Shown: positions 1 through 64,000, numbered from the stretch's first letter. The stretch: 64,000 bases of DNA from Acidobacteriota bacterium (GCA_046732935.1 JBKPOC010000087.1:40044-104043); one strand, 5' to 3'. Made by a program: numbers and translations. Notes: generated by a model from the sequence alone, not told the origin.

Positions 1-2213
1 CTTATGATCTCTGGGTTGACGTCAGTGACCCGCCGTTCTTTCCCTCTCGCAAATTTTGGGGAACCCTGGCTCACGAACACTCACACAACTTCGTGCAATA
101 TGGCGATCTCTACGGACCCGACGGTTGTACGGGCTACTGGGACATCCTGGGGGACAACTCGCAACCCATGCGTATGTCCGAGTCGTCGTCCGTGCATAAA
201 GAGCGCATCGGCTGGCTCAATTACCTGGAAGTAATACGCGGGCCTGTATATGAGCCGCAGGTCAAAACGTTGCGACCCTACACGCTCACCGGCGACGCAA
301 TTAAAGTAGTGCCCGACCCTGAGCACAATCCTACAGAATATTTTGTCATCGAATATCGAAAGAGCACCGGTCGTGAGCCGTGGACGCCGGACGGCGCGCT
401 GACGGAGTCCGGACTGCTGATAACGCACATGAATTCGCGCTTCGGTGGGCCTGTCGCACACGCGATGCGCGAAGCCCCTTATTTCGACCCGGAGTTCGCC
501 GACTTCTCCGACCGTGGCGGAGCGCTCTGGACCGGCATGGACCGCCTGAACGGCATTCTGTTCCATGGCAGCCGCAACCAATTTACGGAGTACACCGCTC
601 CGTCGAGCAACTTTTATGGTCCGTGGCCTAACGGTTTGAATATCACCGCTATCGAGATTACAGACGACGAAGCACGCTTCGTGATCGACATTGACAACCA
701 TCCGATGATCGGTTGGACAGTGAGCGCCGAAGACCGTTCCATAGCCGGGAGATTCACCGAGCAATCATTAACCGAGGGCAACGAGATCCTGATCCATAAC
801 GCCGGTAGCCTGGCAGTTCTCGAACATCGACAGACTCACTGGTTTGTGCGAGAGAGGTTTGATAATTCGATTTTCACATGGAGGATAGACGGAACCGAGC
901 GCTGGATCGCCGTCGACATGGATGGCGATACGCGCCATGAAGTCTACGCGCGCCGTCCTAACGGTTTGGCTCTCTTCAAGTGGGAGACCGGTTGGTTTCA
1001 GTTGGTCGCCGATGCACACGATAGTATTGACGACTGGTCACTCGCCGCAGGGGAACGCGAAGTCGCAGGCGATGTGGACGGAGATGGCCGCGAGGAGATT
1101 GTGTTGCGTGCGGCTGACCGTATCGGCCTTCTGAAGCTGTCTGTCAGTGGACGGCTGGAATTACGCTCGCAGCAGGTAGGAAACGTCGACTCCTTTCCAC
1201 TGCGAATCAACCAGCGCGAGTGGACGGGCCGGTTTATACGTCCAGACCAGAGCGCAGTACTGGTGAAAAGCGAAACCATCATTGCCTTACTGGTCTGGGA
1301 CTCGCGCCTGAGCCGGTTCACGCTGCGGGCCATGCAATCCGATCGCAGCGGAGACTGGGTTCATCGCGCCGGCGATCTGCTCAATGTCGGAGACTTTGAC
1401 GGAGACGGCCTCGACGAAATCTACATCCGTTCTGCGACTCGTGCCGGGCTATTGAAGTGGCAAGGCGACAACTTCACGAGCATCTGGACTCGTGATGACA
1501 ACATAGAGCATCGTCTTGCCCGTGATCCGCGCACAATTCCTTTGACCGCGTCTAACCGCTCTTACACGGGACGCTTTCTTCCGTCTCAGGATGGGATTCT
1601 GCACCGTAGCCCGGACGGTCTGGCTATATTGCTCTGGGAAAACAATGCCATGAAGTTTCGGCGGTTCACCGGAAGTTGGCTGGCCGGCCGTTGGGCGTTA
1701 TCAGAAAGTGACGAGTTGGTTGTCGCGGACTTTCATCGTGTCGGACTGGAGTATGCCGAGCCTGCTCCGGTGAGCGTAGTTGACGACAATCTGGCAGATG
1801 TGTTCATACACAACGGCTGGGGAACATCCATGCTCGCGTTCAATCACCCGTCAGGTGACGGAGAGGAGTTCGCCATGACATGGATGAACGCGCGCGAGCT
1901 TATGTACCGGCGCATGAGTCCCGGTCCTATTCTCCCGCCACCGATACTCTATCGTTGGGAACAGTACATCGTCGGCAATCTCGCCGACGGCGGGTATCTG
2001 ATTCTCGGGCCGGGAATGCCCCGCCCCGTTGGTCCCTGGGATCCCACGACATTGAAAAGAGTCCTGGATGCCTACGAGTCTATCAGGAGTGGAATGCGCA
2101 CTATCCGGGAGCTTGGCGTCGAGTTGCCAAAAGCCAAAGACGCGTTTTTGTCCACAGTAGGCGAAGAAAAGCTCGACCAACCCACTCCGCTGATCCTCAA
2201 GTCTTCATTCTGA
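1..2213 (+). CDS. M6 (immune inhibitor A-like) zinc metalloprotease fused to FG-GAP/VCBS repeats; the 5' end lies outside the window
   Basis: Frame 3 is open from nt 3, upstream of the tracked GTG at 93. It reads ...GTLAHEHSHNFVQYGDLY, which gives an HExxH zinc motif at nt 72-86. Later loops DVDGDGREEIV and GDFDGDGLDEIY are FG-GAP-type repeats. Confidence 0.75.
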   Translation, partial: YDLWVDVSDPPFFPSRKFWGTLAHEHSHNFVQYGDLYGPDGCTGYWDILGDNSQPMRMSESSSVHKERIGWLNYLEVIRGPVYEPQVKTLRPYTLTGDAIKVVPDPEHNPTEYFVIEYRKSTGREPWTPDGALTESGLLITHMNSRFGGPVAHAMREAPYFDPEFADFSDRGGALWTGMDRLNGILFHGSRNQFTEYTAPSSNFYGPWPNGLNITAIEITDDEARFVIDIDNHPMIGWTVSAEDRSIAGRFTEQSLTEGNEILIHNAGSLAVLEHRQTHWFVRERFDNSIFTWRIDGTERWIAVDMDGDTRHEVYARRPNGLALFKWETGWFQLVADAHDSIDDWSLAAGEREVAGDVDGDGREEIVLRAADRIGLLKLSVSGRLELRSQQVGNVDSFPLRINQREWTGRFIRPDQSAVLVKSETIIALLVWDSRLSRFTLRAMQSDRSGDWVHRAGDLLNVGDFDGDGLDEIYIRSATRAGLLKWQGDNFTSIWTRDDNIEHRLARDPRTIPLTASNRSYTGRFLPSQDGILHRSPDGLAILLWENNAMKFRRFTGSWLAGRWALSESDELVVADFHRVGLEYAEPAPVSVVDDNLADVFIHNGWGTSMLAFNHPSGDGEEFAMTWMNARELMYRRMSPGPILPPPILYRWEQYIVGNLADGGYLILGPGMPRPVGPWDPTTLKRVLDAYESIRSGMRTIRELGVELPKAKDAFLSTVGEEKLDQPTPLILKSSF

Positions 2214-2309
2214 CTTCAGCGCCACGAGCGGATCGACTCGCGTGGCGCGACGCGCCGGCATGCAACACGCAACAAGTGCCACTCCAACGAGGGCAAGTTT
2301 ACAATGCGT
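2205..2309 (-). pseudogene. Orphan 3'-terminal remnant of an ADOP/MacB-type permease gene (last ~30 codons plus stop)
   Basis: The minus-strand translation THCKLALVGVALVACCMPARRATRVDPLVALKSE* matches the C-terminus LALVVVAFVACYIPARRATRVDPLVALKSE* of the intact permease at 4267-6690. An in-frame stop at 2310-2312 cuts off any gene body. The fragment overlaps the stop codon of the metalloprotease gene. Confidence 0.7.
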
Positions 2310-2397
2310 TCAGACGCCGCAAGACTAATCCGAAACGAAAATAAGTTTTTCAACATACCTTTTAGAAGAAGCACAATCGTCTAAACGGAGTACCCAT

Positions 2398-4257
2398 ATG
2401 TTCGCACTGAAAACTCAACGCCACCTCGCGAGCGCTCTTTGCGTGCTCGTTTGCTTATCGCTGTTATGCCCGATGTATGCGTCGAGCCAAACGCCTGCTG
2501 CACCAACCCCTGCGGTCCAGAATGACTTAGCAAGCGTTAAAGTAAAACTCTATTACTTGCGTGAGGCGTCGAAGGTCGCAGCTCTCCTGAAGATCATCGC
2601 CGACGACACAGCGTCACGTCTTCATGGTATGGATTTCGGGTTTGTAACCGAAGACGAGATCGTTCTCTATGGTTCCAAGTTGCAGCGAGATGAGGCGCGC
2701 CGAATCATCGCGACACTGGATCTGCCCCGGCCCGGCATCAACATGCAGATGTGGGGCATTCAAATCTCCAGCAGAAAACCGGACGATTTGGCGGAAGTGA
2801 TGCGGCAGATTCGTATTGAAATTGACCGCACGCAGGACGCCGTGCGTCACATGTACGATCAACTGCAAGTACTCGCGCGCGAAAAGATTTCAGACAAGGA
2901 TCTCGACCCCCGGTTCACTGCGATCCTTGAAGAAACTTTGGGCTACAGTTCGGCTCTTGATACTAACCGCCAGCTCTCACTCTCTGACATATTGCTGCGC
3001 ATCGTCGCCACTAAAAATGCCGGCGACGCGGCCGAGAAAATAGCCAGGGGCCTCGATGAGTGGTTAGCGAAACCGGAATACAGAGGTTTTGTAGACGCCT
3101 TTCACAATGGTGGGCAAGTTGTGAATTCGCCGCACCAATGTAAAAACAGGCGGAATACCCCGGCTCCAATCGCAGACCTCGCTAATCGACATCCGTTCAA
3201 GAGATTTTTTGAATATCGCGGACTCGAATACAAGAACGACCACTGGCAAGTAAACACGACTTCCGCCATGGAAAATGCGCAACGGGGTAAGGCAGTCGTG
3301 CTCGAGTTTGCGCTGCAATATGGTCAACTCGTGCATCATCCGGACAAAATGGAGCCGTATTTTTTGCAGCAGTCAGCGGAGGCACTCAACGCCCGCCTGC
3401 AAGCCTCAGTAGATGCGCTGAACCTCGACGTACAGGATTTATTTGTTGAGCCAACGCTGGATCGTATTCGGCACATCGTCGGACAATTTTGTGACGTCGA
3501 ATATGCGCAAGTGGGAAGGACAACGGTATCGAGTCTGAGCGGCGTCGAGACCGAAGTTACATCTTCGTCGGTTAATGCGTTCGATGTTACGCCTCCTCTT
3601 AAACTTACTGACCTGCTTACTCAAGCGAAGGCCATATCGGACAGCGCAACGCCGTTTGTCCCACACGCCGCAACCCAGAATTTAGTAGGCGCCATGCCTC
3701 TGGCGCAGGTGATCGGACTAATTGGCGCACTCGGTGAAGAGCGTGCCGTGTGGCGCGAACTCAAGTCGGGTGTATCGATCAAGATGACCCCCGCCGTGCT
3801 ACGCAACATGACTAGTGCAGAGTTACAGGTCTTATTGCAAACTGGAGATCCTCAGAGCGCCAACCGCGAGCAGGGTGTCAGACCACTGACCCGCGTTAGT
3901 CAGCACGATGTGAAAACGAAGGTTTACGTCAATGCGATGGACTTCTTCGATCTCTCAGCCTTTGCCAGCCAAGCTACGTTGAACGGCGGTCGGGGATACG
4001 TGCCGATCATCGGTCCAACATGGCGTGGGATTTTTGGCGAAGTGCCAGGTGTGGGGACATTTTTTAGTTGGAAGAAAAATCCGCAAAGCGTCTATTCGCA
4101 GAGTCTGGTGCTGACCACTTCCTTCATCTCCCCGACGGCAATGGGGTTGGCAGTTCTCTACCCAACTAGTATCGAGGAGACAACCCAGGGATTTGACGCG
4201 CAACGCAAAGCTGTTGATAACTACACGCGTACGCTTTTTACTGCCAGACGCGAATAA
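2398..4257 (+). CDS. Secreted, divergent secretin-like protein (NolW-like N domain plus secretin-like C-terminal motif)
   Basis: ATG start with an ACGGAG Shine-Dalgarno. Signal peptide MFALKTQRHLASALCVLVCLSLLCPMYASS. VKVKLYYLREASKVAALLKII...RIIATLDLPRPGINMQMWGIQISS resembles secretin N domains. The C-terminal VPIIGPTWRGIFGEVPGVGTFFSWKK...SLVLTTSFISPT resembles the conserved secretin end (iPvLgdiPvlGxLF...llifitP). Confidence 0.5.
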   Translation: MFALKTQRHLASALCVLVCLSLLCPMYASSQTPAAPTPAVQNDLASVKVKLYYLREASKVAALLKIIADDTASRLHGMDFGFVTEDEIVLYGSKLQRDEARRIIATLDLPRPGINMQMWGIQISSRKPDDLAEVMRQIRIEIDRTQDAVRHMYDQLQVLAREKISDKDLDPRFTAILEETLGYSSALDTNRQLSLSDILLRIVATKNAGDAAEKIARGLDEWLAKPEYRGFVDAFHNGGQVVNSPHQCKNRRNTPAPIADLANRHPFKRFFEYRGLEYKNDHWQVNTTSAMENAQRGKAVVLEFALQYGQLVHHPDKMEPYFLQQSAEALNARLQASVDALNLDVQDLFVEPTLDRIRHIVGQFCDVEYAQVGRTTVSSLSGVETEVTSSSVNAFDVTPPLKLTDLLTQAKAISDSATPFVPHAATQNLVGAMPLAQVIGLIGALGEERAVWRELKSGVSIKMTPAVLRNMTSAELQVLLQTGDPQSANREQGVRPLTRVSQHDVKTKVYVNAMDFFDLSAFASQATLNGGRGYVPIIGPTWRGIFGEVPGVGTFFSWKKNPQSVYSQSLVLTTSFISPTAMGLAVLYPTSIEETTQGFDAQRKAVDNYTRTLFTARRE

Positions 4258-4266
4258 CAAACAGAC

Positions 4267-6690
4267 TTATTCTGACTTTAGCGCCACGAGGGGATCGACT
4301 CGTGTCGCCCGACGCGCCGGGATGTAACAGGCGACGAATGCGACTACGACGAGAGCCAGAGCCGCTGCCGGCAGGACTACGGGATCGCTCGTCGGCAATG
4401 ACGGAATGAGCGACAGCAATAGTCTCGATATAGCGTACGCGCCTAAGCCGCCGAGTAACGCGCCACTCAGTATCAGGAGCGCGCCTTTCCCCAGCACCAG
4501 CCACAGAACGTCGCGCGACTGAGCCCCGAGCGCCATGCGTATCCCCAGCTCTCCAGTGCGTTGGACCACCGTGTACGACACAACGCCGTAGATTCCAATC
4601 ATCGCCAGAATCAATCCGATCGCCGCAAACGCGCCAAGCAAACTTCCCAACAATGAAATTCCACCGAGGCCGGAATTGACTGCCGCGCGGGCACTGCGAA
4701 TGCGATAAACCGGCAGCGCGGGATCCAATCCGGCAATCGCACTGCGCAAACTGTTAGACATCGCTTCCGCACTCGACGAAGTGCGCAACGCCAGCGAGAG
4801 ATAGGCGGGAGCAGTTTGCGTCATGGGCACAAACGCTTCAAAACGTGTGTACGGTTCGCTCAGGTCACCCGGAAACGCGATGTCGTTAACGACGCCGACG
4901 ACTTCGGAAAACGTCTTCTTCTTCGGATCAGTGTCACTGATACGCTTTCCAATCGGACTCTCGTTGGGCCAGAAAGTACGCGCCGCCGTTTCGTTGATGA
5001 TTACCACCTTCGGATGATCGGACGTATCGCCGGCGTTGAACGTTCGGCCCTGTTGTAAACGAGCTCCCAGAGTCTCGAAGTAGTCGCCGTTCACGGACTC
5101 AAAAAACATCTCCGGATACTTATCGGGCGGAGGCTCGGGTCGTCCTTCGACCAGGAACGAACTACTGCTGTTGAAACCGAACACGGCTTGTGATTCACCA
5201 ATCGCGACGTGTTCGACACCCGGCAACGCGCGCACACGATTCTCCAGTTCGGTCAGAAAAACGATCCGCTCCTTATCATCCTTGTATTTGTCTCCGCGAA
5301 GGCTCATCTGCGCCATTACGAGCCCATCAACTTGCCAGCCTGGATCTGTATTGATGAAGCGCTGCAAGCCACGCAAGAACAGTCCGGCCCCCGCCAGTAA
5401 CACCATCGCAAACGCTACTTCACCGACGATCAGCGTGTGTCGCAAGCGATGCTGAGATCGTCCCGCGGTAGATCCGCGTGAGTTCTCTCGCAGTGCCAGA
5501 TTTACATCGGCCCGCGAGGCCAACCATGCAGGGACGGTCCCGAATAGCAGGCCCGTCAACAACGAGCACAGCAGGGCGAAGCCAAAGACTTTGTAATCCA
5601 GTCGCACACTTGCGCCGGGTAAGTCAGTAAACAGTCGGGCACTGATAAAGCGAACGGCGCCAAGCGCAACGATCAGGCTGATCACGCCTCCGATCAAGGC
5701 GACGAGAATGCTTTCCGTCAACGAATGTCGCAACAGTCGCCAACGACCGGCGCCGAGGGCGGCGCGTACGGCGAGCTCGCGAGAGCGCGCGGCCGTGCGC
5801 ACGAGCTGAAGGTTTGCGAGATTTGCGCACGCGATCAGCAAGACGAAGCCGGCGAGTCCGAAGGCGAACCACATGACAGTTCTGCCGATACTGTCAGACA
5901 TAGATCGCCGGAGAGGCTCCAGTCGCACGCTCTCGCCGACGTTAGACGAGTTTTGCTTACCGATGTTGGCCGCGAGAGCGACCATACTTTGTTGTGCCTG
6001 CTCGATTGAGACGCCAGGCTTGAGTCGGCCAAACGAAGAGAGATAATTCGTGCCGCGATTGTTTCGCCCTTCAGGCGTAAACGCCAACGGCTGCCAGAAA
6101 TCGATCGTGCCCCAGAGAATCGGATGTTCGAATCCGGGAGGCATCACGCCGGCGATCTCAACTGTTTTTCCGTCGAGCTGAATCGTTCGACCTACTACGT
6201 TTGGGTCGCTTCCGAAGCGGCGTGTCCAAAAACGATCGCTGAGGACGATCACATTGTCAGCGCCGGGCTGGAATTCTTCAGGTTTGAATACGCGGCCATG
6301 CGCGGGCGCCACTTCCAACATGGGAAAGAAATCGGCGGTCGCCGCGATGCCGAGCAAACGTTCGGCTGTGTGTCCTGACTCGGTGAGATTGCGGCTGACA
6401 TAGTTGTAAGCCGCCATCTTCTCGAACACGATGTTCTGGTCGTGCTGGTCGAAGAAATTCGCGGCTGAAAACGGCCAGGTTTGTGAGTGCGGCGAGGTGC
6501 GCCAGACTCTTATCAATCGTTCGGAATGCGGGTATGGCAGCGAACCGAATAGAAACGTATTCAGCACGCTGAACATGGCCGTATTCACGCCGATACCGAG
6601 TGCGAGTGTCAGCGCAGCGACGATGGTGAAACCCTTGTGCTTGACTAGTGTACGCAGGCTATAACGCAGATCTTGTGAGACGCTGGTCAT
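4267..6690 (-). CDS. ADOP-family (acidobacterial duplicated orphan permease) MacB/FtsX-type ABC transporter permease
   Basis: N-terminus MTSVSQDLRYSLRTLVKHKGFT. Two FtsX-type four-helix bundles, each followed by RxxExxxRxALGA (RSRELAVRAALGA, RTGELGIRMALGA). C-terminus YIPARRATRVDPLVALKSE. Start trimmed to the ATG at 6690, which is preceded by GGAGAAGGAG. Confidence 0.9.
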   Translation of the reverse strand: MTSVSQDLRYSLRTLVKHKGFTIVAALTLALGIGVNTAMFSVLNTFLFGSLPYPHSERLIRVWRTSPHSQTWPFSAANFFDQHDQNIVFEKMAAYNYVSRNLTESGHTAERLLGIAATADFFPMLEVAPAHGRVFKPEEFQPGADNVIVLSDRFWTRRFGSDPNVVGRTIQLDGKTVEIAGVMPPGFEHPILWGTIDFWQPLAFTPEGRNNRGTNYLSSFGRLKPGVSIEQAQQSMVALAANIGKQNSSNVGESVRLEPLRRSMSDSIGRTVMWFAFGLAGFVLLIACANLANLQLVRTAARSRELAVRAALGAGRWRLLRHSLTESILVALIGGVISLIVALGAVRFISARLFTDLPGASVRLDYKVFGFALLCSLLTGLLFGTVPAWLASRADVNLALRENSRGSTAGRSQHRLRHTLIVGEVAFAMVLLAGAGLFLRGLQRFINTDPGWQVDGLVMAQMSLRGDKYKDDKERIVFLTELENRVRALPGVEHVAIGESQAVFGFNSSSSFLVEGRPEPPPDKYPEMFFESVNGDYFETLGARLQQGRTFNAGDTSDHPKVVIINETAARTFWPNESPIGKRISDTDPKKKTFSEVVGVVNDIAFPGDLSEPYTRFEAFVPMTQTAPAYLSLALRTSSSAEAMSNSLRSAIAGLDPALPVYRIRSARAAVNSGLGGISLLGSLLGAFAAIGLILAMIGIYGVVSYTVVQRTGELGIRMALGAQSRDVLWLVLGKGALLILSGALLGGLGAYAISRLLLSLIPSLPTSDPVVLPAAALALVVVAFVACYIPARRATRVDPLVALKSE

Positions 6691-6883
6691 TACTCCTTCT
6701 CCCAATCTCAAAAGAATGCCGGGGTTCGCGCAGTTTAAGGTGACTTATTTTCAGAACACCTTGAAGCACCCAGTTGTGGCAGTAAAAATTCTATTGCTAA
6801 AAAGTTCTTTGCACTGTAAAGTCGATAGCGAAATGGGAACTTCGTTGCCGGTAAGCGAGTGAAATCGATAAAGGAGACTCGGA

Positions 6884-9310
6884 ATGGTAGAACCCACGTA
6901 CAGGCCGTCGATGTGGCGGCACGTAGTTACGCTCGTCTTTGGAATCGTATTGCCTTCTATTTCGATCGTGGTTGAGGCGACAACACACATCTGCGCCCAG
7001 GAGTTCTTCGATCCGATTCCCACCGTATGGCACCTCTTATTGGTCATCTTCGTGCCCCTAGCTCATTTGCACGCCTGGTGGGCGGTTCTCAAAGGGCAAA
7101 CCGAGCGCGGAACGTTACTGGGTCTAACCAACGCTGTCGCCATCGGCATCTCGCTCTTCTACACGATCGTTTACCTACCTCTACTTCCGCTGGCGTTAAT
7201 CGCCCTGGTCTATCTGGGTCTCGGTCTCTTACCACTTGCGCCACTGTTCGCGCTCATTTTCGGTATCGTCCTGCGCGCACAACTGCGACGCGTCGTGCCG
7301 CAAAGAGGCTTTGCTTTCAAAACGCGCGGCCTGCTGACAGGCTTAGGACTTGTGATCGTCACGATCACGCTGATCGAGCTTCCCGGGTCGTTGACGCGCG
7401 TCGGATTGCAGATGGCCACCTCCGAGTCTCCACAGCGAAGAGCGGAAGGACTGCGCTTGTTACGCACATTTGGGAATAACGACTATCTGCTCCTGGCCTG
7501 CTATGGCCGAACCGGACGAGCCACGGATCTATTTGGTTATCTCTTTTCTCTGCCCGATCCGGTTACGGCTGACGAGGCCCGCCAGATCTATTACCGGCTA
7601 ACGGGCGAAACGTTCAATACTTCGGCGCCGCCAAGCAGAGTGGGCGGTCGGTGGTTTATCGTAAACAACCTCGATTTTGATCCAGATCAGGGCGGAACGA
7701 TCATCGCAGGCAAGGTCAAAGGGTTGTCACTATCCAGTTCTCGCATCGACGGCTCAACCGACGCAGATGCTGGACTCAGTTACCTCGAATGGACGCTCAA
7801 CTTCAAGAACGATTCGGTGAGCCAGCAGGAAGCTCGCTCGGAAATCCAGCTTCCGCCGGGTGGCTTTGTGTCGCGTCTCACACTCTGGGTCAATGGTGAG
7901 GAGCGTGAGGCAGCCTTCGGCGGTAGAAGTCAGACTCGACAGGCGTACGAACAAGTCGTCAACAGGCGTCGCGATCCTGTGCTTGTTACAACCACCGGGC
8001 GCGATCGCGTTCTCGTACAGTGTTTTCCGGTTCCTGCGGCAGGAGGTGAAATGAAAGTGCGGATCGGCATTACTGCGCCCGTCGTACTCGAAGACGAAGG
8101 ACACGGGCGCCTGCTGCTTCCCCACTTCCGCGATCGGAACTTTCGCATCCCCGACAATCTCGCACATGCCGTTTGGGTAGAGTCGAAGAGCAAACTGCAA
8201 TCGGACAGCAAGAGTTTCCAGACGGAACAGCCGTCGCAGAACCTCTACGCACTGCGTGGAGCACTGCAAGATGACGAACTCTTGAAACCGGAATCTAGCG
8301 TGCGAATGTCCCGGACGAATGGCATCACACAAGTCTGGACACGCAATCCGATCAAGGGCGACAAAGAGATCGTCCGACAGTTCGTTACAGAGAAGCAAAG
8401 CCCGGCGCGATCAAAAGTAGTTTTAGTCGTCGACACTTCCCGGACAATGCAAGAATCCGCGGCAGAGATAAGTTCCACTTTGAGAGCGCTGCCACGCGAC
8501 CGCCAGTTAATGCTGCTACTTGCTGACGGTAACGGCGTGTACGCAGAGGGCCAGAGTCAGAAAGCGATCACCGGAAGCGCGGCGGAACTGGCGCAGAAGC
8601 TGGATGGAGTGACATTCGCGGGTGGCGCCGACAATGTGCCGGCGCTTGCGAGGGCCTGGGATCTTGCGGCTCAGGATCCGGGCAACAGCGTTATCGTATG
8701 GATACATGGTCCACAACGACTTCCACTTCAGCCCGTGGAAGAGCTCAGGCAACGTTGGGAACGACGTCCTGACGGTCCCGCGCTCTACGCAGTGCAGACT
8801 GTGAATGGTCCTGACCGCGTCGAAGAGAAGCTCGACGGAGTTTTCTCGCTCGAGACGGTACCTCGCATGGGTACTCTCCAATCCGATCTGGAGAAACTAT
8901 TCGCACAACTGAGCGGTCAGTCGAAAAGTCTCGAGTTCGTCAGATCGACCGAGAAGCTGGAACAACCGCCAAACTCCAGTGACGCCAAAGAAACCTCGGC
9001 ACACCTCGCCAGAATCTGGGCCAATGATCAGATCAGGTTTTTGAGTTCTTTAGGAGACGAGAAATCTGTGGAAGCGGCGACTAAGCTCGCGGTTGCATAT
9101 CAACTCGTGACGCCCGTAACCGGCGCCGTCGTATTGGAAACACAGGAGCAATACACAGCGGCAAATCTGAAGCCGGTCGATCCGGGAACTGTTCCCACGA
9201 TTCCTGAACCGGAGATGGTAGTGCTAATCGCAATGGCGGCCGCCATTCTCCTGTTCCTGCTTTACCGTCAACATTTCCTGCATCGCGCGAGTGGTCACAA
9301 AGCGCTATGA
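6884..9310 (+). CDS. Multi-pass membrane / VIT / von Willebrand A protein with a C-terminal PEP-CTERM-like sorting signal
   Basis: About 190 aa of N-terminal TM helices. VIT-like LSYLEWTLNFKN...LTLWVNGEEREAAF. vWA MIDAS-like VVLVVDTSRTM. The C-terminus has IPEPE (nt 9203-9214), then the hydrophobic helix MVVLIAMAAAILLFLLY and the basic tail RQHFLHRASGHK. Confidence 0.8.
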   Translation: MVEPTYRPSMWRHVVTLVFGIVLPSISIVVEATTHICAQEFFDPIPTVWHLLLVIFVPLAHLHAWWAVLKGQTERGTLLGLTNAVAIGISLFYTIVYLPLLPLALIALVYLGLGLLPLAPLFALIFGIVLRAQLRRVVPQRGFAFKTRGLLTGLGLVIVTITLIELPGSLTRVGLQMATSESPQRRAEGLRLLRTFGNNDYLLLACYGRTGRATDLFGYLFSLPDPVTADEARQIYYRLTGETFNTSAPPSRVGGRWFIVNNLDFDPDQGGTIIAGKVKGLSLSSSRIDGSTDADAGLSYLEWTLNFKNDSVSQQEARSEIQLPPGGFVSRLTLWVNGEEREAAFGGRSQTRQAYEQVVNRRRDPVLVTTTGRDRVLVQCFPVPAAGGEMKVRIGITAPVVLEDEGHGRLLLPHFRDRNFRIPDNLAHAVWVESKSKLQSDSKSFQTEQPSQNLYALRGALQDDELLKPESSVRMSRTNGITQVWTRNPIKGDKEIVRQFVTEKQSPARSKVVLVVDTSRTMQESAAEISSTLRALPRDRQLMLLLADGNGVYAEGQSQKAITGSAAELAQKLDGVTFAGGADNVPALARAWDLAAQDPGNSVIVWIHGPQRLPLQPVEELRQRWERRPDGPALYAVQTVNGPDRVEEKLDGVFSLETVPRMGTLQSDLEKLFAQLSGQSKSLEFVRSTEKLEQPPNSSDAKETSAHLARIWANDQIRFLSSLGDEKSVEAATKLAVAYQLVTPVTGAVVLETQEQYTAANLKPVDPGTVPTIPEPEMVVLIAMAAAILLFLLYRQHFLHRASGHKAL

Positions 9311-10107
9311 ATCGATCACTCTTCATAGTCGCGGTGCAACTAGTCGCCTTCTGGCCAGTCTGGAGATGGTATGTCGAGCGCGTTGCCGGCTCTACGGATC
9401 AAAAGTGGGGCCTTGTTTCGCTGTTGACTGCGTTGTTGTTAGTGCTCAATAGAAAAGCTTCTGCTTATGTGATTGAGCGTTCACTGACGTTACCCACGCT
9501 GATCATACTGATCTATGTTGTTACCTATCCCGTATTCCCGCCGCTGGCCCGAGCCGGAGTTGCGTTTACCGCACTCGGCGTGACGCTTGGTGTAATTCGC
9601 TTCGGAAAACCATTTCATCCCGGTCTACTTGGATTGTTGTGGCTTTCGCTACCAGTAGTTCCTTCGCTTCAGTTTTATTTGGGTTATCCATTGCGAGTGC
9701 TGGTCGGGAGTCTAACCGCGCCGATACTCAGGCTCGGCGGTTTTGCAGTAATCCAGGAAGGGACGTGTCTGAACTGGGCGGGCCAACTGATTTGGATCGA
9801 TGCCCCTTGCAGTGGCGTTCGGATGCTGTGGGTTGGTCTGTTTCTCGTCTCTGCTCTCGTTTGTATCTACGAGCTTAGTTTCGTGAAGAGCCTGGCATTA
9901 CTGGCAGCAGCGGTGATTGCCATAATCGCAGGAAATGTTTTTCGCGCTGTGGCGCTCTTCTATCTGGAGTCGGGCGTATACCCGATGCCTGCTTGGGCGC
10001 ACGACTACGCGGGCATGGTTGCGTTCGCACTAGTCGCGACGGCTATTGTTACGGCTGTACGTTTCATTCGAAAAGATAAAGTATGCGGCGAACCGCTCTG
10101 TACCTAA
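9307..10107 (+). CDS. Exosortase-family transpeptidase (EpsH/Xrt-like)
   Basis: ATGA stop/start overlap with the upstream gene. An 8-TM-like protein carrying the exosortase signature residues: IWIDAPCSGVRML (Cys168, nt 9808-9810), GNVFRAV (Arg213) and WAHDYAG (His232). Confidence 0.8.
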   Translation: MNRSLFIVAVQLVAFWPVWRWYVERVAGSTDQKWGLVSLLTALLLVLNRKASAYVIERSLTLPTLIILIYVVTYPVFPPLARAGVAFTALGVTLGVIRFGKPFHPGLLGLLWLSLPVVPSLQFYLGYPLRVLVGSLTAPILRLGGFAVIQEGTCLNWAGQLIWIDAPCSGVRMLWVGLFLVSALVCIYELSFVKSLALLAAAVIAIIAGNVFRAVALFYLESGVYPMPAWAHDYAGMVAFALVATAIVTAVRFIRKDKVCGEPLCT

Positions 10108-10610
10108 CCATCTGCATGTTTGCAGCGTTGATTCCCATGTTGCCGCTGGGATCAGGTCATTCGCCTGCTGCCACTCAAGGCGTCGCCTTTCCTGGCTGGC
10201 CGGCGCAACTTGAAGGACGAGAGTTGAAACCGCTGCCTCTAACAGAACGCGAGCTGCGTTTCGGTGAAGATTTTCCTGGAAAGATTGGACGCTTCACTGA
10301 TGGTCGCACCGAAGTGATCGTTCGCTGGGTCACGGAAGCGACGCGCAAATTGCACCCAGCCTCCGACTGCTTCGAAGGCATCGGCTTCCGCGTACAACCG
10401 TTGCCCTTGCATGTAGACGAACACGGTTCGCGTTGGTCGAGCTTTACCGCGACTCGAGGAAACGAGCGGCTGCGCGTGCGCGAGCGGATTTACGCTGGTA
10501 CGGGCGAGAGTTGGTCGGACGTGTCGTCGTGGTATTGGGCTGCGTTGCGCGAGACAAGCGCCGGCCCGTGGTGGGCGATAACAATCGCTGAAGCCGAACC
10601 GGAACTGTAA
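10083..10610 (+). CDS. EpsI-like exosortase-associated protein
   Basis: Overlaps the exosortase gene by 25 nt. Has an N-terminal anchor. FPGWPAQLEGRELKPLPLTERELRF...VIVRWVTEATRKLHPASDCFEGIGF follows the EpsI pattern (substrate-side W/G region, then HxPxxC..G.G). Confidence 0.5.
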   Translation: MRRTALYLTICMFAALIPMLPLGSGHSPAATQGVAFPGWPAQLEGRELKPLPLTERELRFGEDFPGKIGRFTDGRTEVIVRWVTEATRKLHPASDCFEGIGFRVQPLPLHVDEHGSRWSSFTATRGNERLRVRERIYAGTGESWSDVSSWYWAALRETSAGPWWAITIAEAEPEL

Positions 10611-10676
10611 CTATTGACAGTTATCTTTCATTGAACGGGAGGTTACTTTTGCGCCGCAGAGGAATTGAATACGGGA

Positions 10677-12929
10677 ATGAATCGTTCACGTCGGCGATTA
10701 CGGGCGTCGTTTATGATGATGCTGCTCTGTATTCTGCCGGCGCCAGCCTTCCCTCAGCAACGCCAATACACGAACTCCCCACACGATTGGGAACAACGCC
10801 TGACGTCCAACGATCCGAAGGTGCGGGCGAACGCGGAAGCCGCACTGCTGCAAGAGGCGCCGCGTTCGTTACCCTTAATTAGACGACTCCTCAATCGCCG
10901 CAACGAACAACTCCATGAAGTGACGTTCGAGATCGTCCGCCGGATCGGCCCGCCGGCCATTCCCTTGCTGGTGGAACTGCTCCGAGATAACTCCGTCTCC
11001 AACCGGCGCGACGCCGCTGATGCCTTCATCGATCTCGCGCCGCACACGGAATCGATTCAAGCGGCATTGAGACGCGCACTGCGAGACAACGACTCGAACG
11101 TCGCCGGCGATGCCGCACGTGCTCTCGGCGCTTTGCGCGAGAGAGCCAGTCCTTCGTTAGGCGCTTTAATCAAGACTCTATCGCACGAGAATCCTTACGT
11201 CCGCATCTACGCTGCTGAGGCCCTCGCGTCGATTGGCCCAGCGGCGGTGACGGCGACAGCGGAACTCGCGAGAGCGCTGCACGATCCAGCGCCCGGCGTG
11301 CGCTGGGCGGCGTGTGAAGCGCTCGGAAGCATCGGCCCAGGCGCGCACTCCGCTGTGCCGCAATTGATCGAAGCTCTGAAGGATGAATTTCTGTATGTGC
11401 GCATCTTCGCGGCCGGTGCGCTGGGACGCATCGGACCGAATGCACGAACAGCCACCGAGGCTCTGACTGCGGCTGCGCAAGATCCAACGCTGCACGACGA
11501 AGCTGAGTGGGCGCTGAATCGAATCAAGGGAGTAGAGCCGGGAGAGACGCGAGCGCCTAGCGGCAGGTCATCAACCTCGCTTTCTCTCGCGCCCGAATCC
11601 TCGACGACGGTGCCCCAAACGGGCAATCCTCCAACTGACTGGGACACAACGAGTGGTCGAAACATCGTCTGGAGTGTCGAGTTGGGAAACCAGACATTTG
11701 GCCGTCCTGTAGTCGCGGGCAATGTGGTCTATATCGGCACTGACAATGCCCGCCACATGAACCCCGACTACCAGGAAGAATGCGGCGTGCTCATGGCCTT
11801 TCGAGCGTCGGACGGCAAGTTCCTCTGGCAGGACGTCGCCCCGCGAGTGGAGCGAGGCCTGCGGGAGTTCCTGCTGCCGTCAACTACAAGTGTTCCATAC
11901 GTCGAGGGGGAGCGGTTGTACTACGTCACGGCGGAATGCCAACTCCGTTGCCTGGACACAGAGGGTTTCCGCGACGGCGAGAACAATGGTCCATACCGAA
12001 ACGAGCTTTTCCAGGACAACGCTGCCGCCGACATCATCTGGGAGTTGGACATGTGCGGCCGCCTCGGTGTCTTTCCGCACGAAGCCACCAACAGCCAGGT
12101 GTTACCGCTTGGCGATCTGCTGCTCGTCAGTACGTCGAACGGACAGAATGAAGGACACACGCGCGTACCGTCGCCGCGCGCCCCAAGTCTGATCGCGGTC
12201 GACAAGCACACGGGCGAAGTCGTATGGCGCGCCATCGGCGCGGGCGATCAGGTGTTGCATGGCCAGTGGTCCAGTCCAGTAGCCGTCAACGTCAACGGAC
12301 GCACCCAGGTGCTCTTCGGCGGTGGTGATGGGTGGCTGCGTGCCTATGATGCTGCTTCGGGCCATGAGATCTGGCGATTCGACGGCAATCCGAAAGACGC
12401 GCGCTGGCTTCCCCGCCCCGGCGTGCTCTCGCGTAGTTTCATCGTTGCTTCACCCGTCGTCGCCGACGGTCGTGTTTTCGTGGCGATGGGCCAGAGTCCC
12501 GGGCACGGCAACGGGCCGTCGTTTATTCATGCGATCAGTCCTAACGGCCAGGGAGACGTCACGACGAGCAGACTTCTCTGGACTTCTCGCGACGTCGGTC
12601 GCGTGGTGGCAACGCCCATTGAGAAGGACGGTCTGCTATACGTCGCAGACGTGGGCGGAACGATTCATTGTCTCGACGCTGCAACCGGCGCTCAGGTCTG
12701 GACACACGAGACTAACGCGGCCATTTGGGATTGCCTCCTGCTGGTGGGCGATCGGCTTTACGTTGGTAACGAAGATGGGACGATGACCATCCTTCGCACC
12801 GGCCGGCGAAAAGAATTGCTGGCGGAGATAGAAATGTATGCGCCGCTCTATTCGCCTCCCGCGCTCGTCGGCGATTCCCTCTATCTGGCCACTGCAAACC
12901 GCTTGTACTTGATCGCGGCAAAACCGTGA
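10677..12929 (+). CDS. HEAT-repeat plus PQQ-like beta-propeller repeat protein, secreted
   Basis: Signal peptide. Repeated HEAT/PBS-lyase units (NPYVRIYAAEALASIGP, APGVRWAACEALGSIGP, EFLYVRIFAAGALGRIGP). The C-terminal half has PQQ/BamB-type blades (KFLWQD, VVWRA, EIWRF, QVWTHE). Confidence 0.75.
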   Translation: MNRSRRRLRASFMMMLLCILPAPAFPQQRQYTNSPHDWEQRLTSNDPKVRANAEAALLQEAPRSLPLIRRLLNRRNEQLHEVTFEIVRRIGPPAIPLLVELLRDNSVSNRRDAADAFIDLAPHTESIQAALRRALRDNDSNVAGDAARALGALRERASPSLGALIKTLSHENPYVRIYAAEALASIGPAAVTATAELARALHDPAPGVRWAACEALGSIGPGAHSAVPQLIEALKDEFLYVRIFAAGALGRIGPNARTATEALTAAAQDPTLHDEAEWALNRIKGVEPGETRAPSGRSSTSLSLAPESSTTVPQTGNPPTDWDTTSGRNIVWSVELGNQTFGRPVVAGNVVYIGTDNARHMNPDYQEECGVLMAFRASDGKFLWQDVAPRVERGLREFLLPSTTSVPYVEGERLYYVTAECQLRCLDTEGFRDGENNGPYRNELFQDNAAADIIWELDMCGRLGVFPHEATNSQVLPLGDLLLVSTSNGQNEGHTRVPSPRAPSLIAVDKHTGEVVWRAIGAGDQVLHGQWSSPVAVNVNGRTQVLFGGGDGWLRAYDAASGHEIWRFDGNPKDARWLPRPGVLSRSFIVASPVVADGRVFVAMGQSPGHGNGPSFIHAISPNGQGDVTTSRLLWTSRDVGRVVATPIEKDGLLYVADVGGTIHCLDAATGAQVWTHETNAAIWDCLLLVGDRLYVGNEDGTMTILRTGRRKELLAEIEMYAPLYSPPALVGDSLYLATANRLYLIAAKP

Positions 12930-12953
12930 TCCCGTCCGTGATATCCTGAGTCG

Positions 12954-13859
12954 ATGAAGAGAAAACTGATAAAGCGACTCGCTTTGTTTCTATTGCTCGC
13001 ATGTCCGTTAACGGCTCAGGCACAGTCTGCGACCGAAGCCGCGGCGCGCGCAGCGCTGTTTCGGTATAACGATCATCCACCGGTCACTGTCAAAGAGGTT
13101 TCGTCCGAGCAGCGCGGCGAGACCACGGTGCGAGACATCACGTTTTCGACTGGGCCAGGACGAGAGACAAAAGCTTATCTGGTTGTGCCCAACGGAAATG
13201 GACCATTCGCCGGCATCCTCTGGGTGCATTGGCTTGGCGAAGAGAAATCGAACCGCAGCCAGTTCCTGGACGAAGCTGTCGAACTCGCGCCGAAAGGAGC
13301 AGTGTCGCTCTTAGTCGACGCGATGTGGTCCACGCCGAAATGGTTTGGCAATCGTGTTCCGGAAAAGGATTACGAGAACTCTATCCGCCAGGTTATCGAA
13401 CTCAGACGCGCTCTCGATCTGCTGCTTTCGCAGTCGAACGTTGATAAGACACGCATTGGATTTGTTGGTCATGATTACGGTGCGATGTACGGGATGTTGA
13501 TGGCCGGAGTGGAGCAGCGCATCAGTACTTTCGTCTTCATTGCGGCAACGCAGAGTCTAAACGATTGGGCGTTCCTCGGTCCGCAGCCGAAATCGAAGTC
13601 TGCGTACTTGAAACAGAATTCAAATCTGGAGCTCACGGATTATTTGCGGCAGGTCAGGAACGCGAGCAAGTTGTTTCAGTTTGGAAAAGGCGACTTCTAC
13701 GTTTCGCAGGCCGACGCGGCGGTCCTGTTCGCCGCCGCCCCCGAACCCAAGCAACGCAAGTTGTACGACGCTTCGCACAAGATGGAGTTGAAGGAGATAG
13801 CCAGAGACCGCGACGATTGGCTGGTGAAGCAGTTAAAACTCGGAAGCGGTTCCCGGTAA
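12954..13859 (+). CDS. Secreted alpha/beta-hydrolase fold protein with an Asp at the nucleophile elbow
   Basis: Signal peptide MKRKLIKRLALFLLLACPLTAQA. The nucleophile-elbow-like motif is IGFVGHDYGAMYG (Sm-x-Nu-x-Sm with Nu = Asp). Confidence 0.55.
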   Translation: MKRKLIKRLALFLLLACPLTAQAQSATEAAARAALFRYNDHPPVTVKEVSSEQRGETTVRDITFSTGPGRETKAYLVVPNGNGPFAGILWVHWLGEEKSNRSQFLDEAVELAPKGAVSLLVDAMWSTPKWFGNRVPEKDYENSIRQVIELRRALDLLLSQSNVDKTRIGFVGHDYGAMYGMLMAGVEQRISTFVFIAATQSLNDWAFLGPQPKSKSAYLKQNSNLELTDYLRQVRNASKLFQFGKGDFYVSQADAAVLFAAAPEPKQRKLYDASHKMELKEIARDRDDWLVKQLKLGSGSR

Positions 13860-13879
13860 CACCCATCAGGAATAGTAAT

Positions 13880-14033
13880 GCAGTTTGAGACTTTCACAAA
13901 CTTATGAACAAGTCCGGAAGGGGGCAAGCGCAGCGCGCCCCCGCGGTGTTGAGTTATGCAAACCAAGACAGCGGGGGCGCGCTGGGCTTGCCCCCTTCCG
14001 GACTGTTCTTGCTGAGCAGGAGGTTCAAACTGC
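13880..14033. repeat. Long GC-rich inverted repeat between convergent genes (candidate bidirectional terminator or REP-like element)
   Basis: Arms 13911-13944 and 13971-14004 are reverse complements at 33 of 34 positions, with a 26-nt loop. An outer 9-bp pair, GCAGTTTGA (13880-13888) and TCAAACTGC (14025-14033), brackets them. Confidence 0.7.
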
Positions 14034-14045
14034 GCCACTGCTACG

Positions 14046-16916
14046 TCAGGGACTTAACTTGACAATCACCGTATTTCCAGCGACGCCGCGTACCTTCAGG
14101 CTAACGCGTATCTCAGCGCTGTTCGCTACCTCGTCGGGCAACTTTACGATGACCTGCTTGAGCCAGGCGAAGTTCGGCACCGAGCCAAAATACTCGACCG
14201 TGAGCGGGAAAACATGGCCCAGCGAATCTTCGGCCTGAGCTTCGATTACTGAAGAGGTCTCACCCGCAGCTAGTTCTATATTCACCGCGAACAACGACAC
14301 ACGAGTGCGCTGGTCGGCGCTGAAATTGTTAATGTTGGTGACTGAGAACGGCTCAGTCGTAAACTTAACCGAATCCAGAGCCAGCGCACGCTGAGAATTT
14401 TCGCGCGTGAGCAAAATTGGCGCTTGTCCCGCAGGCGGCGTCGAACTTGTCGCTCCGGTGAATGAAGCGGTCTTGTCGCCGGTCACGCTGCTGGTGGACA
14501 CGAATACGATCGCCAGCGGATTGAAAGCATAGCCTGACTTTGATGGTGTGACTCTTAGGTTGTGACTCACACCTGGCGCGTAAGTAAAAACGTAGTTACC
14601 CGTTTGATTCGTAAACACGATCTGCGGTTCCACTACGTCACTTACCAATATCATTGTCACATCAGCGATTCCCTGTCCGTTTCCGTCTGTGACTGCTCCG
14701 GAAATCGTAGCCGTCGGCGTCGGTGTTGGCGTCGGAGACGGTTGGGAAGCAGTACAGGTGTTAAGCGCCACCGTCAGGTTGTTGACGAACTGGTTGGCGG
14801 TGATGAGATCCGGCCGCGTGTCGCCGTTAAAATCGCCGGCGACGATGCGCGATGCGGTTCGTTCAACCGCGACCAGAGCGGCTGGACCAAAACCGCCGTT
14901 ACCATCGCCGCGAAGCACCGCAATGCTTGCTTTTGGCAGAGTCGGACCTGGGTCCTGGCGCAGGACGATCGCAGCCAAATCGAGCTTGCCGTCGTTGTTG
15001 AAATCATCCACCGCTATATCGGAAGGAAAATCGCCGGGAGTTAATTGCAGCGGCGCTGTGAAGCCGCCCATGCCGTCTCCTCTTACTATCGAAGTTTTTC
15101 CGTTGGTTTCCGCAGAAGCCATCACGAGGTCCGCGTTGCCGTCGGCGTCGAGATCGGCCGCCCGAATCGAATTCGAGTTGGCCGTCGTGATGTGAGTTGC
15201 CGGTGCGAATCCACCAGCTCCGTTACCCAACAGAATACTGAAACCAAAACCGCTGGGAACAGCGAGATCCATCTTGCCGTCTTTGTTGAAGTCTGCAAAA
15301 GCCACTCCAACCGGGTTTACGGCAGTGTTGACGGAAACATTAGGCTGCATCACAAAGTGTCCAGTGCCGTCGGATAGACCAATGGAGATAGTGCCGCCGT
15401 TGTTGTTTCCACCGCCGCGATTCATTGTCACTAAATCTATCTTGCCGTCTCCGTTCAGATCTCCGCCTGACACGGCGGAAGGTTCAGAGGAATCGAAGCT
15501 CGTTGAGATTGTCGAAGCGAAACCACCGAGCCCGTTACCCAAAACGACGTGTAGACGCGGCAGGCCGCCGGGTCCGTTGTGAGTCGCATCGAGACCGGCG
15601 ACATCCAACTTAGTATCACCATTAAAATCGGCGATTACTGGACCGGCGAGCGCGCCGGTTACTGTCACTGTTGAAGGAGCACTAAAGTTACCGGCGCCAT
15701 CACCGAGCATCACGGTAAAGCCACCGTTACTCATCACCACGAGATCGGTCTTGCCATCGTTATTCAGATCTGCCCGCCCGAGGCCAAAGGCGCCGCGCTC
15801 AGCCGCACCAACAGCGAAGCGAAAACCACCCGCGCCGTCGCCGAACAATATTCCGGCTGTGCCAGTTGAGGCCGATGCGATGTCGAGATTCGAATCGCCA
15901 TCGAAGTCGGCGATGACGGTATTTGCGCCGGGGTCATGGCCAAGGCTCCCCATCCCGTACTGGAACGGTGGTCCAAACGTGCCATTCCCGTTACCGAGCA
16001 CCACTGTTGCGCCAGCTACGATATCGAGTTTTCCGTCTTTGTTTAGGTCCGCCAGAGCGACGAAACCTGGTCGACCGGCATTCAGCACGTCGATGCTCGT
16101 CGACGTACCTAAACATCCAGCTCCGTCGCCGAAATGAATTTGAATCTGTCCTGAGAGGACATTAGTCAGGACGAGATCAATTTTTCCGTCAGCGTTGACG
16201 TCACCGGCTGTCAATCCCGTACTGGATATTATGCCGCAAGACGGAGCGCCGAAATTTCCGGCGCCATTTCCGAGGCGGATTTGAGTGGTGTTGCTGGCCG
16301 ACGTTGCCAGATCGAGTTTTCCGTCATTATTAAAGTCAGCAGCAATAATTTTATTTGCCGGCGCAAAGATGAATGCCGGCGCACTAAAGCCTCCCTGACC
16401 ATTACCAAGCACCATCCCGATGCCGGACCCACTGGCGACCACAACATCAAGAGCACCGTTGTTGTTGAAATCGCCGATTGCCATGGACGCTCCGGCAATC
16501 GCGCTGTTGAATGTGCCGGCGACTTCGAACTCACCGGAGCCGGTATTTCGAAGTAGAGTAATCGTGCTGGAGGAGTTGCTCGCGGAGACGACGTCAGGCT
16601 TCCCGTCACCGGTAAAATCGCCGGTCGCGACACTCAGCGGGAATGTCCCAACGGGATAGGCGTTGATGATTGCGGGCTGCGCCAGACCAGCCTTCAACAC
16701 TACTGTCACGGTCGAGCTATCGGCATTTGCCACCGCGAGATCCGGTCTTCCATCGCCGTCGAAGTCGGCGGTTGCAACTGAACGTATGTCAGAACCGACG
16801 GGATAAACGGGCGCTTGGGTAAAACCAGGCAGTGAACACGTTTGGGCGGATGCCGGTGCGCAGAACAAACTCGCAATGATTAAGGGGAGTATTAGAAAAA
16901 CACGTATTTGATTCAT
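14046..16916 (-). CDS. Large secreted FG-GAP/VCBS-repeat protein with C-terminal beta-sandwich domains
   Basis: Signal peptide MNQIRVFLILPLIIASLFCAPASAQ. More than 15 repeats of the type ADFDGDGRPDLAV / GDFTGDGKPDVV / ADFNNDGKLDLA. A PSPTPTPTPT linker is followed by a CarboxypepD_reg-like ISGAVTDGNGQGIADVTM. Confidence 0.85.
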   Translation of the reverse strand: MNQIRVFLILPLIIASLFCAPASAQTCSLPGFTQAPVYPVGSDIRSVATADFDGDGRPDLAVANADSSTVTVVLKAGLAQPAIINAYPVGTFPLSVATGDFTGDGKPDVVSASNSSSTITLLRNTGSGEFEVAGTFNSAIAGASMAIGDFNNNGALDVVVASGSGIGMVLGNGQGGFSAPAFIFAPANKIIAADFNNDGKLDLATSASNTTQIRLGNGAGNFGAPSCGIISSTGLTAGDVNADGKIDLVLTNVLSGQIQIHFGDGAGCLGTSTSIDVLNAGRPGFVALADLNKDGKLDIVAGATVVLGNGNGTFGPPFQYGMGSLGHDPGANTVIADFDGDSNLDIASASTGTAGILFGDGAGGFRFAVGAAERGAFGLGRADLNNDGKTDLVVMSNGGFTVMLGDGAGNFSAPSTVTVTGALAGPVIADFNGDTKLDVAGLDATHNGPGGLPRLHVVLGNGLGGFASTISTSFDSSEPSAVSGGDLNGDGKIDLVTMNRGGGNNNGGTISIGLSDGTGHFVMQPNVSVNTAVNPVGVAFADFNKDGKMDLAVPSGFGFSILLGNGAGGFAPATHITTANSNSIRAADLDADGNADLVMASAETNGKTSIVRGDGMGGFTAPLQLTPGDFPSDIAVDDFNNDGKLDLAAIVLRQDPGPTLPKASIAVLRGDGNGGFGPAALVAVERTASRIVAGDFNGDTRPDLITANQFVNNLTVALNTCTASQPSPTPTPTPTATISGAVTDGNGQGIADVTMILVSDVVEPQIVFTNQTGNYVFTYAPGVSHNLRVTPSKSGYAFNPLAIVFVSTSSVTGDKTASFTGATSSTPPAGQAPILLTRENSQRALALDSVKFTTEPFSVTNINNFSADQRTRVSLFAVNIELAAGETSSVIEAQAEDSLGHVFPLTVEYFGSVPNFAWLKQVIVKLPDEVANSAEIRVSLKVRGVAGNTVIVKLSP

Positions 16917-17186
16917 TTTGGGCTTGCGAATAAAGGTTAGCTCTTGAGACGTGCAGCCAATCAAGGGATAGACCGGACTGAATATATGTGCGGACCGGGA
17001 GATTTACAAGTCTGGCCCGAATCTGTCTGTGTTTGCGCGTATCACTTGGCTGGTATGGAAGTCCTGCTGAAACGGAGGTCTAGTATGAGAACAAGAACTT
17101 TTCATCGCTCGAACATCATTGTCGTCGCGATCTTGATCTTGACAGTACAATCGTCAGCAGCGTTACGCGTTTCAACCCCAGGGCCT

Positions 17187-18053
17187 TCAATTTCCCGTCC
17201 GAAAGTGTGAAGCGGTCCTGAGCCGTTCGTACCACTTCGTGGAAATCGGCGAGTCAGCGCCGCGGTTTAGGGTGTGGTCGGACGTGCGGAAGGCGAAGAG
17301 AATATCTGCCAACGTTGTCTTGCTCGTCCGTTCCCAGGCATCGTTGAAAGCGGCGATTACCTGCGGCATGTAGGAGTTGATGCGCAGGAAATCGATGATC
17401 AGTTCCTGGTTCGCGCGGAAGGAGTTGTACAAATCCGGCATCTCGTTTTGTACAAGCTCAGCCAGATCCGCGCGCTGGAACATCAGCTTGCCCACGCAAT
17501 ACGACAGACCCTGCGAATACGCGGTGATGCGATCGTGCTCCTCAGCACCAAACTCATCAGTCGTCGCAATATTGAACTTAGAATGAAACGTTCGTCCGAG
17601 GTTAGCGATCTTTGACTTCAACGCGTTGTCGGCACCTTCATGTGTCGCAGTCAGAACATTCTGAAACGTGCGCGCCTCCAGCTCAGTCTCGCGAAAACCA
17701 TTTGGACCATACATCGGATGAACGAACACTGCCGACAGTTTCGGATTGTCGACCATCTCGAGCGTCGCCGTAACCGCGCGCCACACTCCTGCCTGGACCG
17801 ACGGGATTAACCATAACGTCTTTGACTCGGAAACCTCGCGACAACGGTAGACCAGCTCGCACGCCAGTTGCGCGTAGCCGGCCAGCGGCGTCGCAACTAC
17901 AACGTGCCGCGCTTCCGTCAGCAGCAATCGTTGCTCTTCACTCGGAGTGTCGCGTTCGATGCTGGAAACAGTCTTCTCGCAGACCTGCGGAAGGATGTCT
18001 CGCTGAAGAAACTGACCGAATTCTCCGGCGCCGCCGACGATGAGCACGTTCAT
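17187..18053 (-). CDS. Prephenate/arogenate dehydrogenase-family protein (TyrA-like)
   Basis: Rossmann N-terminus MNVLIVGGAGEFG. The HPMYGP and EEHDRITAYSQGLSY motifs are typical of prephenate dehydrogenases. The tracked 349-aa ORF is over-extended into the upstream gene, so the start is trimmed to the ATG at 18053. Confidence 0.7.
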   Translation of the reverse strand: MNVLIVGGAGEFGQFLQRDILPQVCEKTVSSIERDTPSEEQRLLLTEARHVVVATPLAGYAQLACELVYRCREVSESKTLWLIPSVQAGVWRAVTATLEMVDNPKLSAVFVHPMYGPNGFRETELEARTFQNVLTATHEGADNALKSKIANLGRTFHSKFNIATTDEFGAEEHDRITAYSQGLSYCVGKLMFQRADLAELVQNEMPDLYNSFRANQELIIDFLRINSYMPQVIAAFNDAWERTSKTTLADILFAFRTSDHTLNRGADSPISTKWYERLRTASHFRTGN

Positions 18054-18082
18054 GGTTTGTGATCGACTCGAATCCTGAAGCA

Positions 18083-18592
18083 TTACCACGGCGGAGCCCA
18101 CGGCCTCACGCGCGGCAGCCAGCGCGGAACATTTTCTTTGTAAAGACGGTATCGCTCGCCGAATCGCGCGCTCAGTCCGGGTTCCTCCAGTAACGGGATA
18201 TACACGAGATTCATGAGGAGGAACAACAGGAACCAAACGACGAGGCGGCGCGAACTTGTCAGCAACGACTCGGCGAGCAAGATGAAGAGTACGCCGCTAA
18301 TCATTGGATTACGAACGTAACGATAGACACCGTTAACGACGAGCACGCGTGGCGGATCCCATGGCGCGAGAGTGCCCCTGCCTCGTGCGAAGTGCGCTAC
18401 CGTGGAAATAAACAACGTCAACCCGATTAGCAACGCTGCGACGCCGGCGGCTAACACCAGCCAACGAACCGACGCGTCTTGCGGCGCCCAATCACGAGAA
18501 ACGTCATTACGGAGAAGCCATAGCGGCACGAGGACCGTTACGGTAAACGGCAGCACCAGAATGGAGAGCAGATGACGAAGTAAATACAGCAT
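18083..18592 (-). CDS. Isoprenylcysteine carboxyl methyltransferase (ICMT/PEMT)-family membrane methyltransferase
   Basis: Four to five TM helices and the family motif LVVNGVYRYVRNPMISGVLF...ERYRLYKENVPRW. Confidence 0.8.
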   Translation of the reverse strand: MLYLLRHLLSILVLPFTVTVLVPLWLLRNDVSRDWAPQDASVRWLVLAAGVAALLIGLTLFISTVAHFARGRGTLAPWDPPRVLVVNGVYRYVRNPMISGVLFILLAESLLTSSRRLVVWFLLFLLMNLVYIPLLEEPGLSARFGERYRLYKENVPRWLPRVRPWAPPW

Positions 18593-18608
18593 GCTTTAGC
18601 GCACGCTT

Positions 18609-19202
18609 TTAGTGAGTAGTCTTGCGAAGCTTCTGTGCATTCTGTTTGAGATCGGCAGTCAATAAGATCACGTGATCGAGATCTTCGCTGGCCTTTTTCG
18701 CGAGATTGACGTCGACAGCGTTATTCGCCTGGAAAACAGGATTACTCACGAACTGCATTAGCGTCTTATCAAGCAGCAAGAGTTCCTCACGAAACTGCCG
18801 CACGGTCGTGACTGCCGGCGGCTTCAAAGTCGTCTCCGAGTTCTCGGCCTCCGGCAAAGACAAGCCATCTTTCAGATCGTTGGCCTTGCCTCGAATCCTG
18901 GAAACCATGTCGGCTATCGTCGAATAATCAAGCGTGTCTTGCATCCAGGCGTCAGCCATCATCTTGTTATTCAATGACTGCAAGTCGCGGAAGTCGTCTT
19001 TGATCTTCTTGAAGCGACTCATCCGCACGGATTCGGATTCCTTGCCGCCATCTTTCGGTATGGCCCAGAGCAACAGCCTGTCCATGTCAGCTCGCTCAAT
19101 GGCGCGAGCCCGTTCAGCGTTAGCCTGTCCTTGAACGCAGCCAAAAGAACCTGCCACCGTCAGAGCAATAAGCAATAGCTGAAAACTTAATCGGTGCGAC
19201 AT
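18609..19202 (-). CDS. Secreted or lipoprotein-like hypothetical protein
   Basis: GAAGGAG Shine-Dalgarno. Signal peptide MSHRLSFQLLLIALTVAGSFGC. The remainder is helical and charged, with no recognisable family. Confidence 0.6.
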   Translation of the reverse strand: MSHRLSFQLLLIALTVAGSFGCVQGQANAERARAIERADMDRLLLWAIPKDGGKESESVRMSRFKKIKDDFRDLQSLNNKMMADAWMQDTLDYSTIADMVSRIRGKANDLKDGLSLPEAENSETTLKPPAVTTVRQFREELLLLDKTLMQFVSNPVFQANNAVDVNLAKKASEDLDHVILLTADLKQNAQKLRKTTH

Positions 19203-19314
19203 TGCCTTACTCCTTCGAACCGTGATTATCCTGCTACGCGATCTATTTGCAAAGAAAAAGGTGGCGAAGATTGCTTCGCCACCCTGACAAATGTGGAATG
19301 TCTGAAATGGCGCG

Positions 19315-22300
19315 TTAGAAATTAAACCGCGCCGCCAGTTGAATCACCCGAGGATTGCTGCTCAATACCGCCGATGGATTCAGGAAATCGCCCGTGAGTG
19401 GGTTCACTTGATTGAGAGTTGACAAACCCGTCGTATCGATCGGATCCACACTATTGACTGAACCCGGTACGTACTGCGGATGGTTGAACGCGTTGAAGAA
19501 GTCAGCGCGAATTTGGATGAATTTCGATTCGCCAAGCCGGAAGTTCTTGAAAATCGAAATATCGAAATTGTTGATCGGAGGCAACAGGAACGTATTCCGT
19601 CCGATGTTGGATACAGCTCCGTCGCCAGTTTGAATGTAACGAGCATTCGGATTGGTGGCGACATATCCAACTACGGTTCCGATGACGTTCCCCTCCGCGT
19701 CAAACTCGCACGCGGCTATGCGACACAACGGCATTACTTCACTACCGACGCCCTCAGTCCCGGTTGGATTGAGGATCGCGCGGTCGCCGGCATTGTCGCC
19801 ATTGAGATTCGCATCGTTACCGCTGCGGATCGTTACCCGCTCGCCAGTCTCATACGTGTAAGTACCGGCGATGTTGAAGCCGCCCAAAAGCGTCCTGGTG
19901 AAACCAGTACTCTTCGAAAACCACGGCACCTCGTAGATCCACGACGTCACAAACCGGTGCCGGTGATCGAGCGCGGAATTCGCTCGTTCTCTGCGTAAGT
20001 TCTGAAAATCCTCTACGCGGCGAGGCGACAGCACAGTAGAAAACACTTCTGCCGTCGTGTCGTCGATTAAGTGGCTCAGGGTATACGCACTGGTCATTTG
20101 GAAACCGCGTGAAAACCGCTTCGTTACCTGAACGGATCCACCGTGATAGGTAGAATTACCGTTGGCAAGAAACGCAACAACGCTGACGTTCGGGTTGTTG
20201 AAACCCGCGGCTTCGAATGCAGGCACGAAGTTAGAGCGCGCGTTGATCTCGTCGAGAGTCAGCGGCAAGGCGTCCAGCGTGGCCTGAGATGGCGCGGTGA
20301 GAAACGTCGGCAGACCGGGTCGACCGTCTTCCGGCGACACTTTCGCCTGGCGATTAATTCGGTTCTGCGATAGCAAGTGAACGCCACGCGTACCGACATA
20401 GCGCAGTTCAACCGCCCAGTCGCCACCAAACTGTCGTTGATAGCTGCCGGTCCAGGTCAACGAATACGGAACCTGTTGATCGGGAATGAAGGAGCCGGTG
20501 TTTAGTCGAGCAGTAACCGGATCAGTCAGGGCAACCGGAGTGTCCGGCAAGCCCCCATTTGCCAAAAAGTTCGGCGTTGAAGGTAACGTCGTGTCGACGT
20601 CATTGGTCTGTTGTAGTTGCGGAGGATTCGACAGGATGTACAGATTATCGAAGACGTAATCGTAACCCATCGAAAATCCCGCCCGCAGCGAACTCTTGCC
20701 ACCCGAGCCAAAGATACGGCCGAGCAGTCCGTTGTTGTAATCGGGCGACCATGCAAAGCCTACCTTAGGTGCAAAGTTTTTCGTTTGCGCTTTGGGTTCG
20801 CGGAACTCGAGCAGACCCGGAACCGTGGAAATTGCGTTCAGAGGCTGACTCGTCCGCGCTCCCAGCGGGACCTGTTGATAGGAGTAGCTGACACCCAGGT
20901 TCATCGTGAAATTCGGACGAATGCGCCAATCGTCCTGGGCGAACGCAAAGAGGATCTTTTGGTTTCCGTAATAGATGCTATTGCCCGCATTGCGCTCACC
21001 AAACGCATCCGGCGACAGGTCGAGCAGGAATTGCTCAGTCGTCAGATATTCATAGTCTCCACGAACGCGTTGCGAAAAGCTCTGTGGAGAAATAATCCAG
21101 CGGAAGTCGCCGCCGAATTTGAATGTGTGGTTGCCTCTTAACCACGTAACGTTATTGACGATCTGATAGTTATTCTCGATTCCGAATTGAGGCGCATTCT
21201 GATCGGGACCAATGTTCAGGCCGAGATCATCGAGAGTTAAGTTTGGAAACACCGTCAGCCCCGGGAACGTGACTGCAGGGACCGGGAAATTCTGAGACGA
21301 ACGCCGAAAAGCAAAGCGGGTCTCATTGGTGACGTTTGACGAGAAGTTGTGAATCAGAGTGTAAGAAAACAGTCGCTGTTTACTTGGCAGCGGGGTGAAG
21401 AACGCCGGCAGGTCCGCGAGGTTGTCGATATCCGAACCGTTGGTAAACGTGAAACGGATGTGATGTTGCGTCGCGGCGCTCTGCAGGTAATCGAGGTTGA
21501 TCACCGCGTGATTCTGTTTGAAAAAGTTCGGAGCTAAGAAAGCGACGTTACCCACGGGTATGTCTCGACCTAGCACCGTTATCGGATCTCCCTGAGCGAC
21601 CGGCGCCACGGGCACGAACTCATTGAAGACTCCGAGGTTGGTCGCGGACAATCCTGGAATCGAGTTTAAGATCGAAAACCCAGCGGCTGTCGGTGCGACG
21701 ATACCACCCGCACCAATCGAGCTTCCGGTTTGAATTCTCTCGTAAGAAGTAAAGAAGTAAAACTTGTCCTTTCCGAGTGTTACCGTGGGACCACCCTCAC
21801 CGAAATGCGGAATCACAAATGGTCCACCGATGTTGAAACCACCACGGAAGTAATCCGAACGCGGCATGAAAAGATCACCCGACGATTTGTCTCGAGTGAC
21901 GCCCGCATTCTTCTGAATGGTGTCGAGCGCGTTCAGGTAACGGTTGCGGACAAAGCCGTAGGCCGTGCCGTGATACTCGTTGGTGCCGCTCTTCGTTACG
22001 GTCAGAAAGTTGCCGCCATTCGAGCGAGCAAACTCCGCGGAGAATTGGTTTTGCAGCAAAGTAAACTCCGCCACTTCCTCCGGAGAGATATAGGACTGCG
22101 GACCAGTTATGGCTTTGTCGTTGTTATCGACGCCGTCAACCATGAAGTTATTGTTGCGTGGACGCTGGCCGCCAACAGAACCTCCGGTGCCTACGCCAAC
22201 TCCACCGGAACTGGTTACGTTCGGCGCAAGCAGCGAAAGATTGTTCACGCCCGCAGGGCTTCCGGCCGGACCGGCAGTAGTTTGCGCGAGCTCTACTACC

Positions 22301-22740
22301 TGTCTGCTGCTGAAGGCCTTCGACAAGTTTGCTGAAGTCGTGTCGACCAACTCGGCGCCGCCCGCTGTGATCGTGACGGTTTCAGTGACCAGGCCCGGCG
22401 CAAGTTGCACCGGCAGGTCCGTGTTTTGATTTACGCTAACCTTCACGTCGGTGAGAGACATGTTTTTGAAGTTCTGTGCTTCAACTGAAACACTGTAATC
22501 GTCGCCCGGGAGCAGGTTAGTAAACTCAAACTGACCCGAATTGTTTGTATCGGCTGTTTGAGTTGCTCCGGTCGATTTCCGGGTGAGTGTTACATGTGCA
22601 CCGGAGACAACGGCTCCGGTTTGATCCGTAACTACTCCGCGGATGCCGCCAGTGGTTGCCTGGCCATACGCTGTGAAGACGCAGCTCACCGCGAAAAGAA
22701 ACACCCAAAGGAATCGGTGTGCTACAAAGTTTTTCATCAT
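19315..22740 (-). CDS. TonB-dependent outer-membrane receptor with an N-terminal carboxypeptidase-regulatory-like domain
   Basis: Signal peptide. GIRGVVTDQTGAVVSGAHVTLTRKSTGA...NSGQFEFTNLLPGDDYSV is a CarboxypepD_reg domain. A long beta-barrel body ends in ...LAARFNF (terminal Phe). Start trimmed to the ATG at 22740 behind GGAG, because the tracked start is a TTG. Confidence 0.85.
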   Translation of the reverse strand: MMKNFVAHRFLWVFLFAVSCVFTAYGQATTGGIRGVVTDQTGAVVSGAHVTLTRKSTGATQTADTNNSGQFEFTNLLPGDDYSVSVEAQNFKNMSLTDVKVSVNQNTDLPVQLAPGLVTETVTITAGGAELVDTTSANLSKAFSSRQVVELAQTTAGPAGSPAGVNNLSLLAPNVTSSGGVGVGTGGSVGGQRPRNNNFMVDGVDNNDKAITGPQSYISPEEVAEFTLLQNQFSAEFARSNGGNFLTVTKSGTNEYHGTAYGFVRNRYLNALDTIQKNAGVTRDKSSGDLFMPRSDYFRGGFNIGGPFVIPHFGEGGPTVTLGKDKFYFFTSYERIQTGSSIGAGGIVAPTAAGFSILNSIPGLSATNLGVFNEFVPVAPVAQGDPITVLGRDIPVGNVAFLAPNFFKQNHAVINLDYLQSAATQHHIRFTFTNGSDIDNLADLPAFFTPLPSKQRLFSYTLIHNFSSNVTNETRFAFRRSSQNFPVPAVTFPGLTVFPNLTLDDLGLNIGPDQNAPQFGIENNYQIVNNVTWLRGNHTFKFGGDFRWIISPQSFSQRVRGDYEYLTTEQFLLDLSPDAFGERNAGNSIYYGNQKILFAFAQDDWRIRPNFTMNLGVSYSYQQVPLGARTSQPLNAISTVPGLLEFREPKAQTKNFAPKVGFAWSPDYNNGLLGRIFGSGGKSSLRAGFSMGYDYVFDNLYILSNPPQLQQTNDVDTTLPSTPNFLANGGLPDTPVALTDPVTARLNTGSFIPDQQVPYSLTWTGSYQRQFGGDWAVELRYVGTRGVHLLSQNRINRQAKVSPEDGRPGLPTFLTAPSQATLDALPLTLDEINARSNFVPAFEAAGFNNPNVSVVAFLANGNSTYHGGSVQVTKRFSRGFQMTSAYTLSHLIDDTTAEVFSTVLSPRRVEDFQNLRRERANSALDHRHRFVTSWIYEVPWFSKSTGFTRTLLGGFNIAGTYTYETGERVTIRSGNDANLNGDNAGDRAILNPTGTEGVGSEVMPLCRIAACEFDAEGNVIGTVVGYVATNPNARYIQTGDGAVSNIGRNTFLLPPINNFDISIFKNFRLGESKFIQIRADFFNAFNHPQYVPGSVNSVDPIDTTGLSTLNQVNPLTGDFLNPSAVLSSNPRVIQLAARFNF

Positions 22741-23007
22741 GATTCTCCGTACTGATGTTGACAAGGAGGAGACTGCTTTCCGGTTCGCAAGTGTTATTCC
22801 TTGCGCTTTGTGTCAAAGACAACACGACGAGTGTTGCAACTTGCGCGCTGTTTTACGGCAGACTGTATGCTTCGTGAAAGTTTTGTTAGAGAGGGCGCAA
22901 TCCGAAGACTACGACAAATCCAGAAATATGGAATCGCACTTTATCACTTGAGGAAAAATGCCTCTTCAGTTTTTTGGAGCGGCGTTCTGTTTGACGGATC
23001 TGAGCGG

Positions 23008-24465
23008 CTAAAACACCAACGTCTGAATCGAATGAGGCAGGCTCTCGACCTCCGCAGCCTGGCCATCCAGCCAGAGGAAGTACGAAAGTTTTTGATCAGT
23101 TTTATTCATCACCACCGTCACCACTTTTCCATCCGGATTGAGGAACGCAGTTGAGAGCAACGGGCTGCGGCTCGGTGAGCTGGCGATTCGCTTTGCGCCG
23201 CGGCGGATGAACTTCGAGAAGTGTCCGATGTAGTAATAGGAGTTTGTGTAGGTCAACTCTCCGGTGCGCGTGTCGGCATGAACGGGCGCGAAACAGAAGT
23301 TCTTCACGTGATTCGGGCCGCCGGTTTCGTCGAGCAGTACGTTCCAGTCGGTCCAGCCGACGGTGCCGCTGTTGAAGTCGTTGATCATCGAACGGCCGTA
23401 GAGTTCACCCAACTTCCAATCGTTGAGCTTCTTCGGATCGAATGAATCGGCGCAGCCTTCAGTGAAGATCAAGTGTTTGTCGGGGAACGCCTCGCGCACG
23501 AGTTTCACGTTATCGAACATCGGCTCGCCGCCGCTCCACGGCTCGTACCAGTGATAGCCGACGCCCCAGACGTACTGTGCCGCTTTTGGATCGGTGAGGA
23601 TCGTTCTGGCTCGCTGGTAGATGAGGTCGCGATTGTGGTCCCAAACGATGATCTTCTTCTGGCCCAGTCGTTCACGCTGCATTGTTGGGCCAAGATGGTT
23701 TTTGAGAAAATCTCGTTCCTGTTCGGCTGAGAAGATGCACGACTCCCAACGCTGTGTCGCCATCGGTTCGTTCTGAATGCTGACGCCCCAGATCGGAATG
23801 TCTTCCTGCTCGTAAGCGCGGATGAACTTCGCGAAGTAGTTGGCCCACGATTGATAAAACTCCGGTTTCAATCGCCCGCCGTGAAGCATGTCATTGTTGT
23901 CCTTCATGAAAGCCGGCGGGCTCCACGGGCTCGCGAAGATGTTGAGGTTTCCACCCGTGGCTGCCACTGCCTGCTTGATGAATGGAATGCGAAACTGCCG
24001 ATCGTGAGCGACGCTGAACGACTTCAACTCCTTGTCGCCCTCGTCGACGTACGTGTAACTCTCGCTCGAGAAGTCGCAACTGTGAATGTTGGTCCTGGCT
24101 AGCGTGTAACCGATGCCGGCGGCGGGATCGAAATACGCCTTCAAGATCTCCTGCTGTTTCGGACCAGGAAGTTTGGCGAACGTCTCCGCGGAAGCGTCCG
24201 TCAGTGCGCCGCCGATGCCGAGGAAGGTTTGAAACGTTTTCGTCGGATCGACGAAGACACAGATCTGCGTTTCGAGTGGCTGGCCGTGCGGCTTGAAATT
24301 GACCGTGCCGGTGGCTGATAGACGATGATTGGTTTTATCGGCTGTCGTGTAAATCGAGACTTGGCCGGGCGCACTCGGCCGCCTTGTTTGCGCGCCTCCT
24401 GAGACTTTCGCAAGCACCAGGGCAGCCGACGAACCAGCGAGAAAACCACGACGGTCAATTTTCAT
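23008..24465 (-). CDS. Glycoside hydrolase family 30 (glucosylceramidase-like), Tat-exported
   Basis: Twin-arginine leader MKIDRRGFLAGSSAAL. GIGGALTDASAE, ASPWSPPAFMK, the acid/base IQNEP and the nucleophile LIFTEGC are laid out as in GH30 enzymes. Confidence 0.85.
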   Translation of the reverse strand: MKIDRRGFLAGSSAALVLAKVSGGAQTRRPSAPGQVSIYTTADKTNHRLSATGTVNFKPHGQPLETQICVFVDPTKTFQTFLGIGGALTDASAETFAKLPGPKQQEILKAYFDPAAGIGYTLARTNIHSCDFSSESYTYVDEGDKELKSFSVAHDRQFRIPFIKQAVAATGGNLNIFASPWSPPAFMKDNNDMLHGGRLKPEFYQSWANYFAKFIRAYEQEDIPIWGVSIQNEPMATQRWESCIFSAEQERDFLKNHLGPTMQRERLGQKKIIVWDHNRDLIYQRARTILTDPKAAQYVWGVGYHWYEPWSGGEPMFDNVKLVREAFPDKHLIFTEGCADSFDPKKLNDWKLGELYGRSMINDFNSGTVGWTDWNVLLDETGGPNHVKNFCFAPVHADTRTGELTYTNSYYYIGHFSKFIRRGAKRIASSPSRSPLLSTAFLNPDGKVVTVVMNKTDQKLSYFLWLDGQAAEVESLPHSIQTLVF

Positions 24466-24542
24466 AGTGCGGTGAATTTAACATAGGGTTACGCGAAAAT
24501 GTTTGACTGTGTGGCTGGAAAGATTAATATCTGTCGCCGATC

Positions 24543-24917
24543 ATGTGGCTCTGTAACACCTGCGGAAACGGCATTGAAGACAAGTATGCACACTGCTGGC
24601 AGTGTGGCTCGCCGAAACCTGTGAAGCGAACCGCCGTGAAGGCGCCGGTCGAACCGAGCACGGTGCCGGGATTTGCCTCGTACGAAGAACTCGCGCACGT
24701 GCCGAGCAGGCCGATGTGGTTCTTGCGGCGTGGCCCATTGCAGCGGATCTTCTACCTGGTTTTAATTCTTCTGATCTTCAAGATTACGGCCTCACCTTTC
24801 CTGGGTAAATACGGCGTCTACATCGTCGGCGGTGTCGGCGTTATTGCGTTAGCCATCATTCTCTGGCGCTCGTTCCGGCGCGACCCGACTGAGGGTGTCG
24901 GTATCAAACTCAACTAG
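24543..24917 (+). CDS. Small zinc-ribbon membrane protein
   Basis: N-terminal CxxC...CxxC (MWLCNTCGNGIEDKYAHCWQCGSP) followed by two hydrophobic helices. Confidence 0.6.
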   Translation: MWLCNTCGNGIEDKYAHCWQCGSPKPVKRTAVKAPVEPSTVPGFASYEELAHVPSRPMWFLRRGPLQRIFYLVLILLIFKITASPFLGKYGVYIVGGVGVIALAIILWRSFRRDPTEGVGIKLN

Positions 24918-25373
24918 GTGATCGTGAAACTGATATTCGGATTAGCGGTCGTGCTGCTGGTGATGCCCGCTTGTGTCTTCGCCCAGGACGACGACGAGTG
25001 GCCGTCACTCAGCTATCTCAGAAGCGACTACAAAGCCGTCGCGGTTGTCGCCCACATTCGCATCCAGCAGGCGGAGATCACGAGCCGCATCGTTGGTTAT
25101 GAGAACTGGAGCATCAAGGGCGAAGTTATCGAATCGTTCAAAGGCAAGTTTAAGAAAGGCGACGTGATCGACTATGTTCACGGCGCTGAAGCCGGCGCCA
25201 AAAAGGAGTTCTTCACCGGAGAGAAGATCGTGTTTCTGCTTGCCGAACGCGATCAGGAGCGCAAGCCTTACTACGCCGTGCTGGAAAACTCCACGCTGCC
25301 GTACACTGCCGATCGCGTGCGCAAGTTGCGCATGATCCGACAATCATCGTTATCCAAAAAGCGGCGCCGATAA
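24918..25373 (+). CDS. Secreted hypothetical protein
   Basis: Starts directly after the upstream stop codon (GTG). Signal peptide MIVKLIFGLAVVLLVMPACVFA. No recognisable family. Confidence 0.5.
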   Translation: MIVKLIFGLAVVLLVMPACVFAQDDDEWPSLSYLRSDYKAVAVVAHIRIQQAEITSRIVGYENWSIKGEVIESFKGKFKKGDVIDYVHGAEAGAKKEFFTGEKIVFLLAERDQERKPYYAVLENSTLPYTADRVRKLRMIRQSSLSKKRRR

Positions 25374-25378
25374 AGTCG

Positions 25379-28069
25379 CTATCTGGTTCGCGGATCCATT
25401 TTCACCGTCAACGGCTGAGTGTAAGTCTTCCCGCCAACAGACAGCTTCACGGTATAGGTTCCCGGCAGGACCACCGCAGCAGCGCCGCGTCCGCCGAAAC
25501 CGCCGCCGCCGCCACCTCCACCGCCGGCTGGTCGCGGAGGCGGCGTCGGCCGCAGATCCCAGATCCATCGATGCATGCCGGCTGCGGTTGATAAAGGTTC
25601 AAACGGCCGCACCCAGTACGCCGGAATGTTGAGCGTCTCCAGATTGCCCTGCGGTCCTTTGTCTTCACTCGAATACTTGCGAATGATATCGCCAGCAGGA
25701 TCGACGATCTCGAGTGTCACTGGACCACTCGTGTTCGACTTCAAGTAGTAGTCGATCATCGCGCCGGCGGGAGCGTTCTCCGCCAGCGGTTCATCGCGCG
25801 GCATCGGCGTGCCGTTGTCGCTGCCGGGCGTCATCAGGATCGCGTCAGCCGGTTGAAACAGATGCGCACTGCCGCCGGCGACTGCCGCATTGATCTGCCG
25901 CAACGCCGAAATGTCGTCGAGCACCCAAAAACCGCGGCCATGCGTTCCGACGATCAAATCGTCGCCGTGAACGTCGATATCGCGCATCGACGCCGGCGGC
26001 AGATTCAATTGCAGCGATTGCCAGTGATCGCCGTCATCAAATGAAACGAAGACCGCGCGTTCAGTGCCGGTGAATAACAGTCCGCGGCGGCTCGGATCTT
26101 CTTTCACCGTCTGCACGTAGACGCCGGCCGGCAATCCTTTTGTTATCTCGGTCCATGTTTTTCCGGAGTCGACTGTGCGATAGATGTGCGGCTCGTAGTC
26201 GGCGAGTTGGTGCCGTTCGACCGCGGCGTAGGCTTCGTTCACGTCGAAGTGCGAAGCTTCAATCATCACGACTTTGCTCCACGAACTGAGCGCTGGCGGC
26301 GTGACGTTCTGCCAGGTCTTGCCATCGTCCTTCGTCAACTGAATCAGGCCATCGTCGGTGCCGATCCAGATCGTCGGCGCGCGCAGCGGCGACGGCGCGA
26401 TCGTGTAAATGACACCGCGACGCTTGTCCGTCGGTGCATCAGCAGCGGCAGCCTCGTTGAGGTTCGCCGGCGTGCCCGGATCTTCACGCGTCAGGTCCTG
26501 ACTGATCTGCGTCCAGCTTTCGCCGCCATTCGTCGTCTTGTAGAGAAACTGATTAGCGAAATAGAGTGCGCGCGGATCGGCCGGCGAAAAGACGAGCGGC
26601 TGCGTCCAGGCGTGACGAAACTGTCCCGGCTGCGCGCCTCGTTCCGGCGAAACGTTTCGCGTCTCACCCGTGAGAACGTTGCAACGCGAGACAGTCCCTC
26701 CGAAGAGAATCTCGGGATGCAGCGGATCGGGCGCGGTGTAGCCCGCTTCACCACCGGCGCACAAACCTTCCCAATCGCGATTCGAGATCTCGGAATGATT
26801 GCTGCGCGAAGGAGTGCCGACTGCACCGCTGTCTTGTTGCGCTCCCGTGACCCAGTACGGAAAACGATGGTCCGCTGCGACGTGGTAGATCTGCGCGGTC
26901 GGTTGGTTGTACCAGGAACTCCACGTCGCCGCGCTATCGACAGTCACGATCGAGCCCTGATCGCTGGCGACGATCATTCGCTTCGGATCGTCGGGGTTGA
27001 TCCAGAGCTGGTGATAATCGTCGCCGCCGGGTGCGCCTTTGATCGGCGTCCACGTTTTGCCCGCGTCGGTCGAGCGATAGACCGAAGTGTTCATTACATA
27101 GACGACGTCCGCGTTCTTAGGATCGGCCGTGATCTTTTCAAAGTACCAACCGCGGTCCCACAGTCGTTTGTCGCTCGACAGCCTGGACCAAGTGACGCCG
27201 GCGTCATTCGAGATAAACACGCCGCCTTCCTTCGCATCGACGACGGCGTAAAGTCGATTGCGATTTGCAGCGGACACGGTGATACCGATGTGTCCGCGAC
27301 CTTCGAGAGGGATGCCGGCGGAGATCTCGTTCCACGTCGAGCCGCCGTCGGTTGACTTGAAGATGCCTGCGCCCGGGCCATTCGCCGGAGCGTAGATGAA
27401 CCATGGCGGACGGCGTACGTTCCAAAGCGTTGCGTAAACAGTTTTCGAATCGACCGGGTCGAAAGCGAGATCGATCGCGCCGACGTCCTCACTCTTGAAC
27501 AGCACCTTCTGCCAGGTCGCGCCGCCGTCTTGCGAGCGGTAGACGCCGCGATCCGGATTCGGCGCGTAAGCGTTGCCGAGGGCGGCCACGAACACCGTGT
27601 TCGGGTTTTTTGGATCGACGATGATCCGGCCGATCTGTTTCGTATTTTCAAGGCCGACGTGTTTCCACGTCTTGCCGGCGTCCGTCGACTTGTAAACGCC
27701 ATTGCCGAAAGCGATTGAGTCGCGCATGTCAGGCTCGCCAGTGCCGACGTAAATCGTATTCGGGTTGGAACTCGACACCGCGATCGCGCCAATCGATGCG
27801 ACGTTGTTGGCGTCGAAGATCGGAGTCCAGGTGCGGCCGGAGTTCACCGACTTCCAAAGACCACCGCCTACGGAGCCGAAATAGAACGTGTCGGGCTGAC
27901 CGGCAACGCCGCTGACAGCGTTTACACGCCCGCCGCGAAACGGACCGATCATGCGCCAGCGCAATCCCGAGTAGAGACTCGGATCGAGTTGTTGTGAATA
28001 AGTGTTAAGTGGTAGCAGCAGGCAAACGAGTGCAATCAAGAGGAGCGACGCAGGTTTCATGAAACGCAT
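25379..28069 (-). CDS. BNR/Asp-box repeat (sortilin/VPS10- or GH74-like) double-propeller protein, secreted
   Basis: Signal peptide. At least 11 Asp-box motifs (SVNSGRTWTPI, STDAGKTWKHV, SQDGGATWQKV, STDGGSTWNEI, SNDAGVTWSRL, TTNGGESWTQI, TKDDGKTWQNV, TVDSGKTWTEI, SFDDGDHWQSL ...). A Gly9 tract lies near the C-terminus. Confidence 0.85.
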   Translation of the reverse strand: MRFMKPASLLLIALVCLLLPLNTYSQQLDPSLYSGLRWRMIGPFRGGRVNAVSGVAGQPDTFYFGSVGGGLWKSVNSGRTWTPIFDANNVASIGAIAVSSSNPNTIYVGTGEPDMRDSIAFGNGVYKSTDAGKTWKHVGLENTKQIGRIIVDPKNPNTVFVAALGNAYAPNPDRGVYRSQDGGATWQKVLFKSEDVGAIDLAFDPVDSKTVYATLWNVRRPPWFIYAPANGPGAGIFKSTDGGSTWNEISAGIPLEGRGHIGITVSAANRNRLYAVVDAKEGGVFISNDAGVTWSRLSSDKRLWDRGWYFEKITADPKNADVVYVMNTSVYRSTDAGKTWTPIKGAPGGDDYHQLWINPDDPKRMIVASDQGSIVTVDSAATWSSWYNQPTAQIYHVAADHRFPYWVTGAQQDSGAVGTPSRSNHSEISNRDWEGLCAGGEAGYTAPDPLHPEILFGGTVSRCNVLTGETRNVSPERGAQPGQFRHAWTQPLVFSPADPRALYFANQFLYKTTNGGESWTQISQDLTREDPGTPANLNEAAAADAPTDKRRGVIYTIAPSPLRAPTIWIGTDDGLIQLTKDDGKTWQNVTPPALSSWSKVVMIEASHFDVNEAYAAVERHQLADYEPHIYRTVDSGKTWTEITKGLPAGVYVQTVKEDPSRRGLLFTGTERAVFVSFDDGDHWQSLQLNLPPASMRDIDVHGDDLIVGTHGRGFWVLDDISALRQINAAVAGGSAHLFQPADAILMTPGSDNGTPMPRDEPLAENAPAGAMIDYYLKSNTSGPVTLEIVDPAGDIIRKYSSEDKGPQGNLETLNIPAYWVRPFEPLSTAAGMHRWIWDLRPTPPPRPAGGGGGGGGGFGGRGAAAVVLPGTYTVKLSVGGKTYTQPLTVKMDPRTR

Positions 28070-28159
28070 TGTGACGTGAATCTCTGTAGATCATCAAGCG
28101 GGTGGTCCCCGTGAACAGGTCGGCCATCTCGAGTGCGCGTTTGCCGATAGTGCTTAGCG

Positions 28160-28609
28160 TTATTTCACAGTGATAGTTGCTGTCGCAGTCGCTGCTGGAT
28201 TGGCCTCGCTGATCGCCGCGACGTGAAAGGTACCTGCTGTTCCAGGTGCAGTATAGTCGCCGGTATTTTCATCGACGCGGGTGATAGTTCCGCCGTCAGT
28301 TACCTCGAGGACGCGCCAGGTAACCGCCTTATTATCTGTTCCTGAAACAGACGCGAGGAATTGAATATGCGCATTTGCCGACACTGTTACAGTCGCGGGT
28401 GTCAACTTTAATTCGGGCAAAGGCTCGACTTCTATTTTACGCGCCTCTTTGACGTTTTCACCAAACTTCATCAGGCTGTTTGCCGCATTCGAACCAGTGC
28501 TGATCGCGAGAGCAAGAACTATATCGCTGAGAGTTGGGTTCAGTAGTGGCAACGTGTGATTGTCGAATAGCGCAATGACCAGGCCAATTAGAAAACCGGC
28601 CACACCCAT
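28160..28609 (-). CDS. Membrane-anchored protein with a bacterial Ig-like (Big_2-type) domain
   Basis: N-terminal helix MGVAGFLIGLVIALF. The C-terminal LTPATVTVSANAHIQFLASVSGTDNKAVTWRV...YTAPGTAGTFHVAAIS resembles Big_2 domains. The frame stays open upstream of the ATG, so this may be the downstream part of a frameshifted gene (see findings). Confidence 0.6.
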   Translation of the reverse strand: MGVAGFLIGLVIALFDNHTLPLLNPTLSDIVLALAISTGSNAANSLMKFGENVKEARKIEVEPLPELKLTPATVTVSANAHIQFLASVSGTDNKAVTWRVLEVTDGGTITRVDENTGDYTAPGTAGTFHVAAISEANPAATATATITVK

Positions 28610-28770
28610 GCACCATGTTTTGGCCGTCTTCTCATCGCCAATAGTGATGTGAAAAGCTTGAGCTTCGACACGAAGATAAAGAAAGGATCGAGAAGCTCCA
28701 GAGTTCGTTGCGTCGCAAATCCTGCGACACTCAGAAGGGCGAAGATTTCGCTCATCGTGACGGCCTCCAT
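28588..28770 (-). CDS. Small hydrophobic ORF, either a separate gene or the upstream part of the 28160-28609 gene
   Basis: MSEIFALLSVAGFATQRTLELLDPFFIFVSKLKLF... It overlaps the next ORF by 22 nt in the -1 frame, and its tail (MRRRPKHGAWVWPVF) looks non-native. Confidence 0.35.
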   Translation of the reverse strand: MEAVTMSEIFALLSVAGFATQRTLELLDPFFIFVSKLKLFTSLLAMRRRPKHGAWVWPVF

Positions 28771-28792
28771 TGTCTACAGTGCGGTTGAGGTT

Positions 28793-29122
28793 TTAAGGAA
28801 TAAACGCGATAACTCGGCCTACTAACCCGAGAATGTTGGAAATAGTGTTGAGAATCGCGATTGCATCCTCCAGAGTGTTGAGCTCTCCTTGAAGATTGTT
28901 GATACCATCGTTCAAATCGGGTGAAAGTTCGTTTAGTTTGTCTGCCACGTGCTGGAACTGAGCGTTCGCTAACTGAGATATCTGCTGCGAGATCTCATTT
29001 CGCAATGTAACGAGCTGCTCACGTTCTTCCTCGCTTTTGTCTCTGAAGAACAGTTGAACTTCCGCTGAACGGAGTTGGAGCTCAATGGCACGAAGATGAG
29101 CGAGTAATTCTTCTCTGGACAT
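28793..29122 (-). CDS. Small coiled-coil protein with a hydrophobic C-terminal tail
   Basis: Strong AAGGAG Shine-Dalgarno. Heptad-rich sequence (LRAIELQLRSAEVQL..., INNLQGELNTLEDAIAILN) ending in the hydrophobic tail ISNILGLVGRVIAFIP. No recognisable family. Confidence 0.6.
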   Translation of the reverse strand: MSREELLAHLRAIELQLRSAEVQLFFRDKSEEEREQLVTLRNEISQQISQLANAQFQHVADKLNELSPDLNDGINNLQGELNTLEDAIAILNTISNILGLVGRVIAFIP

Positions 29123-29136
29123 CGTTATTCTCCTTG

Positions 29137-30018
29137 CTAACTCCTGAGTTTCTCTGCAATCGTTAATAGTGAATCGAAGTCGGCGAGCAGTGAGTTAACA
29201 CGGTCGAGCGTGAGCTTGCCTGACATCAGATCCTCAAAAGCCTCACGTAATTTGGTGATATTGGTGCTTGCTGTCTTGAGTTCCTGCGCTGCCAAACTCA
29301 TTGTGAGAATCGAGCGACGGTTGTTGATCCATTCATCGGGCTTGGCGATCGGCGCTTTAGAAATCAGTGGCTCGATCACAAGGCGCTGTTCGCGCGTCAT
29401 CTGAATCAGGGTTAAATCGTGGGTAATTCGATCCGAGAGAACCTTTAACAATTCCTCTTGAAGCACAAGTTCTTCTTGGATCGTCTCCTTTCGGAGATTC
29501 AACTCGTTTTTGAGCGCGCTCCGAATCTTGGCGCTAACGATTGCTGACGTTATTGGCCCAGCCGCAGCGGCAAGTCCACTCGGCACGAATCCGCTTCCGC
29601 GGAGTTCGGCACTCACCTTGTTGAGGTTGCCAATGACTCCGGTTGTGCTCGAGCCAATCGCCTTTTGAGCACGTTCCGGCGCATTTGAAGTCGCTAATTC
29701 GTATAGAAGTCCAAAATAACGAGACAGCAACTTGACGTGTTGCCGGAGCAGGGTGATCAACTTAAGCAGCTTCTCATCCTCAGAAGACAGGTTTCGGTAC
29801 TTCTCGAGGGACAGATTCGTTAATGCGTCGTCCTGAAGCAGTCTCTCCGAATTCGTGTCGATGTCTATCTCTTGAGTTGCTATCAGCAATCGGTCCATGG
29901 CAGCGGCGTAAGTGGTACCGGCCTGCGCCAGATTTGCGTATTCTTTTGTTGACTTACAGCTCGTCGCAAACGTGACGAAAACGACGAAAACAAGGATCAT
30001 CGAGACGTGGCGCCTCAT
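29137..30018 (-). CDS. Helical lipoprotein of unknown function
   Basis: GAGGAGG Shine-Dalgarno. Lipobox-like leader MILVFVVFVTFATSC. Long predicted coiled-coil/helical segments. No recognisable family. Confidence 0.6.
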   Translation of the reverse strand: MRRHVSMILVFVVFVTFATSCKSTKEYANLAQAGTTYAAAMDRLLIATQEIDIDTNSERLLQDDALTNLSLEKYRNLSSEDEKLLKLITLLRQHVKLLSRYFGLLYELATSNAPERAQKAIGSSTTGVIGNLNKVSAELRGSGFVPSGLAAAAGPITSAIVSAKIRSALKNELNLRKETIQEELVLQEELLKVLSDRITHDLTLIQMTREQRLVIEPLISKAPIAKPDEWINNRRSILTMSLAAQELKTASTNITKLREAFEDLMSGKLTLDRVNSLLADFDSLLTIAEKLRS

Positions 30019-30193
30019 GTGGGTTCCTCCTCAAAAAGAACGGGTAGCCATTATGAATGCCAGAAAGGTGAGAAACATTTCGGCGACACTGATGAACCGT
30101 TTCAGGGTGGGCAAAGGCGATTGACCACTATTACTCAATGAAGCCAGATTATTAAGCGGGTAATGAGAGCGCGGTGGGGCGCTCACCGTGTGA

Positions 30194-31036
30194 TTACGTG
30201 GTGCGGGCGTCGACCATGATCATGAAGCAGTTCCCTGTCCTGATGCTCGTCGGCTTTTTACAGGCGCCGTTGCGTTCCGCGATGCTGATTTGCTGCTGTG
30301 GATCGAGCCCGGCCGGCAGGTTCGTGTCGAGCGGGAAACAAGCTTCCGACGTGTCCGCGAGTTTCAGATCGATTGCCGGGAACAAGCGAATCATTCCCTC
30401 GAAAGCGTGCATGGCGTGATCCGGAATCACCATCGCGCTTGGTTCCGCAAAGACGTGGAAGTTGATGATCGACGGCGGCTTCTTTTGCGTCATCCATGGC
30501 TTGAAAGGTTCCAAACGGAGATTGGCGTAATCGACAACGTGGTATCGCATGACCTGAACCGTCGGGAATGACGAGATAGAAGCAGTTTTCACTGCGTCGC
30601 GTCCGGAGAATGACGCCCTTGCATATCGCATAGGGATCATTTGCGCCGGAAAAGGCAAGCGGATCAGACAGAAGCTTTGCGCTATGTTGAAGGCGTTGAC
30701 ACCGGAAAGCAGCAACATTTTATCCATTGGCATCGCCGGCAATCGACCCGGACGCGTCACATCGCTCACTCCGGACAAGCGATACCATTCGCCCTCGCGC
30801 AGTTGCTCTTCCTGTTTCCAAAGACCGGCAAGATATACGTGGTCCTGGACCTTGGGAGTAACGACAGCAATGTAGTCATTCATAATGACGAACGCGAACA
30901 ATCCGTGAAACCAGAGACAAAGATCGGTCGTTGGTGTGTTGCTCTGAGCAATTGCCCGTTCGAGCGGGCTCAGCGCTGAGACTAGCGGCGCGGCGGCCAC
31001 GCCTTTTAACAAACTGCGTCGCGTGATTTGATTCAT
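30194..31036 (-). CDS. Tat-exported hypothetical protein
   Basis: Start trimmed to the ATG at 31036 behind AGGAG. Twin-arginine leader MNQITRRSLLKGVAAAPLVSAL. The mature part has no motif I recognise. Confidence 0.6.
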   Translation of the reverse strand: MNQITRRSLLKGVAAAPLVSALSPLERAIAQSNTPTTDLCLWFHGLFAFVIMNDYIAVVTPKVQDHVYLAGLWKQEEQLREGEWYRLSGVSDVTRPGRLPAMPMDKMLLLSGVNAFNIAQSFCLIRLPFPAQMIPMRYARASFSGRDAVKTASISSFPTVQVMRYHVVDYANLRLEPFKPWMTQKKPPSIINFHVFAEPSAMVIPDHAMHAFEGMIRLFPAIDLKLADTSEACFPLDTNLPAGLDPQQQISIAERNGACKKPTSIRTGNCFMIMVDARTT

Positions 31037-31085
31037 AGGAGGCTCCTTTGAAGGTTGGTTGAGTGAATAGTGAATTCTGGGTTCA

Positions 31086-34000
31086 CTACTGACCGAAGAC
31101 ACTGAACGCTGCCCAGTAATACGGATGCTGGGTTTCGGCATTCGCACGCAACTGAAGTTCTGCCACTCTTTCAGAAGATACTACCGAAGCGCCACCCAGC
31201 AATTGGTCATAAAAGATCTGCATGAACCGGGCGGTGATCTTCGAATCCACGTTCCAGCGCGTCGCAAGCACCTGCGACACACCGGCGCGCAGAAACAGGT
31301 TAACAAGACTTTCAGCACTACCCTCGCCGGCATTGTCGTCCTTTGCCGTGGAACAAGCAGAGAAGACCGCCAGTTGAATGTTACTCAAGTTCAGCGACCC
31401 GACGCCGTTGCTGTCTAAGATCGCTGTGTCGCTTGCGGCGCCGTCGTTTTGGGACTCAGATTTCGCAAGCAAGAGGCCTACGTGTTCTGAGCCACTCAAC
31501 GCATGCCCGGCGAAATGAAAGATCTCGGCCTGCGGCAGTGCGTGCCGGACTGTATCCAGCGTTGCACGGCGACCGGTAAGCAGAGTGGGAGTCTGAAACT
31601 TCGCGCCGACGTAGTTGGCTTCCTGAAGTGCGTCTCCCAACGGCTCGAGAGTTTCCGCCAGCTCTCCGGTTAAAGCAGGAGAGCCGACGATCAGGGCTTT
31701 CTTGCTCGATAAAATGTTCGTCGTCGCCGGACGAAACGATCGCCGCTGAAGCATCCCGCGCGACAAGACAATGTCGTACAGATCTCCAAGATAACGATCG
31801 TGCGGATCGAGCAGAGCGTTCAAGGGAATGTTGGCAATCGCCTGGTCCGTTTCGACGACCAGTGTATTTGAATTGCCCGCAGGTAAACGATCCGATACCG
31901 GCCCAATCAACAGATCGTAAAGCTGGCGCGCATTCTTTTTGAGCGCCGCGAGATCAGAATTCGGATTGGCACATTGCTCGGAGAACCTCTGTCCGAGACG
32001 CTGTAGTTCGTCATCGGAGACGTCGATCTGCTTTCCCGTCACGCCCTGTTTGTCTATCACCCAGATCAGCAGCCGCTTGGGAGTTTGGAGATAGACCAAC
32101 ACGGTCCTGTCAGCGAGTTCGGACGGCGCGGGGATTTCAGGCATTGCGGGCAAAGAAGATCCACCGAGACTGGCAAGATCGATGTCCTCTGAACCACGCG
32201 AGCTTTCAGCCGCTGCTTCTTTGCGAACGGCAGCGCCGCGATACCACTCCCAAACCGCTAACGCCTTCTCGACGTCATTCGACTCCCAGCGATTTTCGGC
32301 GACGGCTCGATAGACGTCACGCGTGTCGCGGACCCACACTTCACGTTCGCGTTCATCTCGCAGCGAAGCCAGTCCTCGCTCGGTCACCGCTAAGGCTGCA
32401 CTGAATGCCTTTTCCGACTCCGCTTGATCGCCCTGCAAATGCTCCATCTCGCCAAGGGTCCTGAAAAAGTTAAGGGCCGTGTAGTAGCGCGCCGTCTTGG
32501 GAATTTGCGTTCGCGCGGTAGACAAATGCGTCCGCGACTGGGCCAGGTTTCCTCGTTCCGCTTCGAGTCTGGCGAGTTCGATCTCACCGTCAGCCTGGTA
32601 GTTTCTCGTCACGTCGGTTTGCGGTAGAGAGGCGAAGAGCTGGCGCGCGCGATCGAATTCGGCGATTGCGAGGGCCGGATCGTTTGCCTGAATCGCGGTC
32701 TTGGCCAATCGATGTCGCGCGAACGCTTCTCCCAGTCGTTGCGGGCTGAGCGCAATCGCGGCGACCGCTTCCTTCGCGAGGATAAGCGCGAAGTTCCATT
32801 GCTCGCGCTTCTCAGCGTGGAAGCCAAGATCAGAATAAAACTGGTAAGCACGTATCGGCGGGTAAACGCCCTCCCAATAGCGCTCCAGCCCTTCGCGGTC
32901 GAGCGCCGCGCCGGCAGCGGTGTTTCCCTGGTTGGCTTGCTGCGCCGCGGCCAGGCCGAGTGCGCGAAGCGACACCGTGTCGTATCCTGACTTGCGTGCC
33001 AAATCCAAAGACGTTTCTATCAACTGCTTCGACTCGCTGAATCGGCCCGTTTGTCCGATACAAAGCGACCGCTCCATGAAGAGCTGGATCTGGATCCAGC
33101 GGTATTGACCTACGTTGCGCATCAGATCGATGCCGGCAAGACATTCGGTGCCCTGGCCGGAGCGATCGAGCGCGTAGACTTTTTCCAACTGAGCACGAAG
33201 TTCGCCGGCCGCGCTGCCGCTGTCGTGGAAGAGTTGTTGTGATCGAGTCGCGGTGGTCTCCGCGCGTGCAAAGTCCCCGGTTGCATTTGCGTTAGCAGCT
33301 TCGGCGAGCGCCGAGATCGCGGCGGAGAAACTCGTCGAACGCGGTGTTGTCAGCAAATCTGAAAGCCATGGATCCTGATGAGCCTCGCGCACCATTGCCG
33401 CCAGACGTGAAAGGGCTTCGCCGGCAGCGGACCCGTCGGCGTTCATCGCGGCCGGTAACCACTCGCGAACGGCAACATCCAGGTAATCCTCGGTACGGCG
33501 TTGCACGGCACTCTGGTCGATTTGGTTAACGAAGGCGGCCGGATCGAGTAACGGCTCAGTAGCGCTGCGCGTCTCTTCATTTAGTTTCTGTCGCAGAGTA
33601 TTAACGTGTTGATTTGCTTCGTTGGCCCACTCGCTCTTCGAATCCAATCTCAAGTAGTGTTCCCAATCTTCCAGCGCCTGCCGGTACAGGAACATCTTTT
33701 CGTTGACGAGGGCGCGATTGAAACGAGCGATCGGTTCGTCGGGGTTCTTTGCGAGCACCTGGCTGAGTAGCTCGATCGCGCGTCCGTAATCGCTGACGCG
33801 ATCGGCCAACTCGGCTCGCTGGAAATAAGCGGAGGCCATGTCCGTCTGCAAAGAAGTCGAGTTCGCTTCGACGTCCAACGCCTTTTGAAAGCTCTGGATC
33901 GCCGCGTCGTAGTTCCCTTCCAACAGATCGGCTCGACCTTTCGCTTGTAACCAGGCGGGGCTGTTTGGTTGTTTTGCAAGAGTGCGCGCGATTGCGGCTT

Positions 34001-34580
34001 CGGCTTCCAACAGAGCGGGAGGTCTGTTGAGTCGTGAGTCACCAGAGCCACGTTCGACGCGGACCGGTCCATGCTGCGCTCCCTGGAACCGAAGCTCGAG
34101 ATTGCGGCGTTCGCCGTAGGCCTGGGCCAGTAACTTATCCGGTGTTTGCGAAAAATAACCGGTGACCAGCGGAAACAACATCACGCCCGCAACCACCGCA
34201 GCAGCCGCGCCGAGGGCCCACACCGGCCATTTCGGCAACGTCATCCATCCTGTCAGCCGTTCACGGAAGCCAACCGTCTTGTGTTTTTTGAGCCTTTTTG
34301 TGGCTAAATGACGTGCAAATCGTTTTTGCCACGCCGGGTCAGAAGTCTGGAGTTGCGAGAGGATTTGTTCTTCCTGAGGCGTAAACTCGTCGTCAAAGTC
34401 CGCGCTTGCTTCTCGCATTAACGGTCCACAGTGGTCGCAACCCGCCGCGTGCCGCAAATACTCGCCGGCTTTTTCCGGTTCGACTTGCCCCGCCACGACC
34501 AGGGGCCAATCGGTCGCCGAGGGACAGTCAGCGCCTGGAGCTGTCGTGCCGGAAGTCTTTAATCGATCGAGGATGTCCAT
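31086..34580 (-). CDS. Anti-sigma factor (zf-HC2) fused through one TM helix to TPR repeats and a C-terminal CHAT (caspase-like) domain
   Basis: HAAGCDHC (HxxxCxxC) at nt 34428-34451. TM helix WPVWALGAAAAVVAGVMLFPLV. Multiple TPR-like units. The C-terminal CHAT hallmarks are IFHFAGHAL, LAVFSACSTA and PYYWAAFSVFGQ. Confidence 0.8.
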   Translation of the reverse strand: MDILDRLKTSGTTAPGADCPSATDWPLVVAGQVEPEKAGEYLRHAAGCDHCGPLMREASADFDDEFTPQEEQILSQLQTSDPAWQKRFARHLATKRLKKHKTVGFRERLTGWMTLPKWPVWALGAAAAVVAGVMLFPLVTGYFSQTPDKLLAQAYGERRNLELRFQGAQHGPVRVERGSGDSRLNRPPALLEAEAAIARTLAKQPNSPAWLQAKGRADLLEGNYDAAIQSFQKALDVEANSTSLQTDMASAYFQRAELADRVSDYGRAIELLSQVLAKNPDEPIARFNRALVNEKMFLYRQALEDWEHYLRLDSKSEWANEANQHVNTLRQKLNEETRSATEPLLDPAAFVNQIDQSAVQRRTEDYLDVAVREWLPAAMNADGSAAGEALSRLAAMVREAHQDPWLSDLLTTPRSTSFSAAISALAEAANANATGDFARAETTATRSQQLFHDSGSAAGELRAQLEKVYALDRSGQGTECLAGIDLMRNVGQYRWIQIQLFMERSLCIGQTGRFSESKQLIETSLDLARKSGYDTVSLRALGLAAAQQANQGNTAAGAALDREGLERYWEGVYPPIRAYQFYSDLGFHAEKREQWNFALILAKEAVAAIALSPQRLGEAFARHRLAKTAIQANDPALAIAEFDRARQLFASLPQTDVTRNYQADGEIELARLEAERGNLAQSRTHLSTARTQIPKTARYYTALNFFRTLGEMEHLQGDQAESEKAFSAALAVTERGLASLRDEREREVWVRDTRDVYRAVAENRWESNDVEKALAVWEWYRGAAVRKEAAAESSRGSEDIDLASLGGSSLPAMPEIPAPSELADRTVLVYLQTPKRLLIWVIDKQGVTGKQIDVSDDELQRLGQRFSEQCANPNSDLAALKKNARQLYDLLIGPVSDRLPAGNSNTLVVETDQAIANIPLNALLDPHDRYLGDLYDIVLSRGMLQRRSFRPATTNILSSKKALIVGSPALTGELAETLEPLGDALQEANYVGAKFQTPTLLTGRRATLDTVRHALPQAEIFHFAGHALSGSEHVGLLLAKSESQNDGAASDTAILDSNGVGSLNLSNIQLAVFSACSTAKDDNAGEGSAESLVNLFLRAGVSQVLATRWNVDSKITARFMQIFYDQLLGGASVVSSERVAELQLRANAETQHPYYWAAFSVFGQ

Positions 34581-34607
34581 GCCAGCTTAAACTACGATTT
34601 TGGGGGC

Positions 34608-35276
34608 TCAAATCCTTTTTGACACCATTCGCGTCCGGATCATCTTCGTGACGCGAAAGATGGTGCTTTCCACGCCTTTCATCGTTAATCCGATTGTGGG
34701 CAGAGAGGCTATGGCTTTCGTCGTAAATCCCTGCCGGTAATAGAGCCAGAAGATTGTTCGGTCTCGGTCCGCTGTTTCCCCTGAAAGACTCGCGCTTAGA
34801 TGAGCGTCGATCTCTCGCAACAGGATCTCGCGCTCCATTGCATGCTCACTTCCCGAAACGTCGCTGTCGCCGCTTCGATTTTCGAGGATCGTCACGTCTT
34901 CCACGATTTGACTGCCACCGCGTTTTTCTGAATGCAACGCCTTGAAGCGGTCGTGAACGATGTTCGCGCTTATGACCTTCAGGTATCCATAGATGGCGTC
35001 CGGGTGCTTGGGATCGTAGGCACGTAACAGGCGGTAGTCGTCGGCGCAGAGTTTCAGGTAAGTTTCCTGGACCAGATCGTCCAACGTCGTGGACGACGCT
35101 TCTCCCCACTTCTGGGCCGTGCGAAACACTACGCCCGCGATTAGGCGTTGATAGCGGCGCATGAATTCCTCCCACGCCGCCACCTCGCCGTCAATACACA
35201 TTTCGATGAGCGACTCAGGGCTTAGCTGTGCAAACGACACGGTGCGCGTCTGGGATTCCATCTTCTCAGACTTCAT
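34608..35276 (-). CDS. ECF-type RNA polymerase sigma-70 family factor
   Basis: Region 2 (FMRRYQRLIAGVV...DDLVQETYLKL) and region 4 HTH (RTIFWLYYRQGFTTKAIASLPTIGLTMKGVESTIFRV). The stop codon is 27 nt upstream of the anti-sigma start. Start trimmed to the ATG at 35276; 35261 is also possible. Confidence 0.85.
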   Translation of the reverse strand: MKSEKMESQTRTVSFAQLSPESLIEMCIDGEVAAWEEFMRRYQRLIAGVVFRTAQKWGEASSTTLDDLVQETYLKLCADDYRLLRAYDPKHPDAIYGYLKVISANIVHDRFKALHSEKRGGSQIVEDVTILENRSGDSDVSGSEHAMEREILLREIDAHLSASLSGETADRDRTIFWLYYRQGFTTKAIASLPTIGLTMKGVESTIFRVTKMIRTRMVSKRI

Positions 35277-35392
35277 GTTGTCCCTTGAAAACAGACTGGC
35301 AAACGAGCGGGTTCGGGAGTGAGTATGAGGCCAGAGGCCCTGCAGGTGGAAGCGCGGACGCGATGAGGAGATAGAATTTCGCCGGTTGTGGC

Positions 35393-36223
35393 CTATTTGG
35401 CTTTGGCGAGCCAAAAGCGGCCGTTCGCAAGGTCAAGTGTGATGACGTATTGACTCATGAAGGGTTGGCCCAGGTTGCCATCCATGATCATGTCGGTCAC
35501 AAGCACCGGGCTGTCGATGGGAACGCCCGGAGCGGCGTCGAACTTCAGCCGCTGCTCCTTGACGTCGGGCTGGAGTCCGAAGACTTTGGCATGGTCCTTC
35601 GAGATCAGTGAAACGCCGCCCGCGCCGGAATCCAGGATCAACCACGTCATTCCTTCAGGCGTCGGCACGCCCAGGAAAGCGCTCAGACATCTGGCGGAAC
35701 ATTCACGTGAAATACGGAACGGCAGTTCTTTCATCGTCTTCGTCCGTTTGTTGAGACTGGCTCGCGTCTCGATGGTCAGCGTCCCGGCGATCTGATCGAG
35801 TGTGATGGCCTTGCCGTCGAACGCGTCGAGCGAAAGCAGTCCGTCCGGGGTTTTGTCGCCGGCGAAACGTTCGCCGAAATCAATCTTGCCAATGTTGACC
35901 GGCGTAAGCGCCACTTCGCCGGCAGTGATCTGTACGTTGTCGCAATGCGGGCCATCACTCCTGTGGCCGAACATGTCGTACCCCGTGGTTCGTCCCCAGA
36001 ACTTGCAGTCGAGGGACTTCGAGAACTGCTCAGTCAGCAGTGTGACGCCACCGCCTGTGTCCAGCAGGAAGTCGCCAGGCTTGCCTTTAACGGTGACGTG
36101 CACTTTCCATAAAGCCTTACGGAAGCGCTGGAGTTTGATGACTTGCGGCTGGCCCGCAGTCTTGCCTGCGACCGGGAAAACTAAGAATAAACTGATGACG
36201 AGCGCGGTGGTTAGTTTCTGCAT
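35393..36223 (-). CDS. Secreted two-lobed retropepsin-like (clan AA) aspartic protease
   Basis: Signal peptide MQKLTTALVISLFLVFPVAG. Two aspartic-protease signatures, FLLDTGGGVTLLT and LILDSGAGGVSLIS, are spaced about 140 aa apart. A GTG start at 36244 is an alternative. Confidence 0.65.
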   Translation of the reverse strand: MQKLTTALVISLFLVFPVAGKTAGQPQVIKLQRFRKALWKVHVTVKGKPGDFLLDTGGGVTLLTEQFSKSLDCKFWGRTTGYDMFGHRSDGPHCDNVQITAGEVALTPVNIGKIDFGERFAGDKTPDGLLSLDAFDGKAITLDQIAGTLTIETRASLNKRTKTMKELPFRISRECSARCLSAFLGVPTPEGMTWLILDSGAGGVSLISKDHAKVFGLQPDVKEQRLKFDAAPGVPIDSPVLVTDMIMDGNLGQPFMSQYVITLDLANGRFWLAKAK

Positions 36224-36343
36224 ACTTGTCGGCTTCTCATACACAATCTGTTCTAAATCTGGCTGTGACGATCTTCTACTGTATGGCCTGTCCTAAATAA
36301 AACCAACTGCACGCGATTTGTATGTAAGCCGGGATTTTGAAAG

Positions 36344-37561
36344 ATGAAAAAGATTCTCGAAATCGCGCTAGGGATCGTGACGAGTGTCGGCGGCTTTTTG
36401 GAGATCGGGTCGATTGCAACGGCAGCGCAGGCAGGCGCCGATTTTAGCCTTCAACTGATCTGGGCCATCGTACTCGGAGGACTCTGCATCATCTTCCTGG
36501 TCGAACAGGCCGGCCGGTTCTCCGCCGTCAGCGGACGAACCATTCCTGACGCCATTCGCGAACGCTTCGGATTCAACTACTTCGCCTTCCTTTATCTCGT
36601 TCTCGCACTGGTGTCGCTACTCGTTCTTTCAGCCGAGATCGGCGGCGTCTGCATCGCTCTCGAACTCGCCACCGGGATCGGTTTTCAGTGGTGGGCCATA
36701 CCGGCTGCATTCGTGATCTGGCTCGTGCTGTGGAAGGGAACGTTTGGCGTGATCGAGAAGGGCGTCTCGCTGCTCGGCCTCGTCACGCTTGCTTTCGTCG
36801 TCGGCGCATTCCTGTTCAATCCACAGTGGGGGCAAGTCGCGAAGAGCGCGTTGCCGTCGCTGCCGCAGCATGACGCGGTGCATTACTGGTTCGTCGCAGT
36901 CTCGATTCTCGGCGCTTCGATCTCACCTTACCTGTTTTTCTTCTACTCCTCCGGCGCGATTGAAGACGAGTGGAAAGAGGATCACGTCGGAATCAATCGC
37001 ATCATCGCGACAGGCGGGATGAGCTTCGGATCCGTCATCTCGATTTCCGTTCTGATACTGGCCGCGATGATATTTGCACCGCAGGGCGTGAAGTTCGAAC
37101 ACTATTCGCAACTGCCGACACTGCTGACGCCCATCTTCGGTCACTGGGGATTCTGGTTAGTCGTGGCTTCGGTGGGAATTGCCTGCATGGGCGCTGCGAT
37201 GGAGATCACTCTTCAGATGGCCTACTTCACCGCGCAGGGCTTTGGCTGGAACTGGAGTGAGAACCAACCGCCAAAAGCTGAAGCACGTTTCGCGACTGCT
37301 TACACGGTCACGCTAATTCTGGGCGCACTCTCGAACATCGTCGGCATCGACCCGTTGAAGTTGACGATCTTTTCGATGACGGCGACCGCGGCAACTCTGC
37401 CGGTATCGATCGTGCCTTTTCTGTTTCTGATGAACGACTACAGCTACGTGCGTGTCCATCGTAACGGCTGGTTATCGAATACAGTCGTGATTGCGATTAT
37501 CAGTCTCGCGTTCCTGCTGGCTTTAGTGTCGATCCCGTTACAGATCTTCGGAGGCAACTGA
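36344..37561 (+). CDS. NRAMP-family-like transporter with non-canonical metal-site motifs
   Basis: An 11-TM-like protein whose N-terminus aligns by eye with NRAMP TM1 (GGFLEIGSIATAAQAGADFSLQLIWAIVL...VEQAGRFSAVSGRTIPD) and TM6 (ILGASISPYLFFFYSSGAI). It carries EIGS in place of DPGN and SPY in place of MPH. Confidence 0.65.
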   Translation: MKKILEIALGIVTSVGGFLEIGSIATAAQAGADFSLQLIWAIVLGGLCIIFLVEQAGRFSAVSGRTIPDAIRERFGFNYFAFLYLVLALVSLLVLSAEIGGVCIALELATGIGFQWWAIPAAFVIWLVLWKGTFGVIEKGVSLLGLVTLAFVVGAFLFNPQWGQVAKSALPSLPQHDAVHYWFVAVSILGASISPYLFFFYSSGAIEDEWKEDHVGINRIIATGGMSFGSVISISVLILAAMIFAPQGVKFEHYSQLPTLLTPIFGHWGFWLVVASVGIACMGAAMEITLQMAYFTAQGFGWNWSENQPPKAEARFATAYTVTLILGALSNIVGIDPLKLTIFSMTATAATLPVSIVPFLFLMNDYSYVRVHRNGWLSNTVVIAIISLAFLLALVSIPLQIFGGN

Positions 37562-37917
37562 TGAATTTAGTCAGAGACTGTCTCGACAAGCAGATCGAGG
37601 ATAGTCAGAAGCGCCGCATGGGCCGCGTGGATGGGATCGTGCTGGAGATTGAACCGGGCCGTCCGCCGCGCGTCGCGTATGTTGAGTTGGGTGTCAAGAC
37701 GCTGATGAACCGTTTGAGCGTGCGTTTGGGAAACTGGATTGCCCATTATCTGGAGAGCATGCATATCAAGTCGAAGCCTTATCGCATTGCGTGGGGCAAG
37801 CTGCGAGTTGGTCTGAATCATGTCGAGGCGGACGTCGAAGCCGAGAAGACGCCGGCGTTGGAATGGGAGGTTTGGCTGCGAGAAAACGTGATTCGACGAA
37901 TTCCAGGGGGTGGGTGA
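37561..37917 (+). CDS. PRC-barrel-like small protein
   Basis: TGATG overlap with the transporter gene. CLDKQIEDSQKRRMGRVDGIVLEIEPGRPPRVAYVELG fits the PRC-barrel pattern (G..iG.V.d...d). Confidence 0.5.
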   Translation: MNLVRDCLDKQIEDSQKRRMGRVDGIVLEIEPGRPPRVAYVELGVKTLMNRLSVRLGNWIAHYLESMHIKSKPYRIAWGKLRVGLNHVEADVEAEKTPALEWEVWLRENVIRRIPGGG

Positions 37918-38243
37918 TGAGACACGAGCTACACGTTGAACTGTTGTTGGGCGAGAAAGTCTTCGCGATGAACGGGCAGCCGATAGGGCGCTTGGAAGAC
38001 ATCCGCACCGAGGTCAACAGGGGCCACTACTTCGTGTCGGAGTTTCTGGTTGGAAGTTACGCGGTGCTGGAACGGCTCGCAGCGTGGCGCATCGGACGCG
38101 CCGTGTTGCGTGTATTGCACGCGAAACGGAAAGAAGGTTACCGGATACGTTGGGACCAGCTCGACCTTTCGGACCCGGAGCGACTGCGTTTGCTCTGCGA
38201 CGTCGACGATCTAATGCCGCTCAGCGAAGAGCCGTATTCGTGA
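37917..38243 (+). CDS. PRC-barrel-like small protein
   Basis: TGATGA overlap with the previous gene. LLLGEKVFAMNGQPIGRLEDIRTEVNRGHYFVSEFLVG fits the PRC-barrel pattern. The tracked start (37791) is over-extended. Confidence 0.5.
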   Translation: MRHELHVELLLGEKVFAMNGQPIGRLEDIRTEVNRGHYFVSEFLVGSYAVLERLAAWRIGRAVLRVLHAKRKEGYRIRWDQLDLSDPERLRLLCDVDDLMPLSEEPYS

Positions 38244-38252
38244 GAAAGAGGT

Positions 38253-38344
38253 CTTGGGACTTTGGTCTTAGGTCTTTGTCGAATAAGTCCAAAGGCCAAA
38301 GACTAAAGACCAAAGACCGAAGACCAAAGACCAAAGACCAAAAA
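38253..38344. repeat. Heptanucleotide tandem repeat arranged as an imperfect palindrome between convergent genes
   Basis: There are eight CCAAAGA-type heptads at 38289-38344 (CCAAAGG, CCAAAGA, CTAAAGA, CCAAAGA, CCGAAGA, CCAAAGA, CCAAAGA, CCAAAAA). Four inverse TCTTTGG-type heptads lie at 38253-38280. An 8-nt spacer separates the two blocks. Confidence 0.8.
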
Positions 38345-38364
38345 TATGAGAGCTTTACTCCGTT

Positions 38365-39768
38365 TCAGTAATTCGTAAACACCAACCGATTGGGCGACTC
38401 CTGTCCCGGGTTTCTGATTACACCGGACGTAGCATTGCCGACGATGGCTGAACGGACCGTAGCCGGCGTCGCAGTCCGATGGTTCTGAAGGTACAGCGCT
38501 ACGACGCCGGACACGTGCGGCGCCGCCATCGACGTGCCGGATGCGGTCGCGATCATCAAGTCGTTGCCGATCCACGCCGAGGTGATACCGACGCCCGGCG
38601 CGAAAAGATCCAGCACGGAGCCGTAGTTGGAAAACTCTGCGCGAGAATCAAACTTATCCGTGGCCCCGACGGTTATCGCCTCAGCGACACCGGCCGGAGA
38701 ATAAGTCGCCGCGTTCGCGTTTCCATTGCCCGCGGCGACGATGTAAGTCACACCGGCTCGGATTGAATTCCGCACTGCCGCATCCGTGGCGCTGTTAGTA
38801 CTTCCGCCGAGACTGACGTTGGCCAGCGCCGGCGTGCCCTGTTGTTCCGGCTGCGAGTGGTGCCACGTCACGAAGTTGATTCCCTCGATGACGTCCGACC
38901 ACGAGCCCGTGCCCTGGCAGTCGAGCACGCGCACACCGTACAAGCGCACCTTCTTAGCGACGCCGAAGGTACGGCCGCCGATAGTGCCGGCTACGTGCGA
39001 GCCATGCCCGTCGCAGTCGATGCCGCCCGTTTCACTGTTGACTGCGTCGTAGATCGGGAAGGCGCGCCCGTTGAATTCCCAGTGCGTAGGGAGAATGCCG
39101 GTATCGATGACATAGGCGTTCACGCCCGTACCATCGTTGAGATATGAATAGAGTTGGTTAAGCGGCAGGTAATGCTGATCGATCCGATCGAGCCCCCATG
39201 ACGCGTTCGGCTGCGGGTTCAGATCCACGTTCGGATCCGGGGTCATGACGATCGGGTCCGTATCCGGCGTACCAACTGCAACCGCGCCATCCTGTTGAAC
39301 GAACGCGACGCGTGAGTCGCCGCTCATCGCTATTGCCTGCGCTTCAGTAGAGTTCAGTCGAAAGCCCTTGACGGCCACGCTCCAGGTGTCGCTGAAAGTA
39401 CCGCCGTAAGTCGACGTCAGATCGGACGCTGTCGCAACTACCACCGGATCAGTTGGAACCGGTCCAGCAACAAAGGCGGTCGAACTCGAATCGACAGCCG
39501 CCATGGACATCGATTCGACTGCCATCGCGGTCTCGGGAGAAGTCTTAGCGCTCGCCGAAGCGACCTTCGGACTTGCTGCCACAGGTGTCGGCGCCGGATC
39601 CGCGACCGGACTCAGGTTTGTGGTCGCCAGCACGACGATATAGCGGTTGGGTATAGGATTGGGGACTGTAAAGTATTTGGTCGATGCGGCTGCGGTGTGG
39701 CTTTCAAAACGAAAAGGTGTCAGATATAAACAAGCTGCTGCGAGCAGCAGGGCAAGCGTCTTCCTCAT
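38365..39768 (-). CDS. Secreted subtilisin-like serine protease (peptidase S8, proteinase K-like) with an N-terminal propeptide
   Basis: Catalytic triad motifs AYVIDTGI, HGSHVAGTIGG and SGTSMAAPHVSG. Signal peptide MRKTLALLLAAACLY. Start trimmed to the ATG at 39768 behind AGGAGAG. Confidence 0.9.
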   Translation of the reverse strand: MRKTLALLLAAACLYLTPFRFESHTAAASTKYFTVPNPIPNRYIVVLATTNLSPVADPAPTPVAASPKVASASAKTSPETAMAVESMSMAAVDSSSTAFVAGPVPTDPVVVATASDLTSTYGGTFSDTWSVAVKGFRLNSTEAQAIAMSGDSRVAFVQQDGAVAVGTPDTDPIVMTPDPNVDLNPQPNASWGLDRIDQHYLPLNQLYSYLNDGTGVNAYVIDTGILPTHWEFNGRAFPIYDAVNSETGGIDCDGHGSHVAGTIGGRTFGVAKKVRLYGVRVLDCQGTGSWSDVIEGINFVTWHHSQPEQQGTPALANVSLGGSTNSATDAAVRNSIRAGVTYIVAAGNGNANAATYSPAGVAEAITVGATDKFDSRAEFSNYGSVLDLFAPGVGITSAWIGNDLMIATASGTSMAAPHVSGVVALYLQNHRTATPATVRSAIVGNATSGVIRNPGQESPNRLVFTNY

Positions 39769-39903
39769 TGAGTCTCTCCTAAAATCAGGGTTCTGAGCCG
39801 TGAGGACGGATTTATCGGGAGTGGCCCATCTTACCACACACTCGAAACAGCAAATTCAATCCGCGTTCCGTTCATCGGTGAATAACATGGGATTTTTGAA
39901 TCC

Positions 39904-39950
39904 AGCGTGGCATTTTCGGAATCGATCTAAAATTCCCAAAATGCCACGCT
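39904..39950. promoter_or_regulatory. 19-bp operator-like inverted repeat in a divergent promoter region
   Basis: AGCGTGGCATTTTCGGAAT (39904-39922) and ATTCCCAAAATGCCACGCT (39932-39950) are reverse complements at 18 of 19 positions, with a 9-nt spacer. The site lies between the divergent S8 protease gene and the 40024 gene. Confidence 0.5.
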
Positions 39951-40023
39951 ACTCGCGCGAGGGGTGCGTTCAAATGTGCGCCCGGTATACAACCGGTGTC
40001 CGCTTCGAGGCAGGAGCGCAGCG

Positions 40024-42021
40024 GTGAACAGAGTATCCACAGAAGAGGTACTGAATAAGGCATACCGTCTCGCCTACTTTCTCCATCAAGACAAAGGTAT
40101 GGCGATCCGGATCGTAGCGGCTGCCACGCTCAAGTTGAATGTCGCGATGGCAGTTCAGAGTAAGCGGCTGTACTACATCCCAGTCGGGAGGTTTTCGCGC
40201 GGAGAGTTGCGTCGCACAAACGGCATCCGCAACAAAGCCCTGTTCAGCGATCTCCACTTGCTCCAGCGCCTCGTCTATGGTGAATCCGAACCTTATGAAC
40301 GCCAGAAGGAGCTTGCAGCCCAGGCAGGGCCGCCAGGCGTTCGCGCTAACGGCGACCCAGTCAGTGAGGACGATCTCCTCGTTTACTTCATCAAGCACCT
40401 GGTGAGAATTACGACAAAGCGGAACGCCTTTTACGTCACGCTTGGCGTCAGCCGCCTCCTACACAACTACAGCACGCTTGAAACGATGGAAGTCTACAAC
40501 GCCGTGATCGGCGAGCCCGAGCGAGTGAAGGACGACTATTACTATCGCTCGCGTAAAGCCGTCTTGATGCACGAGATGTACGAGCGTTTCGGTCAGTTGA
40601 TCCGGGCCAGTCGCCAGCGGCGCGGTGAAGAGAGGTTCGAGACCCAGCAGAGCTCGAACGAACAACGATCGCTCGTGAGACAGTGCCTGCGACTGTTCAC
40701 GCCGTGGGACACGCAATGTCCCGTGCCGCCTGATTTCGATCCGTTCAAGACCGTGATCGCCCGGCTGACGTCGAAGAGTGGCGACGACGAGAACAGAATC
40801 GAAGTCAACCGTATCCACGCCGTCTTGCACCCGGATTGTTTCGCGAAGTTAGTCGCCGCTTTCGGCTATAGCCCACCCGAGGAGCGTATGGAGTTGCCCC
40901 GATTTTTCCTGAACCAAACAGACAATCAATCTCCCCCGCGGCAGCGTAGTGCGCCGGCGGATCTGAGCGCGGAAGAACTCGCCGAGATCAACCACATGCT
41001 TGCCGAACAGGCGGGACGCCGGCGTCGTTCGCCGCCCAGCGCCGTCGTGCGCATCATGGTCGACGGCGTAGAACGCGGCCGGTTTAATCCGGCGGAGCAG
41101 TCGAGCCTTAGCTTTACGGCTCAAGCAGACGCAGAAACGATTGAAGTGAAGACGACCGACACGAGCGGCGATCTGCTGCTCGCGACGCACCTGATGAGTA
41201 GCTCCGCGGAAGAGGCGCACGATGGGGCGCCGATCGTTTATTCGATCCGGTTGGAAGGCGGTCAGGAGTTGTCGCTCAGCATCGCGAGGAGATCGCATGA
41301 CGGCGCTGCTGACCTGCTGATCCAGTTTGGTTACCAGGAAACGGATCTGCGTCGAGCCGCGCGTTTGTGGTGGGAACGGTTCAGTCTTCGCGGCGCCATC
41401 CTGTCGCCACGATATGTCGTCGTTGCTATGGTCGTGATTATTTCGGTGGTGAGCTATCTCGCGTACGTGAGACTGACAAACCGGCCGCCGGAGATTAGTG
41501 CGGTGCAGACGATTCCGGCTGCTCAAGATCCGCCCGCGGATCCACCGAATTCGAAAGTCACCTCGCCAACACCGACGCGGCCGCCGCGATCCAAAGTTGA
41601 AAGATCAACCGCAGTAAAGGCGCCCGTTGTCAAAGAAGTTCCGGTGCAAGCAGGCGAAGAGGAAGCTGCTACCCGCAGTGCCAGTGCAGTCGCCGCCGGT
41701 GTGAAACTCCCGGAAGTAAAGAAGATCTACATCGACCTGCGCGCCGACGATCTACGACATGATTTGTTACAACGCTTGAGTTCGAGCGGCGTCGTATCGG
41801 CAACGACCAACGCAGACGACGCGGATGCGTCTCTTAAAATCGTCTTGTCGCAGAAAGGTGACTCGCAGATAGAAGCGTCGGCACGTCTAGTCAACGCGCG
41901 TGGAGTGGTGCTGTGGCCCAAGACCGGCGCGCGACGTTATTCCGGCGACGCGTCGAAGGTGCTGTCCGAGGTAGTCAAAGACTTGACCGCCGCCATCAAC
42001 GCTGCGCGCTCGGAACGTTAG
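40024..42021 (+). CDS. Hypothetical single-pass membrane protein
   Basis: Start set to the GTG at 40024 behind AGGAG. One TM helix (YVVVAMVVIISVVSYLAYV) is followed by a Pro-rich linker and a small C-terminal domain. No family recognised. Confidence 0.55.
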   Translation: MNRVSTEEVLNKAYRLAYFLHQDKGMAIRIVAAATLKLNVAMAVQSKRLYYIPVGRFSRGELRRTNGIRNKALFSDLHLLQRLVYGESEPYERQKELAAQAGPPGVRANGDPVSEDDLLVYFIKHLVRITTKRNAFYVTLGVSRLLHNYSTLETMEVYNAVIGEPERVKDDYYYRSRKAVLMHEMYERFGQLIRASRQRRGEERFETQQSSNEQRSLVRQCLRLFTPWDTQCPVPPDFDPFKTVIARLTSKSGDDENRIEVNRIHAVLHPDCFAKLVAAFGYSPPEERMELPRFFLNQTDNQSPPRQRSAPADLSAEELAEINHMLAEQAGRRRRSPPSAVVRIMVDGVERGRFNPAEQSSLSFTAQADAETIEVKTTDTSGDLLLATHLMSSSAEEAHDGAPIVYSIRLEGGQELSLSIARRSHDGAADLLIQFGYQETDLRRAARLWWERFSLRGAILSPRYVVVAMVVIISVVSYLAYVRLTNRPPEISAVQTIPAAQDPPADPPNSKVTSPTPTRPPRSKVERSTAVKAPVVKEVPVQAGEEEAATRSASAVAAGVKLPEVKKIYIDLRADDLRHDLLQRLSSSGVVSATTNADDADASLKIVLSQKGDSQIEASARLVNARGVVLWPKTGARRYSGDASKVLSEVVKDLTAAINAARSER

Positions 42022-42032
42022 TGAAGAGTGTG

Positions 42033-42446
42033 TTACGGCAAAATTTCAAACGCGCTGCAATGCTTCGGACGGATCAATTGGAAGTCACGACGATCAAGTG
42101 TCAGAACGCGTGTGATGTTTAGACGTTCCGCTATGGCGACGATCAGAGTGTCGACAAAATCGAGCTTGGCGTCGGAATATTGCCGAAGAATCGCGGCGGA
42201 GCGTGAGTAATCTTCTTGACGAGGAATCTCGAGAGTTAGTTCGGTCGTCGCGAGGCTCGCGATGAACTCCGCAGCGGCTTCGTTGTTGATGTCGCGTGCC
42301 AGGAGGTACGCAACTTCGGTAATAGCAGGGACGGGTAGAACAATCGGTTCGCGAATCGTTTCCAGAACGCGAATTGAAGCTTGGTGTTCTGATTCCAAGG
42401 CATTGAGCGAGGCAAACAGAAATCCAGAGTCGAGCAGAACCGCCAT
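42033..42446 (-). CDS. vapC: PIN-domain ribonuclease toxin (VapC-like)
   Basis: The four acidic PIN positions are visible in order: AVLLDSGF, ITEVAYLL, DFVDTLIVAIAE and TLDRRDF. The gene starts 2 nt after the upstream small gene. Confidence 0.8.
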   Translation of the reverse strand: MAVLLDSGFLFASLNALESEHQASIRVLETIREPIVLPVPAITEVAYLLARDINNEAAAEFIASLATTELTLEIPRQEDYSRSAAILRQYSDAKLDFVDTLIVAIAERLNITRVLTLDRRDFQLIRPKHCSAFEILP

Positions 42447-42448
42447 TT

Positions 42449-42712
42449 CTAATTCGTCGTCAACCCACTATGCTTATCGACCTCGGCGCGAAGGATCTCA
42501 TCGGCGCGGGCAGCACTGTTACCTGGTCCTCCTGAGTATCGACCCGCCATCGACAACAACCACTTGGCAGCCGGTGAAGGTTGATCTGGATTTTTAGATG
42601 GGGCTGCGGCCCCTCCCTCTTCGGGCAGGCTTTCTTGAAGCAGTCGAAGCACTCGGCGACGTTCGTCGATTGGTAACTTGAGCAGCTCTTCAATTTTTTC
42701 TTTCTGGATCAT
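42449..42712 (-). CDS. Putative addiction-module antitoxin component
   Basis: MIQKEKIEELLKLPIDERRRVLRLLQESL resembles the 'putative addiction module component' N-terminal helix. It sits immediately upstream of the PIN gene. Start trimmed to the ATG at 42712. Confidence 0.55.
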   Translation of the reverse strand: MIQKEKIEELLKLPIDERRRVLRLLQESLPEEGGAAAPSKNPDQPSPAAKWLLSMAGRYSGGPGNSAARADEILRAEVDKHSGLTTN

Positions 42713-42793
42713 GGCAGTCGATATTTTACCTGACTCAGACGTTGATGAATAGATCGCCAATCTTTAATGTCGTGTGAGGCACCCGGCTGAACA

Positions 42794-45700
42794 TTACTTC
42801 GGTTCGCCCTGGAGGACGAAAGCGGCCCAGTAGTAGGGCGCCTGCCAACGCCCATCACGCCAGATTGCGATCTGTGCTGCCCGCAATGCGGCGGCGGCGT
42901 TTGGGTGTTTCGGTCCGAGAAGCCCGCGGTAGAAATCCGACATCAAGCGCGCGGTCGCTAAATCCTGTACGTCCCAAAGGCTAACAACGACGCGCTTCGA
43001 ACCTGCGTACATGAACCCGCGCGTCATGCCGTACAGACCTTCGCCCTTCACTTCCTTGCCAAGTCCCGTGCGGCAACCGCTCAACACCACTAACTCGGCG
43101 CCGAGTTTCAGGTTGAAGACTTCATGCGCGCGCAAGTAACCCTCTTGCGGACGGCCCTGACGGTCCAACATCGAGAGCGCGATGCCGGAAAGTTCCGGGT
43201 GTGTGCTGTCAAGAAAACTATGCGTCGCGAAATGAATGATGCGGTACTTGTTCAGGTCGTCGCTCATCGCCGCCGCGCGATTCGCGTCAAAGCCGAGCGC
43301 GGCCTTACGCGCATTCGGAGGAGCGAGCGCGAGGATCGCCTCTGCTTCCTGGCGCGTATACGGGAGTCGAAGTAAAGCCGGCGCTCCATCCGAAGATGTC
43401 TCTTGTTCTTCGATGGCACGCGTCTGTGCGGCACTCGCGGCGCGATTCACGCTGGCACCGCGGCTCGACGATTCGCCACTAATCCGTTCATCAGTCTTAT
43501 CGAAAACAGGATCGGCAAAAACTGCGACGACTTTTTCAGCCGGTTCACGGCCGTACAACTCGCGCCGGAGTACGGCAAGCGTTGACGCCGACGGAATGCT
43601 CGTCACTTCATGCTCGACGATCAGCGGCACGAACGGCGCAGCACTCGCGCGAGCGCCGCGCGCGCCCTGCGGATGCGCTGTCGCAGTCTGGCCTGGCACC
43701 GCCAGCGCAGCGAACGGCACATACTCCAATGCGCCGTCGGGCACGATAAGCAAACGCTTTCGTCCTAACTGTGCCGCAACTGGACCAAGCAGCATTTGAC
43801 TCAAAGCCGCCGCTGCCAGTGGGTACTCAGCGTCCGCCCGTTGGACGCGCTGCCGCTTCTCATCAGCCGTTTCAAACTTCACGGGGAGATTGCGAGCGGT
43901 CAAGAGATCGTAGCAGCGCCGGGCCGCAGCTTCGATCGTTTCGCGCGGCGGCAGTTCGTAACTCGAAAACGAAGTCGGCGTCACCGCCCATAGGTAACTG
44001 CGCTTTTCGCCGAGCGAGTATTCCAACAGCAACGTCGCATCGTCCGTGACTGTCGTCTGGATCTCTTTTAGCTCGAGCGGCTCAGGCTGCGTCAGCGCTG
44101 TGTAGCGCGGACTATGCGCTTTCAACTCGGCCTCGACCGTCTGGAGCTGCGTCAACAGTCCTTCGATCCTGCGCCGCACCGCGGTCGCCGCTTCCTCCGG
44201 GTGCTGACCGCCGAATAAGCGCATCTGTCGATCTGCTTCGACGTTCAGCATGTCTTGCAGCGAGCGCTCGCGCGCGAGCAGATCCGGATCTACTCCCTGA
44301 CGCACATCGGCGCTGGCTTCCGCCAACATGTCGATCAGGCTTCGCGCACGCGCCTGTTCGTAAGTCTTCAAGGCGGCGACGTCAAACCCGGCTGTCGGTT
44401 GACTGCGGTGGAGTCGCATCAGCAGATCAATGTGCAACTTGTAGACGTCTTGGACCGAGGCGAAGTAGGAGGCGCGGAGATCTCGACTGAGGACCTTGGT
44501 ACGGAGTGTCTTGATAAGGTCCAACGCGGCTTCGGTGTTTTCGCGAGCGCGAGAAACGTCGTCAGTGTCGGATTGCGCGCGCGCTATTCCGTAAAGCGCG
44601 GCGACTTCACCGTTTTGATCTCCCACTGCACGCCAGATCGGCAGCGCCTTTTCATAATATTCCAATGCCTTCCGCGGCTTCTGCCACAAGTCATACGCGC
44701 GTCCGAGATGGTTGAGCGTGATCGCCTCGCCCTGACGGTCACTCGCGGCTATTCTCAACTTCAACGCGCGCTCCAGATAGTCGACAGCCTCTTCGTGCTT
44801 TCCCAAAGAACTGTAGGCAGCTCCCGTGTGCGTGAGTGCACCAGACTCTTGCTTCGGGTCGCCGCTCTCGCGCGCGGGCGCGAGCGCTTGTTGGAGGTAT
44901 TCGAGCGCCTTCTGCGGATTTCCGGAAAGGTTGTAAACGTATCCCGTGTTGGTGAGGATCGCGGCTTCGAGCCGGCGATCTTTTATCGCTCGCGCGACCG
45001 GAAGCGCTTGGTCTAAGTAGTAAAGGGCTTTCTCTCGTTCAGCAACAAGGTTGTAGACCGTGCCCATGTTGTTGAGAAGTGTCGCTTCATTCCGGCGGTC
45101 ACCGAGAGCACGCCACAACGGGAGCGCTCGCCCGTAATAGTCGAGCGTCTTTTGCCCCTCGCCTAAGACTCTGTAGGCCGAACCGATCTGTTGCAACGTT
45201 CTTGCTTCGCCGCTTTGATCTCCCACTTCACGCATCACGGGAAGCGCATGGCCATAAGAGTCAATGGCCTTGCGCGACTGGCCCATCGCGTTGTAAGCGC
45301 TGCCGTTGAGCGTGAGTGTGATCGCTTCTAAATGACGATCGCCGATGGCGCGCCACACAGCCAGTGCCTGATCGAGATACTCGAGCGCTTTCTGTTGTTC
45401 GCCGAGAACGCTATAGATCGAGCCGATGTTGGTGAGCGTCATGGCTTCTCCGCGCCGGTCGCCGGCCTCGCGCATCAGACGCAACGCTTCTCCGTATTGC
45501 TCGATCGCTTTGCGGCGGGAGTCGCCTGTTCTTGCGTCCTGGAGTTTGGCGCCGGCGAAGTAGGAACGCTCCGCTGCGACGCGCGTGCGGTCTGCCGCGA
45601 TCGCAGTCCTCACGTCTTCGAGCCGTATCTCGTATCGTCCCGCTGATGCATCTTTCTCGTACGGGCTTACGTTCAGGCGATATGTGCCGCTGGATTCCGC

Positions 45701-45991
45701 CACCAGCGAAACCACTTCCAGTCCGCGTGTGCCGCTAAGGTTATTGTCTGCTTTGAGGAGGGGTTGTCCGTCCGGGCCGAACAACGTCAGGACTACATCG
45801 ATGCCCTTCTGTTCCACCACTATGCGCGCATACTGGCCGGCGTTGAGTGTTACTTGATACGCGTGCTCTTCGCCGCCGCGCATCTCGCGCGAGAGCGGTA
45901 AGCTAACGGAGATGCGGAGTGGCTCTTGGGTGTAGGCCGTCGCGACCAGCAGCAGGAGGCAAGCGACGCATCGCGCCGCAGCTTTAGACAC
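42794..45991 (-). CDS. Secreted TPR-repeat CHAT-domain (caspase-like) protein with an N-terminal PPC-like beta-sandwich
   Basis: About 12 tandem TPR units of the form GDRxGEAxTLxNIGxxY...ALxYYxQAL. CHAT hallmarks IIHFATHSF, LVVLSGCRTG and PYYWAAFVLQG. The 5' 360 nt of the tracked ORF run through a perfect palindrome and look non-coding. A likely start is the GTG at 45991, which gives the signal peptide (V)SKAAARCVACLLLLVATAYT. Confidence 0.75.
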   Translation of the reverse strand: MSKAAARCVACLLLLVATAYTQEPLRISVSLPLSREMRGGEEHAYQVTLNAGQYARIVVEQKGIDVVLTLFGPDGQPLLKADNNLSGTRGLEVVSLVAESSGTYRLNVSPYEKDASAGRYEIRLEDVRTAIAADRTRVAAERSYFAGAKLQDARTGDSRRKAIEQYGEALRLMREAGDRRGEAMTLTNIGSIYSVLGEQQKALEYLDQALAVWRAIGDRHLEAITLTLNGSAYNAMGQSRKAIDSYGHALPVMREVGDQSGEARTLQQIGSAYRVLGEGQKTLDYYGRALPLWRALGDRRNEATLLNNMGTVYNLVAEREKALYYLDQALPVARAIKDRRLEAAILTNTGYVYNLSGNPQKALEYLQQALAPARESGDPKQESGALTHTGAAYSSLGKHEEAVDYLERALKLRIAASDRQGEAITLNHLGRAYDLWQKPRKALEYYEKALPIWRAVGDQNGEVAALYGIARAQSDTDDVSRARENTEAALDLIKTLRTKVLSRDLRASYFASVQDVYKLHIDLLMRLHRSQPTAGFDVAALKTYEQARARSLIDMLAEASADVRQGVDPDLLARERSLQDMLNVEADRQMRLFGGQHPEEAATAVRRRIEGLLTQLQTVEAELKAHSPRYTALTQPEPLELKEIQTTVTDDATLLLEYSLGEKRSYLWAVTPTSFSSYELPPRETIEAAARRCYDLLTARNLPVKFETADEKRQRVQRADAEYPLAAAALSQMLLGPVAAQLGRKRLLIVPDGALEYVPFAALAVPGQTATAHPQGARGARASAAPFVPLIVEHEVTSIPSASTLAVLRRELYGREPAEKVVAVFADPVFDKTDERISGESSSRGASVNRAASAAQTRAIEEQETSSDGAPALLRLPYTRQEAEAILALAPPNARKAALGFDANRAAAMSDDLNKYRIIHFATHSFLDSTHPELSGIALSMLDRQGRPQEGYLRAHEVFNLKLGAELVVLSGCRTGLGKEVKGEGLYGMTRGFMYAGSKRVVVSLWDVQDLATARLMSDFYRGLLGPKHPNAAAALRAAQIAIWRDGRWQAPYYWAAFVLQGEPK

Positions 45992-46047
45992 GAACCATCG
46001 AGGGAGCGATTGCGGCTTTGCCGCATGGCTCAGTCGCTCGGTGGTCT

Positions 46048-46238
46048 GCGGCTTCGCCGCCTGATGTGCGGCGTGGCTCTGCCTCGCCGTCGCCAGGACT
46101 AACAAGAATCGGGCTTCGCCCGCGGTCCGGGCTGTGCCCGAAGATTGGGCCGAAGGCCGAACGAGGGGCGCAGCCCCGATCAAAGGAATAAGTTTTCGGC
46201 GAGGCAGAGCCACGCCGCACATCAGGCGGCGAAGCCGC
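46048..46238. repeat. Perfect 42-bp inverted repeat pair flanking a 107-nt GC-rich spacer (MITE-like element or large RNA/DNA hairpin)
   Basis: GCGGCTTCGCCGCCTGATGTGCGGCGTGGCTCTGCCTCGCCG (46048-46089) is the exact reverse complement of 46197-46238. The same peptide, QSHAAHQAAKP, therefore appears in the ORF tracks of both strands. Confidence 0.85.
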
Positions 46239-46457
46239 TGATAACGGAGTGTCCCTGCAAGGCGGCGCAGCCGCTGAGAACTGTTCGTGCGTGCAAAGCC
46301 TCGCGCAGTCGATCTCGAACTGGACGATTTATGAAATTGAATTACTTCCTTCATACGGGGCTCCCGATTGTATTACATCGGGGCCGATAAAGGGGTTGTC
46401 GGCATCGCAGCCGGGAGCTGCGCGATGCCGACTCGAAGAGCGATTAGCGGATCGCTG

Positions 46458-47369
46458 TTATTGGAGTGCTGCTGCTTGTTGTTGCACCTGTACTACTTTC
46501 TTCGTTCCCGGTGGCGAAGCGTTATGGCTCGCCAGTAGTTCCTGCTCGGTAATCGGGCGAGGAATACAGAACTTGCCATTGCAGATCTGCCACGGTGAGT
46601 TGGTGGAAGTCAGTGTGACGGGCGCGCAGGAACTCGTCGCTGCAAACGTGCCAGCACTTTGCGAGTCAATGGCAGTGGCCGTACACCGAGAAATTGCCAC
46701 CGTCGGTGCGGGCGCCGGCTCGGCGAAATCACCGCCAATGGAGATGGCTTGCACGGACGCTTCGCCGGATGACGATTCGGCCATTAATCCCGAACCACTG
46801 GCGCCGGTGTCGAGCACTCTTTGTGTGTTATCGGACACTCGGGTAAAGGTGAATTTCGGGTAGACCTTCAGCGTTGAGTCGAAGGTACCGCCGTCGTTGA
46901 TCGACATCGACCCGCTCGAGGACGTGGCGGTCGACAGGCTAACTGCGACAGTCCACGACTCCGGGTTGTTCCCCCCGTTGTAGGTAACGGTGATCGGGTT
47001 GATGCCCGCCAGCGAGAGCGAAGTCATCTGCACGCCCACAGTGCAAGGCGTGGAGAAACAACCGCCACGATGGATGACCGTGTCGATATTGCCGTGGTTC
47101 GGAAGCGGAACGCCTACGAGCGGCACGACGCCGGTGTATGCGTCTGATCCGGTTCCAAAAAATCCCTGCTGTAGCGGGGATGCCTGGAAGTTGTGATAGG
47201 TTTCGCCGTTGCCGGTTGTCTCGAACTCGTCGTCTCCTTCTGGGATAAACGTGCCCGCCGCCCTGCTCTTCGTAGTAACGAACAAGCCAACGGCCAACAC
47301 CATCGCCACAAGGAACGAAAGGCCGAGCATCACCGGTTTTGTATAGAGCCTCCGCGTGATCTCTTTCAT
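46458..47369 (-). CDS. Secreted hypothetical protein
   Basis: GAGGAGG Shine-Dalgarno. N-terminal anchor/signal KPVMLGLSFLVAMVLAVGLFV. The body is rich in Thr, Ser and Gly with scattered Cys. No family recognised. Confidence 0.6.
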   Translation of the reverse strand: MKEITRRLYTKPVMLGLSFLVAMVLAVGLFVTTKSRAAGTFIPEGDDEFETTGNGETYHNFQASPLQQGFFGTGSDAYTGVVPLVGVPLPNHGNIDTVIHRGGCFSTPCTVGVQMTSLSLAGINPITVTYNGGNNPESWTVAVSLSTATSSSGSMSINDGGTFDSTLKVYPKFTFTRVSDNTQRVLDTGASGSGLMAESSSGEASVQAISIGGDFAEPAPAPTVAISRCTATAIDSQSAGTFAATSSCAPVTLTSTNSPWQICNGKFCIPRPITEQELLASHNASPPGTKKVVQVQQQAAALQ

Positions 47370-47789
47370 AAGCTCTTTTCCTCCTCACGAAATCTGTTTG
47401 TCCGAACTTCACGGAGCAACTCGGATGAAATCCGCGCGGCGATGCGTGCAGTCATGCCCGTGTATTTCGGCAGCGCGGATTTGACCACGTTGCCGAAGTT
47501 GATTACTTCTCCAATCTTGCGAACGTTCACACCGAAAATTTCAAAGCGAAGATCGCAGTTCCAAAAATGCCACGCCGCTTTCCGCGGTTGAAGGCCATAC
47601 TGTTTTCTGCACTCACATTCAGATGATCGGACGCGCGGCGTTTCCCGACCTCAGCTGCCGGATTGGATCCTCTTCGCCAATTGTCCAGCCCAGATCCTGA
47701 CAGCCTAAACACTCCTCCTACGGAGCGTTTGATCCCGACTGCCTGACGGCGTCGGTCAATGGTTGTCGTTCATGTGCGGGTGAATAACT

Positions 47790-48767
47790 ATGCAGACACG
47801 TGCGGTGAATAGAGTTTCAATACTCGGGAAGGCGCGACGGCGTGTGCTGGGTCTTTCAACGACTGAGACGAGCTTCGCTAAACGCGGCTTTCTTACAGGC
47901 GAAGATCAGGCGCGGCAACGTCTCGAACAAATCGGCATCACTTTTCTGACTGGCTATCACGCGGCGCTCGAAGAGACCGGGTTCGGGTCACTTGCGCGCC
48001 GGCTCGCGTTCGTCGATGCAGAGTTGCGCGGGTTTGCTTTCGAAGGCGCAGCGATGGGACTCGCGCTTCTCGATCGCGTTACGCCGTGGCGAAAGAATCG
48101 CTGGGCCACTTTCACCGAACACTTAGCCGAACCCCACGTCTACATGATGCACGTCGGATTGGGTTGGGCGCTCGCCCGTCTGCGCCGAAGCGTCACAACG
48201 CACCTGGACCAGCTCGATCCTCTGCTGCGTTGGCTCGTCGTCGACGGTTATGGTTTTCACGAAGGCTATTTCGATTGGCCCCGATTCGTCGAACGGCGCG
48301 AGTTGCCCACGCGCTTGAACGGCTACGAGCATCACGTCTTCGATCAAGGTCTCGGCCGCAGCATCTGGTTCGTGAAAGGCGCGAACGTTGACGCAGTCGC
48401 GAATGCGCTCGATGCATTTCCTCTCGCGCGACGCGACGACCTGTGGAGCGGCGTCGGACTCGCCTGCGCGTACGCCGGCGGTTGCGGGCGCGCCGCGTTG
48501 CAGTCGTTGCGAGCGGCAGCGAACGGGCACATGCCTTCGCTCGCGCAGGGTGTCGCATTCGCCGCGAAAACACGACAGCGCGCCGGAAACCTCAACTCTT
48601 ATACAGAAACAGTCTGCCGTGCGTTGTGCGGTCACTCCGCGGAAGAGGCCGCCGCAATCACGGACGCTGCCCTCGAAAATTTGCGCGCAGAAGGCGCGTT
48701 GCCGGCTTACGAAATTTGGCGGCGCCGCATTCAGGAAAAATTTGTACTGGGGGTCACAACAACATGA
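47790..48767 (+). CDS. unbL: UnbL-like (DUF1702, enediyne cassette E3-type) protein
   Basis: 325 aa. SFAKRGFLTGED...ITFLTGYHAALE...LRGFAFEGAAMGLALLD resembles the DUF1702/UnbL family. It is the first gene of the coupled cassette. Confidence 0.7.
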   Translation: MQTRAVNRVSILGKARRRVLGLSTTETSFAKRGFLTGEDQARQRLEQIGITFLTGYHAALEETGFGSLARRLAFVDAELRGFAFEGAAMGLALLDRVTPWRKNRWATFTEHLAEPHVYMMHVGLGWALARLRRSVTTHLDQLDPLLRWLVVDGYGFHEGYFDWPRFVERRELPTRLNGYEHHVFDQGLGRSIWFVKGANVDAVANALDAFPLARRDDLWSGVGLACAYAGGCGRAALQSLRAAANGHMPSLAQGVAFAAKTRQRAGNLNSYTETVCRALCGHSAEEAAAITDAALENLRAEGALPAYEIWRRRIQEKFVLGVTTT

Positions 48768-50746
48768 CCATAAAGGACGGCGCATTCCGGCGCCAGGCTG
48801 CAAAGTTGACTGCAATCGTGCTCGTGCTCGTCGTCTACGGTTTCGCTCGCGTGCCCGAACCTTCGGAATCGGAGTTGGCAAAGTTGGCGGAAGGTTTTCA
48901 CTTTCGCTCGTCGCCGCTGCCGACGATGAGCGGAGAAACGCAGAAGACGATTCGCGAAGTCAATCCATCGTTGCGCCGCATCTCCGGCTGGGTTTCCAGC
49001 GTCGGCGCCGCAGTGGCGTTGAACGATCTCGACGGTGACGGATTGCCGAACGACGTCTGCTACGTCGACACAAGAATCGACAAGGTCATCGTCGCGCCGG
49101 TGCCGGGCACGCCCGCGCGCTATCAACCGTTCACGCTCGATCCACTCACCGTTCCTTACGACACAGCGACGATGGCGCCAATGGGTTGTCTGCCCGGTGA
49201 CTTCAACGAAGACGGTCTGATGGACGTGCTCGCCTATTACTGGGGACGCACTCCCGTCGTCTTCATCAAGCGCAGTGGCCAGTCGACTCTGAACGGCGAC
49301 AGTTACACGCGCAGCGAAGTCGTCGCGGGCGGAGCTCGCTGGTACACGAACGCGGCTACGCTCGCCGATATCGACGGCGACGGCCACACTGATCTGATCG
49401 TCGGCAACTTCTTCCCTGACGGCGCACGCATCCTTGATGCACGAACCAACGCCGGCGACCACGTGCAGGACTCGATGTCGTTCGCGCAAAACGGCGGACA
49501 CAAGCATCTCTTGTTATGGAAAGCGCCGGCGGCCGGCACATCGCCCGTTCAATTCGAGGAAGCCAGCACCGCGCTCGACGAAAAGAGTGCTCAAGGTTGG
49601 GCGCTGGCAATCGCAGCGGGCGATCTCGACGGCGACATGCTCCCCGAACTCTACTTCGCCAACGACTTCGGTCCCGATCGTCTGCTGTACAACCGCTCGA
49701 CGCCGGGTCATCCGCACTTCGAGTTGTTGGCAGGACAGCGATCGTTTACGACGCCGAAATCTAAGGTGCTGGGCCACGACTCGTTCAAAGGCATGGGCGT
49801 CGACTTCGGCGATCTGAATGGCGATGGATGGCCCGACATCTACGTCAGCAACATCTCGCAGGAGTATGGGCTGGAAGAGAGTCATTTCGCCTTCATCAGC
49901 ACGGGACGCGTAGACCTGATGAAGCAAGGCATCGCGCCTTACGTCGATCGCAGCGAGTCGCTTGGCCTGTCGCGTAGCGGTTGGGGTTGGGAGTCACGGC
50001 TGGGCGACTTCAACAACGACGGCGTGCTCGAAGCCTTGCAGGCGCTCGGGTTTCTTAAAGGCAACGTCAATCGCTGGCCCGAACTGCACGAGGTCGTGAT
50101 GGGCAACGATCAACTGCTCCGCAATCCGCGCAGCTGGCCCGTGCTTCAAACCGGCGCTGACATCAGCGGCCACAGTCACAATCCGTTTTTCGTGCGCGGT
50201 CCGGACGGGCGTTTTCACGACGTCGCCGCACAGCTTTCGCTGGACCAACCGTCGGTCAGCCGCGGTATCGCGACAGCGGACGTGGACGGCGATGGGCGTC
50301 TTGACTACGCCGTCGCGAACCAGTGGGAGACGTCCTACTTCTATCACAACGAGAGTGACAACCCTGGCGCGTTCGTCGGCCTCAGGCTGCGGCTGCCTGT
50401 TTCCGCAGACGACGTTTCGCAGACGCGCGTGTGTCGCGACGCGAGAGGCGCGGGTGTGGTCCCGTCGCGTCCTGCAATCGGCGCTGAAGCACGTGTGATT
50501 TTGTCCGGACGCGCGCCGCTCGTGCAGCAGGTTGACGGCGGCAACGGGCATTCAGGCAAGCGCAGTCCCGATTTGCAGTTCGGGTTGGGCCATCAGGCCG
50601 GAAACGATCTCGTCACTGTCGAGTTGCGCTGGCGCGACGCGGCGGGCGCGCTTCACCAGCAAACGATTCAATTAGCCCCGGGCGGTTGGTACACGATCCT
50701 GCTCGGCCGTGAGAAGGGAGCGATCAATGAGTGCGCAAGAAGTTAG
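48764..50746 (+). CDS. unbV: UnbV-like (FG-GAP repeats plus ASPIC/UnbV C-terminal domain, enediyne cassette E4-type) protein
   Basis: ATGA overlap with unbL. N-terminal anchor. FG-GAP loops (NDLDGDGLPND, ADIDGDGHTDLIVGN, GDLNGDGWPDIYVSN, ADVDGDGRLDYAVAN). The C-terminal GGNGHSGKRSPDLQFGLG...VTVELRWRD is ASPIC/UnbV-like. The tracked start at 48443 is an Arg-rich over-extension. Confidence 0.75.
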   Translation: MTIKDGAFRRQAAKLTAIVLVLVVYGFARVPEPSESELAKLAEGFHFRSSPLPTMSGETQKTIREVNPSLRRISGWVSSVGAAVALNDLDGDGLPNDVCYVDTRIDKVIVAPVPGTPARYQPFTLDPLTVPYDTATMAPMGCLPGDFNEDGLMDVLAYYWGRTPVVFIKRSGQSTLNGDSYTRSEVVAGGARWYTNAATLADIDGDGHTDLIVGNFFPDGARILDARTNAGDHVQDSMSFAQNGGHKHLLLWKAPAAGTSPVQFEEASTALDEKSAQGWALAIAAGDLDGDMLPELYFANDFGPDRLLYNRSTPGHPHFELLAGQRSFTTPKSKVLGHDSFKGMGVDFGDLNGDGWPDIYVSNISQEYGLEESHFAFISTGRVDLMKQGIAPYVDRSESLGLSRSGWGWESRLGDFNNDGVLEALQALGFLKGNVNRWPELHEVVMGNDQLLRNPRSWPVLQTGADISGHSHNPFFVRGPDGRFHDVAAQLSLDQPSVSRGIATADVDGDGRLDYAVANQWETSYFYHNESDNPGAFVGLRLRLPVSADDVSQTRVCRDARGAGVVPSRPAIGAEARVILSGRAPLVQQVDGGNGHSGKRSPDLQFGLGHQAGNDLVTVELRWRDAAGALHQQTIQLAPGGWYTILLGREKGAINECARS

Positions 50747-51680
50747 TAGTCGGGTGGACCGTCTCGGAGGACTGCGGCGTTTCGCAATCGCCATCACTGT
50801 TCTCAACATCCTCGGACACACGTTCTTTGGCTTCGAACAGTCGTTGGCCCAGCCGGTCGTGGCGTTGATCGCGGCGTACAGCACTGAACTGCTGCTCGAG
50901 TTGATCGACGCGCGTTGCAATCGTCGCGCGCTCAGGTTCGTGGGCGGCGGTGTGCGGCGATTCGTCGAGTTTCTGCTATCGGCGCACATCAGCGGACTGG
51001 CCTGCGCGATGCTCCTTTACGCGAACAACAGACTCGGGCCCGTTATCTTCGCTGCGGTCGTGGCGATCTGCTCGAAGGCCGTACTGCGCGCTCCTCATGG
51101 AAACGGCACGCGCCACTTCTTCAATCCTTCGAACTTCGGCATCACGGTGACGCTACTCGTCTTCTCGTGGGTCAGCGTCGCGCCGCCGTATCAGTTTACG
51201 GAAAACATGACCGGCGCCGGGGACTGGATCCTGCCGGGCGTCATCGTCTGCACCGGGACGTTCTTGAATGCGCGCTTCACGCACCGGCTGCCGCTGATTG
51301 CCGCGTGGCTGAGCGGCTTCGTTGCTCAAGCGGCGGTGAGAAGTCTCTTATTCGGCACTCCACTCGAATCGGGTTTGGTGCCGATGACGGGTGTCGCTTT
51401 CATTCTTTACACGTTCTACATGGTCACCGATCCCGCTACGACGCCAAGCGGGCGGCGAGATCAGATCGTGTTCGGTCTCAGCGTTGCCGCGGTCTATGGT
51501 CTGCTAATGGCGTTCCATGTCGTCTTCGGACTCTTCTTTGCCCTAACGATCGCGTGTGTGATTCGCGGAGCCTGCATGTACGCCATGCGCTGGATGACCC
51601 GACGTGCGCCTGAAGAGATCGCGGCCCCGGCAACGTTGAGTGCGCCATCACCTGCTTCCGCAATGGTGAGGGAGGCGTGA
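50727..51680 (+). CDS. unbU: UnbU-like multi-pass membrane protein (enediyne cassette E5-type)
   Basis: About 320 aa and very hydrophobic. It sits between the UnbV-like gene and the PKS, exactly as in enediyne cassettes. The ATG at 50727 follows AGGGAG; the GTG at 50709 is an alternative start. Confidence 0.65.
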   Translation: MSAQEVSSRVDRLGGLRRFAIAITVLNILGHTFFGFEQSLAQPVVALIAAYSTELLLELIDARCNRRALRFVGGGVRRFVEFLLSAHISGLACAMLLYANNRLGPVIFAAVVAICSKAVLRAPHGNGTRHFFNPSNFGITVTLLVFSWVSVAPPYQFTENMTGAGDWILPGVIVCTGTFLNARFTHRLPLIAAWLSGFVAQAAVRSLLFGTPLESGLVPMTGVAFILYTFYMVTDPATTPSGRRDQIVFGLSVAAVYGLLMAFHVVFGLFFALTIACVIRGACMYAMRWMTRRAPEEIAAPATLSAPSPASAMVREA

Positions 51681-51681
51681 G

Positions 51682-54600
51682 ATGCGACAAGCAATAGCCA
51701 TCGTCGGCATGGCGTGTCGCTATCCGGATGCGCGTTCGCCCGACGAGCTTTGGGAGAACGCGCTCGCGGGACGGCGCGCCTTCAGACGCATCCCCGCGGA
51801 GCGACTGAATCTCAACGACTATTTGTCGTCTGATCGCCAAAGCCCCGATCAGACATACTCGACGCAAGGCGCCTTCATCGAGGGTTACGAGTTTGATCGC
51901 GCGCGCTTTCGAGTGCCTGGTGCGACGTATCGCGCTGCCGACCCCGCGCACTGGTTGACGCTCGACGTCGCTGCTGCGGCGCTCGAAGACGCCGGCTTTC
52001 CGGAAGGCGACGGGCTGCCGCGCGATACGACCGGCGTGTTTGTCGGCAACACGCTCACGGGCGAGTTCTCGCGCGCGAACACGCTGCGATTGCGCTGGCC
52101 GTACGTCCGTCGAGTTGTCAGGAAAGTGCTCGAAGACGACGCGTGCTCGCCTGAGCATCAGCGCGAACTCCTCGCGCAGATCGAGACGCTTTTCAAAAGG
52201 CCATTTCCGCCGGTCGGCGCCGAGACACTTGCCGGCGGTCTCTCAAACACGATCGCAGGCCGCGTCTGTAACCACTTCGATCTCAAGGGCGGCGGTTACA
52301 CCATTGACGGAGCGTGCGCGTCGTCGCTCCTCGCGGTGATCAACGCTTGCACGTCGCTTGCTGCCGGCGATCTGGAGGTGGCTGTGGCGGGCGGGGTTGA
52401 CCTGAGCACTGATCCGTTCGAGCTCGTCGGGTTTGCGAAGACTGGCGCACTGGCAGGTGATGCGATGCGCGTTTACGACGCGCGCGCGGCGGGCTTCTGG
52501 CCCGGCGAAGGCTGCGGACTGGTAGTGCTAATGCGACACGAAGACGCGCGGCTGAAAGGGCGGCGGGTCTATGCAGTGATACGCGGCTGGGGCGTCTCGT
52601 CGGACGGCAGCGGTGGGATTACGCGGCCGGAAGTCGAGGGCCAACTCATCGCGTTACGACGTGCTTACCAACGCGCCGGATACGGTGCGGACACGGTTGC
52701 GTACTTTGAGGGACACGGCACTGGCACCGCGGTTGGTGATGCGACTGAGCTTCAAGCACTCGCACGTGCGCGACGTGAAGGATCGCAAACGTTACCCGCT
52801 GTTGTTAGTTCCATCAAAGCCATTATCGGTCACACAAAGGCGGCTGCCGGCGTCGCTGGTCTGATCAAAGCGACGATGGCGCTCGGCGCACAGATCATGC
52901 CGCCGGCCGTGGGTTGTGATGAGCCGCACGAGGAGTTGAAAGGAGAAACGCTTCGCACTCTCAAACGCGGCGAACTGTTCTCAACTGGCGCGAGCCTGCG
53001 CGCCGGCGTCAGCGCAATGGGTTTCGGCGGCATCAACACGCACGTGACGTTGGAAGCGCCGCACGATGATCGTCGCGTGTCGCTCACGTCGAAGGAACGC
53101 GCGCTGCTCGCGTCTGCACAGGATGCCGAGTTGTTTCTCTTCTCCGCACCCGACGTCGCGCAACTCGAGAATCAAATCGAACGCGTGCTTGGTTACGCCG
53201 AGCGTCTTTCACGCAGCGAGTTGACGGATCTTGCCGTGCGGCTTTCGGAGACGCTGCGTCCGCTTCCGCTCCGCGCAGCCGTGGTCGCAGCAACTCCGGC
53301 TGAATTGTCTGCACGACTTGAAACGTTGAAGACGCGTGTGCGCGACGGTCAGTTGATCGATCCGCACGGCGGCTTGTTTCTCGGCAGTGAACGGTCGCCG
53401 TCAGTGCGCATCGGCTTTCTCTTTCCGGGCCAGGGATCGCCGTCATACAAAAACGGCGGCGCGTGGCGTGGGCGGTTCGAGTTCGTTGAAGATCTGTACG
53501 CGCACATGGAAGAAGAGTGGCGTGGCGACGGTATTTCGACTGAGATAGCGCAGCCTGCGATCGTCGCGTCGTCAGTCGCCGCACTTCGCGTGCTTTCGCG
53601 TTTAGGCATCACCGCGTCCGTCGCCGTGGGCCATAGTCTCGGCGAGTTCACTGCGCTGCACTGGGCCGGATCGTTGGACGAACCTTCGTTGCTGCGGATC
53701 GCTCGCGCGCGTGGTCGCGCGATGGCGGAAGTCAAAGGTCCGGCAGGCGCGATGTTGAGTGTTGCCGCGGACCGGCAAGCTGTCGAGGAGATTTTGAACG
53801 GCGAAAGAGTCGTCATCGCCGGCTTCAATTCGCCGCTGCAAACAGTTCTTTCCGGTGAGGCAGCGGAGATCAGCACGGTCGCGCGGCGCGCCGAAGCGCG
53901 TGGCCTGCGCGTGAGGCCGTTGCGCGTCTCGCACGCTTTTCATTCCTCGCTGGTCGCGTCCGCGGGCATTGGTTTGTCGGCGCACCTCGAGCGTGAAGAG
54001 TTTCGACCGTTGCAACGCGTGGTCTATTCGACAGTCACGGGACTGCAACTCGATCGCACCGCCGACTTGCGTGGACTGCTGCGAGAGCAAGTGACTTCGC
54101 CTGTTCGCTTCATGGAGGCGGTTGACGCAGCCGAGAGTGTCGATCTTTGGCTCGAAGTCGGTCCGGGCCAGACTCTCTGCGGATTGGTCGGCGAGTTTCG
54201 TAACGAGCCTGCGATCGCGCTCGATGCGGGCGGGAGTTCGATCCGCGGGCTGTTGAATGCCGTCGCCGCTTGTTTCTGTCTCGGTGCGCGCGTCGCGCAT
54301 GACGAACTGTTCGCTGGCCGCTTCGCGCGGCCGTTCGATCTCGATTGGCGACCGCGTTTCTTCGTCAATCCATGCGAACTCGCTCCGGTCGATGACGACT
54401 ACAGTTCTTCTGAACAGTCCGAGGAAGTTCGCGAGATAACTCACGTTGCAGACGGAACGCCGCTGGAAGTCGTGAGACAACTCGTCGCCGAGCGACTCGA
54501 ACTTCCGATCGCAACCATCGAAAACGACAGCAGGCTGCTCGACGATCTTCACTTGAACTCGATCAGCGTGGCCCAACTCGTCGCCGAAGCTGCGCGCCGC

Positions 54601-57504
54601 CTCGATATTCCACCTCCACCAGCCCCGACACACTACGCGAACGCGACACTCTCTGAAATCGCCAACGCACTCGAAGCCGCGGCGCACGCGCCGAACACGG
54701 ATGAACGGAATGACGACGCACAGCCGCCCGGCGTCGACGAATGGGTCAGACAGTTTTCCGTCGAATTCGTCGAACGCGCTTTGCCGCGGCGTGAGCAGAG
54801 AAACGGAGAAACGGAGATGCGGAGAAACGGAGATCTTCCCGTCGCCGCTTCTCCCAATCTCCGCTTCTCCCAACTCCCTGTACCGTCCGCCACCGAAGAC
54901 TGGCGCATACTCGCCCCGCCAGATCACCCGCTCAAAGACGCGCTCGAAAAAACTTTCGCGCGCTCGGGTGCGGGCCGCGGCATCATCGTCGTTCTTCCGC
55001 CCGAGCCGGACGAGAGTCACATCCGTCTCCTGCTGGACGGCGCGCGCGCCGCGTTGAACGGCGGCGATGATTTTCGTTTTGTGCTCATCGAGCAGGGAGG
55101 CGGCGCGGCCAGCTTCGCGCGCACGCTCCACCTTGAAGCTAAGAATCTCAACACGTGCGTTGTTGTCGTGCCCACCGATCACCCCAACGCGGCAGAGTGG
55201 GTGCTTGCGGAAGCGCTCGCCGTGCGCGGCTACGCGGAAGCGCGCTACACGGCGGATGGCAAACGTTGCGAGCCGGTTCTGCGACCGCTCGTGACGGAAC
55301 GCGATCAGTGGGAACTGCCGCTCACGGCGCGCGACGTGTTGGTCGTCACTGGCGGCGCGCGCGGTATCACTGCGGAATGCGCGCTGCGGCTTGCACGCGA
55401 GTCTGGCGCGCGCCTCGCCATCTTTGGCCTGTCTCAACCGAACGCGGACGAAGAGATCGTCTCGAACCTGCAAAGGTTCAAGGCGGCGGGCATCGACTTC
55501 CGTTACTTCAGCGTTGACGTTACGGATGCCGCAGCGACACGCGAGGCTGTTCGTGATGTGGAGCGCGAGCTCGGCCCGGTCACCGCCATTCTGCACGGCG
55601 CAGCGCGAAATGTTCCGTGCCTAATCGAAAACCTCGACGCTGGCGCATTCGTGCAAACGTTAGCGCCGAAGATCCAAGGCGCGCGAAATCTCCTCGCCGC
55701 GATCAACGCAGATCGACTCCGTCTCTTCATCACCTTCGGCTCGATCATCGCGCGTACTGGATTACCTGGCGAAGCGCATTACGGTCTCGCAAACGAATGG
55801 CTCACGCGTTTGACGGAGCAGTGGCAAGCCGCGCACCCGCACTGCCGTTGTCTCGCCGTCGAGTGGTCTGTTTGGTCCGGCGTCGGCATGGGCGCGCGAC
55901 TCGGCACGGTGGATGAGTTGGCGCGGCAGGGCATCACGCCGATCGCAGTCGAGAAGGGTTTGGACGCGTTGCGCCGGCTGCTCTGCCGGAACTCCGCGAA
56001 CGTCGCTTCGGTCGTGATGGGACGCGTACGCGAGATGCCGACGATTGAAGTTGAGACGCCTGAGCTTCCGTTCATGCGCTTCCTCGAAAAGCCGCGCGTT
56101 TACTATCCGAAGATCGAACTCGTAGTCGATGCGGAGTTGTCGACGGCGACTGATCCGTATCTCGAAGACCACATGTTTCGCGGCGAGCGGCTGCTGCCGG
56201 CCGTGATGGGACTCGAGGCGATGGCCCAGGTCTTCATGGCACTCACCGAGACGAATCAGCCGCCGGTGTTCGAGCAGGTTAAGTTCGAGCGGCCGGTCGT
56301 CGTTGCTGAGGATGGCATCAATACGATTCGTGTCGCGGCGCTCGCGCGTGCGCCGGGACGCGTCGAGGTTGTACTGCGCAGCTCGGAGACGAACTTTCAG
56401 GTCGATCATTTTCGTGCGGTCTGTCGCAAGGCGAATGCGTCATTGGAAACAGCGCAACACGCGCTTGCGAGTACTCGCGTCACTGTCGACCCCGATCACG
56501 ATCTGTACGGCCGCGTGCTGTTTCATACAGGGCGCTTCCGGCGTCTTCGTGAGTACCGCGCGCTCAGGGCGACGGAATGCCTTGCGGAGATCGTGCCGGA
56601 CGGAAACGTCAACTGGTTCGGCCGGTATTTACCAGGCCGGCTCGTGCTCGGCGATCCAGGCGCTCGTGACGCTGCAATCCATGCGGTGCAGGCGTGCGTT
56701 CCGCAGATCACGCTTCTGCCCGTCGGCGTCGAGAAAGTGACAGGCAGCTTAAACGCGCCGGTTGGCGAGCTCTTTGTGCGGGCGCAGGAAAAAGAGCGTC
56801 TGGCGGATGGTTTCATTTACGACGTGGAATTGATCGACGCCGAAGGTCACGTGCGGGAGCGTTGGGAGCGGCTGCACTTGCGGGCGGTCGGGGGGACGGA
56901 TTTCAAGGGACCATGGCCGAAAGGATTGCTGGCGCCGTATGTCGAACGGCGGGTGCTCGAGTTGGTCCCTGGCGCGAGTGTGTCAGTCGCCTTTGAATGC
57001 GATCGAACGATGGAACGACGCGATCGAAGCAAGCGCGCGATCGAGAAGTCGCTTGGTGCATGCGGCATCATCAGGCGCGCGAACGGAAAACCCGAGGCGT
57101 GCGCCGGGCGCGACGTGTCAGCGTCGCACTCCGGCGATCTCACGATGGCCGTCGCCGGATCTTCTTCCGTCGGATGCGACCTCGAATTAGTCGCGAGGCG
57201 AACACCGGGAATCTGGTCCGACATGCTCGGCGTCGAGCGATTCAAACTCGCCGAACTGATCAGCCGTGAAGCACAGGAGTCCCTCGATGTTGCGGCGACA
57301 CGCGTCTGGACCGCTTCGGAGTGTCTGAAGAAAGCAGGCGCCGGCATGACTGCGCCTCTCGTCTTCACCGCCGCCGCGCCTGACGGTTGGATACTGCTCG
57401 CTTCCGGCGAGTTGAAAATTGTCTCGTGCGTGGTCCAGGCAGACGGCGAACAACAGGATCTGGCAATTGCATTATTAACGGGGGACGGAGATGCGAGCGT
57501 ATGA
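51682..57504 (+). CDS. pksE: Iterative type I polyketide synthase of the enediyne type (PKSE: KS-AT-ACP-KR-DH-PPTase)
   Basis: 1940 aa. KS motifs: TIDGACASS (Cys at 52315-52317), EGHGTGT and IGHTKAAAG. AT motif: VGHSLGE (Ser at 53635-53637). ACP-like LLDDLHLNSISVAQLV. KR motif VLVVTGGARGITAE. DH motif HMFRGERLLP. C-terminal PPTase-like motifs VGCDLELV and WTASECLKKAG. Confidence 0.9.
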   Translation: MRQAIAIVGMACRYPDARSPDELWENALAGRRAFRRIPAERLNLNDYLSSDRQSPDQTYSTQGAFIEGYEFDRARFRVPGATYRAADPAHWLTLDVAAAALEDAGFPEGDGLPRDTTGVFVGNTLTGEFSRANTLRLRWPYVRRVVRKVLEDDACSPEHQRELLAQIETLFKRPFPPVGAETLAGGLSNTIAGRVCNHFDLKGGGYTIDGACASSLLAVINACTSLAAGDLEVAVAGGVDLSTDPFELVGFAKTGALAGDAMRVYDARAAGFWPGEGCGLVVLMRHEDARLKGRRVYAVIRGWGVSSDGSGGITRPEVEGQLIALRRAYQRAGYGADTVAYFEGHGTGTAVGDATELQALARARREGSQTLPAVVSSIKAIIGHTKAAAGVAGLIKATMALGAQIMPPAVGCDEPHEELKGETLRTLKRGELFSTGASLRAGVSAMGFGGINTHVTLEAPHDDRRVSLTSKERALLASAQDAELFLFSAPDVAQLENQIERVLGYAERLSRSELTDLAVRLSETLRPLPLRAAVVAATPAELSARLETLKTRVRDGQLIDPHGGLFLGSERSPSVRIGFLFPGQGSPSYKNGGAWRGRFEFVEDLYAHMEEEWRGDGISTEIAQPAIVASSVAALRVLSRLGITASVAVGHSLGEFTALHWAGSLDEPSLLRIARARGRAMAEVKGPAGAMLSVAADRQAVEEILNGERVVIAGFNSPLQTVLSGEAAEISTVARRAEARGLRVRPLRVSHAFHSSLVASAGIGLSAHLEREEFRPLQRVVYSTVTGLQLDRTADLRGLLREQVTSPVRFMEAVDAAESVDLWLEVGPGQTLCGLVGEFRNEPAIALDAGGSSIRGLLNAVAACFCLGARVAHDELFAGRFARPFDLDWRPRFFVNPCELAPVDDDYSSSEQSEEVREITHVADGTPLEVVRQLVAERLELPIATIENDSRLLDDLHLNSISVAQLVAEAARRLDIPPPPAPTHYANATLSEIANALEAAAHAPNTDERNDDAQPPGVDEWVRQFSVEFVERALPRREQRNGETEMRRNGDLPVAASPNLRFSQLPVPSATEDWRILAPPDHPLKDALEKTFARSGAGRGIIVVLPPEPDESHIRLLLDGARAALNGGDDFRFVLIEQGGGAASFARTLHLEAKNLNTCVVVVPTDHPNAAEWVLAEALAVRGYAEARYTADGKRCEPVLRPLVTERDQWELPLTARDVLVVTGGARGITAECALRLARESGARLAIFGLSQPNADEEIVSNLQRFKAAGIDFRYFSVDVTDAAATREAVRDVERELGPVTAILHGAARNVPCLIENLDAGAFVQTLAPKIQGARNLLAAINADRLRLFITFGSIIARTGLPGEAHYGLANEWLTRLTEQWQAAHPHCRCLAVEWSVWSGVGMGARLGTVDELARQGITPIAVEKGLDALRRLLCRNSANVASVVMGRVREMPTIEVETPELPFMRFLEKPRVYYPKIELVVDAELSTATDPYLEDHMFRGERLLPAVMGLEAMAQVFMALTETNQPPVFEQVKFERPVVVAEDGINTIRVAALARAPGRVEVVLRSSETNFQVDHFRAVCRKANASLETAQHALASTRVTVDPDHDLYGRVLFHTGRFRRLREYRALRATECLAEIVPDGNVNWFGRYLPGRLVLGDPGARDAAIHAVQACVPQITLLPVGVEKVTGSLNAPVGELFVRAQEKERLADGFIYDVELIDAEGHVRERWERLHLRAVGGTDFKGPWPKGLLAPYVERRVLELVPGASVSVAFECDRTMERRDRSKRAIEKSLGACGIIRRANGKPEACAGRDVSASHSGDLTMAVAGSSSVGCDLELVARRTPGIWSDMLGVERFKLAELISREAQESLDVAATRVWTASECLKKAGAGMTAPLVFTAAAPDGWILLASGELKIVSCVVQADGEQQDLAIALLTGDGDASV

Positions 57505-57916
57505 GTACCGGCACATCGTCGGGTTTGAGGAGACGAACCTGGTTGGAAATGTTTACTACGCCAATCACGTGCGTTGGCAGGGGCGCTGCCGCGAGATGTT
57601 CCTTCGCGATCGCGCACCCGAGGTTATCGAAGCACTCAAGCACGGACTCGCGCTCGTGACCACGCGCGTGTCGTGCGAGTTCATGGCGGAGCTCGTCGCC
57701 TTCGATGAGATCATCCTGCGCATGCGCCTCGGCGAGTTGGGCCAAAACCGGATCACGATGAAGTTCGAGTACTGGCGTCACAGCGACGCGGGCGAAGAGT
57801 TGGTGGCGCGAGGCGAGCAACAAGTCGCCTGCATGCAGCGCGAGGGCGAACAGACGTTTCCCGTCCCCGTCCCGCCACAGTTACGCGAAGCGTTGAGAGA
57901 GTATGCGACAAGCTGA
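57491..57916 (+). CDS. Hotdog-fold (4HBT-type) thioesterase of the enediyne cassette (E10/CalE7/SgcE10-like)
   Basis: Overlaps the PKS stop codon by 14 nt. 141 aa. MRAYEYRHIVGFEETNLVGNVYYANHVRWQGRCREMFL is the typical N-terminus of this thioesterase family. Confidence 0.8.
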   Translation: MRAYEYRHIVGFEETNLVGNVYYANHVRWQGRCREMFLRDRAPEVIEALKHGLALVTTRVSCEFMAELVAFDEIILRMRLGELGQNRITMKFEYWRHSDAGEELVARGEQQVACMQREGEQTFPVPVPPQLREALREYATS

Positions 57917-58697
57917 AGACACCATTGCGTCACACCGGCGAGCGGTCGAACGCGTGATCACCGCGGCGCGTGAGCGGCTGTGTGAGCCGATCTCGTTGCA
58001 CGACATGTCGCGCGTTGCTTATCTCAGCCCGTTTCACTTCAATCGCGTGTTTCACGAGATCACGGGACTTCCGCCGGCGAAGTTCATCTCGGCGATGCGC
58101 TTGGAGGAAGCTAAGCGGCTGCTCCTGAACACGAACCTGAGCATCACGGACATCTGCTACGACGTCGGATGCAACAGTCTCGGCACTTTCACCAGGCGTT
58201 TCACTCAACGCGTCGGGCTTGGACCACGTGAGTTTCGATACCTCGCGGAACGGATCACGCCCTCCTCCGTCGAGTCACTTTGCTCGCATTACGCTGAGTT
58301 GGCAGGACGCGCGTTGCTGCACGCGTCGGTGGAAGGCTTCGTCGAGTTGTCTACACCAAGCGCCGGGCCGATCTTCGTCGGACTGTTCCCGGCGTATATA
58401 CCGCAGAGTCGTCCCGTCGGCGGCGCGCTACTGACGTCGCCGGGCGCTTTCCGTATCGGGCCGGTGCCCGATGGAACGTATCACCTTCTCGCCGCTGCGC
58501 TGCCGCCGCTCGCTGACACGCTTGGCTACCTGTTACCTGACACGGCGAAACTGTCGGTGGGTGCGGGGAATGGGCCAGTGATCGTCCGACAAGGCAGAGC
58601 GATCGCGAAGCCGACGATCACGTTGCGGCCGATGGCTCTGACCGATCCGCCACTCCTCGTCTCTCTGCCGTTTCTGCTCGCCGATACCCTGAAGTGA
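57903..58697 (+). CDS. AraC/XylS-family regulator with an N-terminal HTH and a C-terminal beta-sandwich-like domain
   Basis: Overlaps the thioesterase stop codon by 14 nt. The double HTH is ISLHDMSRVAYLSPFHFNRVFHEITG...LSITDICYDVGCNSLGTFTRRFTQRVGLGPREFR. The C-terminal GAFRIGPVPDGTYHLLA resembles CarboxypepD_reg-type sandwiches. Confidence 0.75.
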   Translation: MRQAEDTIASHRRAVERVITAARERLCEPISLHDMSRVAYLSPFHFNRVFHEITGLPPAKFISAMRLEEAKRLLLNTNLSITDICYDVGCNSLGTFTRRFTQRVGLGPREFRYLAERITPSSVESLCSHYAELAGRALLHASVEGFVELSTPSAGPIFVGLFPAYIPQSRPVGGALLTSPGAFRIGPVPDGTYHLLAAALPPLADTLGYLLPDTAKLSVGAGNGPVIVRQGRAIAKPTITLRPMALTDPPLLVSLPFLLADTLK

Positions 58698-60990
58698 GCT
58701 TGAGCAGGCTTGGAATCAGTAGCAGTGTGGTGACGGCGCAGGTGAGAAGGCACAAACAGATCATGACGCCGAGCTGCACGTTCGGAGCAATCTGAGACAA
58801 CATCAACACCGAGAAACCAGCCGTGATCGACGCGGCGCTGACGCAGACGGCCGGCCCCGTCGACTCGAGCGTGTGGCGCAGAGCTTCACTCGCCGGCATC
58901 CCTTGACTGAGTTTCTGTCGATACGCCGTCGCCAGGTGGATCGCAAAATCCAATCCGATGCCGAGCGCAATCCCGGCAAACATCGAGTTGGCGATTCCGA
59001 GCGGCGTCCCTACGAGCGCCAGCGCCGCAACGACCAGCAGCAGACTAAACGCCACCGGCAACACGGCGATGAGCCCGATCCGCGCCGACCCGAGCAGTAT
59101 CGTGATCAGAATCAGATCGGTCAGAAGCGCTAACGCAATCGACGACGCCTGCCCTGAGACCAGCAGCCGCACCGTCAGATAGCTGATCCACCCATCGCCG
59201 AAAGGAACGATCTTGTGGCCCAGCCCCTGGCGCGTCGTTTCGCGCTCCGCAGCCTGGAGCACGTTGTCGATACGGCTGTAATCGGCGTCGCGAATAAAGA
59301 CCGTCATACGCGCCCAACGCCGCTCCTCGTTAACCTTTTCGCCCATCGGCGCCTGCGTTGACTGCGAAAGCACCTTGAATGCGCGGTCGACGTCTGCCTG
59401 CGTAAAAGGCAAGCGTCCACTGCGCAACGACGCGCGGTAGGCGCCGTAGTTCAAACCGATGAGCGAGGCGTTTGTTCGCACCACGTCGTTGAAGAGACTG
59501 TTCACACCGCCGACGTGAGGCACTCTCGCAACGACCCATTCGAGCGAGCCCAGCGCAGCCACACCTTCGACGCTGTTGAACCAGCCGTCGCGCGTCGCAT
59601 CCACCATCAGTTCCAGCGCCGTCGTGCCGGCCAACTTTTCATCGAAGAATTTGTCGCCCTGCACGATGTCGCTCTTCGCGGGAAGATTTCGGATCCAACT
59701 GTCGTCGACGCGCAAACGCGTGATCGCGAGCGCTGCAAACACCGTGACGGCGAGAGCGCAGAGGACTACTCGCCGCGGACTCGCCTGGCTCGTCAACATA
59801 CGCAGCGCGCCTGCCGCCGGACGTCCGCCGAGGGCGACGGTAGGATCGCCCTTCACGCGGATGCGCGGCTTCAGGAGCGCCAGCAGTGCGGGAAGCAATG
59901 AGAACGTGAACAATGTCGAGAAGACAATCGCCGCCGAACCGAACAGTCCGAAAACGCGCAGCGGGTTCAGACTCACGGCCGCCATCGACAGCAACCCGAC
60001 GACAGTCGAAACAGCCGTCACGCCGACAGGTCGAGCCGCGCTGCTGAACGCCGCGACAATCGTTTCTTCGGTCTTCCGATCGTTAGCACGCCATGCCTCG
60101 TTGAAGTAATGACCAAGCGCGTAGACGTCGTCCGAAACGCCGACGGCGATCAGGACGACGGGCAGCACCAACGTCGTGACGAACACCGGCTGCCCCGTGA
60201 ACCCCATCAGTCCCGCCATCCAGATGAGGCTCACGCCGATTTCGATCAACGACAAAAACGCGGGCGCCGCGTGGCGAAACGATAGATACAACATCACGCC
60301 AAGGACGACGATGACGGCAGGAATCAAACGCGCGAGGTCGCGCGCCGTCGCCTCGCCAAGGACGGCCTGCGCCAACGCTGACCCGCTCAAATAAATCGCG
60401 TCTTTGCCGGACGACTCAGTCGCAATCAGCGCGCGCGTCTCTTCAAGCAGGCGGTAGCGATCGGCGTTCGGCTCGACCTTCGCGATGATGGCCGCTCCCT
60501 TGCCGTCGGCAGAGACGAGCGCGCCGGCGTTATAGCCTCGCTTGTTCACCTCGCGGCGCAATTGTTGAATGTCGTCCGGGCTCAACTCGTCCTCAGGCCG
60601 GAACAGCGGGCTGGTGTCGACTTTCCCATCAGCGAGAGCGACCCGCGGCACAGTCGCGAGACTGACGACAGAACCGGCGACAACTCCCTCAACGCGCGAA
60701 AGTCCGTCACTCAGTCGCGAGATCCGTCGCAGCGTCTCGGGCGTGTAGATCCCCGACTCCTCATTGCCGACGCCTATTAGCACCAGATCGCGCAGCTCGA
60801 AACGCGACGCCGCGACGTCACCTTCAGCAAACTCCGGAAGGTTCGAAGGGATTAAGGAGCGGCCGTCGAGCCGCAGTTGAATCCGGGGCACGTAGATGAG
60901 GGCACACAGGGTTATAGCGCCGACGAGCGTGACGACGAGGCGCGGGTGTCTGACGGAGAATCTCAGCAGACGAGTTATTAGGAACACCAA
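58618..60990 (-). CDS. MMPL/RND-superfamily exporter (12-TM, two large loops)
   Basis: It has two homologous halves, each with an N-terminal helix, a large soluble loop and a five-helix bundle (for example AVGVSDDVYALGHYF and GIALGIGLDFAIHLATAY). The start is a TTG at 60990 or a GTG at 60987. Confidence 0.8.
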   Translation of the reverse strand: MVFLITRLLRFSVRHPRLVVTLVGAITLCALIYVPRIQLRLDGRSLIPSNLPEFAEGDVAASRFELRDLVLIGVGNEESGIYTPETLRRISRLSDGLSRVEGVVAGSVVSLATVPRVALADGKVDTSPLFRPEDELSPDDIQQLRREVNKRGYNAGALVSADGKGAAIIAKVEPNADRYRLLEETRALIATESSGKDAIYLSGSALAQAVLGEATARDLARLIPAVIVVLGVMLYLSFRHAAPAFLSLIEIGVSLIWMAGLMGFTGQPVFVTTLVLPVVLIAVGVSDDVYALGHYFNEAWRANDRKTEETIVAAFSSAARPVGVTAVSTVVGLLSMAAVSLNPLRVFGLFGSAAIVFSTLFTFSLLPALLALLKPRIRVKGDPTVALGGRPAAGALRMLTSQASPRRVVLCALAVTVFAALAITRLRVDDSWIRNLPAKSDIVQGDKFFDEKLAGTTALELMVDATRDGWFNSVEGVAALGSLEWVVARVPHVGGVNSLFNDVVRTNASLIGLNYGAYRASLRSGRLPFTQADVDRAFKVLSQSTQAPMGEKVNEERRWARMTVFIRDADYSRIDNVLQAAERETTRQGLGHKIVPFGDGWISYLTVRLLVSGQASSIALALLTDLILITILLGSARIGLIAVLPVAFSLLLVVAALALVGTPLGIANSMFAGIALGIGLDFAIHLATAYRQKLSQGMPASEALRHTLESTGPAVCVSAASITAGFSVLMLSQIAPNVQLGVMICLCLLTCAVTTLLLIPSLLKLTSGYRRAETAERRGVADRSEPSAAT

Positions 60991-61089
60991 CCCTCATGTA
61001 TAGCAATTCGCGAAATTTTTCTTCTTCAATCTTGCTAAAGTTGTGAGGATCAACTAATCTCCTGTTGGTTATCAACATGAGGAGCCCAA

Positions 61090-61434
61090 ATGGGACACAC
61101 CAGTAACCAACTCATGCCCGGCACGCTCAACCTGATGGTGCTCAAGACACTGCACACGCTCGGCGCGCTGCACGGCTACGGCATCGCCCGTCGCATCGAG
61201 CAGATTAGCGGCGACGTGGTGCAGTTGAATCAGGGAACTATCTACCCGGCGCTCCTGCAACTCGAACAGATGGGCTGGATCAAATCGAAGTGGGGCGCGT
61301 CCGAAAACAACCGCCGCGCCAAGTACTACTCGATCACGCGCAAAGGCATAAAGCAGCTCACCGAAGAAGAAGAGAGTTGGCGCCGCACCTCCGAAGTCAT
61401 GCTCCGGTTCGTAGTACCAGCAGAGGAGAAGTAA
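61090..61434 (+). CDS. PadR-family transcriptional regulator (the type paired with ADOP permeases)
   Basis: GAGGAG Shine-Dalgarno. GTLNLMVLKTLHTLGALHGYGIARRIEQISGDVVQLNQGTIYPALLQLEQMGWIKSKW...RRAKYYSITRKG is a canonical PadR winged helix. Confidence 0.9.
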   Translation: MGHTSNQLMPGTLNLMVLKTLHTLGALHGYGIARRIEQISGDVVQLNQGTIYPALLQLEQMGWIKSKWGASENNRRAKYYSITRKGIKQLTEEEESWRRTSEVMLRFVVPAEEK

Positions 61435-61437
61435 AAG

Positions 61438-64000
61438 GTGTTAAGAGTATTGCTTCATCGACTCGCAGGACTGTTTCGAAAACAACAGCGCGAGCAGGAA
61501 CTCGACGAAGAGATCCAGTCGCACATCGAGATGCAGGTCGAGGACAACGTTCGCAAGGGAATGTCTCTCGAGGAAGCGCGATATGCAGCGCGGCGGAGCT
61601 TCGGCGGCGTCGACCAGATCAAAGAAGTGTATCGAGACCGCAGAGGCGTTCCGCTGATTGAAACGATGTTGCAGGACGCGCGATTCGCGGTTCGCGTCCT
61701 GCTTCGCAGCCCGATCTACACGTCCGTAGTCGTGCTAACTCTCGCAATCGGCATCGGTGCAAATACCGCCATCTTCAGTCTCGTAGACGCGGTCTTGATC
61801 AAGATGTTGCCGGTAAGAGACCCGGAACAACTCGTAGCGATCGAGACCTTCACCGAACGTGGTGAGCGCAACAACTTCTCCTATCCCCTGTTCGAGCAAC
61901 TGCGCGATCACACTAAGACCTTTAGCGGAGTTTTCGCCGCTATCGACGGAACGAGCAACATGGACATGATCGGTCCGGCCGAGGATGCTCAACCGGTGCC
62001 CGTCGAAGTTCAACTTGTCTCGGGCGAATACTTCTCCACGCTCGGTGTGAATGCGATAACCGGCCGTACGCTGACGACAGAAGACAACAAAAATCCCAAC
62101 GCGCATCCCGTCGCGGTTCTCAATTACGCCTTCTGGCAGAACAAGCTCGACGGTGATCCGTCGATCGTCGGCAAGGGCATCAAGTTGAAGAATCAGCCAT
62201 TCACCGTCGTCGGCGTGACTCCTCCCGACTTTTTTGGCGAATCGGTTGGGCGGGCGCCCGATGTGTGGGTCCCGCTGATGATGCAGCCGGCGTTTGATCG
62301 CGGTGAATCGTATCTGGGTTTGCCGAACATGGGTTGGCTTCGCGTGATGGCCCGGCTCGCGCCCGGTGGAAGCGCGCAGCAGGCACAAGCGGAACTGGCA
62401 GTCTGGCTCAGCCAGGTCCAATCAGATCAGACTGAACTCGGACGTAACGCTCGTCGCTTGCGCAATGTAGAAGTCCTCGCGGGCAGCAAAGGTCTGTCAG
62501 AGACGCGGGTAAAGTTCTCGCGGCAACTGTGGATACTGACGGCCGTCGTCGGACTACTGCTTCTGATCGCGTGCGCGAACGTCGCCAACCTTCTGCTGGT
62601 GCGCGCGTCAGTGCGTGCAAAAGAAGTTGCGGTTCGACTGGCGATCGGCGCAGGACGTTGGAGACTCATCCGGCAATTCCTCACCGAGTCGCTGCTACTC
62701 GCTTTCGCCGGCGCTGTTCTGGGACTGATCCTGGCGTCGTGGGGTAGCAAGCTTCTGTTGGTGATGGCGTCCGAAGGCTCTGCGCCGATCCCGATCAACG
62801 TTTCGCTGAACCTGAGAATTCTCGGGTTCACGATGCTGGTCGCATTGATCACCGCGGTCCTGTTCGGGCTTGTGCCTGCGTTGTCCGCGACGCGACACGA
62901 TCTCAACACCACGCTCAAGGAGAATACCGTTGCAAATCCGCGGCTTCCTCTCTCGCGCGTGTTGATAGTGTTTCAGGTTGCGCTCTCGCTGCTTTTGATT
63001 ACAGGAGCTGGACTGTTCGTTCAAACACTACGAAATCTGCGCGTTCGTAACATGGGTTTCGAGGCCGACAAGGTCTTGCAGGTCAGAATCGACGCTCGTT
63101 CCGCCGGCTACAAAGACGAACAGTTTGCAGACCTCTACGCGCGCGTGCTGAACTCGATTGCCTCTGTTCCAGGCGTTGTATCCGCGAGCACTTCAGACAG
63201 CGGATTCAGAACCGGAAGCGCGCGGACCTGTTGCATTGCCGTCGAGGGTTACAGTTTCAGTGCGAATGAAGATCGGCAGGTTCGCGTCAACACCGTCGCA
63301 CCGGGTTATTTCAAGACGATGGGATTGCCGATCCGTCTGGGTCGCGATTTTCAACCGCAGGACTTGAACCCACAACAGAAGCCCGGTTCGTTTCCGAAAC
63401 TGGCCATCATCAACGAGACGATGGCCCGGCATTACTTTGGCAATGCGAATCCGATCGGAAAACGGTTTGGCTGGGGTGATCCGCCTGACGTCAAGTACGA
63501 CGTTGAAATCGTCGGCGTTGCCGATAACGCGATCTATGGAAACCTCCGCGAAGAGACGTCTTCTCTGATCTACTTCCCGAGTAATAAAGGACAACTGCTC
63601 GTGGTGCGTGCCGCGGGAGCGCCGGAGTCTGTCATTGCGTCAATCCGAAACGAGATACGAGGCGTCGACAAGAACCTGAGGATCTCCGGAATCAAGACCG
63701 TGCCTCAACTGATCGATCAGTCGTTGGTCCTGGAACGACTGCTCGCAAAGCTCTCGAGTTTCTTCAGTGTGCTGGCGCTGCTGTTGGCGTCGATCGGGTT
63801 GTATGGCGTGATGGCGTACGCGGTCGTTCGCCGGACGAAAGAGATAGGTATTCGCATGGCGCTCGGTGCTCAACCCGACAGTCTGCGCTGGATGGTGTTG
63901 CGCGAGACTCTGTGGCTCGTGATCGTCGGCGTGCTCATTGGAGTACCGGCTGCTCTTGCGGCGACACGGTTTATCTCGAGTCTGCTCTACGGTCTGACGC
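61438..64000 (+). CDS. ADOP-family MacB/FtsX-type permease; the 3' end lies outside the window (absent from the ORF track)
   Basis: The GTG at 61438 is 3 nt after the PadR stop codon, and the frame is open to nt 64000. It reads VLRVLLHRLAGLFRKQQREQELDEEIQSHIEMQVEDNVRKGMSLEEARYAARRSFGGVDQIKEVYRD..., then LQDARFAVRVLLRSPIYT, then FtsX bundles with KEVAVRLAIGA and KEIGIRMALGA. Confidence 0.9.
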   Translation, partial: MLRVLLHRLAGLFRKQQREQELDEEIQSHIEMQVEDNVRKGMSLEEARYAARRSFGGVDQIKEVYRDRRGVPLIETMLQDARFAVRVLLRSPIYTSVVVLTLAIGIGANTAIFSLVDAVLIKMLPVRDPEQLVAIETFTERGERNNFSYPLFEQLRDHTKTFSGVFAAIDGTSNMDMIGPAEDAQPVPVEVQLVSGEYFSTLGVNAITGRTLTTEDNKNPNAHPVAVLNYAFWQNKLDGDPSIVGKGIKLKNQPFTVVGVTPPDFFGESVGRAPDVWVPLMMQPAFDRGESYLGLPNMGWLRVMARLAPGGSAQQAQAELAVWLSQVQSDQTELGRNARRLRNVEVLAGSKGLSETRVKFSRQLWILTAVVGLLLLIACANVANLLLVRASVRAKEVAVRLAIGAGRWRLIRQFLTESLLLAFAGAVLGLILASWGSKLLLVMASEGSAPIPINVSLNLRILGFTMLVALITAVLFGLVPALSATRHDLNTTLKENTVANPRLPLSRVLIVFQVALSLLLITGAGLFVQTLRNLRVRNMGFEADKVLQVRIDARSAGYKDEQFADLYARVLNSIASVPGVVSASTSDSGFRTGSARTCCIAVEGYSFSANEDRQVRVNTVAPGYFKTMGLPIRLGRDFQPQDLNPQQKPGSFPKLAIINETMARHYFGNANPIGKRFGWGDPPDVKYDVEIVGVADNAIYGNLREETSSLIYFPSNKGQLLVVRAAGAPESVIASIRNEIRGVDKNLRISGIKTVPQLIDQSLVLERLLAKLSSFFSVLALLLASIGLYGVMAYAVVRRTKEIGIRMALGAQPDSLRWMVLRETLWLVIVGVLIGVPAALAATRFISSLLYGLT

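Follow-up and report, generated by a model that had tools for sequence, protein, structure and literature searches.

A compact enediyne-type gene cassette with its own regulator and putative exporter in soil acidobacteria of the family Pyrinomonadaceae

The window analysed here, a 64-kb stretch of DNA (64,000 nt), comes from a soil acidobacterium of the family Pyrinomonadaceae and contains five adjacent, co-directional genes encoding homologues of UnbL (E3), UnbV (E4) and UnbU (E5), an enediyne-type iterative polyketide synthase (PKSE) and a hotdog thioesterase (E10) (Table 1). This is the complete minimal cassette E3/E4/E5/E/E10 defined in earlier studies (PMC4480864; PMC9992847). Direct reading of the sequence showed that the genes are joined by an ATGA at 48764-48767 (unbL/unbV), a 20-nt overlap at 50727-50746 (unbV/unbU), a single base at 51681 (unbU/pksE) and a 14-nt overlap at 57491-57504 (pksE/thioesterase), with a GGAG-type ribosome-binding site 5' of each cassette start codon. 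The longest version of the unbV ORF opens at 48443, and the ATG at 48764 is the start that gives the ATGA overlap. An earlier reading of this DNA, made from the sequence alone (the sequence-only reading), had given the coordinates and junctions of all five genes exactly. The protein identities it proposed agreed with Pfam, whose assignments were beyond chance, and with the 40-54% identity to SgcE3, E4, E5, E and E10 of the C-1027 pathway, and the match to C-1027 also bore out its claim that the gene order is that of the enediyne cassette. However, although the five genes it had described as the unit are all real, it had missed a sixth, for an AraC-family regulator, and the unit is predicted to be a six-gene operon, E3-E4-E5-PKSE-E10-AraC.

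Table 1. Genes, synthase domains and non-coding elements at the locus (positions counted from the first letter of the window)
Feature	Position	Strand	Evidence or remark
unk303, divergent 303-aa protein	46458..47369	-	family without annotation; 569 homologues
Motif CTTSTYCAATCTTGC, copy 1	47506..47520	+	~140 nt upstream of unk303 start
Conserved non-coding block upstream of unbL, opens with half-site TTCCAAAAATGCCACGC	47559..47615	+	candidate promoter or operator
UnbL / E3 homologue (DUF1702)	47790..48767	+	Pfam 2.8e-115; 39.6% identity to SgcE3, E 6e-65
UnbV / E4 homologue, FG-GAP repeats and ASPIC/UnbV domain	48764..50746	+	44.8% identity to SgcE4, E 5e-175
UnbU / E5 homologue, multi-pass membrane protein, RnfD/NqrB superfamily	50727..51680	+	45.7% identity to SgcE5, E 2e-96
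Enediyne-type iterative type I PKS (PKSE), 1940 aa	51682..57504	+	Pfam domains; SgcE match end to end
PKSE domains, first half	KS 51682-53061; AT with linkers 53122-54372; ACP 54460-54702
PKSE domains, second half	KR 55336-55878; DH 56116-56892; PPTase 56899-57504
Hotdog thioesterase, SgcE10 / CalE7 / DynE7 type (E10)	57491..57916	+	phmmer against PDB; 54% identity to SgcE10
AraC-family regulator, sixth gene	57903..58697	+	HTH_18 2.1e-20; 14-nt overlap with thioesterase stop
Convergent RND transporter, HAE3/MMPL type, related to hopanoid transporter HpnN	58618..60990	-	putative exporter
Motif CTTSTYCAATCTTGC, copy 2	61021..61035	+	~30-45 nt upstream of MMPL start

The synthase appears from its sequence to carry all of the hallmarks of an enediyne PKS, including the C-terminal phosphopantetheinyl transferase (PPTase). 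Pfam returned KS, AT, PP-binding, KR and DH in this order, followed by an Sfp-type PPTase on the same polypeptide, and the protein was 45.8% identical to SgcE across aa 5-1937. The AT with its linkers matched DynE8 at 1.5e-63 (next match 1e-30), and the single ACP matched the CalE8 ACP structure at 1.5e-18. In a profile search of the PDB, Sfp was the sole match of the C-terminal 201 aa (E 2.9e-4), and the alignment covers the GKP, SHS, GxDxE and WxxKE motifs; in an AF2 model of this region (pLDDT 86), the best 33 Foldseek matches were all Sfp-type PPTases (5e-8 to 4e-6). The catalytic residues of the KS and AT domains are intact (DGACASS Cys211, HGTGT His345, GHTKAAAG His384, GHSLG Ser652 and HAFH 751), and the HxxxGxxxxP-type DH motif HMFRGERLLP (His1497) and the PPTase motifs GKP/SxSH/GCDxE/WxxxEC-KK (read as VGCDLE and WTASECLKK) are also present; across 11 homologues, the catalytic motifs were at least 90% conserved. 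The KS-AT region was 53% identical to SgcE vs. 32-35% to modular PKSs. In a neighbour-joining tree of this region, in which SgcE was the one proven full-length PKSE and no PUFA synthase was placed, a PKSE clade including SgcE was recovered against the modular outgroups in 30/30 bootstraps, so that the synthase groups where the sequence-only reading, which had proposed a KS phylogeny, had expected it.

Among the other cassette proteins, the UnbV homologue combines FG-GAP repeats (FG-GAP_3, 1.4e-29) with a UnbV_ASPIC domain (2.4e-10) behind an N-terminal signal or anchor segment with a hydrophobic stretch at aa 12-30, and the UnbU homologue matched NQR2_RnfD_RnfE (6.3e-07). The search for a solved structural relative of the UnbL homologue found none. 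To our knowledge, little is understood so far about what E3, E4 and E5 do. The thioesterase matched 4HBT_2 in Pfam (5.3e-12), and its phmmer matches in the PDB were SgcE10 (1.6e-46), CalE7 (2.5e-44) and DynE7 (1.3e-40), with the next hotdog protein at 1.9e-09. Arg37 is the catalytic arginine of CalE7, in which the Arg37 and Asn19 positions are important. In our alignment, Arg34 of the thioesterase corresponds to CalE7 Arg37 and the Asn19 position is also conserved, while the position of CalE7 Tyr29 is occupied by His26. The regulator, which would be translationally coupled to the thioesterase, has an HTH at its N terminus, followed by a C-terminal domain of ~150 aa; over ~250 aa it is 36.7-38% identical to the AraC counterpart in the C-1027 cluster. 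Its gene lies 3' of the thioesterase throughout the clade-A loci as well as in the 64%-identity relatives; because all relatives whose PKSE is at least 64% identical keep this position, we consider the accessory AraC gene to belong to the unit.

Two further genes flank the operon. The protein unk303 is predicted to be anchored in the membrane by its N terminus and to carry an extracytoplasmic beta-sandwich (aa 45-187; AF2 pLDDT ~90), which a disordered linker joins to a small C-terminal domain that contains Cys. All 569 of its homologues are hypothetical proteins with zero Pfam matches, and a Foldseek search of its model against the PDB returned nothing better than E=1. Its gene adjoins the cassette both in clade A, where it is divergent, and in clade B, where it is co-directional, and a homologue is found inside the cassette of Candidatus Methylumidiphilus (hhalign 93.9%, E 1.5e-7); because it is absent from two 64%-identity relatives (L047 and L048), it is not obligatory. 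The convergent transporter matched MMPL (4.3e-29) and the Sterol-sensing domain in Pfam, and the HAE3 (TIGR00921, 1.5e-49) and HpnN (3.3e-19) models of NCBIfam, both under the curated cut-offs; it is kept in all clade-A loci at ~80% identity, and at 63% in L048. The 15-nt motif CTTSTYCAATCTTGC occurs twice in the 64 kb vs. 0.02 times expected, only upstream of unk303 and MMPL and in the same orientation relative to the respective minus-strand gene, and its position is kept in the clade-A loci of other species. Because the motif precedes only these two genes and is conserved in other species, we regard both as part of the unit; they are conserved and probably co-regulated partners of the cassette. 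Adjacency and the shared motif also suggest that the MMPL protein is a putative exporter of a hydrophobic product and that unk303 may bind this product. The sequence-only reading had missed both genes and the motif, and its bare, stand-alone cassette needs amendment: no other enediyne genes lie near, but a conserved putative exporter and a beta-sandwich protein flank it. Upstream of unbL, the first 18 nt of the conserved non-coding block were almost invariant across the 16 loci aligned, its half-site TTCCAAAAATGCCACGC recurs as an inverted pair at 39904-39950, and a sigma-70 scan found nothing.

The closest relatives of the synthase are encoded in metagenome-assembled genomes (MAGs) of Pyrinomonadaceae, which bears out the acidobacterial origin suggested from the sequence alone. 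The block is syntenic, with intact ORFs, in ~20 Pyrinomonadaceae species genomes with complete loci, and ~35 loci were found in the family, the compared organisms being uncultured MAGs. The flanks past the block vary between species, while the block itself is constant, and two clades of the family, whose PKSEs are by now 55% identical, share the same chromosomal context. The dN/dS values of the cassette genes, the AraC gene and the MMPL gene were 0.05-0.17, indicating purifying selection; those of E3, E4 and E5 were 0.10-0.17, and that of unk303 was 0.31. The thioesterase and the PKSE are the most conserved parts of the block, and the thioesterase is its most conserved gene (87-94% identity, dN/dS 0.05). 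We also observed that L047 carries an extra haem peroxidase, and that L048 carries an extra SRPBCC/AHSA1 protein and a second UnbV near the cassette. These extra genes hint at possible additional chemistry in the wider family.

The window covers 47 kb upstream and 6 kb downstream of the operon. Tblastn searches with SgcE6, E7, E8, E9 and E11 gave no match at E 1e-3 or below across the 64 kb, and the sole match of C-1027 E2 was the single DUF1702 gene. No other biosynthetic Pfam domains were found in the window, and Pfam scans of its large ORFs contained no SRPBCC or glyoxalase-type proteins. Thus, a complete 9-membered cluster, with contiguous E2, E6-E9, E11, apoprotein and tailoring genes, is not present within the window, and the earlier impression that no further enediyne genes lie nearby held across its whole length for the genes and domains searched. 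In addition, no tailoring or resistance genes were found within 10 kb either side of the block in the ~20 syntenic species.

We consider the best explanation, with a probability of roughly 0.55 for the whole, to be that the locus is functional and vertically inherited in Pyrinomonadaceae and forms a self-contained unit that would make and export a linear C15 polyene or polyyne, perhaps with light modification, rather than a cyclised, decorated enediyne. By analogy with the biochemistry of its homologues, the PKSE would prime its own ACP via the C-terminal PPTase and use acetate units to assemble a conjugated C16 polyene thioester. The hotdog thioesterase would then release the thioester with decarboxylation as 1,3,5,7,9,11,13-pentadecaheptaene, which all PKSE/thioesterase pairs of 9- and 10-membered pathways give and which is the true intermediate (PMC9992847; PMC4480864). 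Again as in the homologous systems, E3, the exported E4 and the membrane-embedded E5 would turn the polyene into linear polyynes. Gui et al. (2024) reportedly found that the five-gene cassette alone gives an iodoheptaene, a diiodotetrayne and pentaynes. The RND transporter may pump the product out of the cytoplasmic membrane, the beta-sandwich protein possibly receives it once exported, and the AraC regulator would govern expression. The end product is most likely linear C15, and not cyclised, because the window lacks the genes on which actinomycetes rely for the later steps, namely those for the E6 flavin reductase, E7, E8, the E9 oxidoreductase and E11 and those for sugar, aromatic and apoprotein functions.

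Alternatively, the cluster may be split, with the genes for tailoring, cyclisation and resistance at other genomic sites and a genuine 9- or 10-membered enediyne as the product. Each of the five cassette proteins is homologous over its full length to one from a proven enediyne pathway, the regulator matches the type found in the C-1027 cluster, and the SRPBCC/AHSA1 protein near the cassette of a 64%-identity relative belongs to a superfamily that includes the CalC resistance protein. However, known enediyne clusters keep such genes contiguous with the cassette (e.g., L046), whereas none was present in the 47 kb upstream, the 6 kb downstream or the +/-10 kb of ~20 syntenic species, where the conserved neighbours are only a regulator, an exporter and a surface protein; we regard this scenario as unlikely. 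We also give a low probability to the view that a heptaene or similar polyene is placed in the outer membrane via the HAE3 pump, where it would act as a pigment, antioxidant or photoprotectant, comparable to the aryl polyenes, and represents a housekeeping-like family trait rather than an antibiotic. Typical antibiotic clusters are patchy, whereas this block shows family-wide vertical conservation, synteny and strong purifying selection, and both the HpnN/HAE3 lipid-trafficking type of the exporter and the conservation of the thioesterase and PKSE above the rest would fit such a role; yet E3, E4 and E5 have been kept, and constrained, to the same degree, which would be unexpected if the heptaene were the end product.

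The hypothesis that the block is a piece of an actinomycete cluster that was acquired recently or is decaying, and that it no longer functions, might draw on a G+C content of 0.61-0.63 over the cassette, slightly above the window average of ~0.57. It is effectively refuted by the synteny and context shared between the two diverged clades, the intact ORFs under purifying selection, and the distance to the closest actinomycete PKSEs, which are only 44-48% identical; in addition, no tRNA or mobile-element genes were found flanking the block. Finally, PfaA is among the best named partial NCBIfam matches of the synthase, and archaeal PKSs are 32-40% identical to it in the KS to KR region, as might be expected of a PUFA-type or other iterative PKS with coincidental neighbours. 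However, the PfaA score of 488 bits is far under the 1010-bit cut-off, and the PUFA synthase hallmarks were missing in Pfam (one ACP, no ER and no CLF); the exclusion of a PUFA synthase rests on this score and on the domain architecture. The CalE8-type ACP, the DynE8-type AT with linkers, the C-terminal PPTase, the grouping with SgcE (46% identity) and four partner genes all of enediyne type refute this idea, and its chance of being correct is negligible.

Beyond the preferred explanation of a self-contained unit, we tentatively propose, as a less likely possibility, that in Pyrinomonadaceae and a methanotroph the cassette is the whole pathway, its C15 polyyne or polyene being delivered to the envelope by the HAE3 pump and held there by the surface-anchored beta-sandwich protein, which would correspond in function to the secreted apoproteins that keep 9-membered enediynes stable. 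If this were true, the cassette would have an older, widespread role outside actinomycetes, which later grafted on cyclisation and decoration. We know of no product of any enediyne-type cassette outside actinomycetes. The locus offers a naturally minimal cassette, free of tailoring genes and with its own regulator and putative exporter, in abundant uncultured soil bacteria; at ~15 kb, it is a clean candidate for expression in a heterologous host, which could reveal the natural product of the bare cassette. This product may be a new polyyne or polyene from a phylum, the Acidobacteriota, in which very few metabolites have been characterised.

The locus does not amount to a new kind of system, and the novelty implied by the sequence-only reading was too high. 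Orphan cassettes with the same five genes were catalogued outside Actinomycetota in 2014, in Haliangium, Herpetosiphon, Cyanothece/Gloeothece, Methylomicrobium and Bacillus sp. (PMC4480864), non-actinobacterial 'enediyne' KS clades were described from metagenomes in 2023 (PMC10308959), and the JGI annotation of close homologues already reads 'enediyne polyketide synthase'. The kind of gene set has thus been known outside actinomycetes since 2014, and what seems new here is the lineage: neither of these two surveys lists Acidobacteriota among its phyla, and our literature search found no paper tying enediyne cassettes to Pyrinomonadaceae. The Pyrinomonadaceae locus differs from the orphan cassettes in its synteny across ~20 species genomes and its fixed set of AraC, HAE3 and unk303 genes; Candidatus Methylumidiphilus shares the compact layout, the beta-sandwich protein homologue and an adjacent exporter gene. 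The C-1027 (sgc) cluster of Streptomyces globisporus has the same E3-E4-E5-E order, also with overlapping junctions, the same PKSE domain order, and an AraC-family regulator of the same full-length type. However, it also has a second DUF1702 gene (E2) and, between PKSE and E10, the genes E6, E7, E8, E9 and E11, as well as dozens of tailoring genes, whereas in Pyrinomonadaceae the thioesterase directly follows the PKSE and the regulator is joined into the operon. The ACP resembles CalE8 of calicheamicin, the AT resembles DynE8 of dynemicin and the thioesterase resembles both CalE7 and DynE7, a similarity that does not separate 9- from 10-membered pathways. The predicted product class, a linear, conjugated, secreted polyyne, is also that of the caryoynencin, cepacin and collimonin pathways, which use an acyl-ACP ligase and a desaturase triad (PMC9828172) instead of PKSE, thioesterase and E3-E5; the enzymology is unrelated, and the likeness would be one of function only.

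Because NCBIfam holds no model specific for E3, E4, E5, PKSE or the thioesterase (TE) and returned generic matches only, the cassette proteins were compared with authentic references, including the C-1027 (sgc) enediyne cluster on plasmid SGLP1 of Streptomyces globisporus. In tblastn searches, the window was matched by SgcE3 (39.6% identity, 6e-65), SgcE4 (44.8%, 5e-175), SgcE5 (45.7%, 2e-96) and SgcE10 (54%, 3e-48), and SgcE matched the window PKSE at 45.8% identity, spanning aa 5-1937. Together with the Pfam domains, these counterparts bear out the sequence-only reading, which had named the genes as UnbL, UnbV, UnbU, PKSE and TE. Among solved structures, the TE matched SgcE10, CalE7 and DynE7 at 1.6e-46 to 1.3e-40, the next hotdog protein following at 1.9e-09; the AT with both linkers matched DynE8 at 1.5e-63 (best FabD 1.4e-30), and the ACP matched that of CalE8 at 1.5e-18. 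The PPTase domain, which distinguishes PKSEs, was barely visible to Pfam (ACPS, E 0.21). A profile built on the last 200 residues of 15 diverse family members had Sfp as its sole match in the whole PDB (2.9e-4), with the GKP, SHS, GxDxE and WxxKE motifs lined up, and the top 33 Foldseek matches of the AlphaFold model of this domain (pLDDT 86) were all Sfp-type PPTases. The KS, AT and DH domains of the PKSE have their catalytic motifs, and relatives keep these along with the KR nucleotide-binding motif.

For a KS-AT neighbour-joining tree, SgcE and four modular outgroups were combined with about 100 cluster representatives (50% identity). The PKSE family, SgcE included, was recovered in 30/30 bootstraps, in agreement with the earlier reading of the synthase as an enediyne-type PKS. 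The window KS-AT is 53% identical to SgcE and 32-35% identical to modular KS-ATs, and the names among its nearest PKSE representatives at 50% identity are Thermobifida, Myxococcales and Planctomycetota. The reference matches, the PPTase, the motifs and the tree thus revealed that the synthase is a PKSE and that the five genes make up the minimal cassette in its published definition (PMC4480864, PMC9992847). A PUFA-type synthase was refuted by the domain architecture with its Sfp-type PPTase and by the end-to-end identity to SgcE. The TE and PKSE similarities do not discriminate between the 9- and 10-membered classes, SgcE being the sole full-length reference. We also noted that TE residue 26 is a His where CalE7 has the functionally important Tyr29, while the Asn19 and Arg37 positions are conserved. 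Separately, five marine archaeal MAG loci (L037-L041; Poseidoniales, Thermoplasmatota) encode large PKS-like proteins 32-40% identical to the KS-to-KR part of the query, and cassette partners were absent from them in the tblastn map.

The ORF list and direct reading of the junctions agreed on five co-directional genes joined, as first described, by an ATGA overlap, a 20-nt overlap, a one-base gap and a 14-nt overlap, and a GGAG-type ribosome-binding site precedes each of the five starts. The operon was nevertheless longer than the sequence-only reading had held, which missed a sixth, AraC-family gene joined in the same style. This gene comes after TE in all relatives, down to a PKSE identity of 64%, and over about 250 residues its product shares 37-38% identity with that of the AraC gene inside the C-1027 cluster; it is a member of the operon. 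Its 3' end overlaps that of the convergent MMPL gene by 80 nt, as also in L021, L026 and L030, with a gap of 40-600 nt in other relatives.

Features of the window and of related loci (L0xx)
Feature	Sequence	Position	Strand	Remarks
unbL (E3)	window	47790-48767	+	ORF list; Pfam DUF1702, 2.8e-115
unbV (E4)	window	48764-50746	+	ORF list; Pfam FG-GAP_3 and UnbV_ASPIC
unbU (E5)	window	50727-51680	+	ORF list; multi-pass membrane protein, weak Pfam RnfD/NqrB-family match
PKSE	window	51682-57504	+	ORF list; Pfam KS-AT-ACP-KR-DH
TE	window	57491-57916	+	ORF list; Pfam 4HBT_2, hotdog thioesterase
TE residue 26	window	57566-57568	+	
AraC-family gene	window	57903-58697	+	sixth of operon; start overlaps TE stop by 14 nt
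MMPL gene	window	58618-60990	-	
AraC/MMPL 3' overlap	window	58618-58697		
unk303	window	46458-47369	-	
CTTSTYCAATCTTGC	window	47506-47520		upstream of unk303
CTTSTYCAATCTTGC	window	61021-61035		upstream of MMPL gene
TTCCNAAAATGCCACGC heading conserved block	window	47559-47576		upstream of unbL
TTCCNAAAATGCCACGC inverted pair	window	39904-39950		11 nt apart
TTCCNAAAATGCCACGC	L017	2925-2941	-	clade B
TTCCNAAAATGCCACGC	L017	16792-16808	+	clade B
TTCCNAAAATGCCACGC	L034	about 2911-2927	-	clade B
unbL leader	window	47620-47720		
S8 peptidase	window	38365-39837	-	
unk685	window	39964-42021	+	685 aa
PIN toxin and 103-aa ORF	window	42033-42760	-	
First CHAT-TPR region	window	31086-36244	-	
ECF-type sigma factor	window	34608-35414		
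Second CHAT-TPR region	window	42794-46354	-	
PadR, MacB/FtsX permease	window	61090-63999		
Second MacB/FtsX permease	window	4267-6711		
Clade-B secreted protein	L015	2819-4768		
Clade-B secreted protein	L016	3061-4944		
Clade-B secreted protein	L017	3136-4944		
Clade-B secreted protein	L034	about 3129-4934		
Clade-B secreted protein	L033	2-1156		incomplete at locus end
Lanthipeptide synthetase	L033	12451-15738	-	
Aminotransferase, peroxidase	L047	2263-5173		
Genes after AraC	L048	17337-24591		

Database searches returned more than 115 protein clusters at 75-80% identity to the PKSE; the named ones are Pyrinomonadaceae MAGs, JGI annotates these close homologues as 'enediyne polyketide synthase', and the lineage of the family is Acidobacteriota, Blastocatellia. 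A scan of one genome per species revealed about 35 Pyrinomonadaceae loci, in which PKSE identity to the window is 73-87% in clade A, to which the window's operon belongs, and 54-56% in clade B; the methanotroph Candidatus Methylumidiphilus has a cassette too (49%). In the tblastn synteny map, and likewise on a 7.49-Mb chromosome, clade A shared an invariant block, unk685(+), CHAT-TPR(-), unk303(-), E3-E4-E5-PKSE-TE-AraC(+) and MMPL(-), and the DNA outside it varied between species. The dN/dS values against the related locus L004 were 0.05 for TE, 0.10-0.17 for E3-E5, PKSE, AraC and MMPL, and 0.31 for unk303. The nearest actinomycete PKSEs are merely 44-48% identical to that of the window, and no tRNA gene was found in the window. 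The possibility of a relic, a decaying fragment, was refuted by the synteny of the block in clade A, the low dN/dS and the distance of actinomycete PKSEs. The locus is old, vertically inherited and functional, and a recent import is rejected.

Two further genes accompany the operon. The convergent gene encodes a transporter of the HAE3/MMPL type, a 790-aa RND protein related to the hopanoid transporter HpnN and conserved at about 80% in clade A and 63% in L048, as would suit a hydrophobic product that leaves the cell; in Methylumidiphilus, the cassette is instead followed by a MacB/FtsX permease. In the 303-aa protein unk303, an N-terminal membrane anchor precedes a beta-sandwich, modelled with confidence, and a tail that contains Cys. 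Its 569 homologues are all hypothetical, the model had no fold match in the PDB, and Pfam returned a sub-threshold DUF5003 match alone. In clade A the gene and the operon diverge, and in clade B it lies directly before E3 on the same strand; neither L047 nor L048 has it, and no homologue was found in the C-1027 region. In Methylumidiphilus, a homologue lies between E3 and E4 (hhalign 93.9%, E 1.5e-7) and carries a VPEID-CTERM sorting tag in place of an N-terminal anchor. In clade-B cassettes, the unk303-like gene is itself preceded by the gene for a conserved secreted protein of 600-650 aa, which has neither a Pfam match nor a counterpart in the window.

The 15-nt motif CTTSTYCAATCTTGC occurs upstream of unk303 and of the MMPL gene and nowhere else in the window (2 found, 0.02 expected in 64 kb), and it is kept at both positions in nearly all clade-A loci covering the region. 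Because it lies upstream of these two genes alone and is conserved, they are evidently co-regulated, as judged from this motif. The half-site TTCCNAAAATGCCACGC heads the conserved block upstream of unbL; it also forms the inverted pair between the S8 peptidase gene and unk685, in their divergent promoter region, and in clade B it lies upstream of the homologues of these two genes, not of the cassette. This distribution suggests a shared regulator or promoter type tying the operon to those neighbours in clade A.

In the aligned leaders upstream of unbL, nested inverted repeats are conserved, GATGATCGGA...TCCGCCAATCGTC around GGCGGC...GCCGCC, to which L002 and L005 add a T-run; GCCCAGATCCTGACAAC is invariant across the alignment. 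The idea of a riboswitch or other structured 5' leader was rejected as unsupported: RNAalifold gave nested stems, but the covariation term was -0.04 and the window sequence folded no better than shuffles (z = +1.0). The leader had no Rfam match, and a sigma-70 scan of the intergenic region found no promoter. Conservation at the DNA level, as promoter or operators, is more likely.

Several neighbouring genes were also recorded. The PIN-domain toxin (137 aa) and the 103-aa ORF upstream of it, probably a toxin-antitoxin pair, lie between unk685 and the CHAT-TPR gene; this gap is about 25-460 nt in other clade-A loci, except for two with partial CHAT matches, and since it leaves no room for the pair, the latter looks like a local insertion. 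Of the two large CHAT-TPR proteins in the window, the first is encoded directly downstream of the ECF-type sigma factor and an aspartyl-protease-domain protein, and the second is the conserved cassette neighbour in clade A. Near the window's end, a duplicated MacB/FtsX permease comes after a PadR regulator, and a second such permease lies at 4267-6711; this arrangement is typical of Acidobacteriota and thus consistent with the taxonomic assignment. In L033, a class II lanthipeptide synthetase (DUF4135 and LANC_like) lies immediately downstream of the clade-B cassette.

The sequence-only reading had seen no other enediyne genes near the cassette, and our searches agreed: SgcE6, E7, E8, E9 and E11 had no tblastn match within the 64-kb window, and SgcE2 matched just the single DUF1702 gene. 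By Pfam, the large window ORFs are surface, regulatory and transport proteins (FG-GAP proteins, exosortase, TonB-type barrel, GH30 enzyme, CHAT-TPR proteins, ECF sigma factor, Nramp, S8 peptidase, PIN toxin, and PadR with MacB/FtsX permeases), with no oxidoreductase, P450, halogenase, glycosyltransferase, SRPBCC or glyoxalase-type gene among them; such tailoring-type genes were likewise not found in clade B loci. The description of the locus as compact therefore held over 47 kb of upstream and 6 kb of downstream DNA, and in many relatives over 10 kb on each side, but it had overlooked the AraC, transporter and unk303 partners. Two 64%-identity relatives carry additional genes. Just upstream of its cassette, L047 has an aminotransferase and a 562-aa animal-haem-peroxidase-family protein, a candidate haloperoxidase because cryptic iodination has been reported for enediyne biosynthesis. 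In L048, the AraC gene is followed by a 525-aa protein without a Pfam match, an AHSA1/SRPBCC protein (of the superfamily to which the resistance protein CalC belongs), a TP_0789-like lipoprotein, an MMPL pump and a second, divergent UnbV-like gene, and IS240-type transposase fragments lie upstream.

PKSE homologues phosphopantetheinylate themselves and, with the TE, release 1,3,5,7,9,11,13-pentadecaheptaene, from which enediyne cores are genuinely made (PMC9992847; PMC4480864). Because the downstream enzymes are absent, we infer that Pyrinomonadaceae most likely make a linear C15 polyene or polyyne, or a compound closely derived from one. In work by Gui et al. from 2024, the five-gene cassette alone reportedly yielded an iodoheptaene, a diiodotetrayne and pentaynes. 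A split cluster producing a true enediyne would share the heptaene precursor; given the lack of tailoring genes in the window and in clade B, we consider it unlikely. An envelope polyene as the end product appears slightly less likely still. The parts list, the conservation of the parts and the regulatory motif were observed directly. The linear C15 product would mature at the membrane, given the signal or anchor segment of E4 and the integral-membrane nature of E5; the HAE3 pump would then export it, and unk303 would perhaps bind it.

Full-text literature searches found no paper linking enediyne cassettes to Acidobacteriota or Pyrinomonadaceae. A 2014 listing placed 7/61 enediyne cassettes outside the actinomycetes, including those of Haliangium, Herpetosiphon, Cyanothece, Methylomicrobium and a Bacillus species (PMC4480864), and a 2023 metagenomic survey reported 160 non-actinobacterial-type 'enediyne' KS domains from six phyla, Acidobacteria not included (PMC10308959). 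Given these non-actinomycete cassettes, the kind of system is already known, and the locus is a good, compact expression target rather than a surprise. The novelty lies in the lineage, in a synteny shared by about 20 species genomes, in a fixed complement of AraC and HAE3 genes, and in the beta-sandwich protein that accompanies the cassette.
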